Shown: positions 1-64,000 of the stretch, one piece after another
Layout: the number at the start of each line of letters is the position of its first letter
Numbering within the stretch: the first letter of the stretch is position 1
DNA from: an uncultured Actinomycetes bacterium
GTDB taxonomy: Bacteria > Actinomycetota > Thermoleophilia > RBG-16-64-13
DNA length: 64,000 nt
Direction of reading: 5' to 3'
NCBI GenBank assembly: GCA_963806155.1
Contig: CAWDXC010000009.1
Coordinates: 120,726-184,725 of the forward strand
The notes under the pieces: generated by a model
Database searches by the model: none
Told to the model about the DNA's origin: nothing
Seen by the model: only the letters and a program-made list of their open reading frames with translations
Translations under genes and position numbers: made by a program

Positions 1-2
1 TG

Positions 3-275
3 ACGTTCCTCGGCCCGCGAGCCGCAGTGCTCATATGGTGGCTGGCCGATTGGAACTTCTGGCAGAAAGCCTATGAAACCGCGTTTTGGCCCATCATCGG
101 CATCATATTCGCCCCCTGGACGACGCTCTTCTACATGATCGCCTTCAGGAGCGGTCTGGGCATCGCCGGGGGATGGGACTACCTGTTGATCGTTATCGGC
201 GTGCTGCTGGATCTGTTCTCGTACTTCGGCGGTGGATGGAAGAACCGCAAGCGCGTGCCGGGATACGCGAAGTAA
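3..275 (+). CDS. Small hypothetical membrane protein, 5' end outside the window
   Basis: Frame is open from the window edge (TFLGPRAAVLIWW...WTTL...D) with about three hydrophobic segments; a terminator hairpin follows. Confidence 0.7.
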   Translation, partial: TFLGPRAAVLIWWLADWNFWQKAYETAFWPIIGIIFAPWTTLFYMIAFRSGLGIAGGWDYLLIVIGVLLDLFSYFGGGWKNRKRVPGYAK

Positions 276-310
276 GCCGACCGACCCGAAGCACATGGAA
301 CTACTGCAAA

Positions 311-337
311 CAGGCCGGCCGGAAGGCCGGCCTGTTT
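311..337 (+). terminator. Intrinsic terminator
   Basis: Perfect 10-bp stem CAGGCCGGCC-ggaa-GGCCGGCCTG followed by TTT; implies the next gene starts at GTG 361 rather than at 232 or 295. Confidence 0.6.
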
Positions 338-360
338 CGGTCTATCCGTCGGAGCCGAGC

Positions 361-1158
361 GTGGTCACCATCTCCTACCTCGGCCACAATACGTTGCTTC
401 TCGACGCGGATGGGGTGCGTCTGCTTACCGACCCCATGCTGCGCATGCGCGTCCCACTCCTGCAGCGCCATGGTCCTTTCCCCGACCTCGCCGTTACCAA
501 GGGCCTCAACGCGGTGTTGATCTCCCACCTTCATCTCGACCACGCGAACCCTGCCTCCCTACACCTACTTCCGCGGGAGACACCGCTGCTGGTACCGAGG
601 GGAGCCGCTCGGATACTGCGGCGTTATCGATTCACCGACCTGCATGAGCTGGCACCAGGGGAATCTCTTTGCTTCGGCAAAGTAAGCGTCACTGCCACAT
701 TCGCGAGGCACTCGGGCCAGCGTTACCCATGGGGCCACTACGCCGAGGCGATCGGGTACATGGTAAGGGGCTCACTCAACCTTTACTTCGCCGGGGATAC
801 GGGGCTCTTCGATGGTCTGGCCGACCTTGCCGGCGATTTGGACGTGGCGCTCCTCCCGATCTGGGGATGGGGACTCAGACTCCCCGACGACCATCTCTCG
901 CCGGAGACCGCGGCGAAGGCTCTGCAGTTGCTCAAGCCCAGACTGGCCATTCCCATACACTGGGGTACGTTCCTGCCCCTGGGGGCCCATGTGTTCTACC
1001 GTCACTATCTAAGCGACCCACCGCAGGCATTCGTCCGTTACGCTCAGGAATACGCGCCCGATGTTCGCACCGTCCTTCTGCCACCCGGGGAGTCCATCAC
1101 GCTGCCGGACTGGGACGACGAGCCACTGGACGACGGGCGGAAGGAGGCCCGCAGATGA
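361..1158 (+). CDS. MBL-fold metallo-hydrolase
   Basis: LGHNT..TDP, SHLHLDH, H, AGDTG and PIHWGT motifs; GGAG RBS before GTG 361. Confidence 0.9.
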   Translation: MVTISYLGHNTLLLDADGVRLLTDPMLRMRVPLLQRHGPFPDLAVTKGLNAVLISHLHLDHANPASLHLLPRETPLLVPRGAARILRRYRFTDLHELAPGESLCFGKVSVTATFARHSGQRYPWGHYAEAIGYMVRGSLNLYFAGDTGLFDGLADLAGDLDVALLPIWGWGLRLPDDHLSPETAAKALQLLKPRLAIPIHWGTFLPLGAHVFYRHYLSDPPQAFVRYAQEYAPDVRTVLLPPGESITLPDWDDEPLDDGRKEARR

Positions 1159-2273
1159 GCGCCGGCGAGGCTCCGACCCCCGGCAGCCCGGATCGCCCGA
1201 AGAAGGCGGGGCTCGAAGGGATACCTGTGGTCGGGCCGGTGTGGTCCTGGTATCGAGGCTACACCCGGCGTAACGGCGCCCTGCTCAGTGCCGGCATCGC
1301 CTATTACGGGCTTTTCTCACTGGCCCCCCTCCTGCTCCTCACTCTCCAGGTAACCGGTCTCTTTATAGGCGAATCCACCGCGCAGGAGGAACTGAGCCAG
1401 ACTCTGGAAGCGTACTTGGGGCCCTACCTCGCGGACCTGTTCAGCAGCGTTCTATTCCAGCTTCAGGGCCGTGGCTCGAGCACGTTCGCCGTGATCGGGG
1501 TCCTTCTGCTCATCTATGGCGCGACCAAGCTCTTCCTGAGACTGCAGGCCTCTTTCAACATCATGTGGGACATACAGGTCCGGCCCACGCGGTTCTCCTT
1601 TCGTAGAGTGCTGTCCCGGCTCTTCGCTTTCGTGCTTGTCCTAGCCCCGACGGTCGTCCTGGTCATTTCCTTGGTCTTGAACGCCAGCATCTCGTGGCTC
1701 GAGGGCATCACCGACACCTCGGGACCGGTGCTCGGCTTGGCCGACAAGATCATCCCGTTTCTATTGGCCTGGGGAGCCCTGATCATCATCTTCGCCATCC
1801 TTCCCGACATCCGCATGTCCTGGCGGGATTGCTGGCTCGGCGCCCTATTCACAGCGGTGCTTTGCGCCCTGGGCACGTGGCTCTTCGGTACGTACTTATC
1901 CTGGTCGAGCAGCCAGAAGTACGCGGGTGCGGTGGGGGCTCTCATAGCCCTCATCGTCTGGGTGGATTTCATGGCGATATTCACGCTTCTCGGAGTCAGG
2001 CTGAACAGGTTGCTCTACGAGCGCAGGGGAAAGACGATACAGCCCTATCCGTACGCAGCTCTGGTTCGGTACATCCCCGCGGGGATAACCGGCGGGGCCC
2101 TGCAGCCTGAGGTGGACAAAAGGCCCCCGGTCGAAGAGGCGGCACCGGCGGGTGGGCCGGCTTCGGCGCACGAGGGACGTCCGGCCGGTGAGGCAGTCTC
2201 GGCCGGTGAGGCGGCTTCGGCGCACGAGGGGCGTCCCGCCGACGAACGAGTCGAGCCCCCGAAGGAGCATTAG
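1155..2273 (+). CDS. YihY/virulence factor BrkB family membrane protein
   Basis: AGIAYYGLFSLAPLL and YGA/G..GALIAL..W motifs, multiple TM segments; ATGA overlap with the MBL stop. Confidence 0.9.
   Translation: MSAGEAPTPGSPDRPKKAGLEGIPVVGPVWSWYRGYTRRNGALLSAGIAYYGLFSLAPLLLLTLQVTGLFIGESTAQEELSQTLEAYLGPYLADLFSSVLFQLQGRGSSTFAVIGVLLLIYGATKLFLRLQASFNIMWDIQVRPTRFSFRRVLSRLFAFVLVLAPTVVLVISLVLNASISWLEGITDTSGPVLGLADKIIPFLLAWGALIIIFAILPDIRMSWRDCWLGALFTAVLCALGTWLFGTYLSWSSSQKYAGAVGALIALIVWVDFMAIFTLLGVRLNRLLYERRGKTIQPYPYAALVRYIPAGITGGALQPEVDKRPPVEEAAPAGGPASAHEGRPAGEAVSAGEAASAHEGRPADERVEPPKEH
2159..2241 (+). repeat. Degenerate 18/54-bp coding repeat in the YihY tail
   Basis: GGCTTCGGCGCACGAGGG(A/G)CGTCC(G/C)GCCG at 2159 and 2213; encodes ASAHEGRPA twice. 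Confidence 0.8.
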
Positions 2274-2388
2274 GCGCCGACTGAGCCGTCAGGCATCCGC
2301 GAGGCGCGCTGAGGCCGGTGGGGCGAGCGCCCCACCGGCCTCGGTCTTCTCGATCTTTGTCCTTGTATGCCTTGCTGGGACCCGTCCG

Positions 2389-3927
2389 CTACAAGGGGTT
2401 CACCACCGGGTACGGTCCTTTGGAGATGCCGAGGTATACGGTCGAACCCGGCGCTACCGAGCTTTCCGGTGGCGGCAGTTGGGCGAACAGCTCACCCTGT
2501 GGAGCCAGCGACGTGAAGATCTCGACGCTGACTGCGACTAGGCCAAGCTCTTCGAGCGTCGCGGTCGCTTCCTCCAGCGACATCCCGCGTACATCGGGCA
2601 CTATGACGAACTCAGCCGGCCTGGGTCCCATGGAGACCACGATCCCCACCTTTATGCCCGGCTCGGTGATGCTCCCGGCCACGGGCGCCTGCAGACCGAC
2701 AACGCCCTGGGCGACCGTGTCGCTGTAGACGTCGACGATAACGACCCCGTAGCTCAGGTCTTGCAGGGCTTTGACTGCGTCGGCCTCCGCCTTCCCGACC
2801 ACGTTGGGCATCGTCACCGTCTCAGGCGGCTGCGGGCCCTGAGACACGGTTATGGCTACCGCGCTCCCCCGCTTCGCGGTCGCGCCGCCGGCCGGATCCT
2901 GGCTCACCACCAGGCCCACGGCCACGGTGTCGCTGAATGTCGCGTTCGGGACCGCCGCGAAGCCTGCATCCTCTAGGGCTTTCGCCGCATCCGCCTCGCT
3001 CTTGCCGGCTACATCCGGGACTGTGGCTTCTGGGTTCTTACCCTGCGAGACGATGATGTCCACTCTCGTCCCGGGCTCGACGGCGATGCCCCCTTCCGGC
3101 GACTGGCTGATGACGATACCTTCCGCGGCCTCTTCATCGTAGGAGGCCTTGGACTGCACCTCGTATCCGGCGTCGTTCAGGGCCTGGGTGGCTTCATCCT
3201 GGCTCATGCCAACGACATTGGGAACGAGCGTCTCTTGCACCCCGGCGGATATCACCACGGTCACCTCTGAGCCCGGGGCGGCCTTCTCACCGGCCGCGGG
3301 CGATTGATCGACGACCGTCCCCGGTTCGGCCTCGTTCTCGACGGCCACAGATTTCACCTTGAAACCGGCAGCCGTCAGCGTCTCCGTGGCGCCGTCGAGT
3401 GTCTGTCCCAGTACATCGGGGACCTCGACCTCGGCCTTGCCGGCCACGACCACGTCCACCGCGGTCCCCTGCTCAACTTGCTCTCCAACGTCCGGTTTCT
3501 GGCTGACGATCTGTCCCTCTTCGATCCCCACCGGGACTTCCGACGTGTAGTCGACTTTGCCGAGCTCGAGCTCGACGTCGTTGAGTGCGCCCACACCCTC
3601 GGAGACGGTCAGCCCCTTCAGATCGGGGACATCGGCGGTATTGCTGCGGTACACGCCTATGACCACGAGACCGGCTACTATCAGAGCCAGGAACACCCCC
3701 AGCAGGATCCACAACCAGAGCAGGGATCTCTTCTTCTCGGGGGGTGGCGCCGATTCAGACGTCCACGTCGGCTCGTGGTGATCAGGCCCTCCTGCGCCTT
3801 GTGGCGGAGGTACCGGCGGTGGGGTGCCAGGCGGCGTCGGGGGTTGCGAGGAAGCAGGCGGAGGCGTCTGCGGTGGAGGCGAGGCCTGGCCGCCTGCCTG
3901 CTGATCCATTCCTTGCTGGTTGTCCAT
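2389..3927 (-). CDS. Membrane-anchored protein with six PASTA domains and no kinase domain
   Basis: Pro/Gln-rich N-terminus, one TM helix, then six VP(D/N)V.G...Q.P..G repeats; GGAGG RBS before ATG 3927. Confidence 0.9.
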   Translation of the reverse strand: MDNQQGMDQQAGGQASPPPQTPPPASSQPPTPPGTPPPVPPPQGAGGPDHHEPTWTSESAPPPEKKRSLLWLWILLGVFLALIVAGLVVIGVYRSNTADVPDLKGLTVSEGVGALNDVELELGKVDYTSEVPVGIEEGQIVSQKPDVGEQVEQGTAVDVVVAGKAEVEVPDVLGQTLDGATETLTAAGFKVKSVAVENEAEPGTVVDQSPAAGEKAAPGSEVTVVISAGVQETLVPNVVGMSQDEATQALNDAGYEVQSKASYDEEAAEGIVISQSPEGGIAVEPGTRVDIIVSQGKNPEATVPDVAGKSEADAAKALEDAGFAAVPNATFSDTVAVGLVVSQDPAGGATAKRGSAVAITVSQGPQPPETVTMPNVVGKAEADAVKALQDLSYGVVIVDVYSDTVAQGVVGLQAPVAGSITEPGIKVGIVVSMGPRPAEFVIVPDVRGMSLEEATATLEELGLVAVSVEIFTSLAPQGELFAQLPPPESSVAPGSTVYLGISKGPYPVVNPL

Positions 3928-4186
3928 CCTCTGCTCCCTCCCGTGCCGTCGCTTTCCGAGCTCTGAGTGTGCACTGAGACACACTCCGGTGGTGCGCCAA
4001 GCCTTCCAGCCATGGTCTATACCCTATGTCACCTGGTCGTACTCCCCCTTGAGGCTACGACCGCGGGCAGGCCGGAGTCGTGTGCACAGTCTAGCTTCTT
4101 TGTGGGCACACTATCCCCTTTCTCAAACCGATGCCTTTCCACTAGAAACGGACCAGGCGTGCAAATGACGCGCTTGTCCGCAACAG

Positions 4187-4213
4187 GGTTTCGCCGCTCT
4201 TGCTATCGGGTAG
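4187..4213 (+). promoter_or_regulatory. Candidate SigB/SigF-type general-stress promoter
   Basis: GGTTT-N16-GGGTAG upstream of DUF1269; a second GGGTAGACC lies at 4280. Confidence 0.45.
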
Positions 4214-4316
4214 ACCGTCTCCGGCATCACAGAGCAGGGAAACCGCCCCGTTCGTCAGTGAAAGCACACGATCCGCCGGGGGTAGACCCGGGCCATGAGG
4301 ACGGAAAGGAGCAGTT

Positions 4317-4823
4317 ATGGCAGAGAACGAGTTCGGGATCATCTATGCGGCAGCCTACGGGTCTCTCGCAGACGCAAAGGAGGACTACGAAGGCATCAAA
4401 GAGCTGCACAAGGAGAAGTGGATCGGTAAGTACGAGTCCGCACTCTTCACCAAGAACGAGGACGGGTCCGTCAAGATCCACGATACCGACGCCACTTCTC
4501 GGGGGCGCGGCCTGAAGATAGGCGCGGCCATCGGCGCAGCCGTAGGCCTCATCTTCCCCGTCACGATCCTTGCGGGCGCCCTGATCGGTGGGGGCGCCGG
4601 TCTGTTTGGCGGTCACCTCTCCAGGGGCCTCAAGCGCGATGACATCAAGGAACTGGGTGACACGCTCGACGCGGGCGAGGCCGGCATCGTCCTGGTGGCG
4701 ATCGTCACGCCCGACGAGGGGATCGACCGTTTCCTCAAGCGGGCAGCCAAAGTCATGAAGAAGCAGGTGGACGCGGACGCGGAAGAGCTCAAGAAGGCGA
4801 TCGACGAAGCGGTGGAGGACTAA
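4317..4823 (+). CDS. DUF1269-family membrane protein
   Basis: Typical K.EDGSVKIH..., glycine-rich GAAIGAAVG hairpin and ELG..LDAGEAG motif; GGAG RBS. Confidence 0.8.
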   Translation: MAENEFGIIYAAAYGSLADAKEDYEGIKELHKEKWIGKYESALFTKNEDGSVKIHDTDATSRGRGLKIGAAIGAAVGLIFPVTILAGALIGGGAGLFGGHLSRGLKRDDIKELGDTLDAGEAGIVLVAIVTPDEGIDRFLKRAAKVMKKQVDADAEELKKAIDEAVED

Positions 4824-4834
4824 GTCTGCTAGTG

Positions 4835-4868
4835 TGGGGCGCACCGGCCACACGGCCGGTGCGCCCCA
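4835..4868 (+). terminator. Hairpin terminator after DUF1269
   Basis: Perfect 15-bp stem TGGGGCGCACCGGCC-acac-GGCCGGTGCGCCCCA. Confidence 0.7.
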
Positions 4869-4933
4869 TTCGTGTCCTGCTCACCGGCGCCAGGTGAGCC
4901 ACATCGATCCGATCTAGGGGGAGACCGGCCGAG

Positions 4934-5719
4934 ATGACAAGCCAGCCTCTTGATGTCCTGCCCATGTGGGCGATATATCCCCTGACCGTGCTGGTCCTGC
5001 TGGTGGCGACGTGGGGAGGCTACCAATTTGTCAAGACAAAGCATCGGACAAAGGCTCCAGAGTCCGATGCCGGTCTTGGCGCCATCTCCGGCGCTACCTT
5101 GGGGATGTTGGCCTTTCTGCTGGCGTTCGTAGTTGGTTTTGGATTCGACGTATACGGACAGCGCCGCGCACTCGTATTGGACGAGGCCAATGCGATCCGT
5201 ACCACCTACCTGCGGGCCGGCTACCTCGAGGACCCCTATCGAGTGGATTCGCGAGCACTGTTGAGCGACTACCTTGATGGGCGAATGACGATCGTCGATC
5301 ACCCGGAAAAGGTGAACGAGGTGAGAGCGCGCGCGGAGGAGATACAGGGAGAGCTTTGGGCGATCGCGGAGACAGTCGTCACTCAAGTGGATAAGTCGGA
5401 CACGACCAGCGCTTACCTCGATTCGCTCAGCCAGGTAGTCACGGTCCATGCCGAACGGGTGGTCAAAGGCCTGCAGGTACGCATCCCGCCTCTCATCCTG
5501 CTGGGTATGTACTTGATCAGCCTGATCACCATGTTCCTGGTGGGCATGCAAAGCGGCTACGCCCCTAACCGCAGCGTGATGGGTCTTGTCATGCTGGTAC
5601 TGGTCTTTGCGGTAGTCCTCTACCTGGTCGTCGATCTAGATCGCGCCCAAGAAGGCCTGCTGAGGGTCTCGCAGCAGGCGCTGATCGATCTCCACAGCCA
5701 GTTGCCCGGCTTGCCTTAG
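4934..5719 (+). CDS. DUF4239-like membrane protein (paralog of 63201-64000)
   Basis: LAFLLAF...R..V.DEANAI.T.YLR and DLDR...G...V motifs; four TM segments. Confidence 0.8.
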   Translation: MTSQPLDVLPMWAIYPLTVLVLLVATWGGYQFVKTKHRTKAPESDAGLGAISGATLGMLAFLLAFVVGFGFDVYGQRRALVLDEANAIRTTYLRAGYLEDPYRVDSRALLSDYLDGRMTIVDHPEKVNEVRARAEEIQGELWAIAETVVTQVDKSDTTSAYLDSLSQVVTVHAERVVKGLQVRIPPLILLGMYLISLITMFLVGMQSGYAPNRSVMGLVMLVLVFAVVLYLVVDLDRAQEGLLRVSQQALIDLHSQLPGLP

Positions 5720-5849
5720 AGCAGGCTGACCGAGCGAACAGAGCGGCAGAGCAGCCTTGCTGGAGGGGTTGTCCCCGCTCGGAGCGACCTGCGAATATGA
5801 TCGCGTGGTTTGGCGATGCTCTCTGGTCGACCCCAAGGAGAAGTGCTTC

Positions 5850-7951
5850 ATGAACGATGACGGCCGCACGACCCCAGCCGACGAGTCAAGCGCTCGCCGG
5901 GCCTCCGTCAACAAGGCGCTTTGGAAACGCGCGGTTTTCGGCATCTGTCCGTTTCATCGGGATCATCGTGATCCAGGCAGTGGCTCTCTGGCTGGCTGCC
6001 AAGGTCATGCCGGGGGTGAGCTGGAAGGGGTGGGGGCCGCCGCAGCCGTATCGGTTGCCATGCTCATCGCCATGATCGTGGTGTGGACCCTGTTCATGCG
6101 CTTCCTCTTCAAGCTGACCGTGTGGACCGGCGGACTGTTCACGGTGGTGGTGAACGGCCTGATCGTGCAGGTGGCCGCCTCCATCAGTCCGAACCTCGAC
6201 GTGGACAACTTCGGCTGGGCCATCCTCTTCGGGCTCGTCGAGACAGTCATCCTGACGATACTGCTGGCGATCATCTCCTACGAAGACCCGGTCACTTGGA
6301 AGAGGCTTATCTTCCGTCGGCACCGGCGGCAGATAGACCCCAGCATTGTCGGCAAGCCCGGGGTCATCTTCCTGGAGATCGATGGCCTCTCACATGACGC
6401 GTTTGTCCGAGCTATGGCAGCAGGAAAGACCAAGACCATGCGCAGGTGGTTGCAGTCCGGCTCCCACGTGCTCGTTCCCTGGGAGACCGATCTCTCTTCA
6501 CAGACCAGCGCCTCTCAGGCCGGCCTCCTTCACGGCAACAACCGCGAGATCCCGGCCTTTCGGTGGTTCGACAAAGAGCTGGGCAAGGTCGTCGTGTCGA
6601 GCAACCTCAAAGCCTTGGGGCCGCTCGAAGAGCAGCATTCGAATGGGGACGGCCTCCTCGCACGAGGGGGGGCCGCGCGCGCCAGCATGTTATCGGGCGA
6701 CGCCGACGAGGTCATGCTCGTGGCCAGCAGAGTGCGGGAGGAAAAGGAGACAGCTACCGGGCCTTCTTCGCTTCTCCCCTCAGCTTCACCAGAGTGGCGC
6801 TGCTGCTTTTCTGGGAGATGTTCCTCGAGACCGGGGCCAAGTGGTCGCAGAAGTTCCACAAGGTCGAGCCTCACCTCGACCGGCATTTCAAGTACACGAT
6901 CGTGCGGGCGATCATGACGGTGGCCTTGCGCGATCTCAGTCTGAACGGGGTCATGGGCGACATGCTACTAGGGCGCGCGTATTGCTACGCGACCCTTGCC
7001 GGCTACGACGAGGTGGCCCATCACTCGGGTCTCGATCGTCATGACACCCTCGCAGTGCTGCGCAAGATAGACTCCCGATTCCACAAGCTCGAGAACGTGG
7101 CAGAGATCTCGCCAAGGCGCTACCAGTTCGTGGTCCTCTCCGATCACGGTCAGACCCAGGGGGCCACCTTCCTGCAACGCTACGGGATGGACCTGGAGCA
7201 GCTGGTCCGCGGATCGGTCTCCGATGGCACCACGGTGGGCGGTCCCAGTACCTACGCGGAGAGCGGCGCGGGCGCAGGGGTCGCCCCCGGACAGAGCGAC
7301 TGGGAGCATACAGCCACCGTGGACGGGGCGATGAAGGAATCCGGGCTGGACAAGAAGCGCACAGGCAGGCTGTTCCGCAGACGCCTGAGGGCGGGAGACG
7401 CAGTTCCGACCATCGTGACCGACGTCGTGGTAATGGCCTCGGGCAACCTAGGGTTGGTCTCCTTCACCGGGCCCAAGCATCGCCTGACTCTTCAGGAGAT
7501 CGAGCGTAACCATCCCGATCTTCTTGCGACACTGACCGCCCACCCCGGGGTCGGATTCGTCATGGTGGCTACGTCGGGCAACGTTGACGGCGCTGCCGAC
7601 ATGGTGATCATCGGCGAGAAAGGACGTCACTACCTGGGCGCCGAGGCAAGCGCCGAGCGCGTCGTGGGCGAAGACCCGCTCCTCCCTTACGGCCCGAACT
7701 CCGCCCGCCACCTGCGCCGGACGACTTCGTTCACCAACTGCCCCGACATCTTGGTCATGAGCACCTACTGGGCCGAGACCGACGAGAACGCCGCCTTCGA
7801 GGAGTTGGTAGGTAACCACGGAGGGCTGGGCGGCGAGCAGACTCGTCCCTTCGTCCTCTATCCCGCCGAGTGGCAGCTGGACACGGACGAACTGATCGGG
7901 GCCGAGACGGTGTTCCGCAACCTCAAGCGCTGGACGGCGATCACCGCGTGA
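5850..7951 (+). CDS. Phage-holin-like 4TM domain fused to an alkaline-phosphatase/phosphodiesterase domain; three apparent frameshifts
   Basis: N-terminal TM block (GLFTVVVNG), then FLEIDGL, SQTSASQAG, GYDEVAHH, LSDHGQ and GNHGGLGG; frame changes near 5935 (T run), 6030 (G run) and 6745 (A run). Confidence 0.8.
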
Positions 7952-8065
7952 GACCTGCCGGTCTAGCCCGGCCGCCAGTCCCGCCAGCCTGACCACTCGC
8001 TGGCCTAGCCGGCTCGGTCCTTCTGGGCCTCTCGGTCGGGCCGACCTCCTACTCAGGCTGGCCTC

Positions 8066-8380
8066 TCAGCTGGAACGCCGCAACGATCTCACCATCCGGC
8101 TGTCGTACCCGGGGCCGGACGCGCCGGGCACACTCGCGACCACAAGCGCGAGCGCGCTTGTGGTCTGCACGCTGAGAAAGGTCGAACTGGCGAAGAATGC
8201 CCCCACAGGCGTGGACAGCATCACCGCGTAGAGGGCGTAGATCGGATTGACTCCAGCCAGCACCCCGGACGCGAGAGCATCGGGCACGCTCTGCACGCCC
8301 AGGACGAGCCCCGACATCAGGTCCGGCCGGATGGTCCTGCGGTCGATCTTGATGCGCTTCTGAAGGCCCAGCCGCTTCAC
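8066..8380 (-). pseudogene. 5' stub of a SulP-family anion transporter
   Basis: PDLMSGLVLGVQSVPDALASGVLAGVNPIYALY...F.SS..LSV.TT is the SulP N-terminal motif; similarity stops after about 90 aa and I see no continuation. Confidence 0.75.
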
Positions 8381-8445
8381 GTGCTGATAGTCCGCTCCGT
8401 GTCCACCGAAGTCGTCGACGTCACCGAAGGGAGGAGGGGAAGTGG

Positions 8446-8889
8446 CTACTCCCCCGCGGAACGGAACTCAAGAACGGTGTCGGCGGACACATCCTTTATG
8501 GTGAGCTCATCTCCGTTGACCTTGTACGCCCCCGCGGCCTGCAAAGCCACCAGGTAAGCGGCTTCCTGTTCCATGACCGCCGGCTCACCGGCCATCTGCG
8601 TGCTTGCGAGTGGACCGACGGAAAGCTTGCTTCCATCCGTCTCGTATGAGCCGGAGTACTGGTTTACCCCGGCGTTGCCGCTCAGCTTCCCATCGGCGAA
8701 GGTCGCATCCACCTTTGGAGCCGGCAGCGCGTCCTTCATGGCGCCGTCGACGGCGTACGCGGTCAGGATCCACGTGGTGCCCTCCAGCTGCTTCGCCTGA
8801 TTACGTCCGCTGCACGCAGGCAGAGCGACCAACAGCAGAACACAGAGAAGTAGGAACGCCGGTAACGACAGCTTCATCGGTGCTCTCAT
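8446..8889 (-). CDS. META-domain (HslJ-like) lipoprotein
   Basis: Lipobox LPAC; LEGTTW.L, GNAGVNQYSG.Y and GPLAST.MA motifs. Confidence 0.9.
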   Translation of the reverse strand: MRAPMKLSLPAFLLLCVLLLVALPACSGRNQAKQLEGTTWILTAYAVDGAMKDALPAPKVDATFADGKLSGNAGVNQYSGSYETDGSKLSVGPLASTQMAGEPAVMEQEAAYLVALQAAGAYKVNGDELTIKDVSADTVLEFRSAGE

Positions 8890-8925
8890 GAGACCCCCTC
8901 TCAGGACGAATTGGCGCGGTCTGGG

Positions 8926-9369
8926 CTAACCCTCCGCGGGACTGAACTCCAGCACGGCCGCGCCGGATGAATCCATGATGATGAGCGTGTCGCCGTCGAT
9001 CTCAAATGACGCCGCAGCCTCAAGGGCCGCGAGGAAAGCGGCCTCCTGCTCCATGACCATCGCGTCACCCGCCATCTTAGTGCTGGCGAGCGGGCCGACG
9101 GAGAGATCGTCCCCATCCAACTCGTAGGGGCCGTTGTACTGATTGATGCCAGCGTTCCCGCTCACCTGCCCGTCGGCGAACGTCGCGTCGGTCGCGGCGG
9201 TCACAAGCGCGTCCTTCATGGTGCCGTCGACGGCGTACGAGGTCAGCACCCATTTCGTGCCTTCCAATGCCCGGCCCCCATCGTCGCCGCCGCACGCAGT
9301 GGCCGCCATCAGCAGCCCGCAGCAAAGAACCAGACCCACCACCAGCACCGCCCTCAGAACCGGTCTCAT
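8926..9369 (-). CDS. META-domain lipoprotein, tandem paralog
   Basis: Lipobox ATAC; same motifs as the neighbour; GGAGG RBS before ATG 9369. Confidence 0.9.
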   Translation of the reverse strand: MRPVLRAVLVVGLVLCCGLLMAATACGGDDGGRALEGTKWVLTSYAVDGTMKDALVTAATDATFADGQVSGNAGINQYNGPYELDGDDLSVGPLASTKMAGDAMVMEQEAAFLAALEAAASFEIDGDTLIIMDSSGAAVLEFSPAEG

Positions 9370-9459
9370 GACCCTCCTCCGTAGTCGTGTCCCTCTTGCC
9401 CGAAAACAGTAGACCATACGAACGCCCCCGCGCGCCACCCGCTGGAGCCGCGCCGCCAT

Positions 9460-9485
9460 GTTTCGCATATCATCTGTGGGGGCAC
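9460..9485 (+). promoter_or_regulatory. Candidate SigB/SigF-type promoter
   Basis: GTTT-N16-GGGCAC upstream of the SHOCT gene. Confidence 0.35.
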
Positions 9486-9572
9486 ACTACGGCCTGTGGC
9501 CGAGCGGCAAAACGCCATTCTTCCTGTCAAGTTCGGTGGCGCGCCGGCGAACGAGCGCGCAAAGGAGTCGCC

Positions 9573-9938
9573 ATGGAGTGGACATTGTGGGATGTGATGT
9601 GGTCGATGATGATCTTCTTCTTCTGGATCATCTATATCACGATTTTCGTTCGAATCTTCATTGACATCTTCCACAGGGACGACATCGGCGGTTGGGCCAA
9701 GGCGGGCTGGCTGATCTTCCTCATCTTCATACCTCTCATAGGGGCCATAGTCTATTTGGCCAAGCGGCCGAAGATGACCGAGCAGGATAAGCGCGAGATG
9801 GAAGCAGTCCAGCAGCAGCAGCGCCGCCTGGAGGGGTACTCCGCCGCTGAGGAGATCGCGAAGGCCCAAGCGCTGAAGGACAGCGGCGCCATCACCGAAG
9901 AAGAGTTCCAAGAACTCAAGCGGAAAGCCATGGTCTAG
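9573..9938 (+). CDS. PLDc_N-like TM hairpin plus SHOCT-domain protein
   Basis: DIFHRDD.GGWAKAGW..F.IFIPLIG.IVYL and AEEIAKA..LKDSGAITEEEF..LK; AAGGAG RBS. Confidence 0.85.
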   Translation: MEWTLWDVMWSMMIFFFWIIYITIFVRIFIDIFHRDDIGGWAKAGWLIFLIFIPLIGAIVYLAKRPKMTEQDKREMEAVQQQQRRLEGYSAAEEIAKAQALKDSGAITEEEFQELKRKAMV

Positions 9939-10047
9939 AGCTCATTGCGGTCCGGCCGGCCGCGCGGTTCACCGCGGTACGGCGGACCGCGCGGCTATGA
10001 CGGTGCGGTCGGACGTGCGGTGATGCGACAGCCGGGGAAGAGACACG

Positions 10048-10075
10048 GGCGGGCCGGCCCTCGGGCCGGCCCGCC
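10048..10075. terminator. GC hairpin between convergent genes
   Basis: 13-bp inverted repeat GGCGGGCCGGCCC-tc-GGGCCGGCCCGCC; a second hairpin lies at about 9959-9995. Confidence 0.6.
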
Positions 10076-10121
10076 GCATTGCCACGTTATACCAAGCGAT
10101 CGCCGAGAAGCTCCTGGACGC

Positions 10122-10397
10122 CTAGATTCCCAGTGCTTCCTCTGCACTCTGAACGGATTCCTCGACGGTGGACGCCAGGGACGAGTCCTCCCCGGAGACA
10201 CTCCCCCATTTCTTGTTCACGACATCCGTGGCCTTTGACCGAACGCTAGAGGCCAGTTTCTGAGCTTCAGACGGCACGTCGGTCAACGAAGCGGGGATGC
10301 TCTTTCCGGTCTCCGCAGAGGCGCGCCATGCAAGCACGAAGACGATTGCCAGCAGGCTCCCCACGAACGCCGCCAAGACCAAGTACGCGAACCTCAT
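10122..10397 (-). CDS. Small hypothetical protein with an N-terminal TM anchor
   Basis: Strong AAGGAGG RBS, hydrophobic N-terminus and amphipathic tail. Confidence 0.65.
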   Translation of the reverse strand: MRFAYLVLAAFVGSLLAIVFVLAWRASAETGKSIPASLTDVPSEAQKLASSVRSKATDVVNKKWGSVSGEDSSLASTVEESVQSAEEALGI

Positions 10398-10681
10398 GCT
10401 GCCTCCTTGTCGTCACCTCTGCCAGCTGTGCACATAGGACTCTGTCTCCTGCAGTACCCCATATTCCCGGAAACAACACCCGCCTCTGAAAAGGGCGCCA
10501 GCTTCTGGGCCCTCGGACTCCCCTTTACCCCCACGCCGCAGCCCGGTAGGATGAGGACGCCGATCGCATCCAGGGCGCCCAGGCGCCTGGTGGGTGACCA
10601 AGACCGGTCGAGTCGGGCGACAAACGGGCCTGACCGGCGTAACGCAGGCAGGGAGGAAAAGGAAGTGAACCAGGAGAGGGC

Positions 10682-11356
10682 ATGAACCAGGACGACATGA
10701 AGAAGCAGGCCGCTCGAGCGGCGCTGGCATACGTTGGGAGCGGCATCATTGGGGTGGGCACGGGCTCGACCGTCGACCACTTCATCGACGCGCTGGCCGG
10801 CATCAGCGAGCGCATCGAGGGAGCGGTCTCGAGCTCCGAAGCGTCGACCGCGCGCCTGCTCAGCTACGGTATCCCGGTCCACGACCTGAACGCGGTCGTG
10901 GACGCGGTCGGCGAGTTGGCCCTGTACGTCGACGGCGCGGATGAGGCAAACCCGGCGCTCCAACTCATCAAGGGCGGCGGCGGCGCGCTCACACGGGAGA
11001 AGATCGTGGCGTCGGCCAGCCGGCGCTTCGTGTGCATCGGCGACGAAGGCAAGCTGGTCGACGTGCTGGGACGGTTCCCGCTCCCGGTGGAGGTCATCCC
11101 CATGGCCCGAAGCTGCGTAGCGCGCGAACTGGTGCGGCTCGGTGGGTCGCCCGTTTGGCGCGGGGGCTTCGTCACCGACAACGGCAACGCGATCCTGGAC
11201 GTCCACGGGCTCGAGATACGAGATCCCGTCGAGTGGGAATGCCGCATCAACGACATCGCCGGGGTGGTCACCGTGGGTCTGTTCGCCATGCGCCCGGCGG
11301 ACGTCCTTATCCTCGGCACCCCCAGCGGGCCGCGCGTGCTGGAGGCGCAGACCTAG
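10682..11356 (+). CDS. rpiA: Ribose-5-phosphate isomerase A
   Basis: [27 protein letters not shown] and TDNGN motifs. Confidence 0.97.
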
Positions 11357-11591
11357 AGGCCCAGGCGCAGAGGCGGGAGCCGGCGGCTCCAGACCCAGGA
11401 GACGCGCGACAACACCCGGCCGACGGCGCCAGACGCCGCGAGCGCGCGGCTGCGCTCCCCGAGAGGCGACGGACAGCCGCCGGGCGAAGACGCATCGTCA
11501 CGCAAAGAAAGGCCGGAGCGACATGACCCGGTGCGTCTTCGATCCCGAGGAACTGCAGGAAGCCGCCGATTTCGGCCAAGGCCAGTTGGGC

Positions 11592-12773
11592 CTACGGCCC
11601 CAGCGCCGTTCCGGCGCCCCCCTTCGAACTGGTCAACGCACGAACGTCGACCCCTGCTATCGCCTCGCTCAGATCGGCCACCCGGGCAAGGGCGGCCAGC
11701 ACCCGCGCCGTGGCATACGGCGAGGGCTGCTTCTTCTGACCGAAGGAAAACTCCTCGAAGCCCTGGTAACAGGAGGGCGGGGTCACCGTACCGGTGGCCG
11801 GGTCGACGTTGTAGGCGATGAGACAGGCTGCGATCTCGGCGATCGCCCGAACGTCCCCGGCGCGAACGCCGTGGTTGCGCGTATCCTGCCCCCATGCATC
11901 CGCCGCCCAGGAGTCCTCAGCCCCTGGCTCGGGCGATCCCGTCGAAGCCCACAACTTCCGATAGCGCCCCACCGCGTCCAGTACCGTCAGCGCGTTGTAC
12001 CAGGTAGCCGGCCACTTGACCCGCTTGAACTGCCGCCCGTGCCCAAACATGTAGGGCTTCTCGCTACCGCGCTCGAGCCATGCCCTCAGCGAGACCCGGG
12101 CCACTTCGACCAGCCAACCGGGACGCCGTTCCGGTGGTAGGTAGGAGAACGCCCGCAGAGCCTGCAATGTCACCAGCGGGCAGAAATCTGCTTTGCGCCC
12201 CGGCCCGCGAAAACCGCTGGAGGGCTCGGGGCGGCAAGGCCAGGTTCGTCCCTGAGCCAGATCGGCCACGTCGGCGTCCATCCGTTCCATGGCCCGCGAG
12301 ACCCGGGGATCCTCTCCGCGCCCGAACCGCACCAAGACCTCGACGACGGCATGACTATCGCACAGCAATGCATGCCAGCCAGGCTCCGACGAGCGCAGCC
12401 GGCCGAAGCTCTGGAAGCGACCCTCCTCGTCCTGATGGCGCAACATCACGTCGATGACCCCATCCACCCGCGGGTCGTCCCCGGGGGCAACGCCCATGTC
12501 GGCCAGAAGCCCCAGCAGATTGGGCGCGTACAGTGGCCGGTCGTGTCCGGAGATGTCGTTCTCGGCTTCCCAATCACGCAGTCGCTCGAGCAACGCGTGT
12601 ACAGCCGGGTCGGCGGTCGCGGCCGCACGCGCCGCCACGACCGCGGGATCGTCCGCCGCCAGCCCAAGGACTCCCGTGAGCGTCAGCCAGCGCGCCCCCG
12701 GCTCGGCCGACGCGAGGAGCCAATTCACCGGGTCGGCGCCGAGGAGGCGGGTGCGTGTCTGGGAGTCAACCAA
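11592..12773 (-). CDS. Conserved hypothetical protein, probably an alpha/alpha-toroid (prenyltransferase/squalene-oxidase-repeat-like) fold
   Basis: 393-aa ORF with protein-like composition (WLL...EP..R, HQDEEG.F, GPGRK.D.CP, WYNAL..LD); fold is inference. Confidence 0.6.
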   Translation of the reverse strand: MVDSQTRTRLLGADPVNWLLASAEPGARWLTLTGVLGLAADDPAVVAARAAATADPAVHALLERLRDWEAENDISGHDRPLYAPNLLGLLADMGVAPGDDPRVDGVIDVMLRHQDEEGRFQSFGRLRSSEPGWHALLCDSHAVVEVLVRFGRGEDPRVSRAMERMDADVADLAQGRTWPCRPEPSSGFRGPGRKADFCPLVTLQALRAFSYLPPERRPGWLVEVARVSLRAWLERGSEKPYMFGHGRQFKRVKWPATWYNALTVLDAVGRYRKLWASTGSPEPGAEDSWAADAWGQDTRNHGVRAGDVRAIAEIAACLIAYNVDPATGTVTPPSCYQGFEEFSFGQKKQPSPYATARVLAALARVADLSEAIAGVDVRALTSSKGGAGTALGP

Positions 12774-12814
12774 GACTGCCTTCCACCATCCTCATGGGCG
12801 TTGGGCCGGCAGAA

Positions 12815-13030
12815 TCAGGTCGACGCCTGGACTTTGACCGGCAGCGATCCCAACTCCAGCCGAGACCAGTCGACAACCGTTGAAGCCCGATCGATATCGA
12901 TGCCGACCAAACGGCCCGACTCATCAAAGTCCAGAACGATGCCAGGAGCGACCTCGCGGGAGTCGACGCTCGCTCTCTCTGAGAGATCGATATAGAGGGA
13001 ATCGGTCTCTGGATAGTACTGGAATCTCAC
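12815..13030 (-). CDS. DUF2283-domain protein (putative antitoxin)
   Basis: YYPETDSLYI.L.....DS.EV..GIVLDFD..G.LVGI.I motif; GAGG RBS before GTG. Confidence 0.9.
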   Translation of the reverse strand: MRFQYYPETDSLYIDLSERASVDSREVAPGIVLDFDESGRLVGIDIDRASTVVDWSRLELGSLPVKVQAST

Positions 13031-13032
13031 GG

Positions 13033-13197
13033 CTACACCTCTCGGTAGTTCCTATCTGGGAAGGCGTTGTGGACGGTGCCTGCCGTTGGGCTGGTGTTCG
13101 CGCCTCACCGGACTTCGCAATGCTTCCTCACACCATTCTCTGCGAATGTAGGGCCGTTCCGTAAGGCCTGCTCTTCGAAGTGCCACGTGGTCTTCAA
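13033..13197 (-). pseudogene. Internally deleted toxin-like partner of DUF2283
   Basis: Reads MKTTWHFEEQALR(K)RPYIRREWCEEALRSPVRREHQPNGR, then jumps to TVHNAFPDRNYREV*; the usual middle segment is missing. Extended -10 TGCTACTAT at 13210-13218. Confidence 0.7.
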
Positions 13198-13296
13198 GCC
13201 TTCCCTTTGATAGTAGCATCGGGGTTACGTTAGCCGCTGTCTGCCTGCCTGGTCCTTTGACTTTGGGCCGATCTTGGCACTGCCTCCTCCAGCAGC

Positions 13297-13352
13297 TTGT
13301 CATACGAACATTTGTTCGTATATAATCGCGCTCTCTTACGAACGTATGTTCA
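13297..13352 (+). promoter_or_regulatory. Sigma-A promoter with two LexA (SOS) boxes upstream of dnaE2
   Basis: TTGTCA (13297)-N18-TATAAT (13321); TACGAACATTTGTTCGTA fills the spacer (13303-13320); second box CGAACGTATGTTCA at 13339-13352. Confidence 0.9.
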
Positions 13353-13414
13353 GAACAAGGACCGTATTTTGAACTGTTGCTATCCATATTTCTAAAAATG
13401 CAACGTTCATTGCA

Positions 13415-16400
13415 ATGAACAGATATGACAATCCACCGGAAAACGGCCATTCCGACGGCCACTCTGATGGTCACCCCCGCGGCCATTCCAGCGGCCAACC
13501 CAGCGGCCAACCCAGCGGCCGCTTATCCGACTCGAGCACAGACACCCCGGATACGCCGCTCCATCGGTTCGCGGTGCAGCAGATACCGCCCAGTCACGAC
13601 TACATCCGACGGCACAGCACCGGCCCCGCTGAGCCGGCCGCACCCTGCTACGGCGCGATCCACAAGTTCGGCTACACCCGTCAGCTCAAGAGGCACGAAC
13701 AGCAGCCTTCTGCCGACGCCGGCACCTCGGCACACTCCCCCGTGGCGACCGATATTTCCACTCCCGACGTCTCGCCCGACACGTCCCCTGAGGCCTGCTC
13801 TGAGGCCTGCCCCTCCCCTTTCGTCCATCTCCACGTGCACTCGAACTTCTCGTTCCTCGACGGCGGGAGCCGGATCGAAGAGCTCGTCGCCCGCGCCGCC
13901 GAGCTGGGACAACCGGCCCTCGCTCTCACCGACCATGACGGCCTCTACGGCGCACTTCGTTTCGCCAAGGCCTGTGCCAAACACGGCATCAAGCCGATCT
14001 TCGGAGCTGAGGTACGGGTTGAGTCGTTGCTCGCCACCCACCGGCCGGACACCCACTCCGACGACCCTCACCATCTCGTCCTCCTGGCCGAGACCCGCGA
14101 GGGTTATGCCAATCTCTGTCGCCTTCTCTCAGCTGCCCACCTCGCCGATCCCAACCGCGAGCACCCACCTCTCCTGACCCTCGAGTCCCTGCGCATCCAC
14201 GCCGAAGGACTCATCTGCCTCACCGCCTGCCGCCACGGGGAAGTAGGGCACCTAATCGACAGCGGCCGCCCCGCCGACGCTCTCCGCGCACTTCTTCGCC
14301 TCCGCGACATCTTCGGCCCCGATCACCTTTATGTAGAGCTTCAGTATTTCCGATACGAACCTCACCAAGAGGCCCATGCCGGCCAGCATGGCTCCGCCGT
14401 CTACCGCAAGACCCCGGCCGTCGGCGGCCGCCTCCGTCATCGCCCCACGGACGAGCATACGACCCACGCACCCAAGCAGCCTGAGGCCTCATCGGCCGTT
14501 TCACTCTCCCCTTCGCCTGCCACTGCTGATTCAGGCCGCGCGGACTCCTCGGTGCTTACCTCACCATTCCCTCTCGGTGCTACCACCGTTACCGACTCCC
14601 ATTTTCCTCCCCTGCGTAACTCTTACAATGCAACCATAGTTGCAATCGGGCCCGCCCTTGAACCCACCAAACCTGGGGAAAACCATCCGACTCCTGCACC
14701 ACCCAAGCCCCGCCCTGATCTCCCCCAGGGGCATCCACAACGCCTCAATCCCTCAGACTACGATGTAGGGTTTCACCGAAACGGTCAACCATGGCGTTTG
14801 TCTTGCCTCACCTACTGCCTCCACCTCACCCGCCTAGCCCAGGCATGCGACGTCCCCACGGTCCTCACTACAAATGCTCACTATGCGGGTAAAACCGACC
14901 GCGCCGTCCATCTGATCTGCCGGGCAGCTGGCCGTGATCAGCCTCTCTCCGAGTATCCGGATGCGATACCCGGTTCACGCTATCTACAGTCTCTATTCTC
15001 ACTTGAGAATTTAGTATCACCGTTTCTGAAGTTAGTCGATTCATCTAGTGAAGTCACATCCGGTGGCGTGCTGGGCGTTGAAGTGCATATAGATATTGAC
15101 GCAATAGAACTTGCATACAGAAGGGAGGGGGCGGCGGCCGAAGCCACCAACGATCTACCTGCGCCGCGCCCCTCACATCCCCTGGCCACCGCGTGGGAGA
15201 TCGCCCAGCGCTGCAACGTCGACCTCGACCTCGGCACCTTCCACTTCCCCAAGGTCGAGGTGCCGGCGGGCGAGACCGCCTACTCGCTCCTGGCTAAGCG
15301 CTGCTTTCGCGGGATCGCCCGTCGCTACAAACCGGTGCCTCCCCGAGCCGTGGAGCTTCTCGAGAAGGAGCTCCGCATGATCCAGCAGATGGATTTCGCT
15401 CATTATTTCCTGGTGGTTCACGACATCGTCAGGTGGGCGCGCACCCAGGGCGTCGCATGCAGCGGCCGGGGTAGCGCAGGCAACTCCATCGTATGTCACG
15501 CGCTCGATATCACCGCCAGCGAGCCTATCCGCCACAACCTGCTGTTCGAGCGGTTCCTCAATCCCAACCGCCGGGAGATGCCCGACATCGACGTGGACTT
15601 CTGTTCCTCGCGCCGGGACGAGGTGATCGAACACATCTACCAGACTTTCGGATCAGAAAACGTGGCCGTCGTGGCCAACGTCAACACCATGTCACCCCGC
15701 TCGGCGGTCCGGATCGTGGCCGAAGCCCTGGGATTCGCCCCCACCGAGATCAACGCCCTGGCCAAGCACGTGCCCCGGCACGGGGATGCCGCCCGCATCC
15801 GGGAGTATCTGGCCGGCGCCTGGCCGGAGCTGCGCGACTCGCCGCTGCAAGACGGCGCCCACGCCATCCCCGCGACCGACGGGTCGCCCGACGGCGCCGG
15901 CGGCACCGCGGGACGCCCCGAGGGCCGCTACAGCCGCTTCCTCGACCTGGTCGAGCGCCTCGACTCCTTCCCCCTGCACCTGGGCACCCATCTGGGGGGC
16001 TTCGTCATCGCCGACCGGCCCATCACCTACTACGCCCCCCTCCAGTGGGCGGCCAAGGGAGTGGTGGTCATCCAGTTCAACAAGGACGATGTCGCCGCCC
16101 TGGGCCTGGTCAAGATGGACATCCTCGGCCTCCGTACCCACTCGGCCGTCTCCGAGACCGTCCACCTCATCCAGCAGCGCACCGGGCGCCGCATCCGCCC
16201 CTACGACCTCCCTCCCGACGATCCCGCCGCCTACGAGATCATCAGCAACGGGGGCTCCATCGGACTCTTCCAGCTGGAGTCGGCCGGCCAGCGCAACCTC
16301 GCCTCCCGCCTGCAGGAGCGGGACTTCGACGACGTCATCGCCGCCATCGCCCTCTACCGGCCCGGTCCACTGGAGGCCGAGATGATCGGCCCCTTCATCG

Positions 16401-18394
16401 ACCGTCGCTGGGGTCTAGAGCCGGTCCGTCTCCCCCACCCCGCCATGGCCGAGGCGGTGGCCGACACCTACGGGGTCATCCTCTACCAGGAGCAGGTGCT
16501 CCGCATCGCCCAATCGGTGGCCGGGTTCGATCTGGCCGATGCCGACTCCCTCCGCCGCGCCATGACCCGCGACCGTAGCCGGGAGGAGATGGCCAAGATC
16601 GGCGAGACCTTCATCGCCCGCGCCGTCGCCCGGGGAGTGCCGAAGGAAGCAGCCCGCGAGGTCTTCCGCCAGCTGGAGGGCTTCGCCGCCTACGGGTTCA
16701 ACAAGAGCCATTCGGTGTGCTTCGCCGTCATCAGCTACGCGACGGCCTGGCTCAAGGCCTACTACCCGGCCGAGTTCCTGTGCGCTGTGCTGAACAACCA
16801 GCCCATGGGCTTCTACACCCCGCGCACGGTGCTGAACGACGCCCGCCGCTTTGGGCTGGAAGTCCGGCCGCTGGATATCAACCTGTCGGGGCGGGGGTTC
16901 ACGGTGGAAGATGAGATACCGCCTGATCCGTGGAGTGGTACCAGGATGGAATGCCGGGCGGCTAATGATGCTTCCGGGTGGGATGACGGGGCGGCGACTG
17001 ACACCCTTCTACAGTCGGCTGCGCCGGAAGCCACACACACCATTGGGGCGCAGCCCGCCGGGGCCGCGAGCGGCGCCCTCGGGACGTGCGTCCGCGAGGC
17101 GGTTAGTTCGATCGCCCGTCCCACGGGGACGAAAGCCCCCTACGACCCCTTCGCCCAAGCCTGGACCGCCGAGCACGACTGGGGCCTCACCGAGGCCGAT
17201 CTAGCCGAGCTACAGGCCGAGCAGGAGGGGGAGCAGGCCTATGCCGAAGCTCTGCGGGCGGCGCTGGAGCAGGCGCATGAAGGTGAGACGCACTGTGAGG
17301 ATGGGGAAACCCAGGGTGACCGGCCAACCCCGGGGGATGGGGCAAAATCTGGTCCCGTTTCGACGGACGGTGCCGCCACCCCACCGCCCAGTCCGGCACC
17401 GGATGACGAGCCACCCCCGGCCGAGGGCGCAGTCCCCGAGGCGGGGCGCGAAGCGCCGCCGCCGTCACCGCCGGCCGGCGCCGCCGGTCCCCCCTGCCCC
17501 GGCGACCTCCTCCTCCCCCGCGCGCCCCGCGCCCGCGGAGGCGTGGAGCCCGGAGCCTGCCTCGCTCCCAGCTGCGGCATCGCCCCGGATGCCGGCCGGG
17601 CCCTGCGGGTGGGATTCTCTTATCTCAAGCAGATGGGCGACCGTACCCTCGACCGCATCGAGGAGGAACGCCGCCACGGCCCCTTCACCAGCTTCGAGGA
17701 CTTCTACCTGCGCACCCGCGTCGACTATCCCGTAGCCGAGAACCTCATCCGGGTGGGCGCCTTCGCCTCCCTGGAGCCCGACCGCACCGAACTGCTCTGG
17801 CGCCTGCCTCTGCTACACGACCGGCTGGAGGCGCTCTCTGGATCCTCCGGGGGAAGGCGCGGCCAGTTGCGGGCGTTCTTCTCTCCGCCGAGCCGCGCCG
17901 GACTGGAGAGGCACTGGACCTCAGAGGACAAGGTCCGCTCCGAGCTCGATCTCCTGGGACTCACCGTGAGCTGCCATCCCCTGAAGCTCTACGAGGAAGA
18001 GCTCCGCCGGATGGGGGTGCGGATGAGCTACGAGCTTCCCGGCCTGGGAGACGAGATGCCGGTGACGGTGGCCGGCGTCTACGAGCGGGCCCAGAACCCC
18101 TGGATGCGCTCGGGAAGAAGGACCATGTTCCTGACCTTAGAGGACGCTTACGGCCTCTTCGAGTGCGTCTGCTTCGAGAGCAAGCTGGCCAGGATCGCCC
18201 CGGTGGTGGCCCGGGCCAGCTACTTCCTGGTCCGGGGACGCCTGCAGAACAACCACAGGCGGGGGCTGGCCATCGTGGCCGAGGAGGTCTTCGATCTGGA
18301 GGAGGCGCTGGTTAGGAGGCGGGCTGGAAAGCGAGGGGCCGGTCCGGGGGCGGGGACGACCGCTATGCGCCGTGGCCCAGATCAGTATCTCTGA
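13415..18394 (+). CDS. dnaE2: Error-prone DNA polymerase III alpha (DnaE2) with N-terminal extension and large in-frame insertions; start codon uncertain
   Basis: PHP motifs HLHVHSNFSFLDG and LTDHDG; RGSAGNS, PDIDVDF, KMDILG, RPGP, GFNKSH; DnaE2-type LNNQPMGFY; C-terminal OB fold; SOS boxes upstream. Confidence 0.92.
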   Translation: MNRYDNPPENGHSDGHSDGHPRGHSSGQPSGQPSGRLSDSSTDTPDTPLHRFAVQQIPPSHDYIRRHSTGPAEPAAPCYGAIHKFGYTRQLKRHEQQPSADAGTSAHSPVATDISTPDVSPDTSPEACSEACPSPFVHLHVHSNFSFLDGGSRIEELVARAAELGQPALALTDHDGLYGALRFAKACAKHGIKPIFGAEVRVESLLATHRPDTHSDDPHHLVLLAETREGYANLCRLLSAAHLADPNREHPPLLTLESLRIHAEGLICLTACRHGEVGHLIDSGRPADALRALLRLRDIFGPDHLYVELQYFRYEPHQEAHAGQHGSAVYRKTPAVGGRLRHRPTDEHTTHAPKQPEASSAVSLSPSPATADSGRADSSVLTSPFPLGATTVTDSHFPPLRNSYNATIVAIGPALEPTKPGENHPTPAPPKPRPDLPQGHPQRLNPSDYDVGFHRNGQPWRLSCLTYCLHLTRLAQACDVPTVLTTNAHYAGKTDRAVHLICRAAGRDQPLSEYPDAIPGSRYLQSLFSLENLVSPFLKLVDSSSEVTSGGVLGVEVHIDIDAIELAYRREGAAAEATNDLPAPRPSHPLATAWEIAQRCNVDLDLGTFHFPKVEVPAGETAYSLLAKRCFRGIARRYKPVPPRAVELLEKELRMIQQMDFAHYFLVVHDIVRWARTQGVACSGRGSAGNSIVCHALDITASEPIRHNLLFERFLNPNRREMPDIDVDFCSSRRDEVIEHIYQTFGSENVAVVANVNTMSPRSAVRIVAEALGFAPTEINALAKHVPRHGDAARIREYLAGAWPELRDSPLQDGAHAIPATDGSPDGAGGTAGRPEGRYSRFLDLVERLDSFPLHLGTHLGGFVIADRPITYYAPLQWAAKGVVVIQFNKDDVAALGLVKMDILGLRTHSAVSETVHLIQQRTGRRIRPYDLPPDDPAAYEIISNGGSIGLFQLESAGQRNLASRLQERDFDDVIAAIALYRPGPLEAEMIGPFIDRRWGLEPVRLPHPAMAEAVADTYGVILYQEQVLRIAQSVAGFDLADADSLRRAMTRDRSREEMAKIGETFIARAVARGVPKEAAREVFRQLEGFAAYGFNKSHSVCFAVISYATAWLKAYYPAEFLCAVLNNQPMGFYTPRTVLNDARRFGLEVRPLDINLSGRGFTVEDEIPPDPWSGTRMECRAANDASGWDDGAATDTLLQSAAPEATHTIGAQPAGAASGALGTCVREAVSSIARPTGTKAPYDPFAQAWTAEHDWGLTEADLAELQAEQEGEQAYAEALRAALEQAHEGETHCEDGETQGDRPTPGDGAKSGPVSTDGAATPPPSPAPDDEPPPAEGAVPEAGREAPPPSPPAGAAGPPCPGDLLLPRAPRARGGVEPGACLAPSCGIAPDAGRALRVGFSYLKQMGDRTLDRIEEERRHGPFTSFEDFYLRTRVDYPVAENLIRVGAFASLEPDRTELLWRLPLLHDRLEALSGSSGGRRGQLRAFFSPPSRAGLERHWTSEDKVRSELDLLGLTVSCHPLKLYEEELRRMGVRMSYELPGLGDEMPVTVAGVYERAQNPWMRSGRRTMFLTLEDAYGLFECVCFESKLARIAPVVARASYFLVRGRLQNNHRRGLAIVAEEVFDLEEALVRRRAGKRGAGPGAGTTAMRRGPDQYL
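13445..13528 (+). repeat. Seven degenerate 12-bp tandem repeats in the dnaE2 5' extension
   Basis: GGCCA(T/C/A)(T/C)CC(A/G)(G/A)C-like units encoding GHSD GHSD GHPR GHSS GQPS GQPS GRLS. Confidence 0.85.
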
Positions 18395-18505
18395 GTCTGC
18401 GGCATCGAGGGCGCCGATCTCCGACCAATTCTGTGCCTCGTGACCGTTGACGCGCAGCCGGTCCGCCCAAGCGGGCGAGAGGTTGACGTCGACCACGACC
18501 CTCAT
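18365..18505 (-). pseudogene. 5' stub of a DUF5615 PIN-like toxin
   Basis: MRVVVDVNLSPAW...GHEA.NWSEIGA.DA.DSEI..WA..H matches the family N-terminus; similarity ends at about 47 aa, where it runs into the dnaE2 3' end. Confidence 0.75.
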
Positions 18506-18774
18506 CCGGTGACAAGGTCCACTTCTCGCTCTTCTGCCCGCCAGGCTGCGTAGGCCAGAGCCTGAGCGATATCCTCTCGTTGGAGATACGGGTAGGCGGC
18601 AAGAATCCGGTCAGCGTCGTAGCCGGTGGACACGAGCCCCACTATCGTCCCGACGGTCACGCGAGTGCCCCGCACGCAAGGTTTGCCGCCCATGATGGCC
18701 GGGTTGGTGGTGATATGATTGGGGTGATGCGGTGCATGCTCGGTCCCCTTCGGTCCCAATGATGCCCTCGGCAT
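18502..18774 (-). CDS. DUF433-domain antitoxin; start uncertain (an out-of-frame ATG with RBS lies at 18737)
   Basis: ITTNPAIMGGKPCVRGTRVTV..I......IL..YP.L..EDI..AL.YAA; ATGA overlap with the DUF5615 stub. Confidence 0.88.
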   Translation of the reverse strand: MPRASLGPKGTEHAPHHPNHITTNPAIMGGKPCVRGTRVTVGTIVGLVSTGYDADRILAAYPYLQREDIAQALAYAAWRAEEREVDLVTG

Positions 18775-18912
18775 AGCCCGACGCGCGATCGACAAGGATA
18801 GTCGACGAACCCTACTCGCCCCCCCGCCTCGTCGCCTGCCCGGCCGCGGTCAGACCGCCAGCATGAGGCATCCGAACATGAGGCATCCGAACGCGAGGAG
18901 GTACAGCGATAC

Positions 18913-19725
18913 ATGAGCGAGCCGGCCACCAGCGGGATGCTCGAAGCGAACGGCACCCGGCTGTATTACGAACGGCGGGGAAGCGGACCGCCGCTGCTCT
19001 TCATCTCGGGTGCTTCCGGAGATGCCGCCGATCATGCCGGAGTGGCCGAGCTGCTTGCCGGCGGATTCACGACCATCACCTACGACAGACGAGGCTTCTC
19101 CCGCAGCCCCTGGCCTGAGGGCGCCACCTGGACCTGGGTGGACCAGCAGGCCGACGACGCAGCCGCCCTGCTGGACGGTCTGGGACTGCTGCCCGCAGCC
19201 GTTTACGGCGGCAGTATCGGTGCCTTGACCGGGCTGAGCCTCCTCCTGCACCACCCGGAAGCGGTGACGAAGGTGATGCTACACGAGCCGCCTCTGATGG
19301 CCGGTCTCCCCGATCCGTCCGAGGGCATGGCCTACCTTCGCGAAGTAGTAAGGGAGGGCAAGACCAGGGGCGGATTGCTGGGAGGGCGGGAAGCGTTCCT
19401 CCGGGCCAGTCTGGGCGAAGCCAACTTTGACGCGGTCCCCGCCGACTACCGGGAGCGGCTCCTCTCGAGCGCCCCCACCTTTCTGATCCATGAGTTCGAT
19501 CGCTACGAGTGGTACCGGCCGGCCGACGAAGAGCTGGCTTCGGTGCAGCGGCCGGTCATAGTCCTCGCCGGCACGGAGAGCCCGCCGTTCTTCCGCACGG
19601 CCGCCGAGTGGCTGGCCTCCCGGCTGGGAACTGAGGTCGTCTCACTCGCCGGAGGCCACACGCCCCAGCGGGACCGGCCGCAGGAGGTCGCGGAGGCCAT
19701 ACGGAGGTTCCTCGGAGCGCGGTGA
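18913..19725 (+). CDS. Alpha/beta-fold hydrolase
   Basis: YDRRG.SRS, nucleophile elbow GGSIG, HEPP and C-terminal GGH; GAGGAGG RBS. Confidence 0.92.
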   Translation: MSEPATSGMLEANGTRLYYERRGSGPPLLFISGASGDAADHAGVAELLAGGFTTITYDRRGFSRSPWPEGATWTWVDQQADDAAALLDGLGLLPAAVYGGSIGALTGLSLLLHHPEAVTKVMLHEPPLMAGLPDPSEGMAYLREVVREGKTRGGLLGGREAFLRASLGEANFDAVPADYRERLLSSAPTFLIHEFDRYEWYRPADEELASVQRPVIVLAGTESPPFFRTAAEWLASRLGTEVVSLAGGHTPQRDRPQEVAEAIRRFLGAR

Positions 19726-19729
19726 CGCC

Positions 19730-19884
19730 GGGTATCTTGATGTCGAAGGCGGCGAACGCCTCCCTGATGCCGTCCCACTTGGCCTCCACCACCCGCCAGT
19801 TGATCCCGGCGGTGAGAATGAGCTTGCTCAGCACTCAAGGTAGCCGTCCAGCGATTCCGGCTTTTCGAAGTGCATGCCGTGCAT
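19730..19884 (-). pseudogene. 5' stub of a DNA-3-methyladenine glycosylase I (Tag)-like gene
   Basis: GGGAGG RBS, then MHGMHFEKPESLDGYLE(V)LSKLILTAGINWRVVEAKWDGIREAFAAFD with one frameshift; ends against the convergent hydrolase stop. Confidence 0.65.
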
Positions 19885-19950
19885 GCCTGCCTCCCTTTTC
19901 GCGCATTTCCCCGCTCGCTGATGTGCCCGGAAAGGGGCATCTCGAGTCAA

Positions 19951-19991
19951 GACGGGGCGGCGCGCCGCTTGCGGCGGCGCGCCGCCCCGTC
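19951..19991 (-). terminator. Hairpin terminator of the ECF operon
   Basis: Perfect 18-bp stem GACGGGGCGGCGCGCCGC-ttgcg-GCGGCGCGCCGCCCCGTC. Confidence 0.7.
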
Positions 19992-20023
19992 TCAGTCGAG
20001 GCCTACGCGAAGACCTGTGCCGG

Positions 20024-21127
20024 CTACTCGGACAGGACCAATCCTTCAGCGATCTTCAGCAGTTCTTCCACGGACAGATTGGTGAGTATCTCCACCCTCG
20101 TGCCGTCCACCAGCCAGATGAGCGAATTGGCGTCGTCATAGGTGAGAGACGGAATCTCGGGCGGGGTGCCCTGGGTCTCTGAGCCCGGAGCGCCGGCAGT
20201 GCCGTCATCCGGCTCTTGAACCACCTGGGTGCCACTTTCGACACTCGCGCCTGCAGACCCCGCGGGGCTGCCCTCGACGTGCACGCTGGGCGCGTCGCTT
20301 TCGCCGCCGCCCGCGGTCGCGCCGGATACCGTTACCGTCTCTGCCCCTTCGGGTGGACCCAGCGGCTCCACCGTTCCCGACAGGCCTGTCCTCAGTACGG
20401 CGGGTGCACCGTTTACCTCAGTCGCCTGTCCTTCCGGAAGCGACTCGCCCGAATCGGTGGCCGTCTTGACGACGAGAAAACGATCGCCGTTCTGGTACAG
20501 CGCCTGACCTTCCTCCCGCGCGGCCCCGCTCGAAGCCACCTCTCTGCCACCGACATCGCCGGCCGCGTCCGATCCTTCCGACGCGAGCACGCTCAGCGAG
20601 CCGGCCACATAGACAGGCATCGGTTCGAAGCCCTCAGGCAGATAACCGAGCTGCGGGGACTTCATTATGTCGATGTTGAACACGCCGGCGAAGAAGCCGC
20701 CGGCCGCGGCACGCGTCGAGGGCACGCCGACTATCACGGCGGCTGCGAGCACTACGACACCGACTGCTCCAAATGCGATCCTCCATCTCATCTTCATCGT
20801 GTGATCTCCTTGTGGGTGAGAACGAGTGGCGGGTCGGCTGTCCGGCGCCGGACGCGTGACCCATAGGGTGAACCGCCGGGGAGGAGTGCGCACGTCCTCC
20901 GCGACTCTCGCCTGCAGGCGATCCCACGCCCGCGGGGAGGGGGCTGCCTCGGCAGCCATGGACTCAAGGGAATCGTTCACTCGGCACCGGCTAAGGCTAA
21001 GGGCCGACAGTTCCCCCTCGCATGAGGCACATCCGGCCAGATGGGCCTCGATCAACGTCCGCTCCGACGGCATGACCTCGGAATCCAGGTACGGTACCAG
21101 CGCTCTCTTCACTTCGCGGCATTTCAT
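20024..21127 (-). CDS. Zinc-finger (zf-HC2/ZAS) anti-sigma factor with TM helix and extracytoplasmic domain
   Basis: MKCREV...YLD.E.....IEAHLAGCASC (HxxxCxxC), TM at about aa 115-135; directly downstream of the ECF sigma. Confidence 0.88.
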   Translation of the reverse strand: MKCREVKRALVPYLDSEVMPSERTLIEAHLAGCASCEGELSALSLSRCRVNDSLESMAAEAAPSPRAWDRLQARVAEDVRTPPRRFTLWVTRPAPDSRPATRSHPQGDHTMKMRWRIAFGAVGVVVLAAAVIVGVPSTRAAAGGFFAGVFNIDIMKSPQLGYLPEGFEPMPVYVAGSLSVLASEGSDAAGDVGGREVASSGAAREEGQALYQNGDRFLVVKTATDSGESLPEGQATEVNGAPAVLRTGLSGTVEPLGPPEGAETVTVSGATAGGGESDAPSVHVEGSPAGSAGASVESGTQVVQEPDDGTAGAPGSETQGTPPEIPSLTYDDANSLIWLVDGTRVEILTNLSVEELLKIAEGLVLSE

Positions 21128-21129
21128 CT

Positions 21130-21687
21130 CTAGGCCTCCGTCATAGAGCGGACAGGGCAGGGGAAGTCGGATTCCAGATCGTCGCGCATGAGTCGCATGG
21201 CATGATTCAAACGGGACTTCACGGTTCCGAGAGGCAGATCCATGATCTCGGCTATCTCGGCATAGGAGAGATCCCAGTAGTGGCGCAGGATCACCACCAC
21301 CCGCAGCTTCCTGCTCAGCCTATCGAGAGCCCGGCGAACCGAGTCCTCCTCGGCGTAGCGGTCGGGCAGGAGATGGGCTCCGCTCGGTATCTGCTCCTCG
21401 ACGACCTCCTCGAGACTGCCGGTCGGGGGACGGCCTCTCCGCCAGTTGAGACAGCGATTGACCGTGATGCGGTAGAGCCAGGTACTGAAGGCCCCTCGTC
21501 CTGGGTCGTATTCGTCGAGCGAGCGATGCACCTGGAGGAAGACCTCTTGCAGGATGTCCTCGGCGTCGGAGGCGGTTCCCAACGTAAGGTAGGTGGTCCG
21601 GTAGACCAGGTTCTTGTACTGCTCGAATAGCAGGCCGAACGCCTCTTCATCGCCGGCCTGACAGCGTCGTATGAGGACCAGATCCAC
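21130..21687 (-). CDS. ECF RNA polymerase sigma factor
   Basis: AEDILQEVF, FSTWLYRI..N and LSY.EIA......GTVKSRL; GGAG RBS before GTG 21687. Confidence 0.93.
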   Translation of the reverse strand: MDLVLIRRCQAGDEEAFGLLFEQYKNLVYRTTYLTLGTASDAEDILQEVFLQVHRSLDEYDPGRGAFSTWLYRITVNRCLNWRRGRPPTGSLEEVVEEQIPSGAHLLPDRYAEEDSVRRALDRLSRKLRVVVILRHYWDLSYAEIAEIMDLPLGTVKSRLNHAMRLMRDDLESDFPCPVRSMTEA

Positions 21688-21722
21688 GTAGGCTCCCGGT
21701 GCGAGTACTGCCTTTCCCTCAA

Positions 21723-21749
21723 GGTACACCGGCTGAGCCAAGAAAGTTC
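21723..21749 (-). promoter_or_regulatory. Possible autoregulatory ECF promoter
   Basis: GAACTT followed 14-16 nt later by GTGTA/GTACC on the minus strand. Confidence 0.3.
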
Positions 21750-21956
21750 GCCGGACAGTCGGGCCCGAAGCCCGCTCTTTACATCGAGCTTATGCGGCTA
21801 GAGCGTCTTCGCCCCGTACCAGCATCCACAAGGTTCTGCGGGCGAGACCAGGGCTCTCATGAGAGGTCGCGGGGGCTCGAGACGGCCGCCGACAACTCGT
21901 ATTCCGATAGTACAATCGAGGCTGTCCACCAGGAGTCTCTGGGAAGGTGCGGTCAG

Positions 21957-22266
21957 ATCGCCAAAGAGATCATCCTCTACAACGTCGCGCCGAGCGTGAC
22001 CGACGAGCAGTTCAAGGAATACGTGGACACCGAGAAGGGCCTCCTACATCGACAGTCTCCCATCGGTGAAGAGATATGAGCTGGTCAGGATCGACAGCAC
22101 CCGTTCGGGCGTGATCCCTTTCAGGTACTGCGGGATGGTGCACCTCAACAGCCTGGACGATTTCCTGAACATCGACTCCAAGACCGAGGCATACAAAGCC
22201 TTCACGGCCAAGATGGCGAGCATGACCTCGGAGATCCACGTCTGCTTCGGGGAGGAGATCCGCTAG
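21957..22266 (+). CDS. HapK/EthD-like dimeric alpha-beta barrel protein; apparent frameshift and non-standard start
   Basis: (I)AKEIILYNVAPSVTDEQFKEYVDTEKG joins IDSLPSVKRYELVRI...PFRYCGMVHL across a shift near 22045; the start position reads ATC after a GAAGG RBS. Confidence 0.55.
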
Positions 22267-22390
22267 AGAGGGTGGCCGGCAGCGCCGGGCCGCGAGGCTG
22301 GGCGGCAAGGCGACGCCTCAACGCGGTGCCGACGCAGCGCTTCCTGCGCTAACCCTCCCCGGCGCCAGCTTTCAGGGGGAGGGGCGCCTT

Positions 22391-23195
22391 CTATCGCAGG
22401 ACCTCCAGCACCTCGAGGTCGTCGATGGTCATCTTCATGCTGTACCGGTAGCCCCGATGCACCCGCACCGGCTGGAAGGGGTCGAGTTCGTTGTCGGGAG
22501 CGGGAAAGAACTTGAGATCGGCTTCGCCTTCCCACACCTCTGTGCGGTCGGTATCGCTCAGGATGGAGCGCACCAGCTCGCAGACCGGCGGCTTTGCCCG
22601 CCCACTCGCCGCAAGCTGAGGGAAGTAGCGCATGTTGACCACCGGACGCTTGCCCAGGTACACAGGATCGTCCGACACCTTCTCGAGCTCGATCACCGCC
22701 TCCGCCAGCCGCCGCCCGTTGGCCGCCAGCGTCCCCCCGAAGCGCCCGCCCGGCTCCACCCGAGGAGCCGCCTTCGACGTCAGCGGGAAGGCCCGGGTCG
22801 TGTGGATCTCGCCCCCCTTCTTCGGCCAGCCCTGGATCCAGCCGCGGGCCATGGCTGTGTCCTTGTCGACGTAGATGTAGGGGCAGGTACAGACCGCCTC
22901 GCCGCGGTAGAGGGCGTTCACGAGAAGGATGAACTCGTTGTACTGGCTGCGGGCCGGGTCGAGGTACTCCTGACCGGTCTCGCTCGCGTACTGCCAGGCT
23001 ACGAAGAAGGCGATGCACCCGCCGGGGTCCTTGGGATCGAGTTCCAGAGGCCGGGGGTAGGACCGCCTGGACGGCGCCGGGATCGGCCGCGAAGTCGACC
23101 ACGAGCAGGTCGCCGGCATAGTGCCAGGGAGGCGTGCACGTGAGCGAGGCTCGGCCTTCCGGGGACAGGGGCACGCTGAAACCTTGGAGCGGCAT
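22391..23195 (-). CDS. Acetoacetate-decarboxylase-family protein; one frameshift
   Basis: PPWHYAGD, QYNEF, YIYVD.D.AMARGWIQGWPKK (Schiff-base lysine motif); shift in a C run near 23055. Confidence 0.88.
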
Positions 23196-23606
23196 GGGGG
23201 TCCTCCTGGGGGATGGTGAACTGTGCGCGCTACTTCAGCATCTTCAGAATGTGCTTGGAAAGGGTGCCCGTGATCTCCCTGCGGCGATCCGCTTCACACG
23301 ACGCTCAGCAGTGGATGAACCTCTTGGTCTTGATGGCATCTATTGTAGCGCCTGGGCTGGGGCCCATGAGAGGGTAGGCTCCTCGTTATGGCGCGGGCGA
23401 TAGGTCCAAGCGGCCGTTGCCCCGCGGTTTGAATGGCCAAGCGAGAGTGCCACTCCGGCCACGGTCGCGCATCCGACCCCAGGCCGACCTTGGCGAGCCC
23501 AGGCGCCGGCAGGTAGTCCGACGGGGAAGAGGGCCGGCGGACAGACCGCGCGGCTCCCGCGCGGTATGAGCTGTCTTCGATCCCCTAAGGGGTAGCAGAA
23601 TAGGTA

Positions 23607-24206
23607 TCAGCGCGGCGTGCCGGCGCCGACCAGGCGCCTCTCGCTTCCGCCAAGCAACCGATCCAAAGCATCCCGCACTTCCATAGACGTTGGGTCGGTC
23701 CTGTTGAGGTAGCTCCGTTGCCTCAGGAAGTCGTTGACGAGTGCGATGACCGACCAATATCGCGTCGTTCCGCCCACGTCCCGATTCGTTTCGTACCTCC
23801 GGAACCACTCCACGACCTCCGCCCACCGCCAGACTCGGCTCCGTCCCGCGCCCACCCTTGTCGCGGGAGCCGGAAAATCACCGGGGCCTCTCTCCCCCCG
23901 TATCAGCAGGCGAATGCTCTCGTTCGTTCTCGTCATCCTTCTGGCGATGTCTGCGATAGTCACCAGGTCGTCGGGCTCGACGCGCGCGACTCGGGAACCG
24001 ACTCCAGCCTTCTCGATGGTTTGAATGGCCGAGACCACGGCCTCCAAGATGTCTCCGGCTTCCCGGGAGAAATCCGCGTAGGGAATGCCTGTGCACTGCC
24101 CGATCAGGGCGTCCGCAGCACCTGCCTCATGGAAGGCTTCAAGCATCTCGTCAGTGAGTTCGCCGCCCTCAAGCTCGAGGATCAGCGTGAAATCATATGT
24201 CTCCAA
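23607..24206 (-). CDS. Putative HicB-like antitoxin with an HTH domain
   Basis: YDFTLIL...DA.IG....YADF.REA...AV.SAI..IE, then LVT.ADIA.R....ESIRL...G.RGPG.FPAP; follows a small toxin-like gene. Confidence 0.6.
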   Translation of the reverse strand: METYDFTLILELEGGELTDEMLEAFHEAGAADALIGQCTGIPYADFSREAGDILEAVVSAIQTIEKAGVGSRVARVEPDDLVTIADIARRMTRTNESIRLLIRGERGPGDFPAPATRVGAGRSRVWRWAEVVEWFRRYETNRDVGGTTRYWSVIALVNDFLRQRSYLNRTDPTSMEVRDALDRLLGGSERRLVGAGTPR

Positions 24207-24212
24207 CCCACC

Positions 24213-24449
24213 TCACCTCCCGCGACAGCGGCACTTGTCGACTCTTCGCCGTATCTGTTTCGCGTGGTGCTCCGGGTTCATAGGGGTGCGCCACACGCTT
24301 GCTTGGCATGTCCCATGACCCGCGCGGCCGCGGCAGTACAACCGTCCCCACATGTGCGTGTGGCCGGAGGCGCGAACTACCACCCAACCGTGGTCCTCGG
24401 CATACCGCACAGCCTCCTCAACCTCTTTCGCCGGGTGCCGACTGCTCAT
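24213..24449 (-). CDS. Putative HicA-like toxin (78 aa)
   Basis: HP.KEVEEA..YAE..GW.......H.WG.LYC......C..SVW.TP.NP..HAKQIRR.VDKC. Confidence 0.6.
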   Translation of the reverse strand: MSSRHPAKEVEEAVRYAEDHGWVVVRASGHTHMWGRLYCRGRAGHGTCQASVWRTPMNPEHHAKQIRRRVDKCRCRGR

Positions 24450-24476
24450 AGGCGCCCGCAGCCCGGGGTTGTTGTG

Positions 24477-24504
24477 ATTATACCAACATGGGGTGAGGGC
24501 GCAA
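24477..24504 (-). promoter_or_regulatory. Extended -10 promoter of the HicA/B-like pair
   Basis: TG-G-TATAAT on the minus strand (24477-24485) with TTGCGC 16 nt upstream. Confidence 0.6.
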
Positions 24505-24822
24505 GACCGGTCGCCGGGAGGCGGCGTCTTCCCGAGTTGAACGGCGCTGAACAGAACATGGAGACCAGTCTGCCGCCGCGTCTGAACGTCCACGTCCGAC
24601 CAAGGGCCGACCTTGACGAACCAAGGGACCATGCTGTGACCGAAGGCGCCGCAGTGCTGGAAACAAGCCTGGCACCGTCAAACGAGTCAGCCCATCGCGC
24701 CGAGCCCCCTGCAGACCTCGGCCGGGCCGCCCGCTCCCTCGACAAGAGGGAGGGCGGCCCGGCCGCATGCAGGGAGGCCTGTGGCCAGGGCCCGCTGGGC
24801 GTCTCGCCTCAGGCGCGGCGCC

Positions 24823-25983
24823 TCACTTCGCCAGCCGCACCAGCATGGTCTTGGCGAAGGCGGCATGGCCGCGCCCGATCCACTTGACCACATGCATGAA
24901 GGCGATCAGCACAAGCGCGCCCACGATCACCGCGAACGGTATCCCCCACATTGGGAACCACCAGTGGTAGGTGACGCCCTCCCAGAGGAAGGTCTGGTCC
25001 CCCAGCCACCCGGTCCACGCCCACAGCGGGGTCGTGATCAGGCTGAGCCCCACAGCGATCCCGGTCACCGCGATGGTGAAGTAGATGACGCCCAGGGGCA
25101 GCATCAGGACCATGTAGAGCATGGAGAGCCAGGTCCGGCCGTCCTTCACCCAGAACCAGATCCGCTGGAAGAAGCCGGCGTTGGGAGGTTCGGCCCGCGG
25201 CCTGCGCGGCATGCGCGTCCCCAGGAACAGCTCCACGATCCGCCCTTCGAACAGCGCTATGGCGCGCACGATCCCCAACACCAGGAGGAACAGCGGCACG
25301 CCGATGATCAGTATCAGCAGCCCTCCGGCCGTCGAGACTCCGGTGACCACGATGGTGAAGTAGGCGATGCCCGTACCCAGCGCGATGATCATGTAGACGA
25401 GCGCTTTGTAGACCGCCGGGTCGATGAAGACGCCAAAGATCTGCCGCCAGACGCTGGGCGGCGCCACTGCTCCGGCCGCAGCGGTGGCCCCGGCCGCGGC
25501 CAGGCCGGCCTGGACGCCGGTCGGGAGGGGCGCGACAGGGGTGACGGGTGGGGCGGGCGCCACTGGCGCGGTGGACGCCACAGGGGCGGCCGTGATCTGG
25601 GCCTGAGTCACGGTCTGAGCCTCAGCGTCGTCCGAAGCCGCAGTCGAAACGGCTACGGCGGCGGCGGCCGCCGCCTCAACTACAGCCGGTTCGGCGCTTG
25701 CCGGCGCCGTGAGAACCTCAGCCCCGATGGCGACCGCAGCGGGCTCGGCGCCCATTGCGGCTGGTGCGGCAGCCACCGGCATCCCCAGGTACGCGGCCGC
25801 CACTTCCTCCGGCGTACCCGTACCCCTCGGCGACGGTCGCGAACTGGCCTCCCGCTGCCATCTCCGCCTGCAGGTACTCCTCAGCGTCGAACAGGGCGTC
25901 CTGCACCAGCGCCGGGTCCGCCCCCGCAGAACGACAGCGCCGCCTGCAGCTCCCTCAGATAGCTGTCTATGTCACTGAGCCAC
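24823..25983 (-). CDS. HAAS-like helical domain plus 'Sensor' (PF13796-like) 4TM domain protein; frameshifts in the N-terminal part
   Basis: IDSYLRELQAAL...ADPALVQDALFDAEEYL...YG(T)PEEVAAAYL, an Ala/Pro linker, then YKALVYM...GIAYFTIVVTG...IGVP...RTW...Y..L.LPLG.IYF; overlaps the padR stop. Confidence 0.75.
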
Positions 25984-26380
25984 GATGTCCCTCCAGAACG
26001 GCGTCCACGAATTCACGAGTCCTGATCCACGAGTCCTGCCACAGGCCGACCGCCTGCCGGCCCTCCTCGGTGACTTGGTAGTAGCGGCGAGGCGGACCCG
26101 TCACCGAAGGCTCCACCTCGCTCGTGAGCAGCCCCCCGGCCTCGAGCGACCGCAGCACCGGGTAGAGCGTCCCCTGCTTGACCGGCAGTCCCCCGCCGAA
26201 GCCCTCGAGCTCCTTGGCGATCTGATAGCCGTAGAGCGGCTTGTCCGCGTGAGCGAGGAGCGCCAGGAGGGCGAGCGACACGATGCCCGAGCTCAGCTCC
26301 TTCTGGAACTTGCGCACGCTGGCCGACACGACCTCCGGCGTATCCTCATCGAACTCTGGTAGTGCTGGTATATCTGTCAT
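25967..26380 (-). CDS. padR: PadR-family transcriptional regulator
   Basis: YGYQIAKEL...GTLYPVLRSLE..GL......PPRRYY..T..GR. Confidence 0.95.
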   Translation of the reverse strand: MTDIPALPEFDEDTPEVVSASVRKFQKELSSGIVSLALLALLAHADKPLYGYQIAKELEGFGGGLPVKQGTLYPVLRSLEAGGLLTSEVEPSVTGPPRRYYQVTEEGRQAVGLWQDSWIRTREFVDAVLEGHRGSVT

Positions 26381-26503
26381 TCAGTTCCGCCTCCGATCGT
26401 TCCGGACCGGTCGGCCGCCGGCAGGCCGGCGAGCCCTAGCTGTTGTTGACGAGCCCTTGGAAGCCCCTGCCGACCGGCGGGGACCGTTGCTTGTCATGAC
26501 CAC

Positions 26504-26537
26504 ACTATACTACTAAGTTCGTAATAGTCAAGAGGTC
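26504..26537 (-). promoter_or_regulatory. padR promoter/operator
   Basis: GACCTC-TTGACT-attacgaacttagtag-TATAGT; imperfect palindrome ACTA-N12-TAGT; 29/34 identical to 31923-31956. Confidence 0.85.
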
Positions 26538-26739
26538 GGAGTAGCAGACGTGAGAATCGGGGAAGTCCGTGGGCAAGATGTTGGGACGGGAGATGCGCGA
26601 GAACGGGAGTGAGTCTGGGACGAAGCGGCTGAGTCACCCGCGCAACAGCGAGGCCGTTAGTAGCTGTGGGCATCTCCAAGGGGCCGACCAAGGTGCTCTA
26701 CTCGCACATCGGCCTGCAATTGACAACCAGGGCCGCGTT

Positions 26740-28623
26740 TCACAACGACTTTGCCCCCGCTTGGCACAATGCGTCGTAGTTCGCATCGAATGCCGGCTCA
26801 CCGTCCGGCACAAACAAGACTGATCCGTCGCGCCCGCGAGTGAGCAGAACTCGGTAGCTGTTCAGCCTCAACTTGTGCGGGTCTCGGGCGTGTGATCGGC
26901 GCTGAGGGGGGCTTTGCCAGGCTCGCCCGTCCCAGCGAAGGTCGACACCCCAGCCGACAATCGGCAGATCGAGTTCCAGACCCTGACACTGGAATTCGGT
27001 CGCGGCCGAACTGAGCTGGCAGCAGGAGCCGAGTGATTCGGGATCATCGTAGTACCAGGGGCCTACCCTCATCCGCTGGGTGCTGTAGAAGTCGGTGGGG
27101 ATCCCAAAGGGATTCAGGCGTGCTTTGGACGAGCCCAGAAACCCATATCGCTTATCCTGCTCGACGCGGTACCTCTCTCGTGCGTAGCCGGTCGCTCGCT
27201 GTAAGTCCCTCGTGATGTAGAGCCGATAGCCCTGCTTCGCCATCTTCTCCGAGAGCGTCGCCGCGTCATCCAGCCTGCCGCCGAGTAAGTCCTGCACCCA
27301 GTTCTGGACATCCTCAGCCAGGTGGGAGCGGAGCGATATGTCCAGGTCCAGTGCCTCGCTCTCGTCGAGCCGACTTGCTGCCGTGAACAAACCCGCGATC
27401 TTGCTCGGGCAGTGCACGATCCAGGGGTCATGACTGTTCCTAATGGCATCGTTCCACTGACCGAGACCGGCCTCCTCGCCCAGATAGATCTCCTGACCCT
27501 CCCCTATGAGACCCACCATCAACGCCCAGGACCGCTTGCGCGAGCCAATGAGCAGGAAGTCCTCAGGTTCGGAGAGATTGTGCCCCCTCTTCTCGTGGAC
27601 TCGCTCAGCATCCCACGCCCGCTGAGCCTCGTCGTATACCCAGACGTGCTCCTCAGGCATGCGAGCGCTGGTCCCTCCATACTGTTTGAGAAAGCCATGG
27701 ACATCCTGAACGAACACCTTGCTTTGAAGAGCGTACTGGAGAACCTCCACGAGCGGGCCATTGCCAGACAGAAAGACGGCCGAACGTTTGCTTCCCATGT
27801 CTCCAAAATGGTTCTCGTAGACGAACTGCAGACCAACCAGGGTCTTCCCCGAGCCCGGGACTCCGGTGATGAGAGCAAGATGCAGCTCTTGAGCGTTGCG
27901 CGCCTTATGCGCCGCCGCGACCAGCGTGGCTATGGTCTCCGGGATGCCGGCGCTCTGCGCCTTGCGGATCTGGGGCAAGGGTTCGTGCTCGAAGATCCGA
28001 CGCGCGGCGCTCACCAGGGAGGGCAGCGGTGAATAGTCGGCGTCGATCCAAGCCTCCGCTTCGACTGGCTCATCTGGCGCTCGCCGTTCCAAGGTGACAA
28101 TCGCTTCCTCTAGGCCCTGGGGATTGACCACGGTGACGTCCCCCAGTTGACGCCTCGCCTCCCTACCGCGGGTCAGCACGAGGAGGGGGTCAACCAGCTT
28201 GTCGTGAGAAGCCGCGTGGTAGTGACGAAGATCGCGCGCGTACGCGGCAACCTGGTCCACGTGCGCTTGCAGAAGAGTGCCGGACTCTTTGAACTCGAGC
28301 ACCATGACCTGAGACCCAGTGAGGATCACCACATCTGGACGCCGGCCCCGTTCTCGCGGCAATTCATACTCGAAGACGACGGCCCAGTTCTCGGCCCTCG
28401 GATTAGACGCGACGGCCCCGCCGAGCACTGCGGTCATTATTGTGAACTCACCCCGCCAGGCTTCCATCTGGCCACCATCTGGCTGCATACCCATCAATTG
28501 CAGGTGGCGGGCACGAAGCGAAGCCAGCAGGTCGGACTGCGTCAGTTCCAGGAAATCGGAGACCGTGCCGTGCCAGCCACAAGGAGCCGTGCTGAAGCCG
28601 GCGACCGCGCTATCTGAAGCCAT
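26740..28623 (-). CDS. PD-(D/E)XK nuclease plus DUF2075 (Schlafen-group-3-like) helicase
   Basis: FEYELP...RRPDVV.L......LEFK; Walker A GVPGSGKT, Walker B YDEAQR, QGLELD and YRVLLTRGR. Confidence 0.85.
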   Translation of the reverse strand: MASDSAVAGFSTAPCGWHGTVSDFLELTQSDLLASLRARHLQLMGMQPDGGQMEAWRGEFTIMTAVLGGAVASNPRAENWAVVFEYELPRERGRRPDVVILTGSQVMVLEFKESGTLLQAHVDQVAAYARDLRHYHAASHDKLVDPLLVLTRGREARRQLGDVTVVNPQGLEEAIVTLERRAPDEPVEAEAWIDADYSPLPSLVSAARRIFEHEPLPQIRKAQSAGIPETIATLVAAAHKARNAQELHLALITGVPGSGKTLVGLQFVYENHFGDMGSKRSAVFLSGNGPLVEVLQYALQSKVFVQDVHGFLKQYGGTSARMPEEHVWVYDEAQRAWDAERVHEKRGHNLSEPEDFLLIGSRKRSWALMVGLIGEGQEIYLGEEAGLGQWNDAIRNSHDPWIVHCPSKIAGLFTAASRLDESEALDLDISLRSHLAEDVQNWVQDLLGGRLDDAATLSEKMAKQGYRLYITRDLQRATGYARERYRVEQDKRYGFLGSSKARLNPFGIPTDFYSTQRMRVGPWYYDDPESLGSCCQLSSAATEFQCQGLELDLPIVGWGVDLRWDGRAWQSPPQRRSHARDPHKLRLNSYRVLLTRGRDGSVLFVPDGEPAFDANYDALCQAGAKSL

Positions 28624-28821
28624 ATTCGCCGCCATGCACCCCGCCCTAAGCAAGACAAGACGTTCTCGGTTCCTCTTCCCGCTGCTGGGTTAAGAAGAGC
28701 CTGTTCATCCTACAACTTCGTTTGGATACACAGAAGATCAATTGGAGTCACAGCCGCTCGAAAAGATCGCGGCAGCCCGCCACCCGTGGCCCTGGACTCA
28801 CCCCGGGCGGTATCTCACCAC

Positions 28822-28848
28822 CCGGTCCAGACAGCACCAAATCTTGCC
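28822..28848 (+). repeat. 27-bp direct repeat, copy A
   Basis: CCGGTCCAGACAGCACCAAATCTTGCC; 26/27 identical to 31839-31865. Confidence 0.85.
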
Positions 28849-28962
28849 AACATCCCCCCGTCGCCTCAAACGCCCTGGGCTCCCAACCCACTTCTGGTTC
28901 CCGCAGACGCCTCCTCCTTCACAGCGCAACCACTTTGTCCTTGAACCGGCCGAGGTCCCCCT

Positions 28963-29691
28963 TCAGTCCTGCGCCGAACCGATCCACTTAGCCCGCACTG
29001 TGGCGTTGGGGTCGACGACCTCCCGGACCTCGAAACAGTCGGCCAGCCCCCGGAAGGCCTCAAGTCGGTGATCGATCCCCGAGGTTCGGTCTTCCTCGGC
29101 CACCGCCCTCAAGTAGGTCACCAAGGGGATCCCCTTTGACGTGGTCTCAGGCTCCAGGTTCACCAGCACCAGTCCCAGTCTCTCCAACTCCCCGCGGAGG
29201 TGCGCGGGCTTCCAGCCGTCGTGCAGGATGTCCATCCGCTTGCCCATGTCGCCGAACCGCTCGAGGAAGCGCTCGATTTGAGCCTCGTCCGCCCCACCGC
29301 TGAGGCCGAAGCCGTTCATCAGGGAGTGACGGCCGATCGGGATGAGGGCGAAGCCGAACTCCTGGTCGAGGGAGACGATCCTGTCCTTGCACGCCGGACA
29401 GAACCACACCGACCACCGGCTGCCGCTCCTCAGCACGTGGCGCCCGCAACAATCGCACAGTCTGGCCCTCTCGTTGAAGTCGTAGCCCGGCCACCGGGGT
29501 TCGCCGCGCGGCGCGCACCGGCAGGTCTGCCGAGCAAAGTTCCCGTGCTCGGGTGACGGCGGGTCGAAGAGGTCCATGCAGGTCGTGCAGATAGACAAGG
29601 TCCGGTACTCCGGGCGGAAGCCGCAGCCGGCCAGGGGGTCCGGGGTGTTCTTGGCTCGCCGCTTGGGCTGTTCTTGGGGCAGATCGCTCAT
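28963..29691 (-). CDS. Cys-rich hypothetical protein (probable Zn binding)
   Basis: GAGGAG RBS; CxxC, CxC, CxCC and CxxC motifs within 242 aa. Confidence 0.7.
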   Translation of the reverse strand: MSDLPQEQPKRRAKNTPDPLAGCGFRPEYRTLSICTTCMDLFDPPSPEHGNFARQTCRCAPRGEPRWPGYDFNERARLCDCCGRHVLRSGSRWSVWFCPACKDRIVSLDQEFGFALIPIGRHSLMNGFGLSGGADEAQIERFLERFGDMGKRMDILHDGWKPAHLRGELERLGLVLVNLEPETTSKGIPLVTYLRAVAEEDRTSGIDHRLEAFRGLADCFEVREVVDPNATVRAKWIGSAQD

Positions 29692-29969
29692 GTCGCTCTC
29701 CTCTCACCGGGTCGGGACGACCCCGCCCGCCTGGACGCAAAAGGGAGAGCACGACGCCCGGGTACTGGAACCCAGTCCCAGGAACGAGAAGACCCGCGAC
29801 TCCCTTCCATCAGGAGCGCGGGTATCTCCGACGCCGGACGTTTTGTTGCCCGCGGCTGATCGCCTCGGACCACATCTCCACCCTCTGGCGGAAAGGCACC
29901 TTGGGTGTCCGGACCCAGGTTGCCGGCCTCGACGTCTCCATCGAGACACTCCTGATGCTTGGCGCTAGC

Positions 29970-30329
29970 CTACTCCCACGGGGCTGCGGAGACAAGGGCC
30001 AGCTCCCTGAACCACTCGAGCCGATCGGGCTTCCCCCTCGTAGTCTCGCCGCTGATTGGCCGCGCTGGCGCTCGGCAGCACGAAGACCCGGGCCCCACCG
30101 ATGAGGAGAGGCTGTTCGCCGTAGCCCGAGACGCTCCGATAGCCCAGGTGGCTCAGGACCGCTTTCGCCGATCCTTTGCCGTGGAACGCGACCCAGCCTG
30201 GCTGGAATCTGCCGATCTTAGCGACGAGCGCCGCGGGGTCGTAAGCATCGCGCACGCAGAGGCCCTGCCGGCCGCCGTGCCGCAGATCACCAGTCGCAGA
30301 TCGGGATTCAGGTAGTCAGGAAGGATCAA
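29970..30329 (-). pseudogene. mug: Mismatch-specific uracil-DNA glycosylase with an internal deletion
   Basis: MILPDYLNPDLRLVICGTAAGRAS jumps to DPAALVAKIGRFQP..VAF.GK...VFVLPSAS.AN; the central GHYY..PGNRFW...GLTD segment is absent. Confidence 0.8.
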
Positions 30330-30340
30330 GAGCTGCCGGC

Positions 30341-30745
30341 CTAGGCGACGACCTGACTGCTGAGGATGGCGGCGATACGCCCCACATCGAGGTCAAGCCG
30401 TTCCGGACTGACCAGGCATTCGCCCGTTTCCATGTAGATGCCCACCCGCACCCGTTTACTCTTCACCTGGACCCAGGTGGCCGACACCAGAGGGAACCTC
30501 CGTCCTCCGGCACCGTCAAGGCATCCGTCGAAATAGGATCTGAGATCCTCCTTGCGAAGGTCCGTACCCAGCGGCACTTCGACTTCACCGGCCAGACCGT
30601 TGGCGGTGCCTGCACCCAGCAGGTTGCCATGGCGATCGACAAGAGCCACGCCAAATACCGGTTCGGTCGTGCGCCTGGCCCAGCGCGAGGCAGATGGCGA
30701 GGCAGATGCCGGTACCACGTGCGCCTTGACAACTCGCCCATTCAT
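30341..30745 (-). CDS. Hypothetical protein
   Basis: 134-aa ORF whose stop lies 11 nt upstream of the mug start; no motif recognised. Confidence 0.45.
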   Translation of the reverse strand: MNGRVVKAHVVPASASPSASRWARRTTEPVFGVALVDRHGNLLGAGTANGLAGEVEVPLGTDLRKEDLRSYFDGCLDGAGGRRFPLVSATWVQVKSKRVRVGIYMETGECLVSPERLDLDVGRIAAILSSQVVA

Positions 30746-31028
30746 GAGGGGACCCCACCTCTGTATCTTGCATTTTGAGTTGCCTCGCGGGTTGCCTTGC
30801 GGAGGTCGATCTGGCCGTCGGAACCGAGTCTGAGGTGCTGGATCTAGGGTGCGCCGTGCCCTGCAGCGGGACTTTGGTGGGCTGCGACCGAGGGTATTCT
30901 TTCGCCGCTCATGCTGACGATCGTCTCTGCACGAACCATGGCAGTTCGGGCCCGATGACGCAAGGGGCCTTCACACGAAATCGCCGCAATTTGCTTGAGA
31001 AACAAGAGCGGTTCTTGAGGAACAACAG

Positions 31029-31343
31029 TCACGCCACCCGCAACGGCTTGATCCGCCCCACCTGCTCTCCGATCGACTGCTCGGCCTCCCAGAGATCGAC
31101 CGCCCGCTGAGCGTTCAACCAGAAGTCCGGGCTATTGCCGAACAGGCGGCCCAGTCGTAGCGCCATCTCGGGGCTCAAGGAACGACGCTCCCGAAGAAGC
31201 TCGTTGATCGTCTGGCGCGATACACCAAGCGCCCCGGCCAGGCCGGCGACGGTGAGTCCATAGTCGGGCATGAAGTCCTCGCGGAGCATCTCTCCCGGAT
31301 GAGTCGGGCGGACAGTCCTTCTGACAGCGTTGCGCAAGCTCAC
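31029..31343 (-). CDS. higA: HigA/VapI-family antitoxin
   Basis: PTHPGEMLREDF...T...LA..LGVSRQTINEL..ERR.LSPEMALRL.R.FG.SP.FWLN.Q. Confidence 0.93.
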   Translation of the reverse strand: MSLRNAVRRTVRPTHPGEMLREDFMPDYGLTVAGLAGALGVSRQTINELLRERRSLSPEMALRLGRLFGNSPDFWLNAQRAVDLWEAEQSIGEQVGRIKPLRVA

Positions 31344-31356
31344 ATCGGACCCCGTG

Positions 31357-31490
31357 TCAATGGTAGTCGATGATTTCCACGTCGTATGCATCAGCGTCCA
31401 CAAACCGGAAGCAGATGCGCCACCGATCGTTGATGGAGATCGAGTACTGTCCCCTCCTGTCCCCTTCAAGTCGGCGAACGTCTTGATCAC
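31357..31490 (-). pseudogene. higB: HigB toxin with a large internal deletion
   Basis: MIKTFAD joined directly to LKG(D)RRGQYSISINDRWRICFRFVDADAYDVEIIDYH*; only about 44 aa; one G appears to be missing in a G run. Confidence 0.85.
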
Positions 31491-31495
31491 GATGG

Positions 31496-31524
31496 AGTGT
31501 AATGTGTCACGTGACGCTTGTCAA
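31496..31524 (-). promoter_or_regulatory. higBA promoter with a palindromic operator
   Basis: TTGACA-N17-TACACT; palindrome GTCACGTGAC at 31506-31515 in the spacer; GTG start 5 nt after the -10 (leaderless). Confidence 0.85.
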
Positions 31525-31838
31525 CAGGATGAATTGCCGGGTGGAGAAGATTCTGCCCATCACCAAACGCGCAGTTCCGCTTCACCGCGGGTTCAATAGT
31601 CACGATGAGGCCCCAGAAAAGCAGTACCCCGCCGGTGGCCTTCAGCGGAGCCGACGAGGAGCAAGAACGATGAGAATGCAGGAACATCTTCTCCATGTCA
31701 ACGGGGAGTGCCCGATCTCTCGCGCTGTGCACCGCACCACGATGCCGCACGATTGCGACAGAGAAATCCAACCAAGGGTGGATTCTGGAGACCCCGCCCA
31801 CCCCGCGGCCAGCCTGACCGTCGGCACCTCCTCCCCAT

Positions 31839-31865
31839 CCGGTCCAGACAGCACCAGATCTTGCC
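31839..31865 (+). repeat. 27-bp direct repeat, copy B
   Basis: CCGGTCCAGACAGCACCAGATCTTGCC. Confidence 0.85.
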
Positions 31866-31922
31866 CCCGTCGCCCGTGCCTCGTCCCCTCCCCCAGCCTC
31901 CTTTTCCGAGACCCCCTATCAA

Positions 31923-31956
31923 GACCTCTTGACTATTATTAACTTCGTACTATACT
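31923..31956 (+). promoter_or_regulatory. Promoter/operator of ABC exporter copy 1, nearly identical to the padR promoter
   Basis: GACCTC-TTGACT-attattaacttcgtac-TATACT. Confidence 0.85.
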
Positions 31957-32033
31957 TGGTTTGCTAGCAAGCGCAGGCTACGAATGGTTTAAAGTGGGTA
32001 CCAAAGTACGAGAACTGGCACAGGGGGCGACGA

Positions 32034-33192
32034 ATGCGAACTCTACGAAACGTCTTCCGGCGCAAACTGAGGGTCCTCCTCACTATCTTCGGGATCACCA
32101 TCGGGGTGCTGGCCTTGGTGGTCATGGGAAGCATGGCCGAGAAGATCGACCTGCTCGTTTCGGGCGGAACCGAGTATTACTCCGACAAAGTCACGGTCGG
32201 GGCGGAGGGCAGCTCTTTGTTCTCGAGCGCGCCGCTCTCCCTCAGCAAGTACGACGCCATCAAGAGCGTGCCGGGTGTGGCCGAGGTCTCGGCCGATCTC
32301 GACACCCTGCTCGACACCGAAGCCTCCGTGTCCTTCGGGATGCCTCCCATGATCTCCGGCAGCGACATGCGCGGCCAGGATCTGGAAAGCTTCGAGATGT
32401 CCTATGCCGAGGGACGGGCACTGACCCCGGACGACATCGGGTCGGTGGTGGTGGGATCCGATCTGGTCGATAAGCTCGGCGCGGAGGTAGGCGGCATCGT
32501 CACCGTGCGCGGCGAGCAGTACACGGTCGTCGGGATACTCGACAAGACTCTGACCGCCCCGGACACCACAGTGGAGATGACCCTCCCCGACGCTCAGCGG
32601 ATCTTTATGCAGGATCTGCCCGAGGTGATCCGCGGCCAGGTGGACCAGGCCGATCTGGTCACCGGGTTCGTCGTCTACCCCACGCCGGGCACCGATCCGG
32701 AGGAGCTGGCCACGGCCATCAACGAGGCAGTCCCCGGGGTGCTGGCCACCGGCCCGAAGGCGTTCCAGGAGCAGATAGCGAGCGCCATGGGGATCTTCAA
32801 CGCCATCCTTTACGGGATCGCGATCATCGCGCTTTTCGTGGGCGGGCTCTCGGTCATCAACACCATGACCATGTCGGTGAACGAGCGTACCCGGGAGATC
32901 GGAGTGCGCAAGGCCATCGGCGCCTCCGACGGCCAGATCGTGGGGCAGTTCCTGAGCGAGTCCGGGTTCATCGGCTTGATCGGTGGGGTCTCCGGGCTGT
33001 TCCTGGGTTGGCTGGCTGTGACCGTGACCGACAAACTGCTGGAGCCTCGCAACCTCGATCTGTTCCTCGTCACTCCCAGGCTGGCGATCGGCTCGGTCGC
33101 CTTCGCCATACTTCCTCGGTCTGGTGAGCGGACTCTACCCCTCCCTGCACGCGGCCCGGCTGCAGCCGGTCCTCGCCCTTCGCTACGAATAG
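32034..33192 (+). CDS. MacB/FtsX-type ABC transporter permease, copy 1; frameshift near 33112
   Basis: R..LTIFGITIGV, INTMTMSVNERTREIGVRKAIGA; the corrected frame ends GLYPSLHAARLQPVLALRYE*. Confidence 0.9.
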
Positions 33193-33201
33193 GAGAGAAC
33201 G

Positions 33202-34023
33202 ATGCACGACACGACAAGCACCATCCCGCGCCGCGAGACCGACGGGCGGCGAAACCGCCGACCCCGGGGAAGGCCGGGAACAGGCGCGCGAGCGACAGGG
33301 CCGCCGGCCGCGCGACGACCGGAAGGGCCGCGAAACCGATCATCCGCGGCGAAGCGATCCACAAACGCTACGTGATGGGCGAGGACAACTACGTAGACGC
33401 CCTGCAGGACGCCTCGCTCGAGATCCAGGAAGGCGAGATGGTGGCGAGTCATGGGCCCGTCGGGCTCCGGGAAGTCCACCCTGCTCCACATCCTCGGCTG
33501 CCTCGACTCTGTCGACTCGGGCGAGGTGTGGCTGGACGGGCGCCGGGTGGACAGGCTGAGCCGGCGCGACCTGGCCGCGCTACGGCGGAACGAGGTGGGG
33601 TTCATCTTCCAGACCTTCAACCTGGTGCCGAGCTTCACCGCCATCGAGAACGTCATGCTGGCGGCCGAGTACGCGGGGAAGGGCAGGCGCGAAGCCCGCG
33701 AAGCGGCGCGGAGCGCGCTGGCCCAGGTGGGACTGGCCGACCGGGAGGAGCACCGGCCCACCGAGCTCTCCGGCGGTCAGCAGCAGCGGGTAGCCATCGC
33801 CCGGGCTCTGGTGAACGGCCCCAAGGTCATCTTCGGGGACGAGCCCACCGGCAACCTGGACTCCGCCAGCTCGGCCGAGATCGTCCAGATGATGCACCAG
33901 ATCAACCGCGAGACGGGCACGACCTTCGTCCTGGTCACCCACGACCCGGGCGTCGCCGCGACCTGCGACCGGGTGTTCCAGATGCTGGACGGGCGGGTGA
34001 CGAACGGGCACCACGCCGACTGA
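33202..34023 (+). CDS. ABC ATP-binding protein (LolD/MacB type), copy 1; frameshifts in the 5' part
   Basis: GPSGSGKST, LSGGQQQRVAIARAL, DEPTGNLD; shifts before and at about 33450. Confidence 0.9.
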
Positions 34024-34095
34024 GCGGTGGCCGCCCGGGCGCCGCCCGGGCGGCAACGAGTATGGCCTCGCATGGAGTCAGGCGCCTACGTTGAG

Positions 34096-34123
34096 CCGTA
34101 CAGAGCAGTGGTATTATGTACGG
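34096..34123 (+). promoter_or_regulatory. Extended -10 promoter and inverted-repeat operator of the DUF6364-PIN pair
   Basis: CCGTACA-N14-TGTACGG flanks TG-G-TATTAT (34109-34117); ATG 34125 lies 7 nt downstream. Confidence 0.7.
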
Positions 34124-34124
34124 C

Positions 34125-34361
34125 ATGAAGGAACAGAAGTTGACTATCCGCATCTCGCAGGAAGTCCTCGATGGGGCGAAGCGCTACGCGCGTGACCATG
34201 GGACCACGCTCACCCGACTCGTCACGGTGTATCTGGAGAGACTGGCAAAGGAGAGCGACCCGCTCGAGTCCGCGCCGGTCACCCGCGGACTAGCCGGCTC
34301 GCTTCCCCCGGGCACCACTCGCACCGAGTACTTGGAGCACCTCGAGAGCAAACATGTCTAG
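34125..34361 (+). CDS. DUF6364/RHH-type antitoxin
   Basis: KLTIRI..EVLD.AKRYA...GTTL..LV..YL; overlaps the PIN gene. Confidence 0.85.
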   Translation: MKEQKLTIRISQEVLDGAKRYARDHGTTLTRLVTVYLERLAKESDPLESAPVTRGLAGSLPPGTTRTEYLEHLESKHV

Positions 34362-34803
34362 ACCGGTCGCGGCCGCGGTCCCGCCCTTTGTGCTCGTCGA
34401 CGTCGACGTGGTCCTCGACGTCCTTTCCCTCAGGGAGCCGTTCTTCGCCGACTCGTCGGCCGTACTGGCCGCCTGCGAGATCGGTCGCTGCCGAGGCCTG
34501 ATCGCAGCCCACGCCGTCACGACGCTCTCGTATCTCCTCGAGAGGCACCACAACCCGGGTTACGCGCGCACGCAGATCGCCGACCTCTTGAGGATAGTTC
34601 GCATAGCGACTGTGGACGAGCAGGTGATCCGGCGAGCCCTGGCCTCGGGTTTGCCCGACTTTGAAGATAGCGTGCAGATGGCCGCCGCCGCGGTGGCCGG
34701 AGCCGAGTACGTGGTGACTCGCAACCTCGCCCACTTCTCCGGTGGACCCGTCCCCGCTCTGACGCCGGCCGAGTTCTTGCCCCTGCTTGACCTGGACTGC
34801 TAA
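34354..34803 (+). CDS. PIN-domain (VapC-like) toxin
   Basis: VLVDVDVVLD, DFED..Q..AA and VVTRN..HF. Confidence 0.9.
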   Translation: MSRPVAAAVPPFVLVDVDVVLDVLSLREPFFADSSAVLAACEIGRCRGLIAAHAVTTLSYLLERHHNPGYARTQIADLLRIVRIATVDEQVIRRALASGLPDFEDSVQMAAAAVAGAEYVVTRNLAHFSGGPVPALTPAEFLPLLDLDC

Positions 34804-34820
34804 GAGTCCGAGAAACCTCG

Positions 34821-35231
34821 CTACAGCTCAGGCACCACCGTGAAGCCCTGTTCGGCGAAATGTCTGTCGGCGGTCAGGACCCTGCGGACGCCCAGCCGCC
34901 GCATGAGCACGAAGCTCGCGCAGTCCACCAGACTCAGATCCCGCTTGCCGACCGCCAACAGGGCGGCTAGGGCCTGGTCGTGGATCCGTTCGTCGATCCA
35001 GGCGACCTGTACCCACGGCATCACGAAAGTGCCCAGAGCGTCGACGGCGACGGGCCCCAGGCGGCGTTGGAGCAGCGCCGCCAGCTCGACCAGAACGTAG
35101 CTGCTGGTGTGGAGCGACGCGCCCGAAGCAACGATCGTCCGCCATGCTTCCGCGGCTGCCGGGTGCGTGGAGTCGTCGCCGTCGAACACGGCGTAGAGAC
35201 CCGACGTATCCAGGAATACGGGATCCTTCAT
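34821..35231 (-). CDS. vapC: PIN-domain VapC toxin
   Basis: FLDTSG, YVL.E, LSLVDC.SF and T.D.HF..QGF. Confidence 0.92.
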   Translation of the reverse strand: MKDPVFLDTSGLYAVFDGDDSTHPAAAEAWRTIVASGASLHTSSYVLVELAALLQRRLGPVAVDALGTFVMPWVQVAWIDERIHDQALAALLAVGKRDLSLVDCASFVLMRRLGVRRVLTADRHFAEQGFTVVPEL

Positions 35232-35320
35232 CCGAGGTAGGCCTCGTCCAGGTGATCATCGTGCTCGATGGCAACGTCGCTTCTCCCGGAATGGAAGCGG
35301 CCTGCCACCTCGAGAGCGGA
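35228..35320 (-). pseudogene. 3' remnant of the cognate antitoxin
   Basis: ALEVAGRFHSGRSDVAIEHDDHLDEAYLG* overlaps the vapC ATG (ATGA); no start codon or DNA-binding N-terminus in frame. Confidence 0.7.
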
Positions 35321-35421
35321 TGACCGGGATACGAGGCGCCGGCTGCCGGGGCATTGCGCTCCAACGCCGGGCAGCGGACAATGACGGTGCCGTACACACC
35401 GCTACGAAAGCGCCCCCTACC

Positions 35422-37026
35422 ATGCCCGACCACGTCAGACGAACAACTGGTCGCGGCCCGCCGACGGATCGCCGCGGCCTACGATCCGCTCTTGCTCGAA
35501 GACGCCGGCCACCGGCTGGCAGAATCGCTGGCCGCCCACCTGGCTCGGGTAGAGCGGTCGGAGGGTCCGGTGCTGCCCTGGGTAGAGCCCCCGGACGGCG
35601 TCCGCGAGGCGGCGGCGCTGTTGCACGCGGCGTCCGCGCGCGCCGCGCAGGACGCGGCCCAGGAAGCGAGCGCCGCTCCGGGAGCCGGCTGCGGCGGAGG
35701 CCGCCAGCCCCAGCCGCAGAGACCGGCCCTCCCGCAGCCGACCTCCCTGATCTCTTCGCCCGACTCGTCAAGATCATGCTCGACCGGGGTCTCAACCTGC
35801 ACAACCCCCGGTACATCGGTCACCAGGTGGCGGCCTCTGTGCCGATCGCCGGGTTGTTCGACGCCGTGGGTTCGGTCACCAATCAATCGACGGCCATCTA
35901 CGAGATGGGTCCGTGGTCGACCGCCGTCGAGCAGGCCATGATCGATGAGTTGGGCGCAGCCATCGGCTGGACGCCCGGCAACTTCGCCGGTGCCGTCACC
36001 CACGGCGGGTCGCTGGCTAACCTGACCGCCCTGCTGACCGCGCGCAACGTGGCTCTGGGCGACGTATGGGAGCGCGGGCTGACGCGCGGCGGGCCGCAGC
36101 CGGTGCTCCTTGCCCACGCCGAAGCCCACTACAGCGTGGCTCGAGCCGCGGGCATCCTTGGTTTGGGCAGCCGGCAGATCGTGCGGGTCGGCCTGGACGA
36201 CCGGGGGCGCATGGACCCGCAACAATTGGATGCAGAACTTAACCGCCTACGGGCCCAAGGCGATCCGATCGTGGCGGTCACCGCCTGCGCCTGCGCCACC
36301 CCCACCGGAGCCTTCGATCCGCTGGAGGATATCGCCGCCGTCTGCCGACATCATGGAGTCTGGCTTCATGTCGACGCCGCGCACGGAGGCGCGGCCGTGC
36401 TCAGCGACCGGCACAGGCACTTGGTAGCCGGGCTCGAGCAGGCCGACAGCGTCGCCTGGGACGCCCACAAGATGCTGTTCGTGCCGGCCCTCTGCGCCTT
36501 CGTGTTCTACCGGGAAAAGCGCCACGGCTTCGCCGCGTTCAGCCAGGACGCGCCCTACCTCTTCGATCCGGCCGCTCCCGGCTTGGCCGACTACGACAGC
36601 AGCATGAAGACGGTGGAGTGCACCAAGCGGGCGGCGGCCTTCGGGCTGTGGGGGGTGTGGTCGTTGTTCGGCCGGCAGTTGTTCGCCGACATGGTCGACG
36701 TCACCTTCGCCTTGGGCCGCACGTTCTACGAGAAGCTACTGGCGGCGGAGGACTTCGTCCCCCTGCACGAGCCGCAATGCAACATCGTGGTCTTCCGCCA
36801 CGTCCCGGCCGAACTGCGCGATGCGCCGACCGAGCGCGTGGGCGAATTCCAACTCGAACTGCGCCGCCGGATCATCGAGTCGGGCGAGTTCTATATCGTG
36901 CCGTTCAAGCGGGATGGGGTGGGCGCCTTGCGCGTCACCATCATCAACCCGCTCACCACCCCCGCGCACCTCGACCAGTTGATGGACGCCCTGCGGCGGC
37001 AGGGGCGCGAGTTGCTGGAGGGTTAG
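35422..37026 (+). CDS. Group II PLP-dependent amino-acid decarboxylase; two compensating frameshifts near the 5' end
   Basis: HGGSLANLTAL, AHYSV, HVDAAHGG, DAHK (PLP lysine) and CNIV.FR. Confidence 0.92.
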   Translation: MPDHVRRTTGRGPPTDRRGLRSALARRRRPPAGRIAGRPPGSGRAVGGSGAALGRAPGRRPRGGGAVARGVRARRAGRGPGSERRSGSRLRRRPPAPAAETGPPAADLPDLFARLVKIMLDRGLNLHNPRYIGHQVAASVPIAGLFDAVGSVTNQSTAIYEMGPWSTAVEQAMIDELGAAIGWTPGNFAGAVTHGGSLANLTALLTARNVALGDVWERGLTRGGPQPVLLAHAEAHYSVARAAGILGLGSRQIVRVGLDDRGRMDPQQLDAELNRLRAQGDPIVAVTACACATPTGAFDPLEDIAAVCRHHGVWLHVDAAHGGAAVLSDRHRHLVAGLEQADSVAWDAHKMLFVPALCAFVFYREKRHGFAAFSQDAPYLFDPAAPGLADYDSSMKTVECTKRAAAFGLWGVWSLFGRQLFADMVDVTFALGRTFYEKLLAAEDFVPLHEPQCNIVVFRHVPAELRDAPTERVGEFQLELRRRIIESGEFYIVPFKRDGVGALRVTIINPLTTPAHLDQLMDALRRQGRELLEG

Positions 37027-37113
37027 CCGCTTGCTGGGAGCACGCCGGCCGCGCGCCGAGCCGGCCCGGCTCCTGCCCGGTCAAGATCCGCGCCCCCGTC
37101 GCGATGGGCCCTC

Positions 37114-37404
37114 CTACCCCCGAACCGCTTCCTGGCTCGGACCGAAGCGGCGCACCGCGCGAGCGTGCGCCTGGGCGGCTTCGACTTCCCGATCCCGTGG
37201 AGCTGCCGAGGTCACCAGCGAGCCCAGCAGGACGCTGGAGGCCTGCGCCACGGCGTCAACGGCCCTGTCAAAAGCCTCCTCGTTGGCAGCCGATGGTTTA
37301 GCGAACCCGCTGATCTTCCTCACGTACTGCAGAGCAGCCGCCCGGATCTCGACTTCACTCGCGGGCGGGTCGAAGTTGAACAGGATCTTGATGTTCCGGC
37401 ACAT
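37114..37404 (-). CDS. DUF2277-domain protein
   Basis: MCRNIK.LFNF.PPA...EI.AAALQYVRKISG. Confidence 0.88.
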   Translation of the reverse strand: MCRNIKILFNFDPPASEVEIRAAALQYVRKISGFAKPSAANEEAFDRAVDAVAQASSVLLGSLVTSAAPRDREVEAAQAHARAVRRFGPSQEAVRG

Positions 37405-37418
37405 CCCGCGGCGCAGAG

Positions 37419-37799
37419 TCAGGCTGATGGGGGCTGATGGATGCCGATGCGGTTACCCTCGGTATCCTGGATGAAGGCGATCCAACCGACCATATCCATG
37501 AGCTGCTTCTCCGCCAGGATGCTCCCGCCGGCCTCCACCGCCCGGGCGAGCATGCCGTCGATGTCCCCCATCGATCCGAGGTAGATGGTCGTGCCGTGGG
37601 TCGTGCTCGGTCTCGACTGACCCAGCGCCAGATCCGCGCTTACGTCCATCGGATCGCTTTCACCAGGCGACGACAGGATCGCCACTTCGGTCGTGCCCGG
37701 CATGAACTCGACGGGGCTGCCCAGGAGATGGGCGTAAAAGGCCCGAGCCCGCTCCATGTCCAGGACCGGGATGTCGGCCCACACCACTACGTTTGCCAT
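37419..37799 (-). CDS. VOC/glyoxalase family protein
   Basis: W.DIPV.D.ERA..FY and G....EK......W.A...DTEGN.IG. Confidence 0.92.
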   Translation of the reverse strand: MANVVVWADIPVLDMERARAFYAHLLGSPVEFMPGTTEVAILSSPGESDPMDVSADLALGQSRPSTTHGTTIYLGSMGDIDGMLARAVEAGGSILAEKQLMDMVGWIAFIQDTEGNRIGIHQPPSA

Positions 37800-37990
37800 G
37801 TTCTGCCTCCGATCGTCAGAAGAACGTGCTCCCTAGTTACCCTGTCCAGGCGTGTCCTATGCTCTTTGCGCTGCCCAGGCTGGGCTATTGGGCGCCGGCG
37901 CCTACGGGCGCCCCTTCCCCAGGGCTAGATTTTTGGCAACCGGTAAACTAGTCAGCCTAACGGGCTCACGACTTCAAGAATAGGAGGCGC

Positions 37991-40132
37991 ATGTCGCCCG
38001 GACCGAATCGAGCAACCACCAACGGGAATGTGGACGCAGCCGGGGTCGCCGCCCCGGATGCGGCCGGGGCCGCCACGCCAAACACCGCTCGCCGCGGGCC
38101 TCTGGCCCTACCGGACCCCGCGACAGTAGTGGTCGTAGGCGGTGGTCCGGCCGGCTCGTTCTTTGCCATCCGGCTACTACGGAGGGCCCGCGAACTCGGC
38201 CGGACCGTGAACGTGGTCATCTTCGAGAAGAAGGCCGAGGTCTGTTTCTATGGGCCGGTCGCCTTCTGCTCCTGGGAGGGCTGCAACTACTGCGCGGGCG
38301 GGATATCGCCCAGACTCGCGGACATCCTGCGGCAAGACGATATCGTCTTGCCTGACGAGGTGGTCGAAGGTAGGGCCACCGAAGTCATAGTGCACGGGGA
38401 CTGGAAGAGCATCCAGCTGCCCGTACCTGAAGACCGGGAGATGCTGTCGGTGTTCCGCGGTTCGCGGCCCCGGCAACGCGCCGGGCGCTATGAGAATTTT
38501 GATACCTTCCTCCTGCACACAGCGGCCGACGAGGGGGCGCAGGTGATCACGGCGGAGGTGAAGAGCGCCCGTTACTCGGCCGTAGGCAGGCCTGTGATCG
38601 GTTACCGCACGGTGTCCAAGGCCGACAGCGATCTCCCCGACCAGATGATCGAGGCCGACTTCGCCGTCTTCGCCGCCGGGGTCAACCGATTCCCGGGCAT
38701 GGATCTGGGATCCGATCCCCTCTTCGGACAGCTCCAGGAGATGATCCCGGGACTACAGCCTCCCAAGGTGCGCCAGGCTGTGATCGCAGAGATGCAGGCC
38801 GAGGGCGACCTGCTCCGCCCGCTGGAAGACGAGGTGCACTTCGCCCAGTACGGCTCGAAGGACTTGGATATCGAGATGTCCTCACTGATCCCCAAAGACA
38901 GGTGGATCACGGTCGTCCTGCTCGGCAAGAGTATCGATCGCGCCGAGCCCTCCGAGTACCTGGAGATCGTCCAACGGTTCGTCGAGTTGCCCCACATTCG
39001 CCGCCTGCTCCCCCGGCAGGTCCAGCTCCGACCCGCCTGCAGCTGTCACCCCAACATGACCGTCGGAGCCGCCAAGAACCCCTTCGGTTCACAAACGGCT
39101 CTGGCCGGCGACATGGCCGTATCCCGGCTGTACAAGGACGGCCTGTACTCTGCCTACGTTACCGGGTCGGCGCTCGTCGACTGCATCCTGGAGAAGGGGG
39201 TCGACCGGGCAACGTTGGCGCGCAACTACGGACCGGTGGTGAGGCGATTCAACTCCGACAATCGCTACGGCCGCATGATCTTCCTGCTCAGCCGCTGGGT
39301 CTTCTCGCACCCGGCCCTGAGCAGGGTCCTCTACCAGGCGCTTCTGACGGAACGAAAGACCACCCCGCACGATAGGCGCCGCCTTGCGCAGGTACTCTGG
39401 CGTATCGCCAGTGGGGACGACAGCTACCGTCACATACTAACCGCCATGCTGCATCCCGCCTCGATCTGGCTGATCCTGGACGGGGGCCTGCTCGCCACCA
39501 TCAGGAACCAGTCTACCGAGCGCTTCTTCGGACTGGACTGGACGGGCATCGGCCGCTATCCCACAGGCGTCCCTCTTGAGGATCTGGAGCGCAAGCGCCG
39601 GGAGCTCTTCTCGATTCAGGGGATGGAGCCACCCGTTCAGCCGCCGCAGATGGAACGCATGTACTCGATCCGCATCAGAGCCGGGGAGGACGCCATCTTC
39701 CGACAGCTCGGCGCCTTCGGCGACTCGGACCGCCAGTACTTCACGCCCCGCTTCATCCGCGTCCATCGCACCGGCGGCGTGCCGAACCAGGTAGGGACCA
39801 CCATGCGCTACGACATCGCCCCATTCCGGTCATTGTCGTTCAACGTGGCCCTGGAGAAACAGGTGCCTGGACGCTACCTGCTCTATCGCATCCTCGATGG
39901 ATACGGTCGGGGGGGCATCTTCGCCTTCGACGTCCACCCGATGAAACCGGGCGTGAGTCTTCTCACAATCTACGTGGGTTTCGACTTCCCCAAGGGCAGA
40001 GGTGCGTTCAGTAGACTGGGGCGGTCGATCGCTCGCCGGATCTTCCCTCAGTTCGCACACGACGTCCTGTGGAACCACTCCCTGTGCAAGATCAGGGATC
40101 TCGCGGAGTTGGATAGCGAGGCTTCGGACTAG
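37991..40132 (+). CDS. FAD-dependent oxidoreductase (geranylgeranyl-reductase-like) with a C-terminal SRPBCC-like domain
   Basis: VVVVGGGPAGS Rossmann motif, CNYCAGGIS, GD...SRLYKDG; about 150-aa C-terminal helix-grip-like region (inference). Confidence 0.7.
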   Translation: MSPGPNRATTNGNVDAAGVAAPDAAGAATPNTARRGPLALPDPATVVVVGGGPAGSFFAIRLLRRARELGRTVNVVIFEKKAEVCFYGPVAFCSWEGCNYCAGGISPRLADILRQDDIVLPDEVVEGRATEVIVHGDWKSIQLPVPEDREMLSVFRGSRPRQRAGRYENFDTFLLHTAADEGAQVITAEVKSARYSAVGRPVIGYRTVSKADSDLPDQMIEADFAVFAAGVNRFPGMDLGSDPLFGQLQEMIPGLQPPKVRQAVIAEMQAEGDLLRPLEDEVHFAQYGSKDLDIEMSSLIPKDRWITVVLLGKSIDRAEPSEYLEIVQRFVELPHIRRLLPRQVQLRPACSCHPNMTVGAAKNPFGSQTALAGDMAVSRLYKDGLYSAYVTGSALVDCILEKGVDRATLARNYGPVVRRFNSDNRYGRMIFLLSRWVFSHPALSRVLYQALLTERKTTPHDRRRLAQVLWRIASGDDSYRHILTAMLHPASIWLILDGGLLATIRNQSTERFFGLDWTGIGRYPTGVPLEDLERKRRELFSIQGMEPPVQPPQMERMYSIRIRAGEDAIFRQLGAFGDSDRQYFTPRFIRVHRTGGVPNQVGTTMRYDIAPFRSLSFNVALEKQVPGRYLLYRILDGYGRGGIFAFDVHPMKPGVSLLTIYVGFDFPKGRGAFSRLGRSIARRIFPQFAHDVLWNHSLCKIRDLAELDSEASD

Positions 40133-40301
40133 ACACACCAGGGGAGGCAGTGCGGCCGGGCCCTCCAGGTTCGAGCCAGACGCCGGGGCACGCGGGCCGG
40201 CGACACTCTCGCCCGCTGAGTATCCCTTTCAGGTTCCCGCTCGAGCCGGGACGGTCCACAGCATCGCCAGAGGCTCGAGGTAGCTGGCGTCGCGCCTTCC
40301 C

Positions 40302-41189
40302 CTATCCCACAAGAAGCATGGGCGTCTTCTTGACCTGGTGGATGACGTTCTCGGCCACGCTACCGAAGACCATCCGGCTGAGTCCGGCGCGACCACGCGT
40401 CGCCATGGCTATCAGTAGGGCGGGATTCGCCTTGAGGAACTCTATGATCGTGGTGGCGGGATCGCCGAGAAGCAGCTCGCTGCGGGCCTCGAGGCCGGCT
40501 CCTCGTATGGATTCCGCTACCCCGTCGAGGTAGGCCCTCATCCGTGCCCGGTGCTCCTCCTGCTCTTGCAGAGCCGACCGGGTCAAACGTATGTAGTCGA
40601 CGTCTTCGACGTGGACCAGGACCAGCTCCGACTCCTCCCCTCTCTGCTTGGCGACGGCGATCGCATGAGGGAGTACGGCTTCCGACTGCTTGGAACCGCT
40701 CAACGGGATGACCATGGTCCTCCTGGGCAGAGTGTCCAGGATGACTTCCTCTCGGAGCTGGGACGGGACCAGCCAGATGGGAGCGTTCGAGGCGTGGATG
40801 ACCTTGGTAGCGACACTGCCCAGATCCCAGGACCCGATCCCGGACCTCCCGTGAGTGGACATCATCACAAGATCGATGTCGTGTCCGTCGACATACTTGA
40901 GGATCTCCTCGGCCGGATTCCCCACCACCACGTTGCCCTGGGCGCGAATACAGTCCGCCAGGGTCTCACCGCCGGATCTCGCGCTTATCTCCTGGGCTCT
41001 GGCGCACATCACCTCTGCCATGTGCTCCATGTAGGCTTTGCGCATCGGCAACTGCTCGGCCTCGTGCGGATCGCACACGTGCAGCAGTTCCAGGTCGATG
41101 CGCAACCTCCCGGAAAGCCCCTGAGCGTACTGGAGGACCACCTCGGCCAGCTCCGAGCCATCCAGCAGAACCAGCATTGTCTTATACAC
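40302..41189 (-). CDS. Universal stress protein with tandem USP domains
   Basis: LV.LDGS..AE, G.PAEEI, MMSTHGRSG...GSVA..V and MATRGR.G..GSVAE.V. Confidence 0.93.
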   Translation of the reverse strand: MYKTMLVLLDGSELAEVVLQYAQGLSGRLRIDLELLHVCDPHEAEQLPMRKAYMEHMAEVMCARAQEISARSGGETLADCIRAQGNVVVGNPAEEILKYVDGHDIDLVMMSTHGRSGIGSWDLGSVATKVIHASNAPIWLVPSQLREEVILDTLPRRTMVIPLSGSKQSEAVLPHAIAVAKQRGEESELVLVHVEDVDYIRLTRSALQEQEEHRARMRAYLDGVAESIRGAGLEARSELLLGDPATTIIEFLKANPALLIAMATRGRAGLSRMVFGSVAENVIHQVKKTPMLLVG

Positions 41190-41384
41190 GGCAAGGCCTC
41201 CCGAGAACCCGAGGATCAACCTGCTGCGATCGACGCAGGACCATCTACATCGTACAGCTTTTGCCGTGTCGGCTACAGCCGGCCGATGGGCTATCGTTAG
41301 CGTGTCGGAGCCTGGCCCGTCGCGCGGTCCGGCGCCGGCGGCCAGCCCAACGCCCGCTGGGACTGGGCCGCCCGCCGACATCGT

Positions 41385-43100
41385 CTAGGTCAGTAGTCCC
41401 CCGTCATAGACCAGCCTGCCCCCAACCACGGTGGCCAGGTTGGTGATGGTGTGGATCTCTTCCGCCGGGACCGACAGGATGTCCCGGTCTAGGACGCAGA
41501 AGTCTGCCAGCTTGCCCGGCTCGAGCGAACCCTTGCGCTTCTCCATGTGGTCCTGCCAGGCGCCGCCCATGGTGTACATCCGGATCGCTTCCGGAACAGT
41601 GATCCTCTGCTCGGGCCCGCGGACCGTCCCCGAGGCCCTCGATTTCCGCAGCACTGCCGCCTCCACGCACTGCAGCCAATCCGGGCTGGTGACCGGCGCG
41701 TCCGACGACAGACTCACGTGCACTCCGGCGTCCAGCAGCGTCCGGAGCGGGAACTGCCACTCCGAGCGCTCCACTCCGAGCGCCCGGTCCATGGCATCGG
41801 AAAACACCCATTTGAGGACCGGCTGGGTACAGATGGCGATGTTGTTTTCGGCCACCCGCCGTATGTCCTTCACGGTGATGAGGTCGCAGTGGACCAGGTA
41901 GTGGCGCAGTTCCTGCGAGTCCTGGGCTTGAGCCCGGAGAAATCCGTCGATGCACGCTTCGATCGCCCTGTCCCCGACCGCGTGGATGGCACACTGAAAC
42001 CCGTTCTTATGGGCGTACGCGACCATGTTGGCAAGCTCTTCGCAGCGCTCTTCCTCGGTCGCCCCGGGCATGACCAGGCTGCCGTTGCCTCCGTCGGGGT
42101 AATCCTCGTGCAACCAGGCGGTCTTTGTCTGGGGTACGCCGTCGGCGAACAGCTTGATGCCGCCGATCTTCAGCCACTCGTCTCCGAAGCCGCTGTGGAT
42201 GCCCACCATCGGGATGCTCTTCTTGAAATCCTCGAGGGAGATGGCCCCGTACTCCCCGAAAAGGTAGAGGACGTTGATCCGCACAGACAGCTCGCCCTCG
42301 TTGTGGAGGTCGTTGTAGACGCTGATACACTCGGCATCGAGGAGTCCCCCTTGGAAACCGGTGCCGCCGGGTCCCAGCGCCGCGTCGGTGACGCTGGTGA
42401 TACCACGGGCGTTCAGGTCCTGCATCATGGCCACGATGGCGCTCCGCTTGTCCTGTCTGGTCCAGGGCGGCACTACCCGCATGATGAGGCCTTCGGCCGG
42501 CAGTTCGAGCAGCATGCCGGTGGGTTCACCGGTGAAAGGGTCCTTGACTATCTCCGAGCCGGGCTCGGTCTGCGTGTTCCGGTCGATCCCGGCTATCTCC
42601 AGCGCCCGGCTGTTGGCGACCAGCTCGTGCTGCGTGAAAGACACCAGGTACACGGGGTTGTCCCGGGCGACCTCGTCCAGGTCCCAGCGGGTCAGGTGAC
42701 GGGTCGGATCGGCCAGACATTCCGCCAGGTAGCCCTCGTCCCAACCGGCGCCCCTGATCCACTCCCCCGGCTTGGAGACCGCAGCCCTGGCCTTGACCAC
42801 AGCCTTGATGTCCTCTATCGATCCGACCGTGGGGTGACCGACGTCCAGGGTCAGCGGCGGCCGTATCCCCCCGACGAGAGCGGCATGCATGTGGCAGTCG
42901 TTGATCCCAGGGAGGACCGTCTTCCCGTCGAGATCGACTACCTGAGTGGAGAGACCCGCCAGCGCCCTGATCTCGCTGTCGGAACCGACCGCGAGGATCT
43001 TGTCGCCTTTGATCGCCAGTGCGGCGGCAATCGAGTCCTTCGGATCGACGGTCACCACCTTGCCGTTGAGGTAGACGGAATCTGCTGAACAGACGCTCAT
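41385..43100 (-). CDS. YtcJ-like amidohydrolase (Amidohydro_3)
   Basis: DLDGKTVLPGINDCHMH, IK.FADG, HAVGD, SSDAP and GSLEPGKLADF. Confidence 0.93.
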   Translation of the reverse strand: MSVCSADSVYLNGKVVTVDPKDSIAAALAIKGDKILAVGSDSEIRALAGLSTQVVDLDGKTVLPGINDCHMHAALVGGIRPPLTLDVGHPTVGSIEDIKAVVKARAAVSKPGEWIRGAGWDEGYLAECLADPTRHLTRWDLDEVARDNPVYLVSFTQHELVANSRALEIAGIDRNTQTEPGSEIVKDPFTGEPTGMLLELPAEGLIMRVVPPWTRQDKRSAIVAMMQDLNARGITSVTDAALGPGGTGFQGGLLDAECISVYNDLHNEGELSVRINVLYLFGEYGAISLEDFKKSIPMVGIHSGFGDEWLKIGGIKLFADGVPQTKTAWLHEDYPDGGNGSLVMPGATEEERCEELANMVAYAHKNGFQCAIHAVGDRAIEACIDGFLRAQAQDSQELRHYLVHCDLITVKDIRRVAENNIAICTQPVLKWVFSDAMDRALGVERSEWQFPLRTLLDAGVHVSLSSDAPVTSPDWLQCVEAAVLRKSRASGTVRGPEQRITVPEAIRMYTMGGAWQDHMEKRKGSLEPGKLADFCVLDRDILSVPAEEIHTITNLATVVGGRLVYDGGLLT

Positions 43101-43414
43101 TCTCGAGGTCTCCTTTCTGGGCTGTACTTAGGTGCTAGAGAATCCGCATCCGTCGTTCTTAGGCGAGGTACCCCCCGTCTTCGACGAGGGCCTGTCCCGT
43201 CACGAAGCTCGAGGCGTCAGAGGCCAACCATACCGCGAGACCCTTCATCTCATCCCGCATACCGCACCGCCCGAGCGGGAGCAACCGTGCGGTCGTCTTC
43301 TCCATCCGCCACTTCGTCGGCCGGCGTCAGTGGGGTGGGGTGGCAGCCCGGGCAACGCCCATGCTCCACCCCCCCTCCGCAGATGCCCAGCTCCCTTGCC
43401 GCGCCCATCTGAGG

Positions 43415-44123
43415 CTACACGCCAAGATAGGCTTTGCGGACGTGTTCGCTGTGCAGGAGTTCGTCGGCCGATCCCTGCACGACGATACTGCCGGTCTCGA
43501 GCACGTAGGCCCTCATGGCGAGCTTCAGAGCGAGACGGGAGTTCTGCTCCACGAGCAGAACGGCGGTCCCCGTCTCGTTTATCTCCCGGATGATCTTGGC
43601 GATCTCGGTGACCATCAGCGGCGACAGCCCCATGGACGGCTCATCGAGCAGGAGCACGCGCGGCCGGCACATGACTGGCGGTGGCGATCGCCAGCATCTG
43701 CTGCTCCCCACCGCTCAGCGTGGAGGCCTGCTGCCGGGCACGTTCCCTGAGCCGAGGGAAGTGCCCAAGGATCTCTTCCAGGTCTTTGGCAGTGTCCTTG
43801 CGATCCTTCCTCAGGTAGGCGCCGATCTTGAGGTTCTCGGCGACCGTCATGTAGGGGAACAGACCTCTGTCCTGCGGCACCTGGACGATGCCCATCTTCA
43901 CGATGCTCTGGGGCTTCTGCCCGTCGACCCGGACGCCATCGAACCAGATCTCCCCTCGGGCCGGAGCCTTGAGCCCGGATATCGCCCGCAGGATGGTGGA
44001 CTTGCCCGCGCCATTGCTCCCGATGAGGGTGACGATCTCGCCCGGCTCCAGATGCATGGAGACTCCCTTGACCACCTCCGCGCCTTCGTACCGGACCGCC
44101 AGGTCCTTTATCTCAAGCCACAT
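43415..44123 (-). CDS. livF: LIV-type ABC ATP-binding subunit; frameshift near 43690
   Basis: GSNGAGKST, LSGGEQQMLAI, LLLDEPSMGLSP and VEQN. Confidence 0.9.
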
Positions 44124-44893
44124 CGGAATCAGTCCCCAGATAGGCCTCGATGACCGCGGGGTCGGCCACGCATTCCCGCGGCGTCCCCTCGATCAGCTTC
44201 TGGCCGTAGTTGAGTACGACGCTTCTGGCACAGAGCCCCAGGACGGCGCGCACGTTGTGCTCGACGACGATGATGGTCGTGCCCCTCGAGCTGTTGACGT
44301 TCTTGATGATCCTGATCATCGACGCCGTCTCCTCGGCGTTCATGCCGGTGAGCGGCTCGTCGAGCAGAAGAAGGGTGGGGTCGGACGCGAGTGCGACCGC
44401 CACACACAATTCCCGCTGACTGCCATGGGGCAGGTTGGTGCACAACTCGTGAGTCTTGTCCGTCAGGCCTACGAAACCCAGGAGCTCCATGACAGCGCGC
44501 GACCACTTCCGGCTGTTTCCTCACGTGCTCGGTAGCTCCGCCCGATCACGCCGAAGGGACCGTGCTTCGTCTGCAGGTAAGAGCCGGCAATAACGTTCTC
44601 GAGCACGGTCATGCTCTTGAAGAGGGCGTTCTTCTGGAAGACCCGGGCGATGCCCAGATGGGCCCGGCGATGGGGCGGGTAGCGGGTGATGTTGCGCCCC
44701 CGGAAGGTGATGGTGCCGCCCGAGACCTTCAGGGTCCCGTCGATGAGGTTAAGCAGGGTGCTCTTCCCGGCGCCGTTAGGGCCGATCAGGCCGAGGATCT
44801 CGCCTTCTTCGACCATCAGGTCGACTTTGTTCACGGCTGCCAGACCGCCGAAATGCCGGCTGACAGATCGGTGACTTCGAGCAGTGGCGCCAT
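44113..44893 (-). CDS. livG: LIV-type ABC ATP-binding subunit; frameshifts near 44865 and 44500
   Basis: MAPLLEVTDL..HFGGL.AV, GPNGAGKST, LPHG.QR, LLDEP..G and EAYLG. Confidence 0.88.
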
Positions 44894-44898
44894 CACCG

Positions 44899-45978
44899 TC
44901 ACCGTTCCCCCGGCTCGTCGCCAGACGAGGCGCCGGCTTCATGGGCGCGAGTTCGGCGGCTGCCTGGTCGGGGCCCCGAGTAGCCGACGCCGTCCTCAGC
45001 CGTCTTCCTCGCCTCCAGTCCCGAATCTGTGCCGGGAGGCCGACCAGGCCCATCGGCATGAAGATCATCACCAGGATGGCGATGGCGCCGGTGATCATCG
45101 GCTGGTACTGCTGCATGGAACGCGTATTCTCGGCCAGCAGGGTGAGCACGAACGTGCCGACCAGCGGTCCGATGAAGTAGTCCTTGCCCCCCACCACCAT
45201 GTAGACCAGCAGGTAGATCGACATGGTGACGCCGAACCGCGACGTGGTGTCCGGGCTCAGATTGTGCTGGTAGGACGCGAACAGCGCTCCCGAGAGGCCG
45301 GCCATGAAGGCGGCGATGACGAAGTTCACCATCTTGTAGCCGATGACGTTGATCCCCACCGCGCCGGCCAGAGTGTTGTCGTCCTTGATGGCCCTCCACT
45401 GGAAGTTGATGTACGCCCGCTCGACGTAGTAGAGGATGAGCAAGGCTATCAGAACCACACCGATGGCGATGTAGTAGTAGTTGCCGGGCTTGTTGAAGTC
45501 CACCACTCCGACGAAGGGGACACTCTGCTTTCCCGGACCCGGAACCCCGGTCAGCCCCAGCGAGCCGCCGGTGAGGGAGGTCCAGTAGTAGGCGATCAGG
45601 CGGAAGGTCTCGGCCGTGAGGAGCGTGAGGATAGAGAAGTAGATCCCCCTCACCTTGAGGAAGGGGTAGGCCAGTAGCAGGGCGACGAAGGCCGAGATCA
45701 AGGCGCTCAGGATCAGCGACGGCCAGAACGAGAGACCCCCCTTCATCATCAGCGTGGCTTGGGTGTAGGCCCCTATGATTGCGAAGCCCACCTGCCCGAG
45801 AGAGATCTCGTTGATCAGGGTCACGCTGCGAAGACTGCTCACCATCAGGATGTTGATGGCGAGCAAGGCACAGGACGGTCAGCCAGTATGCGTTGCCCGA
45901 GAGGATTCGAGGCATCAGGAAAACGACGACGACGATCGCGACCCACGGGAGGATCTTGGCCAGTCCCCTCCTAGTCAT
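44899..45978 (-). CDS. livM: LIV-type ABC permease; frameshifts near 45870 and 44990
   Basis: SLGQ.GF..IGAY, G.YF.ILTL..AE, TGG..GL.G.P and F.GPLVG. Confidence 0.88.
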   Translation of the reverse strand: MTRRGLAKILPWVAIVVVVFLMPRILSGNAYWLTVLCLARHQHPDGEQSSQRDPDQRDLSRAGGLRNHRGLHPSHADDEGGSLVLAVADPERLDLGLRRPATGLPLPQGEGDLLLYPHAPHGRDLPPDRLLLDLPHRRLAGADRGSGSGKAECPLRRSGGLQQARQLLLHRHRCGSDSLAHPLLRRAGVHQLPVEGHQGRQHSGRRGGDQRHRLQDGELRHRRLHGRPLGSAVRVLPAQSEPGHHVAVRRHHVDLPAGLHGGGGQGLLHRTAGRHVRAHPAGREYAFHAAVPADDHRRHRHPGDDLHADGPGRPPGTDSGLEARKTAEDGVGYSGPRPGSRRTRAHEAGASSGDEPGER

Positions 45979-46838
45979 GGCCGAGAAGCCCCTTGGGCCG
46001 GAAGAGCAGGACCAGGATGACGATGACCAGCGGAGCCACCGCCGCCGCCGCCGGGCCGAAGAACACAGGGACGATGCCGTCAATGAGACCCAGGATCAAA
46101 CCTCCGATCACCGCTCCCGGGACGCTGCCCAGGCCGCCCAGCACGATGATCACGAGGCCCTTGATCATGGGAAGTCCACCCATGTAGGGCTGCAACTGCA
46201 GGATGGAACCGGCCAAGGCCCCGGCAAGTGCCGCCAGCGCACAGCCGATGGCCATGGCGGACATCGACATCCTGTTGGGATTGATGCCCTTGAGGAAGGA
46301 GCCCTTCACGGTTCTGCGCGCTCGCGACCATCGCCAATCCCAGGCGGGTCCGTTTCAGGAACGCGTACAGCAGAACCAGTGCGAGCACCGAGAAGCCGAT
46401 GGCCAGGATGCGGTCTTTGGGGATCGCGGCCCCGAACAGGTTGAACGATCCTGAGATGAGATAGGGGAGGCTCTTCGTGTAGAGCCCGAACCCCACGACG
46501 ACCGCACTGGCCAGTATCAGGGTCAGGCCGGTGGATATGACTATGGAGCTGAGCACGGGGTCACGGCCCGGTCGGGCTCGGAACAGCCCCCGCTCCAAAA
46601 GGGTCCCGAAGACGGCCATCAGCACCATGGCCACGGCGATCGCCGGATAGAGACCGAATCCCCGTCCCACGAAATAGTAGGTGGCAAAGGCCCCGAGCAT
46701 GTATATCTCGCCGTGGGCGAGCTGGAGGATGCCCATGATGCTCAAGATCAACGTGAGGCCCAGGGCCATCAAGACGTAGAGCCAGCCGAGGGCTATACCG
46801 TTGACTATTGCCTGCAACCAGAGATCTGGGGAGTTCAA
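45971..46838 (-). CDS. livH: LIV-type ABC permease; frameshift near 46305
   Basis: LMALGLTL..SI.GI..LAHGE, RT.LGLA..A.AQN and LGGLGS..GA.IGG. Confidence 0.9.
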
Positions 46839-46983
46839 CTTGGCTCCTTGGCAGAATCGAGGGAAGGCCGGTCGTCCAGCCGCCGGCGCGGTCGGTGACC
46901 GCCCGGGCTTTCTTGGACCGGCCTCCCTCTACTCTAGCGCTCTCTACTAACCCTTGGCGGGAGTATGCAATACGCCGGGCCTA

Positions 46984-48297
46984 CTACTCACCGGACGGGA
47001 AGAATCCGACGAACTCGGCCACGCCGTTCATAAGGCGGGTGAGCGGGATAGGCCTGTAGAGGACCCTGTTGACGCCGAACCGGTCCAGACCGCCGATGTA
47101 CCCGGGGCCCTCCAGAGTCTGGACGTCGCCGGAGTTGGTCATGCCTTCCATGGTCTTCACGACCGTGGCCGCATCAAGCGTTCCCGCCTTCTGCATGACC
47201 TGGGTCATCACCCAGGGTATGTCGTAGGCGAGCACAGAATCGGAGATGAAGTTGTCGTTAGGACACTTGGCCTTCCAGGCGTCCATCAGCTTCTGGATCT
47301 CTGGGGTGGGGTGGGTGACGTCCGGGCCATTGGCTATGACGTCGGTGAGCATGGTGGGGTCTTTGACGGTCGCGACGAAGACGTCCGCGCCCAGCGGCGA
47401 GTTCGACACGAAGGGGCCCTTGAAGCCCACCTGGCGCGCTGCCTTCAGCTGGTCGTTCGCCTGTCCGCTGACCATGGCCCAGATGACATCAGGCTTCGCC
47501 CCGTTGAGCTTGGTCATCACGGGAACGAAGTCGGTGGTGCCCCAGGTCCACTTCTCCGTCGCCACTATCTGCATCCCGGCCGCGGTCGCCTGCTGCGTAA
47601 GCGAGGAGATCATGGGATCGTAGCCGATGTCCGGAGCCGAGATTGCGATGGTCTTGGCGTTAGGATAGGTCTGTTTGAGGTAGTTGAGGTCGATAGGCTG
47701 GGTGTCGTCGTGGTTGATGAACGGACGGACCTGAAGCGGTTTGTCGGACCCGACGTCCTGAGGCGCGCCCGGGATGTTCGCGTTCGCCTGGGCATACAGG
47801 ACCCCGGCGGCTTCCGTCACCTGGTTGATGGCGGCCATTTCGCTCTCGAGTATGGCGCCAAGGACATAGTCCACTTTGTCCTGGCTCACCAGCTTGGTCG
47901 CCGCGGTGCTGGCACCTTCCGCGGACCCTTTGCTGTCCTCCTGGATGAGCTGAATCTTGTAGGTATCGTTGCCGATCTTGACTCCGCCCGCGTTGTTCAC
48001 ATCGTCGGCATAGAGCTCCCAGCCGCGAGTGAACGCAAGGGCCACTACAGAGAGAGGACCCGTCTGAGGCATGATGGTGCCGATCTTGAGGGTCTTGACC
48101 TCTCCGGATGGAGCGGCCGTCGTAGAGGAGCCCGTGTCGGGCGGGGCGGTGGTGGTCGTGGCCTCGCCTGCCGTCGTGGTCGGGGCTGCCGTCGTGGTCG
48201 TCTCCTCATCGCCTCCGCAGGCGGCTACGCTGAACGACAACGCCACAACCAACGCCACGACGCACAATAGTACGAGAGTTCTCTTGCTTGGCATCAT
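46984..48297 (-). CDS. LIV-type ABC substrate-binding lipoprotein
   Basis: Lipobox VAAC, Thr-rich linker, IG...P.TGP.S and EDSK...A...A.KL..D.V. Confidence 0.92.
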   Translation of the reverse strand: MMPSKRTLVLLCVVALVVALSFSVAACGGDEETTTTAAPTTTAGEATTTTAPPDTGSSTTAAPSGEVKTLKIGTIMPQTGPLSVVALAFTRGWELYADDVNNAGGVKIGNDTYKIQLIQEDSKGSAEGASTAATKLVSQDKVDYVLGAILESEMAAINQVTEAAGVLYAQANANIPGAPQDVGSDKPLQVRPFINHDDTQPIDLNYLKQTYPNAKTIAISAPDIGYDPMISSLTQQATAAGMQIVATEKWTWGTTDFVPVMTKLNGAKPDVIWAMVSGQANDQLKAARQVGFKGPFVSNSPLGADVFVATVKDPTMLTDVIANGPDVTHPTPEIQKLMDAWKAKCPNDNFISDSVLAYDIPWVMTQVMQKAGTLDAATVVKTMEGMTNSGDVQTLEGPGYIGGLDRFGVNRVLYRPIPLTRLMNGVAEFVGFFPSGE

Positions 48298-48624
48298 GCT
48301 TCCCCCCTGTGATTCCATGCTGTGCAGAACATGCTTTCCCAGCGAAACCCGTTGCCTCTTCCTCGGTTCACCTCCTTGAGCCAGACAGGTACGACACTTT
48401 CAGTGCTTCTACCCAGAATCGGTAGGTACCTCACCATCCATAATATTCATCGCGCTAGTGACGCCGGTGATCCCGTGCAGGAGCACAGACCGCCTCTTAG
48501 GCGCCTCGAATACCCTCGACTCGCATTTCAGCACAAGCACGAGTCCTCGAAAAGTATCCGAAAGTATGATTGTGCTCCCTCCCGCCCTGGGCGGCAGAAG
48601 CGGCCACCGTTGATAGAGCGCCTG

Positions 48625-49956
48625 TCAGGGAGCGAGACCGACCTCCTGGCGTACGGTATGCGTTATGGCCGTACGCGAGCGTGCCCCGACCTTGGCCGCG
48701 ATGCTATGCATGTGCTTCTTCACCGTGCACTCGGCGATGAACAGCGCGTGGGCGATCTCCTTGTTGGTCCCACCGGCCATCACCCGGTCGAGTACTTCGA
48801 TCTCCCGATCGGTAAGAGCAAAACGCTCCTTCAGCGGCTCGTTCCACCGCCGCGCGACCCGGTCGCGGGGTTCGAGAGTGATGAGCAGGCCCGGATTCCC
48901 CTGATCGAGGGTGACCGCGCGAGAACTGACACCAACGTTGCAGCTTTCGGCGAGCAGATCGGGGTTGCTCAGCGCATGTCCAACGAACGAAGCCGCCCCC
49001 ATCTCAGGCGAAGAGCCGAAGGGACGAGTCGCCCCCTGGGACGGCGACCATGCCCGGTCGCCGATCCCCTCGACCAGCAGGGGAATACCATCGACCTGCC
49101 CGAGGGGTGAGCAGAGGTCGCGGGCGATCTCGTTGCAATAGAGCACCCGTCCGCGCGTGTCGCACACGATCACGCCTTTGTCTTCGGCCGTCTGCAGCAC
49201 GGAAGCGACGCTTGCGGAAACGATCTTCTCGAGATGATTGCCCACGAAGGGGGCGATCATCTCCATGATGGCTGCTTCCTCGGCAGAAAAAGGATCCCGC
49301 TGCCGCGCGCGGTGGAGACAGAGCGCCCCGCGCGCCAGCGGAGTGGACGACATGAACGCGACAAGGTCGTAATAGATCCCGCCGCTCCTCCAGAAATCGT
49401 TGTAGAACTCGGTGGAGAGCCAGCTACTGTAGTCTACGACCTCCCTGAGGTCGAACACGGTGGGGATAGCAGGACGGTAAGGTGAAAAGCTGCCGCCTTT
49501 GATGAAATCGGCCAACCGCGTCGGGTCGAGGTCGCAGTAGTAGTCGGCGTAGAGCTTCGGGAAGGCCGGATCCTGATTATGGACGACGAACTCCAACTCT
49601 CTGGTGAGCGGGTTGCACAGGATAAGAGCGGCCTGCTCGGCCTGAAGCTCGCCAGAGATGCACTCGAGGAGCCGGCCACAGCCTTCCATGTCGGCGGTGG
49701 ATGTGCTGATCTCCTGGAGGGTGCTGAGTATGCCCGCGCAACGCTCGGGACTTACCGCGGTCGCTCGTGCGGTCTTTGGTTGGGCGAGCGGGGAAGATCC
49801 GGGGTCGCGACCGCTGGGGCCGGAATCGCCGTGATGCACGTTCGGGGTCGACGCTGAGGGCGCCGAGCGCTTAGCTCGATGCGAGGGCCCGCGTGAAATC
49901 GGTCGCTTGCCCGGATGGGTGATCCCGTACAGACCTGTCGTCGGCACGTCGGCCAT
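48625..49956 (-). CDS. LuxR-family regulator with an N-terminal GAF-like sensor
   Basis: C-terminal LTDREIEVL.....G.TNKEIA..LFI...TVKKH...I..K; GAF-like Y.D.Y..LDP...HR....FS.EE. Confidence 0.9.
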   Translation of the reverse strand: MADVPTTGLYGITHPGKRPISRGPSHRAKRSAPSASTPNVHHGDSGPSGRDPGSSPLAQPKTARATAVSPERCAGILSTLQEISTSTADMEGCGRLLECISGELQAEQAALILCNPLTRELEFVVHNQDPAFPKLYADYYCDLDPTRLADFIKGGSFSPYRPAIPTVFDLREVVDYSSWLSTEFYNDFWRSGGIYYDLVAFMSSTPLARGALCLHRARQRDPFSAEEAAIMEMIAPFVGNHLEKIVSASVASVLQTAEDKGVIVCDTRGRVLYCNEIARDLCSPLGQVDGIPLLVEGIGDRAWSPSQGATRPFGSSPEMGAASFVGHALSNPDLLAESCNVGVSSRAVTLDQGNPGLLITLEPRDRVARRWNEPLKERFALTDREIEVLDRVMAGGTNKEIAHALFIAECTVKKHMHSIAAKVGARSRTAITHTVRQEVGLAP

Positions 49957-50275
49957 TGCACCCCACAGCCCGGTAGCCTCGGCTAGAGAACAATCATCTA
50001 GAAGGCGCCTAGCGGTCCAGCCCCCCGTTCCACCGCCAAGGGCATCATCGTTGCAGACGTAGACCAAACAGTCAAGGAAGCCAAGAACTCCTGGGCCCTG
50101 CCTGAGGGGCACGTGCGCTGATTTCCTGCCGTGCTTTCACGTTCCTGCGACACGAAGTCGCACCCATACCGGTATACTGGCTTGCCGAATCACGAAGCTT
50201 TCTTCCGCTCGGCGTCCGCGCCCGGCGGCGGCATCTGGACCGAGCATATCAAGCAAGCGCGACAGGGGGTAACGC

Positions 50276-51433
50276 GTGCGTACCTTACGGAACGTATTCC
50301 GGCGGAAGCTAAGGGTGCTGCTTACCATCTTTGGGATAACCATCGGCGTGCTGGCGCTCGTGGTCATGGGAAGCATGGCCGAGAAGATCAACCTCCTCGT
50401 CTCGGGCGGCGTCCGCTACTACTCCGACAAGGTGATCGTGGCGGCCGAGGGCTCCAACATGATGTCCAGCGGCGTGCTCTCCTACAGCAAGCTGGACGAG
50501 ATCAGGGCCGTGCCCGGGGTGGCCGAAGTCCAGGGCGAGGTCGCCACCCTGCTCGATACCGAGGCCTCCATCTCGTTCGGCATGCCCTCTATTATCGGCG
50601 GTAGCGACATGCGCGGCGTGGACTACGAGAGCTTCAAGATCGACTACTCGGAGGGGCGCGACCTGCGCCCGGACGAGACCGGCTCGGTCGTGGTGGGATC
50701 TGATCTGGTCAAGAAGCTCGGGGCCAAGGTGGGCGAGTATGTGACCGTACGGGGTGAACAGTTCCTGGTCGTGGGGATAATGGACAAGACCCTGACCGCT
50801 CCGGACAACTCCGTCTACACAAGCCTTGCCGACGCCCAGCGGATCTTCGCAAGCGACCTCCCAGAGATCGTGAGAGATCAGGTCGACCCGGCGGATCTGG
50901 TCACCGACTTCGTCGCCTATCCCACGCCGGGCACCGATCCCGAGGAATTGGCCGTGGCCATCAACCAGGCAGTCGAGGGGGTGCAGGCCTCCGGCCCGAG
51001 CTTCTTCCAGGACCAGATCGCGAGCGCCACGCAGATCTTCAACGCCATCCTTTACGGGATCGCGATCATCGCCCTCTTCGTGGGCGGGCTTTCGGTCATC
51101 AACACCATGACCATGTCGGTTAACGAGCGCACCCGCGAGATCGGGGTGCGCAAAGCCATCGGCGCCTCCGACGGCCAGATCGTGCGGCAGTTCCTGACCG
51201 AGGCTGGGGTTATCGGCCTGATCGGCGGGATCTCCGGCTTGTTCCTCGGTTGGATCGCGGCCGTCGTGGCCAACGCGCTGCTCGAGTCGTCGAACCTGAA
51301 CCTCTTCCTGGTCACCCCGAGGCTGGCCATCGGAGCGGTCGTATTCGCCGTCGTCCTGGGCCTGGTGAGCGGGCTCTATCCTTCCCTGCACGCAGCCCGG
51401 CTGGAGCCGGTCGTCGCCCTCCGGTACGAATAG
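50276..51433 (+). CDS. MacB/FtsX-type ABC transporter permease, copy 2 (intact)
   Basis: First 38 aa identical to copy 1; same motifs; ends LRYE*. Confidence 0.93.
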   Translation: MRTLRNVFRRKLRVLLTIFGITIGVLALVVMGSMAEKINLLVSGGVRYYSDKVIVAAEGSNMMSSGVLSYSKLDEIRAVPGVAEVQGEVATLLDTEASISFGMPSIIGGSDMRGVDYESFKIDYSEGRDLRPDETGSVVVGSDLVKKLGAKVGEYVTVRGEQFLVVGIMDKTLTAPDNSVYTSLADAQRIFASDLPEIVRDQVDPADLVTDFVAYPTPGTDPEELAVAINQAVEGVQASGPSFFQDQIASATQIFNAILYGIAIIALFVGGLSVINTMTMSVNERTREIGVRKAIGASDGQIVRQFLTEAGVIGLIGGISGLFLGWIAAVVANALLESSNLNLFLVTPRLAIGAVVFAVVLGLVSGLYPSLHAARLEPVVALRYE

Positions 51434-51439
51434 GAGCTC

Positions 51440-52126
51440 GTGATGCCAAGCGTCATCAAAGGAATAGACATCCACAAGCGCTACGTCATGGGCAAGGACA
51501 ACTTCGTCGATGCCCTTCGGGGAGCGTCGCTCGAGGTCGAAGAGGGCGAGATGATGGGGATCATGGGCCCGTCTGGCTCCGGGAAGTCGACGCTGCTCCA
51601 CATCCTCGGCTGCCTCGATACCCTGAACTCAGGGGAGGTCTGGCTGGCCGAGCGCCGGGTGGACAAGCTCAACCGGCGCGATCTTGCCCTGCTGAGACGG
51701 AACGAGGTGGGGTTCATCTTCCAGACTTACAACCTGGTGCCCAGCCTGACTGCCATCGAGAACGTCATGTTGGCCGCGGAGTACGCCGGGAAAGGGAGGC
51801 ACGAAGCCCGCGAAGCGGCGCAGAGCGCCCTCGCTCATGTGGGGCTCGCCGATCGTGAGCGGCATCGGCCCACCGAGCTTTCCGGAGGTCAGCAGCAGCG
51901 GGTGGCCATCGCCCGAGCCCTGGTCAACGGTCCCAAAGTCATCTTCGGGGACGAGCCCACCGGCAACCTGGATTCAGCCAGTTCGGCCGAGGTTGTGGCT
52001 ATGCTGCACGGCATCAACCGCAACACAGGCACGACGTTTGTGATGGTCACGCACGACCCGGGAGTGGCGGAGACCTGCGACCGCGTGCTCCACATGTTGG
52101 ACGGGCTGGTGACAAACTCCCACTGA
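51440..52126 (+). CDS. ABC ATP-binding protein, copy 2 (intact)
   Basis: GPSGSGKST, LSGGQQQR and DEPTGNLD. Confidence 0.95.
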   Translation: MMPSVIKGIDIHKRYVMGKDNFVDALRGASLEVEEGEMMGIMGPSGSGKSTLLHILGCLDTLNSGEVWLAERRVDKLNRRDLALLRRNEVGFIFQTYNLVPSLTAIENVMLAAEYAGKGRHEAREAAQSALAHVGLADRERHRPTELSGGQQQRVAIARALVNGPKVIFGDEPTGNLDSASSAEVVAMLHGINRNTGTTFVMVTHDPGVAETCDRVLHMLDGLVTNSH

Positions 52127-52219
52127 GCAGCCAGGGCGCGACGGCGCCCCGTTGGCGGTCCCCGCTGCGTGCGGGGGTACCGGACTACTTTTGGGGGCTC
52201 ACTCTGTGTGGCGCGGAGC

Positions 52220-53077
52220 CTATGCCGTCCAGGTATAGGCGACGATCGGATTGTCCTCCACCCAGGCTTCCATGGACCCATCGTAGATCTTGACGTTCGC
52301 GTATCCCAGGATCTGCGTGAGTAGGAACCACCAGGTGCTCGCGTATCCACCGACGCCGCAGTAGGTGATGACCTCCTGGTCTTTGTCCGGCCCTATGACG
52401 CCGGTCGCCATCTGCTCCAAGAGCTTGGCCGGCCTGTACGTGCCGTCTCGTTCCCACACCCAGATCAGAGGCAGATTCCGAGCCGTCGGTATGTGTCCCC
52501 TCATGTCGGCGAAGGGATCCACGGACACCCCGAAATACTGGTCGGGGTCTCGCGCGTCGACGATCACGGATAGGCCGATGTGATCCTTCACGTATTCGGT
52601 CGACACGAACATGTCGCCAGCCACGGCGCTGCTGTAGGCGACGGGCGTGATCTGGGGAACGTCGTTCGTCGTCACCCTATCCTCTTCGGCCCACTTCGGA
52701 TGCCCACCGGCCAGGACCGCGACGTTCTTTATTCCGGCGTAGATCAGGGTGACGGCGACCCTAACGGCGTCCGCCAACGGGTACGGTGGAGCCGGTGGCT
52801 CTTCCACCCTGCCGACTATGACCACTTTGGACTCCGCCATCAGCCCGCAGTCGCCGATCACCTTGAGTAAGTCGGGGTTAGGAGGCAGCTCCAGGATCAG
52901 CTTGTCGTCGGAGTCCGCCCAGGCCGAGACCACGGCGAACGGGACCGAGATAGCGCCCGGGATGTGGCCGGCCTCGTACTCCTCCTCCCACCTGATATCG
53001 ATGATCGCCACCCCCCCACCGGGCAGTTGGCCTTCGAGCCAGTCGGTGGAGACGATCGGGTCGATAGATCGTGCCAT
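52220..53077 (-). CDS. Two-domain rhodanese/sulfurtransferase
   Basis: VST.WL, GHIPGA, DAR....Y.G, GHIP.A, active site YCGVGGYA and YDGS..W. Confidence 0.92.
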   Translation of the reverse strand: MARSIDPIVSTDWLEGQLPGGGVAIIDIRWEEEYEAGHIPGAISVPFAVVSAWADSDDKLILELPPNPDLLKVIGDCGLMAESKVVIVGRVEEPPAPPYPLADAVRVAVTLIYAGIKNVAVLAGGHPKWAEEDRVTTNDVPQITPVAYSSAVAGDMFVSTEYVKDHIGLSVIVDARDPDQYFGVSVDPFADMRGHIPTARNLPLIWVWERDGTYRPAKLLEQMATGVIGPDKDQEVITYCGVGGYASTWWFLLTQILGYANVKIYDGSMEAWVEDNPIVAYTWTA

Positions 53078-53171
53078 CTTCGCAAACCCCCTCGAGTGAT
53101 GAGTTGCACTGAACGGCTTCAATCCTGGAGTCTGACAGTGGTGTCATCGTACCTCCTCCGAGGAGGAGTCC

Positions 53172-53303
53172 GTGCGACGGTCACTGGCCGCGATGGACCA
53201 GCTCGCCGAACTACGGCGGGGTATCGACCGGAAGCACGGCCGGCTGACCTCTTCACTCCTCGACGACTTGAGGGAGGAGCGGGACGCGGAGGTTTCCCCA
53301 TGA
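53172..53303 (+). pseudogene. C-terminal remnant (or mini version) of an antitoxin
   Basis: (M)RRSLAAMDQLAELRRGIDRKHGRLTSSLLDDLREERDAEVSP* overlaps the vapC ATG; in-frame stop about 40 nt upstream; no DNA-binding domain. Confidence 0.5.
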
Positions 53304-53722
53304 TCGTGGTCGACGCCGGAATCGTCCGAGCGCTGGTTCTGCCGCTTCCATTCTCCGACCAAGCGGCCGCGAGGATCCGCTCGCTGCGCGAGGAACGAGA
53401 AGAACTCTACGCCCCAGCCTTGCTGGCGTACGAAGTATGCTCTGCGCTCCGGCGGGCGGTCGCCCGCGAGATCCTCGATCCGGATGAAGCCGGAGCTGCT
53501 CTGGATCTGATCGACGCCGTTCGCATCCACCTCATCACAGCCGCTACGTCCCTCCACTCGCGCGCTTTCTCGTGGGCAGCTCGCCTTGGGCACACCAAGG
53601 CCTACGACGCACACTACCTCGCCCTGGCGGAGGAGATGGGCTGTCCGCTTCTTACATCCGACCTTCGCCTGGTCCGGGCAGCTCGCAGCCTAGGCGCCAT
53701 CTGGGTCGAAGCGGTCGAGTAG
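53300..53722 (+). CDS. vapC: PIN-domain VapC toxin
   Basis: MIVVDA, AP.L..YEV.S.LRR, AYDA.YLALAE and T.D.RL. Confidence 0.9.
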   Translation: MIVVDAGIVRALVLPLPFSDQAAARIRSLREEREELYAPALLAYEVCSALRRAVAREILDPDEAGAALDLIDAVRIHLITAATSLHSRAFSWAARLGHTKAYDAHYLALAEEMGCPLLTSDLRLVRAARSLGAIWVEAVE

Positions 53723-53738
53723 TCGCGACTCCTGAGCG

Positions 53739-54590
53739 TCACTCTCCCGCGTAGACGTCCAGCCAGGTGACGTTCGGCAGTTCGGCCAACTTTGTGTGGA
53801 TGAGATGCGTATAGGCGCCGATCGTGCTGTGCACTCGTTCGCCCTCCACCCTGGCGAAGAGCTCGGCCACGCAGTTCCCCTGGAAGAAGTTGAAGAGGAA
53901 GGTCATCTGCGCGGTGAGGATCCCCTCGTTCCAGTAGAGCAGATAGACACCGTCGGCGATCTTGAAGGCGTGGTACTCCTCGGTGTCGGCCTGCCCCGCC
54001 TGGGGCCCCCTGACACCCATCCAGGTCTCGTAGACCCCGGTCAGATAGATGTGCTCGTAGGCGACGTTGTGCGCGTAGGTGTTCAGGAAGCGGGTGCCAC
54101 CCAGAGAGAAGGGCGGATGATAGGCCACCGGGCCATCCGGGGCGATCTCCTCGACCCGCGCGCCCTCGACAGTGGAGATGATCCCCTCGTCGGTCATCTC
54201 CCCCATGACGATGGTGGCCACACCTTTGACGAGATCCAGGGCCATCGCGACCGACCCGGTCTCGCTCGCCAGGTAGGAGACGAAGAAGATGTCGGGCGCG
54301 AGCTCGAACGCTTCGTATGGAACGGTGAAGCGGCCGGCCGCCTTGGCGCCGGCCTCGCTCTCGGCGCCGCCCAAGGCCGCTACCTCCACTTCCTTCTCGG
54401 CGAAGACGTGCCGCGACCGGTCCGGCTTGTCGCGCAGGGCGAGGGTGAGAGTCTTGCCCGCAAGACCGTACGAGTGCGGCGGACGGTTCTCGGCGTAGTC
54501 GAACTCGGGCTTCTCAGAGATGTTCTGCTTCAAAAAGGCCGAGCCCTGGGACTCGAAGTTCTGACGGTCGTGTGCACCTTGCTCTGTCAT
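53739..54590 (-). CDS. moaF: MoaF-family protein
   Basis: Two-domain MoaF pattern: E..PDIFF..Y, YEHIYL, W....G...G.AD and IA..VYL..W.E. Confidence 0.7.
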   Translation of the reverse strand: MTEQGAHDRQNFESQGSAFLKQNISEKPEFDYAENRPPHSYGLAGKTLTLALRDKPDRSRHVFAEKEVEVAALGGAESEAGAKAAGRFTVPYEAFELAPDIFFVSYLASETGSVAMALDLVKGVATIVMGEMTDEGIISTVEGARVEEIAPDGPVAYHPPFSLGGTRFLNTYAHNVAYEHIYLTGVYETWMGVRGPQAGQADTEEYHAFKIADGVYLLYWNEGILTAQMTFLFNFFQGNCVAELFARVEGERVHSTIGAYTHLIHTKLAELPNVTWLDVYAGE

Positions 54591-54616
54591 GGCGGTGATC
54601 CTTTCTTGGTTGATTG

Positions 54617-54692
54617 CGGCTCCCCCGTGCGGTCCCGGCTCCCCCGGGCGGTCCCGGCTCCCCCGTGCGGTTGCGGCTAGCCTGTGCGGCTA
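54617..54692 (+). repeat. 19-bp tandem repeat (three copies plus one degenerate) between tatD-like and moaF-like genes
   Basis: CGGCTCCCCCG(T/G)GCGGTCC at 54617, 54636 and 54655; degenerate copy at 54674. Confidence 0.85.
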
Positions 54693-54733
54693 CGCGTCTG
54701 TGTCTGGTTGCGGCTCTGAGTGCCGTCCGGCCC

Positions 54734-55528
54734 CTATGCCGGCGGTAGGTGGAACAGCCTCCTGGGGTTCTCCCAGGTCACCCTCTCGATCTCGCTCACC
54801 GGCAGGCCGTCCTTCTTCATGCACCAGGCGGCCTTCACCACCGAGAGGTGGCCGGCGCCCCCGTAGCCGAGCTCCGACCCGATGATGATCTTGTCCCTGT
54901 CATCCGGGTTCTGCTCGACGACCTCCGCGGCTTCCTCGGCGGTCAGCTTGTCGTAGCAGATGCTGAGCCCGGTCACGCAACCCGACTTCAGCCGCTCGGG
55001 GATGGTGTTCTTGCCGCTGTGATCGAGAACCGCCTTCTCCAGGGGGAACTTCTCTTCCTTCAGCACGTTGATGATCTGCGTCGTGACGTCAGGCGTCTGC
55101 GGCTCGCGCGGCGTGGGCGTGTGGACGATGATGGGCATGTTCGCGTCCTTGGCCATCGCCAGCTGCGCCCGGAGCAGATAGAGCTCGTGGTCGTTGCCGG
55201 TGTCGAGCCCGATCTCGCCCACGCAGACCACCCGGTCTTCCTTGAGATACTCGGGCATCTTGTTGAGGCACTCCTCCCACTTCTCGGCGGCGATGCCGTA
55301 GAAGGGCACGGCGATCCCCACGTACACCTCGATCCCCATCGAGGCCACGTACTTGACGATGTAGTCGAGGGTCTTCTCCCACAGCTCGAAGAGCGACTCG
55401 GGATAGAACAGCCCCTTCATCAGATGCGGGGACGGAACCATGGCCGCCTCCACCCCGCCCCAGGCCATCCGGAGGATGTCTTCTCCGCCTATCAGGTCCA
55501 GGTGCACGTGCGAGTCGAACAGTCTCAT
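54734..55528 (-). CDS. TatD-related metal-dependent hydrolase
   Basis: DSHVH, VGEIGLD, I.VHTP, LDH and SE motifs. Confidence 0.85.
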   Translation of the reverse strand: MRLFDSHVHLDLIGGEDILRMAWGGVEAAMVPSPHLMKGLFYPESLFELWEKTLDYIVKYVASMGIEVYVGIAVPFYGIAAEKWEECLNKMPEYLKEDRVVCVGEIGLDTGNDHELYLLRAQLAMAKDANMPIIVHTPTPREPQTPDVTTQIINVLKEEKFPLEKAVLDHSGKNTIPERLKSGCVTGLSICYDKLTAEEAAEVVEQNPDDRDKIIIGSELGYGGAGHLSVVKAAWCMKKDGLPVSEIERVTWENPRRLFHLPPA

Positions 55529-55531
55529 GTC

Positions 55532-58047
55532 TCATCCTTCCCATTTGGCGACTTCGACCAGTGTGGAGTTGGGGGCGACCCCCGCCACGTTCTTGGAGAG
55601 CGCCCTGTCGGTGGCCAACAGGTTGACGCATCCGGCCCGGTCCACACTGTCGGGGTTACCGGGCTCGAGGGGGTCATACTTGGCCGAGGCCTCGAAGGCA
55701 TGCAGCGTACCCGGTCTCACCCGGTGAGTCACGTGCGCGCCGCATAGTACCTCGGGCCCGGTCGTTGAAGAGGCGGATGACGTCGCCTTCCTTGATACCC
55801 CGAGCCGCCGCGTCGTCCGGGTGGATGCGGCAGGTCAGGTAGTAGTAGCCGTCGATCAGCATGCGGTGGCCGGGAATGTCCCAGATCCACTCGGTGTGGT
55901 CGTACATGGTGTGGAACGAGAACCGGGGGTGGGGCGAGATCAGCTGAAGCGGGTACCTAGATGTCAACTCGGCGGTCTCGTGGCCTTCCCAGCTGGGGAT
56001 GTACCGCGGCACCAGCGGCCGTTCGGAATGGTCTTGGCTGAGCGCCCTCAGACTCACCGATTCGAACTCGATCTTGCCGCTGTGGGTGCCGAGCTCCTTC
56101 CCCTTGTCGGTACCCCGCTTGGGATTGCCGAGGTCGGGCGTGTCGCATTCGCGACCCTCGGCGAACCACCGCAAAGCTGGAGTAGAGGTTCGCTTCGGAA
56201 TCGGCACAAGGTAGTAGCCCTTCTCCTTGAACTCCTCCCAGGACGACCATCTTGTGAAGGTCGGACCAGTCGTAGTACTTCCTGATCCATTCCTCTTCGC
56301 TGCGGCCCTCGGTGTACTCCTGCTCCATGCCCAGGCGCGCCGCAAGCTGGGAGTAGATCCAGTAGTCGGGCTTCGATTCCCAGAGCGGTTCGACGCACTT
56401 CTTCATGTAGACGATGACCCGGCGGATGTTGCCGCTGAAGGTGTCGGGGCTCATCCAGCCGCAGTTGCCGAACTCGCCGATATCATCCCGCTCGAAGTTG
56501 GTGCAGGCCGGCAGGATGACGTCGGCGAACCGGGTCTCGCCGCACCACCAGCAGTCCTGGTTGACCATGAACTCGAGCTTGGGGCTCTGGTAGGCCCGGA
56601 CCCACTTGCCCCCGGCCGGCAGGGTGCCGATGAACGAGCCCCCGTGCCGGTAGAACATCCTGATCTCCGAGTGGCCCGGCAGGGGGTACTCGTAGGGGAT
56701 GAACTGCTGCTCCAGCGACTTGCTGTTGAAACCTTCACCCAGCCATTTGACCGGAGGATTCAGGATGCTGTCCGGGAAGTGGGTGCGGTAGACGCGCTGC
56801 TTGACCGGGTTGACGAAGATGTTGTCCCCGACCTGCTGCATCCCGCCGTTCTCGAAGCCGGGGAACCGGAATTCGAAGTTCGACGGCGCGCCCATGGTCG
56901 CTCCCCAGATGTTGACGCCCGGCTTTGCCCAGGCCCTGCATGGCTCTGAAGCAGGACCATCAGCCGGGCCCATTCGTGGCCGTAGGCTTCACGGCAGGCG
57001 CCGCCCATGCCGCCGCGCATGCCGGTAGGAGAGGGTGGTGCGCTTCGACGCCCATTCTCGGGCGAGCGCCCAAATGACCCGGGCCGGGATGTCGCATTTC
57101 TCCGCGGCCCAGTCGGGGGTGCGCAGGAACGCCGTCGTTCTCGCCGAGGATGCTCTTCTGGAACTCCTCGAAGCCGACCGTGCGGTCGGCGACGTACTCC
57201 TTGTCGTAGGTCCCCTCGGTGAGCCAGACGTAGGCGATGGCTTCGGCCAGGGCGGCGTCGGTGCCGGGCCGCGGGGCGATCCATTTGTCGTTCATGATGC
57301 CGGCGGTGTAGTTGCAGTGAGGGTCGATGAAGATCATCTCTTATCCCCAGCTGCTTCAGCCACACGCGCCACTCGGCCGAATCCTGGCCGCTGTAGGCTC
57401 CGCGGTTGGTGTCGGGATCGCTCGACCAGAAGACGAGCAACTCGGTGTTCTGCATCACGTCTTCGAGCAGGTCGAACTGCTCGGGAGGCCCCATCCGCCA
57501 GTAGAAGCCCCATACGTGGCAAGAGCCCCAGAGCCAGCCCTCCCAGCTATCGGGATTGTCGAAGTAGTCGGTGGACCCGATCATCTTGAAGAAGCGGTTG
57601 AGAGTGCTGCGGTGTGTCCCCATGCTGCCCGCGTTGTGGTGGGAGGAGCTCATGTAGGCGACGGCCTCGGGGCCGTACTGGGCGCGGATGCGCTTCAGCT
57701 CGCTGCCGACGATGTCGAGGGCTTCGTCCCAGCCGATGCGTACGTAGCCCGACTTGCCGCGGTTCTCGGGATGGCGCTCGCCGTTGGGGTCGAAGTCGAC
57801 GCGCCGCATCGGGTACTTGATCCGGTCGTCGGCGTAGGTCCGAGCCTTCTCGGTCATGCCGTACGGGGCGACCGTGTCCTTGCGCAGAGGGGCTGAACTC
57901 CTGGCCGTGAGCTTCGAGAGTCCAGGTGGGGACCTCTTCGTCGTCGGCGAAGACGAGCGGCCGCACGCGGATGATCTTGTCGTCCTCCACGTGGACGAGG
58001 ACCGGGCCGCCACCGTGGCCGATGTTGGTGCAGATCTTCTCGGCCAT
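55532..58047 (-). CDS. athL: Molybdopterin (DMSO-reductase family) catalytic subunit similar to pyrogallol transhydroxylase AthL; at least six apparent frameshifts
   Basis: GGPV.V.V....IIR, RI.YPM.R..FDPNGER, SSHH, NPDSWEGW, PEQ.DLLED, FWSSDP.TN, FAD.ILPACTNFER.DI.EF.NC, SPHPRFS.HT and N..LVE..KW.G; no Tat signal. Confidence 0.85.
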
Positions 58048-58999
58048 CAGCGATCTCCCGCGTCCGAGCCGCCCTGGCGCCCTCGCGGCGCCCGGCGCGC
58101 CCGTCGCGCCGGGGCCCGCGGCGGCGCCCACCGGCGCCAGTACGATCTCGCCCAGGTAGACGTCCATGGCGGTCTTGGCGACCAACTCCCGGCTCTCGTA
58201 CCCGAGCGGCTGTCCACCCTCACGGTGAAGGTCGCACCAGCCGAGAGCCCGTCGAACTCGAAGTCGCCGTAGTTGTCGGCCAGAACGGTGCGGGCCACGG
58301 GCACGCCCGGGAGCCGCCCGAGCTCTGGCCGCCCTCCGTACCGCGGAGCGTGACCTCGGCCCCTTCGCCGCACCCGTCGGTGTCTCCGAAGACCACGGTT
58401 CCGGCCACGAACCTCTTCGGCAGTCCGATGTACGTCACCTTGTCCCCCAGCCCGTATTCGGGATGCAGGGCCTCGGTCCGGCCCGACGAGACCAGCTTGG
58501 CCACCTCGCTCCTGGGATCGTCCAGGTCGCCGAAAACAAGCGCCCGGGTCGGGCACGCTTCCACGCACCGGGGCTCCTTCCAGCCCTTGTCCAGCAGATG
58601 GGCACAGAAGGTGCACTTCTGCGGGATCTGTTTCTCCTCGTTCCAGTAGATGACCCGGTACGGACAACTGTTTGCCAGTTGCTGCTGGTCGACGGCCTTC
58701 TCGGGATCGATCAGAACGATGCCGTCGTCCCGCTTGTAGATGGCTCCGGTCTCCTGGGACGCCTCGAGACACGTTGCGTGCTCGCACTGGAGGCAGGGGA
58801 TGGCCGTGTACGCCACCTTCATCTTCGGGTATTGGCCCCTTTCCTTCTCCACCAGGCGCATCCAGTAGTGCCCGGTCTGGGGCTGGGAAGCGGAGTAGGG
58901 AGGGAAGTCGTTGCCGCAGTACTCGTCCCGGCAGGCCAGGAAGCAGTTGTAGCAGCCGTTGCATCTGGTGACGTCCATCACCATTCCGTACTTCGTCAT
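58047..58999 (-). CDS. athS: Fe-S subunit similar to AthS, with a C-terminal beta-sandwich domain; frameshifts near the 3' end
   Basis: CNGCYNCFLAC, PCLQCEHATC, CPY, KCTFCAH, CVEAC; tail TVLADNYGDFEFDGL matches the AthS C-terminal domain; TGATG coupling to athL. Confidence 0.85.
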
Positions 59000-59228
59000 A
59001 GGCACTGCCCCCCACTTGACTACCCGGCTCCGACGTGGGCAAGGATGCCCAGCCAGCTTACAAGAAAAGGCGGCCGGGAGGTAGAAGACCGCTGGTGGCT
59101 CATCCGCCGCTGCGGCTCGCCCGTGTGAGTCTGGCTCCGTGCTACGCTTGGCCCGTCGGCACTCTGTTCCCGCCTGACACGCTAGCGTTGCGACGAGAGT
59201 TGTCCACCTACGCGGAAAGGAGCATGTG

Positions 59229-60039
59229 ATGGGGGAACTGCACTACGAGACCAGGCATAGGTTGAAGCCTCACGACTTCGCCATCCTGGACAAGTTCGAG
59301 TTCAAATACGCTCCGGTCGGCTTCAAGTTCCTCAATGTCAAAGAGGATCTCGAGGGTCTGGATCTGGAACCACTTTCGGGCACAGGGAAGTACGGCGGTC
59401 ATTCGAAGATGGCCTGGTGTGAGATGCTGCTCGAAGCTCAGCAGGGAAAGGCTTTCTACGCCACTGCGGAGAACCAGTACTGCGAGCCGGGCATCTTCCT
59501 GTCGGGCCATGGCGAGTTAGACCCCCTGGCCGCCGGGGGGCGGATCGGTCCTCCCTTCGACATCTATGCCGACGAGCGCCCCAACAGACGAGTCTATAGC
59601 CACGTCACCGTGCTTGCCCCAGGGTCGACATACGCCACCGCCTTTGCCCCGGTGAGCAGGCTGACCTTCGACCCGGACCTGCTGATCCTCGCCTGCGACA
59701 ACATGGATCAGGGCGAGCGTGTCCTGAGAGCCACCCAATGGGACACGGGCGACATGATCGAGAGCCACATGACCTACGTGATGGGCTGCAACTGGCTCTA
59801 CACCTATCCGTATGTGACCGGCAAGATCAACACTGTCTGGACGGGCGTGTGCCTACGGCATGAAGATGTACAAGCTCTATCCCCCGGGCCTGCCCATCGT
59901 GGTGATCCCCTGGCACCACATGGATAGGGTCCTCAGGAACATGAACGAGATGCCGTGGAGCCTTCCCGGACATACCGATCAGAAAGACGAGGCCTATCAG
60001 AGAGGATACGAGCGGCTGGGAGTCGAGGACATCATCTAG
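59229..60039 (+). CDS. DUF169-family protein; frameshift near 59850
   Basis: PVG.KF, WCEM...A..G..F......C..G, FDPDL and C.W.Y..P...G..N; the corrected frame ends EDII*. Confidence 0.75.
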
Positions 60040-60079
60040 CCGGCGCGCGCCGCTCGGCCCGCCATAGCTCGTTCTTCAC

Positions 60080-61275
60080 CTAGTCCACGAACATCCTCAA
60101 AGCCTGCTCGATCAACTGTTGCACGTGCCCGTCGTCATCTTCCCGAGTGCGGCCGAGTAGGCCCTCGCGCCAGCGGGTGGGAAGCGACTTCTCGCCGTGA
60201 AGCGCCCCCGCAGCCGCGCCTACGATGGCGGCCACGGTGTCGTTGTCCTTGGTGTCGTTCACCGCGCGCACGATCGCTTCTTCGGGATCTCCCCCATGGC
60301 GGGCCAGTATATGGAGGACGCAGGGCACCGTCTCCAGTAGGTAGGCGCCCGAGTACCAGCGCTCCGTCGCCGCCAGAACGCTCTCGCCCCCGTCGATGGC
60401 CGGGAGTACCTCTTGCTCGACCCGCTCGCACAGGCTGCCCCGGAAACCATCTCCGGGGACCCTCGAGCGATAAAGGGCGCCGCCGGCACCTCGGGTGCCG
60501 CCGCCGCACCTCGGACGGCGCCGGTGGCCGCGACCGGGGCGGCCTCCGCCGGCCGCGCATAGCGGAGGAACGTCTCCGGCCACCAAGGGGCGGGAGGGGT
60601 CCCGCCCTCCGGCCAGGTCAGGCACTCCGCCAGAAGTCCGACGAAACCCACACTCGCCACCACGGCAGCCTCGTCTCGGTGTGTCAGGACCGTGGCCGCC
60701 ACCACGTCGACCCACAGGGCCTCGGTCATGCTCCGCAGGTGCGGAAGAAGCACGGGGGCGATGCGCATGAGAGCGCCGTTGCCCGCACTCGGCTGCCCGG
60801 CCTCGAACCAGGCCTTGCTCCCAAACCGGTAGGCGAGCAGAAAGTCGGTCACCGTGCTCCCGATACCAAAGATCCGGTGCTGCCGGGTGAAGGTCTCAGC
60901 GAGATCGGCCGGGTCGAGGTATCCGCGACGCAGTAGTGACTCCAATGTCCAGAAGGATAGCTGGCTATCGTCGGAAGGAAGCCCGACCGGCAGCATCTCT
61001 TCCCGGCGATTGGGCAGATAGTCGCGGACCTCTCCGTGGACCCGGCGCCTCTCTACCGGTCTCATGCCCTCGCTGGTGTTCCCGAGGGAGTCTCCGATGG
61101 CCAGGCCCAGGAGCATGCCCCGGATCCGATCCCGCGGCACTTCCGCACCCGCCGCCGCGGCGCCCGTCCGGACAGGCGCGGGCGGGACAGGGATCGAGCG
61201 GCCTACCCAGGGCAGCAGCGCCTGCCACTCCGCTTCGGAGTAGTGATAGGCAGCCAGGGAGCGTCTGTCGATCAT
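60080..61275 (-). CDS. ADP-ribosylglycohydrolase family protein; frameshift near 60475
   Basis: GLAIGDSLG, SDDSQL, SAGNGALMRIAP, TH and D.DT.AAI.GA..GA.HG. Confidence 0.9.
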
Positions 61276-61388
61276 CCCGATACCTCTCTGGGGCGGGTCG
61301 CCGACCCGGTCCCGGGCACCGCCGACTCCGCCAGCACCCTTTCCACAGCTTCCCGGTTCTTCCAGAGCGCGCACCCGCCGCCGACATA

Positions 61389-61844
61389 CTACGACAACTC
61401 CGACAGGGCGCGCAGGCCGACGTCGGCGACGCCCGGCTCCCCTCCCCCTGTGTGCGCGGTGATATCCCACTCACCCCAGCGACGCACGATCCGTCGCTCC
61501 CGCACTTCGATGATCTCTATGCCGGAAACGGGCGTCTTCCGCCAGGTGGGGCCCACGCCCATGAAGGCTTCACTGTTCGTCCCCTCCGCGGACCAGCGCA
61601 CCGCGACCCGGCCGGCGGTCTCGTCCACCACCAGATCCTCGACCCTGGTCTGCAGATCGGGAAAGATGCGCACCAGTTCGGCGAGGGCGGTGGCAAAGGC
61701 CTCCTTGCCGGCAGCCCGACCCGCTGCCGAGCGATCCTCGAAATCCGGGGAGTGGAGCCGGTCGAACAGCTGCCAATCCACCGGAGCGCACCAAAGCGAG
61801 ATCCATTGCTCGGCGATCTCTTCTAATTCTGCGCGGTGCGACAT
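61389..61844 (-). CDS. SnoaL-like ester cyclase/NTF2-fold protein
   Basis: FPDL...VEDL.......VA.RW...GT....F.GV.PT......G. Confidence 0.88.
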   Translation of the reverse strand: MSHRAELEEIAEQWISLWCAPVDWQLFDRLHSPDFEDRSAAGRAAGKEAFATALAELVRIFPDLQTRVEDLVVDETAGRVAVRWSAEGTNSEAFMGVGPTWRKTPVSGIEIIEVRERRIVRRWGEWDITAHTGGGEPGVADVGLRALSELS

Positions 61845-62071
61845 GAGGCCCCCGCGTCGGCTGTTCTCACAGTCGCGGTCTCGGTGATCCGGGGTTACCT
61901 CTTATCCTACTCCCTCTCTGTCCGTTGCGCCGCTCGAGGATCCCCGCTCACATCCGAGCCCCGAGGGGAGAAACTGCGCTGGAGTAAGTGCCCCCGATAG
62001 CCGATAGAATGTACGTGGATAGGTCACTCCCCACGCCCGGGTGCTGGACCTGGGTCTAACAAGGAGCCATC

Positions 62072-63121
62072 ATGCGTAGGCTGTCGCTAGTCTTACTGGT
62101 CGTCGCGGCCCTCCTCGTCGTACCTGGAGCCGCCGGATGCGGCACCGCCGCCCAGACGGCCGGCGTGTCCCCAGCCGACTCGTCGGACCTCTCCCCCGAA
62201 GCCATTCTCACTGCGGCCGTCGCCGCTTCTGAGGAGATGACCAGCGCTCAGGGTAGTTACGAGTTCAACGTGTCGTTCGATGTCGACACCAGCCAGTTGC
62301 CCGACGAAGCGCTGGCGATGGTCGACCAGCCCATGACGGTCGCCGGCACCTTCGCGTACGGCGACGAACCGCAGGCGGCCGAGTTCACCGTCTCCGCCGA
62401 CCTGGCCGGACAAGCCATGGACATGGGGATGAAGCTTCTGGAGGACAAAGCCTGGTTCCGTTTCCTGGACCAGTGGTACGAGGCACCCGCCGAGATGCAG
62501 GGACTCATGGGTGACCCCACCGCGCAGGAGACTCAAGCGGCTGAAGTGCAGCAGATGCTGACCGACGCGGGCATCGACCCGATGACCTGGATGAAGGACC
62601 TGCGGCTGGTCGGCGAAGAGACGCTCGACGGCATCGCGGTCTACCACCTGGCCGCCTCGCCGGATGTGGCCAAGATCATGACCGACTTGATCACGCTGAT
62701 GCAGAGCGAGCAGTTCACGAAGCTTCTCGATCCCACGGGCTCCTCGAGCGGTCTCATGGGAGAGGGGATAGGGCTGCCCGGCGCCGAGGAACTGCAGGAG
62801 ATGCAGACGCAACTGACGTCGATGTTCCAAAACCTCACAGCCGACCTCTGGATCGCCACGGAAGACTCCATGCTGCGGAAGGCCGCCATCGGAGCGAGCC
62901 TGGTGCCACCCGCCGGTGAGGACGCCCAGGGTCTGAACGGCATAGACATCGCCGCCACGATGCTGTTCCAGGCGGTGAACCAACCAGTGACCGTGGAGCC
63001 GCCGGCTTCCGCCCTTCCCTGGTCAGAATTCGAAAAGGCCATGCAGGAGAACGCGGGGATGTTCGGGGGCATGTTCTCGGGCGCCCTCGGAGGCACCGGC
63101 ACGTCGACCGGGACCAACTGA
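62072..63121 (+). CDS. Lipoprotein, LppX/LprAFG-like
   Basis: Lipobox AAGC; G.E..DG...YH, LWI......LRK and NQPV.VEPP. Confidence 0.75.
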   Translation: MRRLSLVLLVVAALLVVPGAAGCGTAAQTAGVSPADSSDLSPEAILTAAVAASEEMTSAQGSYEFNVSFDVDTSQLPDEALAMVDQPMTVAGTFAYGDEPQAAEFTVSADLAGQAMDMGMKLLEDKAWFRFLDQWYEAPAEMQGLMGDPTAQETQAAEVQQMLTDAGIDPMTWMKDLRLVGEETLDGIAVYHLAASPDVAKIMTDLITLMQSEQFTKLLDPTGSSSGLMGEGIGLPGAEELQEMQTQLTSMFQNLTADLWIATEDSMLRKAAIGASLVPPAGEDAQGLNGIDIAATMLFQAVNQPVTVEPPASALPWSEFEKAMQENAGMFGGMFSGALGGTGTSTGTN

Positions 63122-63153
63122 CAGAGACCACGCCTGAACGCGACTGCCTGTTG

Positions 63154-63186
63154 GCGGCCACGGCCCTCGGCCGTGGCCGCTTCTTT
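63154..63186 (+). terminator. Intrinsic terminator
   Basis: 12-bp stem GCGGCCACGGCC-ctc-GGCCGTGGCCGC followed by TTCTTT. Confidence 0.75.
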
Positions 63187-63200
63187 CATGGGCAGGGCCG

Positions 63201-64000
63201 TCAGGGAAGCGGGAGCCCTTGGGCGATGAGATCCCGGACCTGCTCCATGCTTTGTTGGTTCACCATCACGATGCCTCGGAATGGTCTATCGAAATCCAGG
63301 ATGATGAAGATCACCGCGGCCACTACGAACGCGATCACCACTTCGGCGACGAAGGATCGACCTCCGCTGACCCCGGAGGCATAGCCCATGATCCCCAACA
63401 TCGCGAGTGCGACCACGAAGATCAAGTACAGCACCGGCTCGGGCACGTAGTTGCGCAGCCCGGCCTCCCGTCGCCCCGCCGCGTCGATCATCTCGTTGAG
63501 GGCCTCCAAGTAGATACCGTAGGTCACGGCCCTCTTGTCCAGCTCCGCCGCGGACACGCCCAACGACCACAGCTGTTGCTGCAGGGCGGTCGCCCTCTCC
63601 TGAAGGCCGGAGGCCTCGCTCAGATACCGCTCGGGACTGGCCAGTTGAAGGCGGATGTCCACGTACTGCGCGAAAGCCGCGACCGAAATGGTCCTCTGCG
63701 GCTCCGGTAGCAGGTCCGTCCGCAGGTACGCGGTGCCGATCGCGTTCGCCTCATCGACGACCGCCAGTTTGCGCGATTCGAAGCGATCGACCGACATCGA
63801 GACGGTGAAGGCGAGCAAAAGACCGAGGAGAGCGGCTATAGCCGCTTGGGCCGAGCCAAGATGGTCCTTCTTGTATTTGGCCCGGGCGGCGCTTTCTGCC
63901 TCACCCGCAGAGTCCCCCCGCCCGGCGATGTGCCGCTTGCCCAGCCTATACCCGCCCTCGGCCGCGAGGAAGCAGACCGCGAAGATGACCACCGCGACGA
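63201..64000 (-). CDS. DUF4239-like membrane protein, 5' end outside the window
   Basis: LLGLLLAFT.S....RF..R...V.DEANAIGTAYLR and DFDRP..G...V. Confidence 0.85.
   Translation of the reverse strand, partial: VAVVIFAVCFLAAEGGYRLGKRHIAGRGDSAGEAESAARAKYKKDHLGSAQAAIAALLGLLLAFTVSMSVDRFESRKLAVVDEANAIGTAYLRTDLLPEPQRTISVAAFAQYVDIRLQLASPERYLSEASGLQERATALQQQLWSLGVSAAELDKRAVTYGIYLEALNEMIDAAGRREAGLRNYVPEPVLYLIFVVALAMLGIMGYASGVSGGRSFVAEVVIAFVVAAVIFIILDFDRPFRGIVMVNQQSMEQVRDLIAQGLPLP

Follow-up and report, generated by a model that had tools for sequence, protein, structure and literature searches.

The window analysed here (the whole 64-kb stretch of DNA) carries on its forward strand a gene for a dnaE2-type C-family DNA polymerase, preceded by a sigma-70-type promoter with two LexA boxes and by a palindromic element (PAL) that recurs within the coding sequence (Table 1). 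The uninterrupted 1659-aa reading frame described in an earlier note is the single ORF that the open reading frame listing gives for this interval. Pfam places the domains (in aa) at PHP 138–310, pol3_alpha 625–905, finger 910–1073, HHH_6 1394–1460 and OB 1550–1627. The inserts were placed by comparison with E. coli, Taq and M. tuberculosis DnaE and, in alignment A1, with standard-length sister proteins. The three catalytic residues Asp724, Asp726 and Asp902 occupy invariant columns of alignment A1, as expected of a C-family polymerase, and YGFNKSH is unbroken at aa 1093–1099, in line with the intact GFNKSH noted before. The AlphaFold2 model of the homologue P0046 matches the alpha subunits of Taq, M. 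tuberculosis and E. coli.

Table 1. Features of the dnaE2-type locus, in positions of the window
Feature	Position	Strand	Details
Sigma-70-type promoter, TTGTCA / 18-nt spacer / TATAAT	13297..13326	+	11/12 consensus matches
LexA box 1, CGAACATTTGTTCG	13305..13318	+	perfect Gram-positive/actinobacterial SOS box, inside promoter spacer
LexA box 2, CGAACGTATGTTCA	13339..13352	+	1 mismatch; directly 3' of the -10 hexamer
5' PAL element, core TGCAACgttcATTGCA at 13399–13414	13375..13418	+	28.3 bits, E 7e-8
dnaE2-type C-family DNA polymerase gene	13415..18394	+	intact, 1659 aa
N-terminal extension, aa 1–134	13415..13816	+	predicted disordered, pLDDT < 50; dN/dS 0.3–0.5
N-terminal extension motif QQIPPSHDYIRR	13577–13612	+	short, conserved (alignment A1)
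N-terminal extension motif YGAIHKFGYTRQLKRHE	13649–13699	+	short, conserved (alignment A1)
Insert 1, aa 312–470, ~155 aa	14348..14824	+	in PHP domain, from strand YVELQ to helix preceding TTNAHY
ins1a of insert 1, YEPHQEAHAGQHG..GGRLRH	14354–14440	+	conserved module
Internal PAL island 1, core TGCAACcataGTTGCA at 14629–14644	14607..14654	+	28.1 bits
ins1b of insert 1, RPDLPQGHPQRLNPSDYDVGFH..PWRLSCLTYC	14711–14818	+	dN/dS 0.02–0.11
Insert 2, aa 539–587, ~49 aa	15029..15175	+	PHP-to-palm; variable, predicted disordered; dN/dS 0.6–0.9
Internal PAL island 2, degenerate core CGCAATagaaCTTGCA at 15100–15115	15077..15124	+	19.9 bits, E 3.5e-5
Catalytic motif MPDIDVDF (Asp724, Asp726)	15578..15601	+	aligned to E. 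coli and Taq active-site motifs
Gly-rich insert, aa 814–837	15854..15925	+	pLDDT 52–68
Third catalytic residue, Asp902 in KMDILGL	16112–16132	+	invariant column (alignment A1)
Insert 3, aa 1167–1395, 229 aa	16913..17599	+	loop of beta-hairpin GFTVED/ALRVGF, fingers-(HhH)2 boundary
Helical module of insert 3, YDPFAQAWTAEHDWGLTEADLAEL..	17141–17233	+	insert 3 also holds P/A/G/E-rich linkers
Conserved segment of insert 3, GDLLLPRAPRARGGVEPGACLAPSCGIAPDAGR	17501–17599	+	alignment A1
Clamp-binding-like motif GQLRAFF	17861..17881	+	at position of E. coli alpha internal clamp-binding motif

Assignment to DnaE2 and predicted SOS control

The PHP metal motif HHDHEH[C/H]DH is non-canonical in DnaE2 enzymes, according to a 2026 survey (PMC12926913), and the protein shows such a departure, retaining eight of the nine positions (H138 H140 D149 H174 E199 H220 C272 A488 H489) with the Asp replaced by Ala488 within TTNAHY. 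The ORF stops 32 aa past the OB fold and lacks the tau-binding C-terminal domain, which is missing in all DnaE2 (PMC3919608), while the extra sequence totals ~590 aa and leaves a core of ~1070 aa, the usual size of a DnaE2. The promoter arrangement is repeated at all homologous loci and was the only one found by the promoter scan, with two CGAAC-N4-GTTCG boxes overlapping it in the window and in 16/16 related loci scanned (box 1 is kept in all 17 clade loci scanned). These two boxes had been overlooked in the earlier reading; from them the gene is predicted to be SOS (LexA)-regulated, which is a mark of DnaE2.

That the protein is instead the replicative DnaE1 of the lineage, and not an accessory DnaE2 at all, is highly unlikely, even if the nearly complete PHP site, the presence of a clamp motif and the name 'DNA polymerase III alpha subunit' that JGI gives to several long forms would fit a replicase. 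The NCBIfam DnaE1 and DnaE2 models score level (821 vs 823 bits), both under their cut-off, and fail to discriminate for the clade and its sister group alike. Against a replicase stand the LexA boxes over the promoter of every member, the missing tau-binding domain and the closest standard-length relatives, which JGI names 'error-prone DNA polymerase' and which have a LexA box too. Furthermore, the protein matches M. tuberculosis DnaE1 less well than E. coli/Taq DnaE (1.6e-119 vs 1.5e-143), which argues that it is not an orthologue of the actinobacterial replicase.

Stepwise enlargement of the polymerase by modules and linkers

The positions given earlier for the four inserts agree with the alignments to the DnaE references and sister proteins. 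A 134-aa N-terminal extension with conserved motifs, which had escaped the earlier reading, precedes the PHP domain, and its IHKFGYTR motif may resemble the RecA N-terminal motif. Insert 1 consists of two conserved modules (ins1a and ins1b) joined by a P/A/S/T-rich linker with pLDDT < 50, and ins1b is predicted to be ordered (pLDDT 84–87 in P0046 and 76–94 in a second AlphaFold2 run, the output being confidence values only, without contacts). The minimal form of insert 3 is likewise predicted to be ordered (pLDDT 83–87), between strands 885–887 and 940–942 of P0046, and the full form holds the helical module of Table 1; a helical-looking core within Pro/Ala-rich surroundings had been seen before. 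The modules of insert 3 have dN/dS values of 0–0.13 and its linkers of 0.6–1.0; over all conserved modules the range is ~0–0.15, with ins1a reaching 0.5 in the closest comparison. The Gly-rich insert is encoded by DNA of 86% GC (15851–15919) and varies from 0 to ~60 aa in length among clade members. A hand count of 41% GC at 14981–15120 proved exact (58/140 = 41.4%).

Approximately 40–50 homologues with inserts were retrieved from JGI, ENA, NCBI and Logan assemblies, all from uncultured Actinomycetota, in MAGs labelled Thermoleophilia or Gaiellales. In a neighbour-joining tree without bootstrap the insert-bearing proteins form one monophyletic clade, in which the short forms P0046 and P0040 branch first. 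The two earliest branches measure 1178 and 1213 aa and have minimal inserts (down to ~35–60 aa for inserts 1 and 3), and from there the lengths extend to ~1750 aa, a series of accretion that records the order in which the inserts were gained. A clade core of ~1070 aa has been enlarged stepwise by short selected modules together with fast-evolving, predicted-disordered Pro/Ala-rich linkers. The earlier suggestion of a lineage-specific DnaE2 architecture is thus borne out by the monophyly of the clade, by purifying selection on the modules and by the insert 1 profile, which matched no other protein family in an exhaustive search of 1.84 billion representatives. This exhaustive profile search was preferred to a word-indexed one, which returned four small fragments only and missed known full-length homologues.

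That the inserts arose through faulty assembly or binning of a single genome is practically out of the question: the dnaE2-type gene is indeed frameshifted in the related nanopore MAG loci L003, L007 and L012, but intact ORFs with the same architecture occur in dozens of independent assemblies from differing projects and platforms, so that the restriction of the inserts to one assembly, which the earlier note had envisaged, does not apply.

Large in-frame insertions of replicative polymerases are frequently inteins, and AT-rich DNA is present in inserts 1 and 2; that the inserts are inteins or introns, or intervening sequences of another self-splicing or mobile kind, excised before the enzyme is mature, is nevertheless extremely improbable. 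Pfam detected no Hint, intein, homing-endonuclease, LAGLIDADG or HNH domains, the Cys/Ser/Thr and His-Asn residues of intein junctions are wanting at the insert borders in alignment A1, and Rfam gave no match, introns included, at gathering score over 13000–18600 (chance-level ones only, E ~0.8). In addition, the linkers vary freely in length and sequence while the short modules are selected at the protein level, and the ~35–60 aa inserts of the minimal homologues are far below intein size, which upholds the earlier description of the inserts as non-intein. One intein candidate, an apparent extra 2.9 kb at locus L083, was a distant spurious HSP in a gene of 1395 aa.

The inserts might also be neutral filler, that is, functionless expansion or captured DNA tolerated in surface loops, for which the linkers speak with their dN/dS of 0.6–1.0, low-complexity P/A/G/S-rich composition, predicted disorder and differing lengths among homologues. 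We consider this unlikely, given that the modules have low dN/dS and are invariant across the clade, that order is predicted for ins1b and for the first module in insert 3, and that the AT-rich islands are maintained despite a GC3 of ~0.8. The separate searches of the inserts that had been proposed at DNA and protein level found no match of insert DNA to plasmid and phage DNA, and neither Pfam nor the PDB, searched by sequence and by profile, gave a match to inserts 1, 2 and 3 or to the N-terminal extension. The idea of foreign-DNA capture therefore finds no backing in plasmids or phages and conflicts with the selection on the modules and with the AT-rich islands, which appear to be conserved cis elements and not foreign DNA in decay.

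A gene-specific palindrome at the start codon and in the insert linkers

What is new here is a gene-specific 16-bp palindrome, TGCAAy-N4-rTTGCA, situated at the start codon and, in frame, in the insert 1 and insert 2 linkers; these palindromes had been overlooked at the nucleotide level in the earlier reading, and a literature search found no paper on them. The 5' core abuts the ATG (13415) and has an AT-rich flank, TCCATATTTCTAAAAA, on its 5' side. The core of island 1 encodes N-A-T-I-V-A in the disordered linker of insert 1, and that of island 2, with GTGCAT on its 5' side, encodes D-A-I-E-L-A. PAL lies at the same three sites across related loci with a constant reading frame, although the 5' copy is absent from some members (L083, L161 and L166). 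In the 64-kb window a PAL profile scan found three sites, all at the dnaE2-type gene, and 342 kb of clade loci contain 28 exact TGCAA-N6-TTGCA occurrences, all in or at this gene, compared with a single one across 1.86 Mb of other loci. A further copy, with a LexA-like box, stands beside a truncated gene remnant at L169 (1732–1747) and is probably a relic.

Codon usage was compared at sites chosen by protein-alignment columns, independently of the DNA pattern. GCA is used at Ala 406 in 10/10 and at Ala 410 in 10/11 homologues (island 1), at Ala 563 in 11/11 and at Ala 567 in 8/11 (island 2), and among 94 conserved Ala columns only these four PAL alanines use it; they are also the most AT3-rich among 310 fourfold-degenerate columns, and the GC3 minima overlap the PAL islands in each homologue. 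By these comparative criteria, selection acts on the nucleotide sequence of the two AT-rich linker islands (inserts 1 and 2), which carry the same half-site array (TGCAt..TGCAAy-N4-rTTGCA) as is present at the start codon. In translation the PAL sites yield a peptide that recurs, [ML]-H-x-x-C-x-A-T-x-[IV]-A, so they may also have some role in the protein.

Several identities were considered for PAL and rejected. It is not a LexA box, as GCAAC-N4-GTTGC and CGAAC-N4-GTTCG share the 5-4-5 layout with the first two half-site positions swapped; nor an internal promoter, as the SOS promoter stood alone in the scan; nor a structured RNA (5 pairs, absent covariation, -3.3 kcal/mol); nor a regulon site or MITE/RPE-like dispersed repeat, given three copies in 64 kb and the single one elsewhere. 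Judged from its pattern of conservation, PAL is probably an operator array. A role in the mRNA instead, as a hairpin or protein-binding site affecting translation initiation, pausing or decay, is possible but not the reading we favour. The 5' copy abuts the AUG with no evident Shine-Dalgarno sequence, the internal copies are all on the sense strand and in a single frame, and the islands are rich in genome-rare codons, including TTA; however, the stem is merely 5–6 bp, the half-sites are invariant with no compensatory changes, 5' copies often have a C/A mismatch at the sixth position, and more TGCA half-sites ~10 bp apart upstream suit a DNA-binding multimer better.

Proposed function and relation to known systems

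No imuA or imuB gene adjoins the polymerase gene in the 9 homologue contigs with called genes or among the window ORFs scanned, and Pfam found no imuB beside the sister-clade genes. Split imuA/imuB cassettes are common. In the alignment, the GQLRAFF motif falls opposite 'GQLDLF' of chain 5fku_A, and the QLRAF within the motif is conserved in the clade and missing from the sister group. The M. tuberculosis mutasome, as modelled with AlphaFold, has its ImuB contact surfaces in the PHP domain and in the region just before (HhH)2 (PMC12926913), and both regions are occupied in the clade, by inserts 1 and 3, respectively. It is plausible that the inserts stand in for ImuA/ImuB contacts, a replacement consistent with the lack of adjacent imuA/imuB, with QLRAF in the clade as opposed to its sister group and with the placement of inserts 1 and 3 at the ImuB surfaces.

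The reading we lean towards, with somewhat better than even confidence, is that of an SOS-inducible DnaE2-type translesion polymerase whose ~1070-aa core was extended stepwise, with modules serving as built-in surfaces and PAL as a second layer of control. The conserved modules would be interaction or regulatory surfaces; insert 1 is predicted to exit the PHP barrel on the active-site face and insert 3 to exit a hairpin in front of the clamp/DNA-binding (HhH)2 domain, and the N-terminal motifs may act like the short linear motifs for partners that they resemble. Together with its own QLRAF clamp motif, these modules could allow the DnaE2 to work without adjacent ImuA/ImuB-type adaptors. The three PAL copies may be sites for a sequence-specific factor, with the start-codon copy as main operator and two intragenic auxiliaries, and this factor, through looping or as a roadblock, would lock a mutagenic enzyme a second time. 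A more far-reaching version, which we regard as rather doubtful, is a self-contained mutasome under two-key control, in which the N-terminal, PHP and pre-(HhH)2 modules would replace ImuA/ImuB (or PolY/ImuB-C/RecA), the linkers would host operators, and a repressor would bridge these to the start-codon operator, so that LexA and the second factor would both have to be released.

DnaE2 enzymes, which are error-prone C-family polymerases, drive the mutagenesis that damage induces and, among mycobacteria, the evolution of drug resistance, and how they are recruited or restrained without ImuA/ImuB is a question raised in the 2026 survey (PMC12926913). The clade offers a natural experiment here, with candidate adaptor surfaces within the polymerase at the two modelled ImuB regions. 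The PAL array, which points to a further regulator of an SOS mutagenesis gene, would through its synonymous sites illustrate with unusual clarity, for bacteria, how disordered linkers can also host cis-regulatory DNA.

Among known systems, the M. tuberculosis DnaE2 ('ImuC', belonging to the mutasome ImuA'-ImuB-DnaE2) resembles the clade protein in its PHP-Pol3-(HhH)2-OB order without a tau-binding C-terminal domain, its LexA-box promoter, its non-canonical PHP metal site and its high-GC genome. In contrast, the clade protein has ~590 more residues (N-terminal disordered, PHP, post-PHP, thumb-region Gly and the 229-aa pre-(HhH)2 sequence), no adjacent imuA/imuB in the contigs examined, its own QLRAF clamp-like motif and an extra gene-specific palindrome. 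The DnaE2B and DnaE2X enzymes of genomes without ImuA/ImuB are, like the clade protein, of DnaE2 type and not bound to an imuA-imuB cassette; in that survey, which covers complete genomes (Nucleic Acids Res 2026, PMC12926913), no partner could be identified for a few DnaE2Bs, Thermoleophilia has no occurrences and the few mentions of 'insert' examined are unrelated to DnaE2. PolC, with a DnaQ-type exonuclease inside its PHP domain, is a precedent for a large PHP insertion in a C-family polymerase, but that insertion is a recognisable folded exonuclease at another site, whereas insert 1, which has no known fold, combines a small ordered loop and a disordered linker. Intragenic auxiliary operators are represented by lac O2 inside lacZ and gal OI inside galE, where, as with PAL, a promoter-proximal palindromic operator is copied within coding sequence and synonymous sites are constrained; PAL differs in having 3–5 copies, up to 1.7 kb downstream and in lineage-specific insert linkers, its operators being putative only. 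The Rickettsia palindromic elements, which are dispersed genome-wide and occur as in-frame repeats inside genes, likewise place AT-rich palindromic DNA in frame at surface-exposed parts of proteins, whereas PAL is limited to one gene and to orthologous positions across the clade.

Domain architecture and assignment of the polymerase

The polymerase is encoded by a single, unbroken ORF of 1659 aa (13415..18394, + strand) in the ORF listing of the window, as the earlier note had stated, and Pfam recognized the complete domain set of a Pol III alpha subunit. Solved DnaE structures align to it in four separate blocks (residues 135-319, 588-789, 841-1166, and 1399-1634, corresponding to E. coli DnaE 5-179, 255-466, 493-827, and 833-1079), and the gaps between the blocks fall at the sites where insertions had previously been placed. 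Insert boundaries were taken from a protein alignment of the window polymerase with 18 long homologues and 6 standard-length relatives, which also contained an N-terminal extension missed in the earlier note; the extension and inserts add up to ~590 aa on top of a ~1070-aa core. The catalytic Asp 724, 726, and 902 are invariant in this alignment, as is YGFNKSH, in agreement with the intact GFNKSH reported before.

Features of the polymerase gene and its upstream region. Insert boundaries are from the protein alignment, domains from Pfam; dN/dS was calculated by the Nei-Gojobori method for the window against three related loci. PAL, 16-bp palindrome; ins1a and ins1b, conserved modules at the two ends of insert 1.
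Feature	Residues (aa)	Position (nt)	dN/dS	Remarks
Promoter TTGTCA-18-TATAAT		13297-13326		upstream of polymerase ORF
LexA box 1, CGAACATTTGTTCG		13305-13318		perfect; inside promoter spacer
LexA box 2, CGAACGTATGTTCA		13339-13352		just downstream of promoter
PAL copy		13399-13414		abuts ATG directly
N-terminal extension	1-134	13415-13816		
PHP	138-310			
Insert 1	312-470	14348-14824		
ins1a			0.10-0.50	
PAL copy		14629-14644		insert 1, in frame
ins1b			0.02-0.11	
Insert 2	539-587	15029-15175		
PAL copy		15100-15115		insert 2, in frame, degenerate
pol3_alpha	625-905			
Gly-rich insert	814-837	15854-15925		
finger	910-1073			
Insert 3	1167-1395	16913-17599		
Insert 3 helical module			0.09-0.13	
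Insert 3 C-terminal module			0-0.13	
HHH_6	1394-1460			
OB	1550-1627			
Catalytic core			0.09-0.19	
Linkers			0.57-0.99	

Several points of sequence comparison argue for DnaE2. Only 32 aa lie between the OB fold and the ORF end, therefore the tau-binding C-terminal domain is missing, as it is in all DnaE2 (PMC3919608). The PHP motif is kept at 8/9 positions (H138 H140 D149 H174 E199 H220 C272 A488 H489), a state classed as 'inactive' under the criterion of PMC12926913. M. tuberculosis DnaE1 is less similar to the window polymerase than E. coli or Taq DnaE, the reverse of what an orthologue of the actinobacterial replicase should show, and the LexA boxes at the promoter are a further point in favor of DnaE2. 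The NCBIfam models for DnaE2 (823 bits, cut-off 939) and DnaE1 (821 bits, cut-off 1002) do not separate the two, and likewise fail for the minimal forms and the standard-length sister group. GQLRAFF (1483-1489), present in the clade of insert-bearing homologues and missing from the sister group in the alignment, aligns with 'GQLDLF' of the E. coli alpha chain 5fku_A, the internal clamp-binding site.

No adjoining imuA/imuB or DnaE1 gene was found in 9 homologue contigs or among the window ORFs scanned. Neighbouring genes, all on the - strand, include one whose product has six PASTA repeats (2389-3984), an ECF sigma factor gene (21130-21741) accompanied by a gene for a zf-HC2 anti-sigma factor (20024-21127), and a gene for a Schlafen-group-3-like helicase (26740-28653); dnaE2 of the homologous locus L169 also has a helicase of this type beside it.

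Origin, conservation and possible role of the inserts

Long homologues form ~50 clusters in the protein database (1350-1750 aa, 60-80% identity, 1500-2650 bits), below which scores fall sharply to ~1000 bits, the level of standard-length proteins, many carrying the JGI name 'error-prone DNA polymerase'. NCBI, ENA, JGI, and Logan assemblies all contribute long forms, and those with a named source belong to Thermoleophilia, Gaiellales, or Actinomycetota MAGs; far from being unique to this assembly, the insert architecture is common to many independent ones, with many copies intact. Loci L003, L007, and L012 from Microflora Danica nanopore MAGs carry 2-7 frame changes, which also hit invariant core motifs and are therefore most likely long-read assembly errors rather than pseudogenization.

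The earlier description of the inserts as non-intein is upheld by Pfam, which detected neither a Hint nor an endonuclease domain in the complete protein or in its inserts, and an intron was rejected since no intron family was matched in Rfam; no other Rfam family was matched either. The inserts had no match in plasmid and phage collections at the DNA level, leaving captured foreign DNA unsupported, and no relative among PDB sequences. An exhaustive search of 1.84 billion representative proteins with an insert 1 profile returned only 14 matches, of which the five inspected were fragments of the same polymerase clade and the remaining ones agree in position with the same site. Of the two origins proposed earlier, the lineage-specific architecture was the right one, and it is a real, conserved, and undescribed variant, probably of DnaE2.

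In the alignment, every insert consists of conserved modules and variable linkers, the latter abundant in Pro, Ala, Ser, Thr, Gly, and Glu. Conserved pieces are QRIPPSHDYIRR, GPKDGWARGPADP (missing in the window's copy), and YGxIHKFGYTRPLKKHE in the N-terminal extension, YEPHQEAHAGQHG..VY.K....GGRLRH in ins1a, RPDLPQGHPQRLNPSDYDVGFH..G.PWRLSCLTYC in ins1b, and YDPFAQAWTAEHDWGLTEADLAEL.AEQEG and GDLLLPRAPRARGGVEPGACLAPS.GIAPDAGR in insert 3. A further conserved insert after LQWAA in the palm/thumb region (alignment columns ~1262-1318; KRLPVRDASP.G.DRR.GAKDAGSARS.SATGATED.GS..) occurs in homologues P0014, P0017, P0024, and P0025, whose lineages are not closest relatives of one another, and is absent from the window protein. 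In place of PGAGT.AIPKKVG, the C-terminal tail conserved in the clade, the window protein has ..GAGTTAMRRGPDQYL (18340-18394), and the tail is likewise replaced in the syntenic L003; it is not restored by any simple frameshift.

A neighbour-joining tree of 1040 well-aligned core columns, calculated without bootstrap, placed the 41 long and intermediate forms in one monophyletic group on a long stem, with P0046 (1178 aa) and P0040 (1213 aa) as the earliest branches. Of the inserts, both have just ins1b and a short insert 3, to which P0040 adds a PAL-bearing insert 1 stub, and this suggests that the inserts were gained by stepwise accretion.

The AlphaFold2 model of the minimal P0046 (mean pLDDT 84.6, pTM 0.83) has a Pol III alpha fold, with the Taq, M. 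tuberculosis, and E. coli alpha subunits as best Foldseek matches. In this model, ins1b (pLDDT 84-87) makes an ordered loop running from PHP strand 198-203 to the next helix, and the short insert 3 (pLDDT 83-87) folds into three small helices within a hairpin loop between strands 885-887 and 940-942. In the window polymerase, predicted over residues 1-1170, ins1b is ordered too (pLDDT 76-94), ins1a is a low-confidence hairpin, and pLDDT is under 50 for residues 1-129 (N-terminal extension), residues 348-429 (insert 1 linker), and the larger part of insert 2. In barrels of the PHP kind, the C-terminal strand ends make up the active site; because insert 1 comes after a barrel strand, we infer that it leaves the barrel on the active-site face.

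The proposal that the inserts may replace ImuA/ImuB contacts gains some support. In AlphaFold models of the M. tuberculosis mutasome, ImuB touches DnaE2 at the PHP domain and the (HhH)2 region (PMC12926913), and inserts 1 and 3 lie in or beside these two. Within disordered segments, the conserved motifs resemble short linear motifs that bind partners, which, together with the enzyme's own clamp motif, would fit such a putative role.

LexA boxes and a gene-specific palindrome

The promoter/LexA layout was the same in 16/16 related loci scanned, and a perfect LexA box was also present at most standard-length Thermoleophilia sister genes examined. The leader of ~80 nt (13353-13398 and homologous leaders) has no evident Shine-Dalgarno sequence; a conserved ATTTTG ~40 nt upstream of the ATG could open a short upstream ORF in some loci.

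The most surprising feature is a gene-specific palindrome array. The linkers of inserts 1 and 2 contain a repeated peptide, [ML]-H-x-x-C-x-A-T-x-[IV]-A, with one to four copies per homologue in the alignment, and the DNA beneath it is the 16-bp palindrome TGCAAy-N4-rTTGCA (PAL). Start-codon copies occur in most related loci with the N-terminal extension and internal ones in nearly all; the loop is 4 nt without exception, and the reading frame is constant wherever a start codon was assigned. Clade loci (342 kb) contained 28 exact occurrences of TGCAA-N6-TTGCA, every one in or at the polymerase gene, vs. a single one in 1.86 Mb of other loci, and a profile built from 36 PAL islands found only the three known copies within the 64-kb window.

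GCA is used at only four of 94 conserved Ala columns, namely the PAL Ala 406, 410, 563, and 567, a test based on protein-alignment columns and independent of how the PAL sites were found. The same four are the most AT3-rich of 310 conserved fourfold-degenerate columns (AT3 0.82-1.0 vs. a mean of 0.18), and GC3 minima coincide with PAL islands in every high-GC homologue. We take this conservation of PAL at synonymous sites across the clade as evidence that selection acts at the nucleotide level. The 58/140 GC previously counted at 14981-15120 was reproduced exactly; the lowest-GC stretch of the gene (14985-15055, 35%) lies just upstream of the PAL island in insert 2, codes for YLQSLFSLENLVSPFLKLVDSS with two TTA codons included, and is present in locus L162 too, without counterpart in more distant homologues.

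PAL is not a LexA box, as its half-sites have their first two bases exchanged, and no paper in the literature searched mentions the motif. At 1671-1747 of L169, a LexA-like box, TGAACACATGTTCA, is followed ~45 nt on by a further PAL copy, 1.27 kb upstream of dnaE2 and beside the truncated remains of a gene still complete in L007; the dnaE2 leader was probably duplicated here and left a relic.

The main rival reading is that PAL works at the RNA level, but the 5' copies have a weak stem and show no compensatory changes among them. Their half-sites are invariant, and more TGCA-containing half-sites, spaced ~10 bp, lie upstream; we therefore read PAL as a putative array of sites recognized by a DNA-binding factor that is sequence-specific and probably multimeric. 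The start codon would carry the main site of such a factor and the gene interior its auxiliary ones, in the manner of lac O2 or gal OI.

Follow-up and report, generated by a model that had tools for sequence, protein, structure and literature searches.

A predicted PadR regulon joining a HAAS/Sensor operon and a MacB-type exporter in an uncultured actinobacterium

Described systems closest to the locus

From comparative genomics, Ravi et al. 2024 (PMC11237479) proposed that two-gene HAAS-PadR-like wHTH dyads handle envelope signals as an alternative to two-component systems. We analyzed a 64,000-nucleotide stretch of DNA (the window) from an uncultured actinobacterium of the Gaiellales/Thermoleophilia type, that contains a locus of this kind. 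As in the described dyads, a standalone short PadR gene is directly followed by a gene for a membrane protein with an N-terminal HAAS domain, which carries a GxP motif, and a multi-TM module. The locus differs in the module, a four-TM PF13796 'Sensor' domain that is not named in PMC11237479 and would belong to the class called there 'uncharacterized 6TM, 4TM, and 2TM'. It also adds a defined candidate operator and a predicted second target operon, which encodes a MacB-type exporter. Among the genes of the window there is no PspC, Toastrack or LiaF partner.

Two Listeria systems share part of this arrangement. In Listeria monocytogenes, the PadR-type repressor LftR represses the ABC exporter lieAB (PMC4517056). 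Like the PadR analyzed here, LftR shares its operon with a HAAS-superfamily protein (LftS, DUF1048), and its target is an unlinked ABC exporter operon. LftS is described with a DUF1048 domain alone and without a membrane sensor module (PMC4517056), whereas the partner here is a membrane HAAS/Sensor protein; the annotation of LieAB is that of a daunorubicin-resistance-type ABC transporter, whereas the exporter here is of the MacB/FtsX type; and LftR/LftS belongs to Bacillota, with operators that are unrelated as far as known. In LltR-lmo0600-lmo0601, PadR autorepression of ~150-fold controls an operon for a DUF1700 (HAAS-type) multi-spanning membrane protein (PMC6624303). That operon likewise unites a PadR with a HAAS-type membrane protein, but the downstream partner is a DUF4097 protein rather than an exporter, and there is no PF13796 module.

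Other systems resemble single parts of the locus. Actinobacterial HisKA_3 histidine kinases that begin with a PF13796 Sensor domain (PMC10663231) use this membrane input module too, but they signal through a histidine kinase and response regulator; here HAAS and PadR take that place, with no phosphorelay domains. The best NCBIfam matches were TIGR03433 for PadR (54.9 against a cut-off of 101.8) and TIGR03434 for the permease (79.5 against 622.3). These acidobacterial families, a PadR and an ADOP FtsX-type permease, are usually encoded side by side. They are alike in pairing a PadR with a MacB/FtsX-type permease; they differ in that the scores are far under the cut-offs and that ADOP permeases are duplicated. 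No NCBIfam model passed its curated cut-off on PadR, the sensor or the exporter, and every match to a named equivalog (MacB, LolCDE, FtsEX, DevCA) was far under it. Nor is the exporter part of a Bce-type module (ten-TM BceB-type permease, BceS kinase and BceR): its permease, of 385 aa, has one FtsX domain, and neither a kinase nor a receiver is encoded next to it. The likeness to Bce-type flux sensing is one of logic only.

A shared promoter element and the dyad within it

The features of the locus, in window coordinates, are:

24823..25983, minus strand: gene for a four-TM protein with HAAS, an Ala/Pro-rich linker and Sensor (PF13796); overlaps the padR stop, as in the related locus L005
25967..26380, minus strand: padR, 137 aa, short PadR-type winged-helix regulator
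26504..26537, minus strand: padR promoter and candidate operator; -35 TTGACT 26531-26526, 19-bp dyad 26526-26508, -10 TATAGT 26509-26504
31923..31956, plus strand: exporter promoter and candidate operator; -35 TTGACT 31929-31934, 19-bp dyad 31934-31952, -10 TATACT 31951-31956
31957..32033, plus strand: exporter 5' leader, ~78 nt; conserved AGCAAGCGCAGGCT...AATGGTT; GGGGG ribosome-binding site
32034..33192, plus strand: MacB-type permease (MacB_PCD + FtsX), copy 1; stop TAG 33190-33192
33202..34023, plus strand: ABC ATPase, copy 1; variable N-terminal extension, typical of operator-linked orthologues

A preliminary description of this DNA had reported near-identical 34-mers upstream of padR (minus strand 26537-26504, GACCTCTTGACTATTACGAACTTAGTAGTATAGT) and upstream of exporter copy 1 (plus strand 31923-31956, GACCTCTTGACTATTATTAACTTCGTACTATACT). 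Our analysis bears this out. The two are identical at 29 of 34 positions and are the sole such pair in the window; a degenerate search of the 64 kb (≤3 mismatches) returned these two matches only, with 0 expected from 100 shuffles. A repeat finder reported them as an inverted pair (32 nt; 88% complementarity) whose arms lie 5385 nt apart, and the flanks beyond the 34-mer are unrelated. The description had also read both as TTGACT-N16-TATA(G/C)T promoters. A consensus scan, which gave 3 sites in 10 kb against 0.9 expected, independently called both as putative sigma-70-type promoters, TTGACT-16-TATAGT on the padR side and TTGACT-16-TATACT on the exporter side, each with 10/12 hexamer matches. 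The promoters face outward, 5.4 kb apart. The palindrome ACTA-N12-TA(G/C)T, said to overlap both, did not survive comparison: its centre lies 1.5 bp from the dyad axis that is conserved in relatives, and we rejected ACTA-N12-TAGT also for its poor symmetry at the exporter site.

The element that is conserved is a 19-bp dyad, TAnT(A/G)nnAAnTTnn(T/C)AnTA, between the -35 and -10 boxes. Of 80 related loci, which range from Gaiellales/Thermoleophilia to Coriobacteriia, 78 have it in front of padR. Among 59 distinct orthologous sites, positions ±1, ±2, ±6, ±8 and ±9 are nearly invariant and complementary. At the variable positions ±3 to ±5, complementary pairs numbered 28, 28 and 40, compared with 23.4, 21.8 and 30.0 expected from column make-up, a modest covariation that could partly reflect shared ancestry. 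Many Coriobacteriia loci have a second dyad, 33 bp further downstream, that is not preceded by a -35 box, so the dyad is separable from the promoter. PadR operators include those of the ATGT-N8-ACAT type, from which this dyad differs.

With a matrix built from the orthologous sites, the padR and exporter sites scored 33.1 and 33.3 bits (maximum possible, 35.0), and no other position in the window reached 8 bits. Across 1.376 Mb of related loci and the window there were 124 matches, and 0 in the shuffled control. Except for two weak ones, every match preceded either padR or the MacB-type exporter orthologue, so the motif, which might have been widespread, proved specific to these two genes with that exception. 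One of the weak matches is upstream of another MacB-type permease. An unbiased pattern scan of metagenomes gave, in high-GC contigs, ~41 sites at padR, one at a permease gene (L090) and one at a DUF2807 membrane-protein gene (L174). About half of the matches in that scan, in contigs below ~45% GC, were set aside as chance, and two in high-GC contigs as operators of HxlR-type and BlaI-type regulators (L103, L114).

Genes behind the two promoters and their frame breaks

The padR product matched PF03551 at 75.7 bits (cut-off 27; residues 39-110), and its homologues are 74-94% identical. By sequence comparison, the best solved-structure matches were short PadR proteins, including LmrR and Rv3488; the chains matched (4ejo, 4esf, 3f8b, 5zhc) have 98-132 residues and cover query residues 26-130. 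The protein appears to have the core of the short subfamily (~110 aa with a single C-terminal helix), as do LmrR, BcPadR and Rv3488.

The gene after padR is a HAAS/Sensor gene in nearly all of the 80 loci. In the window it lies in three reading frames, with +1 insertions near 25975, 25930 and 25815; the frames were mapped by tblastn with the intact 438-aa L005 orthologue, which matched all three. The Sensor domain (PF13796) scored 112.6 bits in the window. HAAS (PF22564) scored 41.5 bits in L047, 26.8 in L005 and 19.5 in L014 (cut-off 27), and the frame-broken HAAS region of the window is 94.7% identical to that of L005 over 38 aa. The third HAAS helix has the GxP motif as GTP (GYGTPEEVAAAYLG in the window, GYGSPEEVAAAYLG in L005), and HAAS precedes PF13796 in L005, L014, L047 and the window. 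The earlier suggestion of a HAAS partner thus finds support in the intact orthologues, whose architecture of HAAS plus Sensor is the one proposed for HAAS-PadR signalling (PMC11237479), and padR and the next gene are a predicted signalling pair of this kind.

The exporter is of the MacB type, with a MacB_PCD + FtsX permease and a separate ABC ATPase. Pfam scores of the intact L005 orthologue were 79.6 bits for MacB_PCD, 83.9 for FtsX and 117.9 for ABC_tran, and copy 1 in the window matches by tblastn and nucleotide alignment. The copy 1 permease is 77% identical to copy 2 (tblastn). The leader motif was conserved in an alignment of eight exporter promoter and leader regions, and an Rfam search of both leaders found no known RNA family. 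ATPases of operator-linked orthologues have 252-305 aa, compared with 227-233 aa in operator-less copy-2-type and L204 paralogues and 249 aa in the operator-less second pair of L205. Compared with copy 2, copy 1 has an apparent 128-nt insertion. We rejected it as a disruption because every copy-1 orthologue has 160-200 nt of variable sequence at this point, which code for the ATPase N-terminal extension.

Copy 1 is also frame-broken. Its permease has a +1 insertion near 33110 relative to five orthologues, and in its ATPase the frame set by the ATG differs from that of the conserved core, with a further +1 insertion near 33445. We at first took these breaks to mean that the circuit is decaying here, with the sensor and exporter copy 1 as pseudogenes, an intact copy 2 that took over, and the promoters and operators left behind. 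Such decay would account for three +1 insertions within ~160 nt of the HAAS region, for at least three frame breaks in ~350 nt (permease end and ATPase start) that are absent from the five orthologues, and for the presence of the intact paralogue. Unrelated genes elsewhere in the window, however, show breaks of the same type: a LivG-type ATPase and a LivH-type permease are broken, a molybdopterin oxidoreductase is split into at least 4 or 5 pieces, and a decarboxylase near 35.7 kb is probably broken too. Assembly error is therefore likelier than gene decay, and we dropped the pseudogene reading as the main one. In addition, the exporter of L012 is split, and both operators score near the matrix maximum, unlike relics. 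(For these counts we used Pfam profile coordinates on the split pieces, as a GC3 frame survey was too noisy for counting frameshifts.) The related MAGs with names beginning MFD are long-read assemblies. Decay is on balance unlikely; with three breaks in the sensor and at least three in the exporter, the circuit might nevertheless not work in this organism.

Distribution of the dyad and the proposed circuit

Six exporters near padR carry the dyad (L004, L005, L006, L010, L012, L014), and orthologous permeases have the same upstream arrangement as the exporter promoter and dyad of the window. Exporters chosen by permease homology alone carry it too: those of L201, L202 and L203 and the first pair in L205. 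In L202 there is no padR within 6 kb, and in L203 some 22 kb of the contig separate padR from the exporter. The motif is thus found before orthologous exporters, as a shared regulon would require. No dyad was found upstream of the paralogues in L204 and L206 or of copy 2 in the window, and the regulon does not include copy 2. In some 70 of the 80 padR loci no exporter lies within 10 kb, which makes the exporter an accessory, non-universal target. The preliminary description had suggested that padR and the exporter were once adjacent and later separated. In L014 and L010 they are directly adjacent and divergent; in other genomes differing inserts separate them, and in the window the insert holds defence-like accessory genes. 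All checks suggested in the description that sequence analysis could address thus favoured its reading of one sensing-and-export circuit.

A rival reading is that another regulator binds the dyad, for example the DUF2089 helix-turn-helix protein, whose gene several relatives have between those of padR and the exporter. Ahead of the exporter, L004, L006, L012, L201, L203 and L205 have a DUF2089-orf96-SHOCT cluster and L090 has a SHOCT-like ORF, and the similar-looking palindromes of L103 and L114 adjoin HxlR-type and BlaI-type repressors. Against this, the window, L005, L010 and L014 have both operators and no DUF2089 cluster in the sequence searched, Coriobacteriia loci have the dyad and padR without exporter or DUF2089, and padR is the only gene that always adjoins the dyad. 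We consider a different binder highly improbable, and rejected the DUF2089/SHOCT cluster as an obligatory part, given that it is absent from the window and went undetected in L005, L010 and L014. It is scarcely credible that the 34-mer is just a strong promoter, conserved or duplicated, that lacks a repressor site: both sites are near-consensus promoters whose identity runs 6 nt upstream of the -35 box (GACCTC), but spacers are not normally conserved, yet this dyad does not vary between classes of Actinomycetota and is also found where there is no -35 box, and the flanks of the two window sites are unrelated beyond the 34-mer.

The two sites are probably operators of a small PadR regulon, comprising the padR-HAAS/Sensor operon itself and the MacB-type exporter, with repression relieved by a signal through HAAS. 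The analysis shows that the sequence elements exist and are conserved and specific, how the genes are linked and which domains they encode; we infer PadR as the binder, repression as its effect, the relay by HAAS, and the nature of the signal and of the exported substrate. A short PadR-type dimer would bind the 19-bp dyad that fills the spacer of the near-consensus TTGACT-N16-TAnnnT promoter and would block RNA polymerase at both promoters, that of padR-HAAS/Sensor and that of the exporter operon (permease and ATPase with N-terminal extension). The co-transcribed membrane protein, with four TM segments and short outside loops, would bind PadR through its cytoplasmic HAAS domain. A membrane or envelope signal would lead HAAS/Sensor to alter the hold of PadR on DNA, both operons would be derepressed, the level of exporter would rise and the regulator would be reset.

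We also considered that HAAS/Sensor is an intramembrane monitor of MacB-type exporter activity, with no free ligand, Bce-like in logic but wired through PadR without a kinase or response regulator. This is a doubtful reading. If it were true, the ATPase N-terminal extension, found only in operator-linked orthologues, would be a contact or regulatory surface, and across Actinomycetota the PF13796 input module would be exchangeable between HAAS-PadR and histidine kinases.

The stress-sensing and export circuit is a well-supported regulon prediction, of a real and fairly ordinary kind. The accounts of HAAS-PadR pairs cited above offer few worked examples and no defined operator. This locus supplies a lineage-wide 19-bp candidate operator, a predicted two-promoter regulon and a clear target, the MacB-type exporter, in a lineage of abundant yet uncultured soil actinobacteria. 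It also suggests how accessory and defence-like genes may accumulate between a divergent regulator and its target with regulation unbroken, because each side holds its own copy of the promoter and operator.

Paired promoters before padR and a MacB-type exporter

The preliminary description had reported near-identical 34-mers upstream of padR (26537-26504, minus strand) and of copy 1 of a MacB-type ABC exporter (31923-31956, plus strand), and we found both at these positions, identical at 29 of 34 nucleotides. The repeat finder pairs them as inverted arms separated by 5385 nt, and a degenerate search allowing ≤3 mismatches recovered no other site in the window (0 expected, 100 shuffles). A consensus promoter scan independently called them as TTGACT-16-TATAGT and TTGACT-16-TATACT, each with 10/12 hexamer matches; 3 such sites were called in 10 kb (0.9 expected). 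The genes concerned are:

25967-26380, padR (PF03551, 75.7 bits), with the minus-strand 34-mer upstream
downstream of padR, membrane protein gene with a PF13796 "Sensor" domain (HAAS/Sensor gene)
26740-28653, minus strand, SLFN-type helicase, between the 34-mers
28963-29691, minus strand, orf242, Cys-rich, 242 aa, between the 34-mers
also between the 34-mers, orf134 and a HigA-like HTH gene
32034-33192, exporter copy 1 permease (MacB_PCD/FtsX), start ~78 nt 3' of the plus-strand 34-mer
33202-34023, exporter copy 1 ABC ATPase, after the permease
50276-52126, exporter copy 2, an intact pair (permease 50276-51433, ATPase 51440-52126)

A third promoter-like site, TTGACA-17-TACACT (31524-31496, minus strand), ends 6 nt ahead of the GTG start (31490) of the HigA-like gene, a position that suggests a leaderless transcript.

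The conserved 19-bp dyad and its specificity

A single genome-collection scan with a PadR alignment yielded 80 loci, from Gaiellales/Thermoleophilia MAGs (74-95% PadR identity) to Coriobacteriia MAGs (~60-65%). In almost all of them the same conserved sequence lay 40-210 nt 5' of padR. Alignment on the centre of this sequence resolved a 19-bp dyad, TAnT(A/G)nnAAnTTnn(T/C)AnTA. Among 59 distinct sites, positions ±1, ±2, ±6, ±8 and ±9 were nearly invariant and complementary, and complementarity at ±3 to ±5 was commoner than expected from column composition. The ACTA-N12-TAGT palindrome originally proposed was misplaced, its centre being 1.5 bp off this axis. Because the -35 TTGACT overlaps the left edge of the dyad and the -10 box the right edge, a dyad-bound protein would fill the promoter spacer. 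Many Coriobacteriia loci have a second dyad 33 bp downstream that lacks a preceding -35 hexamer, which argues that the dyad is an element separate from the promoter. Tandem dyads 5' of padR occur, for example, at 9881-9899 and 9914-9932 in locus L043 (33 bp centre to centre); the second Coriobacteriia dyad overlaps the likely transcription start region.

A symmetrised 19-mer matrix (threshold ≥16 bits), applied to the 80 loci and the window, gave 124 matches; the block-shuffled control gave none. The dyad was detected 5' of padR in 78/80 loci, and 5' of the divergent exporter in the window, the close relative L005, and L004, L006, L010, L012 and L014. The two sites in the window scored 33.1 and 33.3 bits of a possible 35.0, and no other site there reached 8 bits. 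The motif is specific: in the 1.376 Mb searched, matches preceded padR or an orthologous exporter, apart from two weak extras, one of them ~70 nt 5' of another MacB-type permease (L074).

We also scanned metagenomes, without bias, with a promoter-plus-dyad pattern. In high-GC contigs, padR, usually together with Sensor, came after ~41 sites; a MacB-type permease came after one further site (L090) and a DUF2807 membrane protein after another (L174). The L174 site (677-704 in match orientation, 65% GC contig) is a full promoter-plus-dyad followed by a membrane-anchored DUF2807 gene, with no padR or permease after it; in some relatives the regulon may extend to this gene. Matches in low-GC contigs were unrelated. 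AT-rich palindromes matching the pattern in two high-GC contigs (L103, L114) adjoin HxlR-type and BlaI-type winged-helix repressors and were set aside as look-alike operators of other families.

The exporter as a predicted second target, and the history of the locus

By tblastn mapping of the 80 loci, the Sensor gene comes after padR in nearly all, and a copy-1-type permease and ATPase lie divergently upstream of padR in the six with a second, exporter-side dyad. For a selection independent of padR, homologues of the intact L005 permease were searched and their contexts fetched and scanned. Among them, copy-1-type exporters also carried the dyad: L201 (32.6 bits), L202 (33.8 bits; padR not found within 6 kb), L203 (25.4 bits; padR ~22 kb off, on the contig shared with L018) and the first exporter pair of L205 (25.6 bits). 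Exporter promoters share a conserved leader segment and lie at a nearly fixed distance from the start codon. Dyad-linked ATPases are 252-305 aa long because of an N-terminal extension; copy-2-type ATPases (227-233 aa) are without it. The extension (33202-33340 in the window, and orthologues) is poorly conserved, at roughly 25-80 residues. In the fetched contexts and the window, no dyad was found for exporters without the extension (L204, L206 and copy 2) or for the second L205 pair, with an ATPase of intermediate length (249 aa).

Copy 2 has 76% DNA identity to copy 1; the window search found no 34-mer at it and the matrix scan no dyad. Its upstream neighbour is a divergent LuxR/GerE-type gene, and this neighbourhood (48625-52126, with a Liv-type transporter) recurs in the L005 genome at the syntenic L206. 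The missing dyad and the shared neighbours argue that copy 2 is an older paralogue under different control.

Several genes are broken in this assembly. The HAAS/Sensor gene occupies three frames (+1 insertions near 25975, 25930 and 25815), the copy 1 permease has a +1 insertion near 33110, and the start frame of the copy 1 ATPase meets a stop after 57 codons, with a further +1 insertion near 33445. Five orthologues have none of these breaks. The breaks alone would suggest gene decay, but error-prone assembly with many single-base indels is likelier, because frame breaks of the same kind affect unrelated genes (44143-44900, 45989-46793, 55755-58212) encoding a LivG-type ATPase, a LivH-type permease and a molybdopterin oxidoreductase, the last split into at least four or five pieces. 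A pyridoxal-dependent decarboxylase gene (about 35354-37026) is probably also split between frames. The HAAS/Sensor and exporter genes are not classed as pseudogenes here.

The suggestion that the two operons started out as neighbours and became separated later gained support. In L014 and L010, padR and the exporter are immediate neighbours in divergent orientation. In L004, L006, L012 and L201, a DUF2089-orf96-SHOCT-like cluster transcribed together with the exporter lies between them, and in L005 and the window the intervening genes are the SLFN-type helicase and orf134. Compared with L005, the window carries two extra blocks, ~31005-31761 (HigA-like gene) and ~28807-30254 (orf242 and a SAM-I/IV riboswitch match).

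In many relatives (L201 4609-5723; L203 4700-5858; L205 2174-3323; also L004, L006, L012 and L090), the dyad-linked exporter comes after a DUF2089 gene, a 94-96-aa membrane ORF and a SHOCT-like_DUF2089-C gene; the window has no such cluster. In PADLOC, the SLFN-type helicase matches candidate defence family PDC-S41 (E 1.6e-135) and orf199 (23607-24206, minus strand) matches PDC-M06B (E 5e-25). By these matches, the padR locus is set among defence-like accessory genes. The riboswitch match (29832-29963, minus strand; 46.3 bits, gathering score 41.1) is located ~140 nt 5' of orf242, both within the block that L005 lacks. The orf242 protein had no Pfam or PADLOC match, and the gene is an unusual one behind a SAM riboswitch. 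The two copies of a 45-nt direct repeat (28814-28858 and 31831-31875, plus strand; 84% identical) lie at the border of the orf242 block and immediately 5' of the exporter promoter, respectively; L001 has a similar stretch at 7120-7171.

The HAAS/Sensor partner and proposed control

Among solved structures, this PadR is closest to short PadR proteins, LmrR and Rv3488 among them. Intact orthologues of the gene that follows padR overlap the stop codon of padR and encode, in order, HAAS (PF22564; 41.5 bits in L047, 26.8 in L005), an Ala/Pro-rich linker and Sensor PF13796. The HAAS GxP motif is present as GTP in the window and GSP in L005. From its sequence, the Sensor part appears to comprise four hydrophobic segments, the loops on the outside being short, and it contains an internal repeat (repeat finder). 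Elsewhere, PF13796 is reported to serve HisKA_3 histidine kinases as their input region (PMC10663231).

Our comparisons establish the sequence elements, the specificity of the dyad, the gene linkage and the domain architectures, and PadR repression with HAAS signalling is the best-supported reading of the locus. PadR dimers would occupy the spacer dyad and repress both promoters, the HAAS/Sensor protein would hand a membrane-level signal to PadR, and derepression would raise the exporter, for a presumed substrate, together with its own regulator and sensor. The system fits the HAAS-PadR dyad, for which a role alternative to that of two-component systems has been proposed (PMC11237479), as well as the common pattern of PadR repressors controlling exporters; experimental precedents are the control of lieAB by LftR/LftS (PMC4517056) and LltR-lmo0600 (PMC6624303), both in Listeria. 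New here are the fusion of HAAS to PF13796, a defined, putative operator, and a MacB-type exporter that recurs as the predicted second target in an uncultured lineage.

Follow-up and report, generated by a model that had tools for sequence, protein, structure and literature searches.

The window (the 64,000-nt stretch of DNA analysed here) encodes the catalytic (alpha) subunit of a predicted cytoplasmic Mo-bis(pyranopterin guanine dinucleotide) enzyme of the AthL family. Comparison of sequences places this subunit in a discrete, previously undescribed subclade of that family, in which hydrophobic residues replace two active-site tyrosines of AthL. The best explanation found, to which we would give about an even chance, is that the subclade represents a distinct hydroxylase or dehydroxylase whose substrate is a cyclic or (hetero)aromatic acid and whose product goes to a ring hydrolase, and that the frameshifts seen in the alpha gene are artefactual.

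The alpha gene and its neighbours

The alpha gene lies on the minus strand, from an ATG at position 58047 to a stop codon at 55534-55532, and its 2516 nt correspond to 835 codons, the stop codon and eight surplus bases (Table 1). An earlier note on this DNA had delimited the gene exactly, and the motifs it quoted (SSHH, NPDSWEGW and EFGNCGWMSPD) were found in the sequence. A HMMER comparison with the AthL crystal sequence (PDB 4v4c_A) gave E = 2.6e-260 and ∼48% identity over residues 10-869. The bit score was 869 for AthL versus 300 or less for TMAO/DMSO reductases; the bisC_fam model gave 397 bits, under its 1017-bit cut-off. A Pfam search identified the AthL-specific N-terminal domain PF21423 (AhtL-like_1st), as well as PF00384 and PF01568, but no match to Molybdop_Fe4S4 (PF04879). 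Inspection of the N-terminus (MAEKICTNIGHGGGP) revealed neither a twin-arginine (Tat) signal nor a Cys motif for an N-terminal Fe-S cluster (FS0). The protein, being nearer to AthL than to DorA, TorA, BisC or DmsA, predicted to be cytoplasmic and devoid of the FS0 cluster, belongs with the AthL-like superfamily (the RhL/PgtL group of Ser-coordinated MopB proteins). The catechol dehydroxylase/acetylene hydratase clade was considered as well and ruled out, given the lack of a Molybdop_Fe4S4 domain and an E value of only 6.6e-18 for acetylene hydratase (2e7z). The closest intact orthologue (P0001) is 90% identical to the window alpha, and its AlphaFold model superimposed on 4v4c_A with a TM of 0.91; together with the identical Mo ligand motif, this upholds the proposal in the earlier note of a common fold and metal site. 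The only plasmid relatives of alpha were 'molybdopterin-dependent oxidoreductase' proteins of rhizobia and Burkholderia, with 44–46% identity.

The end of the beta gene abuts the start of alpha, so that the order is beta-alpha; the window beta is 77–87% identical to the intact beta genes of two clade loci (L007 and L010). The DUF169 and tandem-rhodanese genes were also found in synteny at loci L001, L008 and L010, while the MoaF-like gene is present only in Actinomycetota versions of the cluster. Searches of PDB and NCBIfam returned no function for the TatD-like, MoaF-like and DUF169 proteins. Genes for HyuAB, RidA and TRAP proteins are absent from the window's own cluster.

Table 1. Genes of the cluster and active-site segments of alpha (window positions; residue numbers are those of AthL)
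Feature	Position	Strand	Remarks
Alpha subunit, AthL-like Mo-bisPGD catalytic subunit	55532..58047	-	835 aa once eight +1 insertions are read through
Alpha segment SSSHHNAGSMGTHRS	57650-57606	-	His144 equivalent retained; W147 to A, Y152 to T, R153 to H, H154 to R
Alpha segment NPDSWEGWLWG	57557-57525	-	Asp174 and Mo ligand Ser175 retained; His180 to Leu
Alpha segment FEFRFPGFENGG	56877-56842	-	Tyr404 to Phe, Ala405 to Glu
Alpha segment EFGNCGWMSPD	56475-56443	-	Cys557 retained; Gly559 to Trp, Tyr560 to Met
Beta subunit (BthL-like), Fe-S ferredoxin (Fer4_11) with C-terminal CarboxypepD_reg/Ig-like domain	58047..59005	-	Frameshifted
TatD-like metallohydrolase of the amidohydrolase superfamily	54734..55528	-	264 aa, intact; starts 3 nt past the alpha stop
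MoaF-like protein	53739..54590	-	283 aa, intact; 143 nt downstream of the TatD-like gene
DUF169 protein	59226..60036	+	Divergent from beta; one +1 insertion at ∼59850
Tandem-rhodanese sulfurtransferase	52220..53122	-	Intact; association with the cluster weak

Frameshifts in the alpha and beta genes

Eight frameshifts interrupt the alpha gene, all of them single-base +1 events, near positions 57891, 57338, 57127, 57027, 56945, 56926, 56244 and 55754. Two or three more lie in the C-terminal third of beta (at ∼58321-58333, ∼58205-58214 and ∼58074), and the DUF169 and ADP-ribosylglycohydrolase genes are broken too. All of these breaks fall between 55.5 and 61.5 kb, while the 50.2-55.5 kb region is clean; a uniform assembly error rate was therefore dropped as an explanation. 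In alpha plus beta the density of frameshifts is roughly 30 times that of most of the window, which speaks against an artefact.

Eight frameshifts in 2.5 kb, with others in beta and none in the TatD-like, MoaF-like and rhodanese genes, could mean that alpha and beta form a genuine, perhaps very recent, pseudogene from which no enzyme is made. The exact alpha sequence was found in none of the DNA sequencing runs searched (the top word share was 0.11), which also favours a pseudogene; the RNA-seq runs searched did not contain the alpha gene. However, the read-through protein is free of in-frame stops and shows a single singleton change relative to its close group and none at family-conserved columns, fewer than the intact orthologues do. 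Decay of bacterial pseudogenes is deletion-biased, unlike the eight +1 events in alpha. Further, alpha genes are split in a similar way in related loci from long-read-style MAGs (L010, L074, L079 and L084), and at seven of the eight alpha sites the extra base is missing from related wetland contigs, which represent related strains and not the source reads. With no sign of relaxed constraint in the read-through protein, and with breaks in neighbouring genes as well, consensus error fits better than a pseudogene, which we regard as improbable. The alpha frameshifts are thus most likely long-read consensus errors, and the gene of the organism is probably intact.

Active-site residues, clade and TatD-like partner

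Residues were mapped by HMMER alignment to 4v4c_A and by a MAFFT alignment of 122 sequences; the changed residues are thus assigned to pocket-segment positions by alignment to AthL. Active-site roles were reportedly assigned to Tyr404, Cys557 and Tyr560 in the 2004 AthL structure of Messerschmidt. We take Tyr404 to be a catalytic or co-substrate-site tyrosine, and the polar site of AthL presumably binds the tetrahydroxybenzene co-substrate. The SSHH and NPDSWEGW motifs of the window alpha align exactly with AthL, and His144, Asp174, Ser175 and Cys557 are retained in both alignments, so the Mo ligand is kept, as the earlier note had stated. The absence of two active-site tyrosines was likewise seen in both alignments, Tyr404 being replaced by Phe and Tyr560 by Met. 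The note had left the partner of Tyr560 as Met or Trp; it is Met, while Trp replaces the preceding Gly559. Ala405 is changed to Glu, and further swaps affect positions 147, 152, 153 and 180 (Table 1) and Trp354, which becomes Met. The signature of the window alpha reads HNASTHRDSLMFENFNCGWMPD, that of AthL HMWNYRHDSHWYAEFNCSGYPD. The loop after position 410 is indeed much shorter than in Pelobacter AthL, with 20 versus 42 residues in the 408-450 interval, but it is not diagnostic: nearly all members of the ∼835-aa family have 20-24 residues there in the MAFFT alignment. The longer stretch is, on this alignment, an insertion in Pelobacter AthL and no special trait of the window gene, and the short loop was discarded as a clade marker.

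In a neighbour-joining (NJ) tree, 26 sequences including the window alpha formed a monophyletic clade (bootstrap 100/100), and AthL branched outside the entire 835-aa family. The 19 close relatives P0001-P0019 and the loci L001-L005, L007-L009, L088 and L089 have a common F404/W559/M560 core and share most of the other positions too. Phe404 and Glu405 are present in 19/19 clade members and Met or Leu560 also in 19/19; in the next relatives, some 100 sister sequences at 60–63% identity, Tyr404 was found in 100/100 and Tyr560 in 96/100, so these changes are not due to chance. Thirty-one alignment columns are clade-specific, among them 153, 154, 404, 405, 559, 560, 562 and 563. Typical clade residues are Phe404-Glu405, Trp559-Met560, Ala/Ser147, Thr/Ile152, His153, Leu/Met180 and, mostly, Met354; the window alpha has Phe404-Glu405, Trp559-Met560 and His153-Arg154, and adjoins a TatD-like gene. 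Y404/G559/Y560 is the pattern of the ∼100 sister sequences and of 62 of 73 genome loci. Clustering of representatives at 50% merges the whole family, probably with AthL, into one or two clusters and so does not resolve subclades. AthL-like genes are very abundant in anoxic soils and peat as well as in aquifers and sediments; more than 5,000 matches were obtained, and at some loci there are two or three AthL-like copies.

The earlier note had regarded the gene as a candidate for an uncharacterised branch within the DMSO-reductase family. The clade is instead nested within an AthL-like family already noticed, as ∼835-aa 'pyrogallol hydroxytransferase'-like proteins, in Chloroflexota and Actinomycetota (PMC4959651), and present in Desulfobacterota MAGs as well.

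A TatD-like gene lies directly beside alpha in all 11 core-clade loci examined (the window, L001, L002/3, L004, L007, L008, L009, L010, L088, L089 and the P0002 contig). Alpha has no such neighbour in some 70 Tyr-type loci, L071 being the exception. The TatD-like family is rare (179 matches among 5.8 billion proteins). Its best PDB match is 3guw, the uncharacterised AF_1765; the metal-ligand residues E105, H136, D169-H170 and E219 are conserved, and the N-terminal HxH motif is present in the window sequence. Relatives with 47–53% identity occur in xanthine dehydrogenase (XDH)-type modules with the order XDH(FAD/Fer2/MoCoBD)-TatD-HyuA-HyuB-RidA, or beside XdhC/MocA-like genes; at L091/L092 the TatD-like gene adjoins XdhC and MocA-like nucleotidyltransferase genes. 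The AthL-type locus L004 has the order RidA-alpha-TatD-MBL-HyuB-HyuA-creatininase-TRAP and, judged by its predicted gene content, is the same module as the XDH type with the Mo enzyme exchanged. TRAP transporter genes were found at L004, L087, L088 and L089. Since HyuAB, RidA and TRAP are missing from the window cluster, the pathway suggested below is borrowed from the Dehalococcoidia and other loci.

Proposed activity and comparison with known systems

The tyrosine losses of the clade and its distinct gene neighbourhood are probably a comparative signature of an altered substrate or reaction. The earlier note had anticipated this, and the losses proved to be conserved, clade-defining and tied to that neighbourhood. 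Its example, in which some other aromatic or heterocycle is hydroxylated or dehydroxylated, agrees with the context, with a TatD-like gene adjoining alpha and relatives of that gene in XDH-type modules. In the clade, a hydroxyl or enolate oxygen of the substrate would still bind to Mo, while the polar co-substrate site of the AthL type would be lost, and with it co-substrate-mediated transhydroxylation of pyrogallol. Most likely, a cyclic or (hetero)aromatic organic acid would undergo net water-dependent hydroxylation, or the enzyme would run in reverse as a dehydroxylase; electrons would travel via the Fe-S beta subunit if there is one, and Glu405 may stand in for Tyr404 as the acid/base. The TatD-like hydrolase would then receive the product and open its lactam, lactone or beta-diketone ring by hydrolysis. 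A more specific version can be offered only tentatively: a new Mo-bisPGD activity, with Phe404-Glu405 in place of Tyr404, may be a non-orthologous replacement of the XDH-type (de)hydroxylase in a conserved anaerobic ring-degradation module (Mo enzyme, TatD-like hydrolase, caprolactamase-like HyuAB and RidA, in that order), for which an aromatic acid, either N-heterocyclic or lactone/lactam-forming, would be the substrate in wetland Actinomycetota and Dehalococcoidia.

The reaction of AthL is itself redox-neutral, and the clade enzyme might carry out a redox-neutral reaction on some other substrate, such as a hydroxyl shift within the molecule, an isomerisation or a hydration like that of acetylene hydratase, with no acceptor or co-substrate and with the TatD-like hydrolase acting next. 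The retention of His144, Asp174 and Cys557 is in line with this, and at L002, L004 and L088, where alpha and TatD-like genes occur with no adjoining beta gene, it fits better than a net hydroxylation. The missing beta is, however, no peculiarity of the clade, since stand-alone alpha genes are also common in Tyr-type Dehalococcoidia loci, while beta is tightly linked to alpha in the Actinomycetota and deltaproteobacterial versions. As the parallel with XDH-type redox enzymes further suggests a net electron transfer, we hold a redox-neutral reaction to be unlikely. That the protein is simply an orthologue of the canonical pyrogallol-phloroglucinol transhydroxylase, its residue differences being neutral, is very hard to believe: AthL is the top PDB match, the Mo ligand and the three residues just named are retained and there is a beta subunit built like BthL, but identity to AthL is just 48%, the Tyr404 found in every sister sequence is replaced throughout the clade, as are seven further pocket-segment positions, the clade has a partner gene of its own, and AthL stands apart from the whole 835-aa family in the tree.

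The TatD-like protein might also serve pterin-Mo enzymes as an accessory or maturation factor and not act in the pathway, in which case the context would be silent on the substrate and alpha would still be a variant AthL-like enzyme. The TatD-like family adjoins two unrelated families of Mo enzymes whose only common feature is the pterin cofactor, its neighbours at L091/L092 are cofactor-maturation genes, and rhodanese and 'MoaF' genes lie close by in the window. Nevertheless, HyuA, HyuB, RidA and TRAP recur at both kinds of locus, a catabolic signature; most AthL-like genes have no TatD-like partner; and the metal-ligand set of the protein is typical of a hydrolase. A maturation role thus has little probability, and (de)hydroxylation followed by ring hydrolysis remains the preferred reading.

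AthL-like genes routinely receive the label 'pyrogallol hydroxytransferase', and polyphenol turnover is inferred from them, as in arguments on the peatland 'enzyme latch'. A clade that lacks the invariant tyrosines and has a hydrolase partner would mean that this annotation is over-extended, and the residue signature plus the gene-pair rule tell the clade apart from the remaining AthL-like genes. The functions of the ∼835-aa family, including its Tyr-type majority, are putative assignments made by sequence alone. The clade offers a natural experiment on the AthL-family Mo site in the absence of Tyr404, and the link of the TatD-like gene to XDH-type Mo enzymes gives a testable handle on an anaerobic ring-degradation pathway.

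Among known systems, AthL/BthL of Pelobacter acidigallici (PDB 4v4c; EC 1.97.1.2) resembles the window proteins in its full-length homology, the PF21423 domain, Ser175 within NPDSWEGW, the lack of a Tat signal and of an N-terminal Fe-S cluster, and a beta subunit made of a ferredoxin and an Ig-like domain. It differs in its alpha-beta gene order and in the 408-450 insertion, which the window alpha and the whole 835-aa family lack, and of the two only the window alpha has the TatD-like neighbour. The ∼835-aa Tyr-type proteins are closer, with 60–65% identity and the same length, short loop and domain set, and the metagenomes that yielded them are from the same habitats (wetland, peat, aquifer and sediment); they keep Trp147, Tyr152, Arg/Lys153, mostly His180, Tyr404, Gly559 and Tyr560 and, save at L071, have no TatD-like neighbour. 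The nearest precedents for the proposed type of reaction, compared here by described reaction, are RhLS (resorcinol hydroxylase of Aromatoleum anaerobium) and DbhLS (3,5-dihydroxybenzoate hydroxylase of Thauera aromatica AR-1); both are alpha/beta enzymes of the AthL family that hydroxylate phenols in a net water-dependent reaction (PMC10100899). The 80 best loci of the genome scan included none from Aromatoleum or Thauera. The gut catechol dehydroxylases (Dadh, Cldh and others) and acetylene hydratase, also bis-MGD enzymes, have aromatic rings or small unsaturated compounds as their substrates but make up another clade within the DMSO-reductase family (PMC7028382). The XDH-family Mo (de)hydroxylases (XdhA and 4-hydroxybenzoyl-CoA reductase-like enzymes) have an unrelated fold, a Mo-pterin with FAD and 2Fe-2S subunits and no sequence homology to alpha; yet they lie beside a homologous TatD-like hydrolase, in modules with HyuA/HyuB, RidA, TRAP and IclR neighbours, and this analogy suggests a pathway role similar to that of the clade alpha.

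Reading frame and family of the alpha gene

Three-frame translation showed no single frame to read the whole alpha gene, which codes for the AthL-like catalytic subunit. This analysis, tblastn with the closest intact homologue and frameshift-aware protein-to-DNA alignment agreed on eight single-base insertions, all +1 (~57891, 57338, 57127, 57027, 56945, 56926, 56244 and 55754); only three extend a short homopolymer. Without the extra bases the gene codes for an 835-aa protein with no internal stops, its 2516 nt corresponding to 835 codons, a stop codon and eight bases.

Alpha might be a very recent pseudogene. Against this, comparison of the read-through protein with its nine closest relatives found a single singleton substitution, and no such change in family-conserved columns; intact orthologues show more. 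The alpha events are all +1, and adjoining genes are also broken: that of the BthL-like beta partner two to three times (net -1), a DUF169 gene at 59850 (+1) and an ADP-ribosylglycohydrolase gene at ~60485, leaving ORFs 60259-61470 and 60080-60715. Frameshift density is unusually high at 55500-61500, while the neighbouring 50.2-55.5 kb are clean. Further, the alpha genes of related MAG loci (L010, L074, L079, L084) are split in a comparable manner, and at seven of the eight sites the extra base is missing from related wetland contigs. The pattern fits a locally poor long-read consensus; the pseudogene reading retains a slight probability. Elsewhere, the codon-usage Viterbi path shifts frame within one strand and without a stop codon in two segments (see table), for example at ~6747 and in Liv-type ABC permease/ATPase genes (44.5-46.8 kb); these are probably more frameshift errors.

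The earlier note had proposed that alpha shares the AthL fold, and this was borne out. The read-through protein matched the AthL large subunit (4v4c_A) over its full length (E 2.6e-260, ~48% identity), with TMAO and DMSO reductases far below (E 1e-88 or weaker). The Pfam search returned the AthL-specific N-terminal PF21423, PF00384 and PF01568 but not the Fe-S domain PF04879; no NCBIfam model reached its cut-off, and the N-terminus (MAEKICTNIGHGGGP) lacks a twin-arginine motif. The AlphaFold model of P0001, an intact orthologue 90% identical to alpha (pLDDT 76, pTM 0.81), superposed on 4v4c_A with a TM of 0.91.

Features in the window and in related loci
Feature	Position	Strand	Remark
Beta gene	58047-59005	-	Fe-S ferredoxin domain, Ig-like tail
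Alpha gene	55532-58047	-	AthL-like catalytic subunit
TatD-like hydrolase gene	54734-55528	-	Starts 3 nt past alpha stop
MoaF-like protein gene	53739-54590	-	143 nt past TatD-like gene
PIN-domain (VapC-like) toxin gene	53143-53722	+	Between MoaF-like and rhodanese genes
SAM-I/IV riboswitch RF01725	29832-29963	-	46.3 bits (gathering score 41.1); upstream of 242-aa ORF
242-aa ORF	28963-29691		
FtsX-permease/ABC-ATPase (MacB-like) pair	32035-34005	+	81-86% DNA identity to the single L010 copy
FtsX-permease/ABC-ATPase (MacB-like) pair	50276-52126	+	87% DNA identity to the same L010 copy
Uninterrupted 1659-aa ORF	13415-18394	+	No assigned function; codon model weak over 14487-15122
Frame-switching segment	5821-8187	+	
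Frame-switching segment	43416-46824	-	
860-870-aa paralogue	L004 3560-6160		
860-870-aa paralogue	L006 11489-14098		
860-870-aa paralogue	L088 12137-14722		
860-870-aa paralogue, second matches	L014, L016, L046, L051, L059, L070, L072		

The codon model found no coding potential at 29.7-32.0 kb, around the riboswitch.

Active-site substitutions and the clade they define

In the 2004 work of Messerschmidt et al., Tyr404, Cys557 and Tyr560 of Pelobacter acidigallici AthL (whose numbering is used here) are said to have catalytic roles. Realignment to AthL, which the earlier note had named as one test of its claim, found neither tyrosine conserved in alpha. Both a HMMER and a 122-sequence MAFFT alignment showed His144, Asp174, Cys557 and, as anticipated, the Mo ligand Ser175 to be kept. 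FPGY reads FPGF, so that Tyr404 is Phe as first suggested, while NCSGY560 reads NCGWM; the residue at 560, initially given as Met or Trp, is therefore Met, the Trp replacing Gly559. The same segments carry Trp147Ala, Tyr152Thr, Arg153His, His154Arg, His180Leu, Trp354Met and Ala405Glu. The loop at 408-450 is indeed shorter than in AthL (20 versus 42 residues), but this is no peculiarity of alpha: a length of 20-24 residues is shared by nearly all ~835-aa homologues, the extra length being an insertion in Pelobacter AthL.

The protein database yielded >5,000 relatives at E<=1e-50, the best 120 of which (60-90% identical) were compared. Phe404-Glu405 occurred in all 19 closest relatives (66-91% identity) and Trp559 plus Met560 in 17, the other two carrying Phe/Tyr559 or Leu560; most also had His153-Arg154, Ala/Ser147, Thr/Ile152, Leu/Met180, Met354 and Cys557. 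The ~100 others (60-63% identity) all had Tyr404, with Tyr560 in 96%, Gly559 in 99%, and Trp147, Tyr152, Arg/Lys153 and His180 in most. Clade residues were essentially absent outside the clade at 31 columns, including 153, 154, 404, 405, 559, 560, 562 and 563. Among 73 full-length loci of species-representative genomes, eight carried Phe404/Trp559/Met560 (F/W/M) and 62 Tyr404/Gly559/Tyr560. A neighbour-joining tree, a check proposed earlier, used a ~39%-identical paralogue family as its root; it grouped 26 F/W/M sequences in one clade (100/100 bootstraps) and placed AthL outside the entire 835-aa family. The substitutions at 404/405/559/560 define a clade.

Among genomes, uncultured Actinomycetota MAGs come closest (MFD00032.bin.1.257, RBG_16_64_13 and MFD00032.bin.2.39, the last syntenic with the window at 50-62 kb with 82-87% DNA identity). 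Further members come from Dehalococcoidia and one deltaproteobacterial MAG, and related sequence is present in wetland and peat metagenomes. Earlier work had already picked up AthL-like genes of Chloroflexota and Actinomycetota, naming them pyrogallol hydroxytransferases (PMC4959651; PMC3971608 was also among the literature matches). The literature search found no description of the F/W/M subclade, nor of the signature or the TatD-like partner that mark it.

A second AthL-like paralogue family (860-870 aa, ~37-41% identical), likewise uncharacterised, keeps His144, Asp174 and Ser175, with Leu at 404 and a different 554-563 segment. Its gene often directly adjoins that of the 835-aa family and, at least in L016, L017, L046, L051, L059, L070 and L072, is followed by a second beta-like gene.

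The TatD-like partner and its modules

On the minus strand of the window the order is beta, alpha, TatD-like and MoaF-like, with a divergent DUF169 gene upstream and a tandem-rhodanese gene downstream. A short ORF ahead of the PIN-domain gene is a possible antitoxin; in that gene's place, the syntenic MAG locus L010 shows a stretch of weak similarity. The TatD-like gene is an obligate partner, directly adjoining alpha in all core-clade loci examined (the window, L001, L002/L003, L004, L007, L008, L009, L010, L088, L089 and the P0002 contig). Some 70 Tyr-type loci lack it, with L071 as the sole exception, and so does L005, which branches earliest among the F/W/M members and retains Tyr152. The hydrolase family is small (179 matches at E<=1e-10 in 5.8 billion proteins); its amidohydrolase-type metal-ligand set is conserved, and among known structures it comes closest to the uncharacterised AF_1765 (3guw).

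At the three loci examined, TatD-like relatives of 47-53% identity adjoined no AthL-like gene. In L087 and L090 the gene comes after a xanthine-dehydrogenase-family enzyme of three subunits (FAD_binding_5, Fer2, MoCoBD; nearest NCBIfam models XdhA and 4-hydroxybenzoyl-CoA reductase, neither reaching its cut-off), with caprolactamase-like HyuA/HyuB downstream and RidA, TRAP, IclR and UbiD decarboxylase genes nearby. L091/L092 read HyuA-HyuB-RidA-RidA-TatD, then the maturation genes XdhC and MocA-like, and the AthL-type locus L004 reads RidA-alpha-TatD-MBL-HyuB-HyuA-creatininase-TRAP. From these gene orders, this is one module in which either of two unrelated families supplies the Mo enzyme. An organic-acid substrate is suggested by TRAP transporters in L004, L087, L088 and L089, and hydrolytic ring chemistry by lactonase-like MBL, creatininase-family and Amidohydro_2 neighbours. 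The conserved module of L087, L090 and L091/L092 appears to be an anaerobic ring-degradation cluster of its own, so far undescribed.

Proposed reaction

The substrate would still bind Mo via oxygen, with the help of His144 and Asp174. AthL's polar co-substrate site would now be hydrophobic (Phe, Trp, Met, Leu, Met), with more space at 147 and 152, which makes co-substrate-mediated transhydroxylation of pyrogallol unlikely. Glu405, fixed in the clade and Ala or Ser elsewhere, is a candidate stand-in for Tyr404 in acid/base catalysis. Clear experiments suggest themselves from the cross-family module and from the lack of an active-site tyrosine that is otherwise invariant.

Several Dehalococcoidia loci have no adjacent beta gene, which makes a redox-neutral reaction a serious rival. 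The most likely reaction nevertheless appears to be net hydroxylation, or the reverse dehydroxylation, of a cyclic or (hetero)aromatic acid, whose product the TatD-like enzyme would then open. This proposal draws on two analogies: the xanthine-dehydrogenase-type modules and, for net hydroxylation, resorcinol hydroxylase (PMC10100899).
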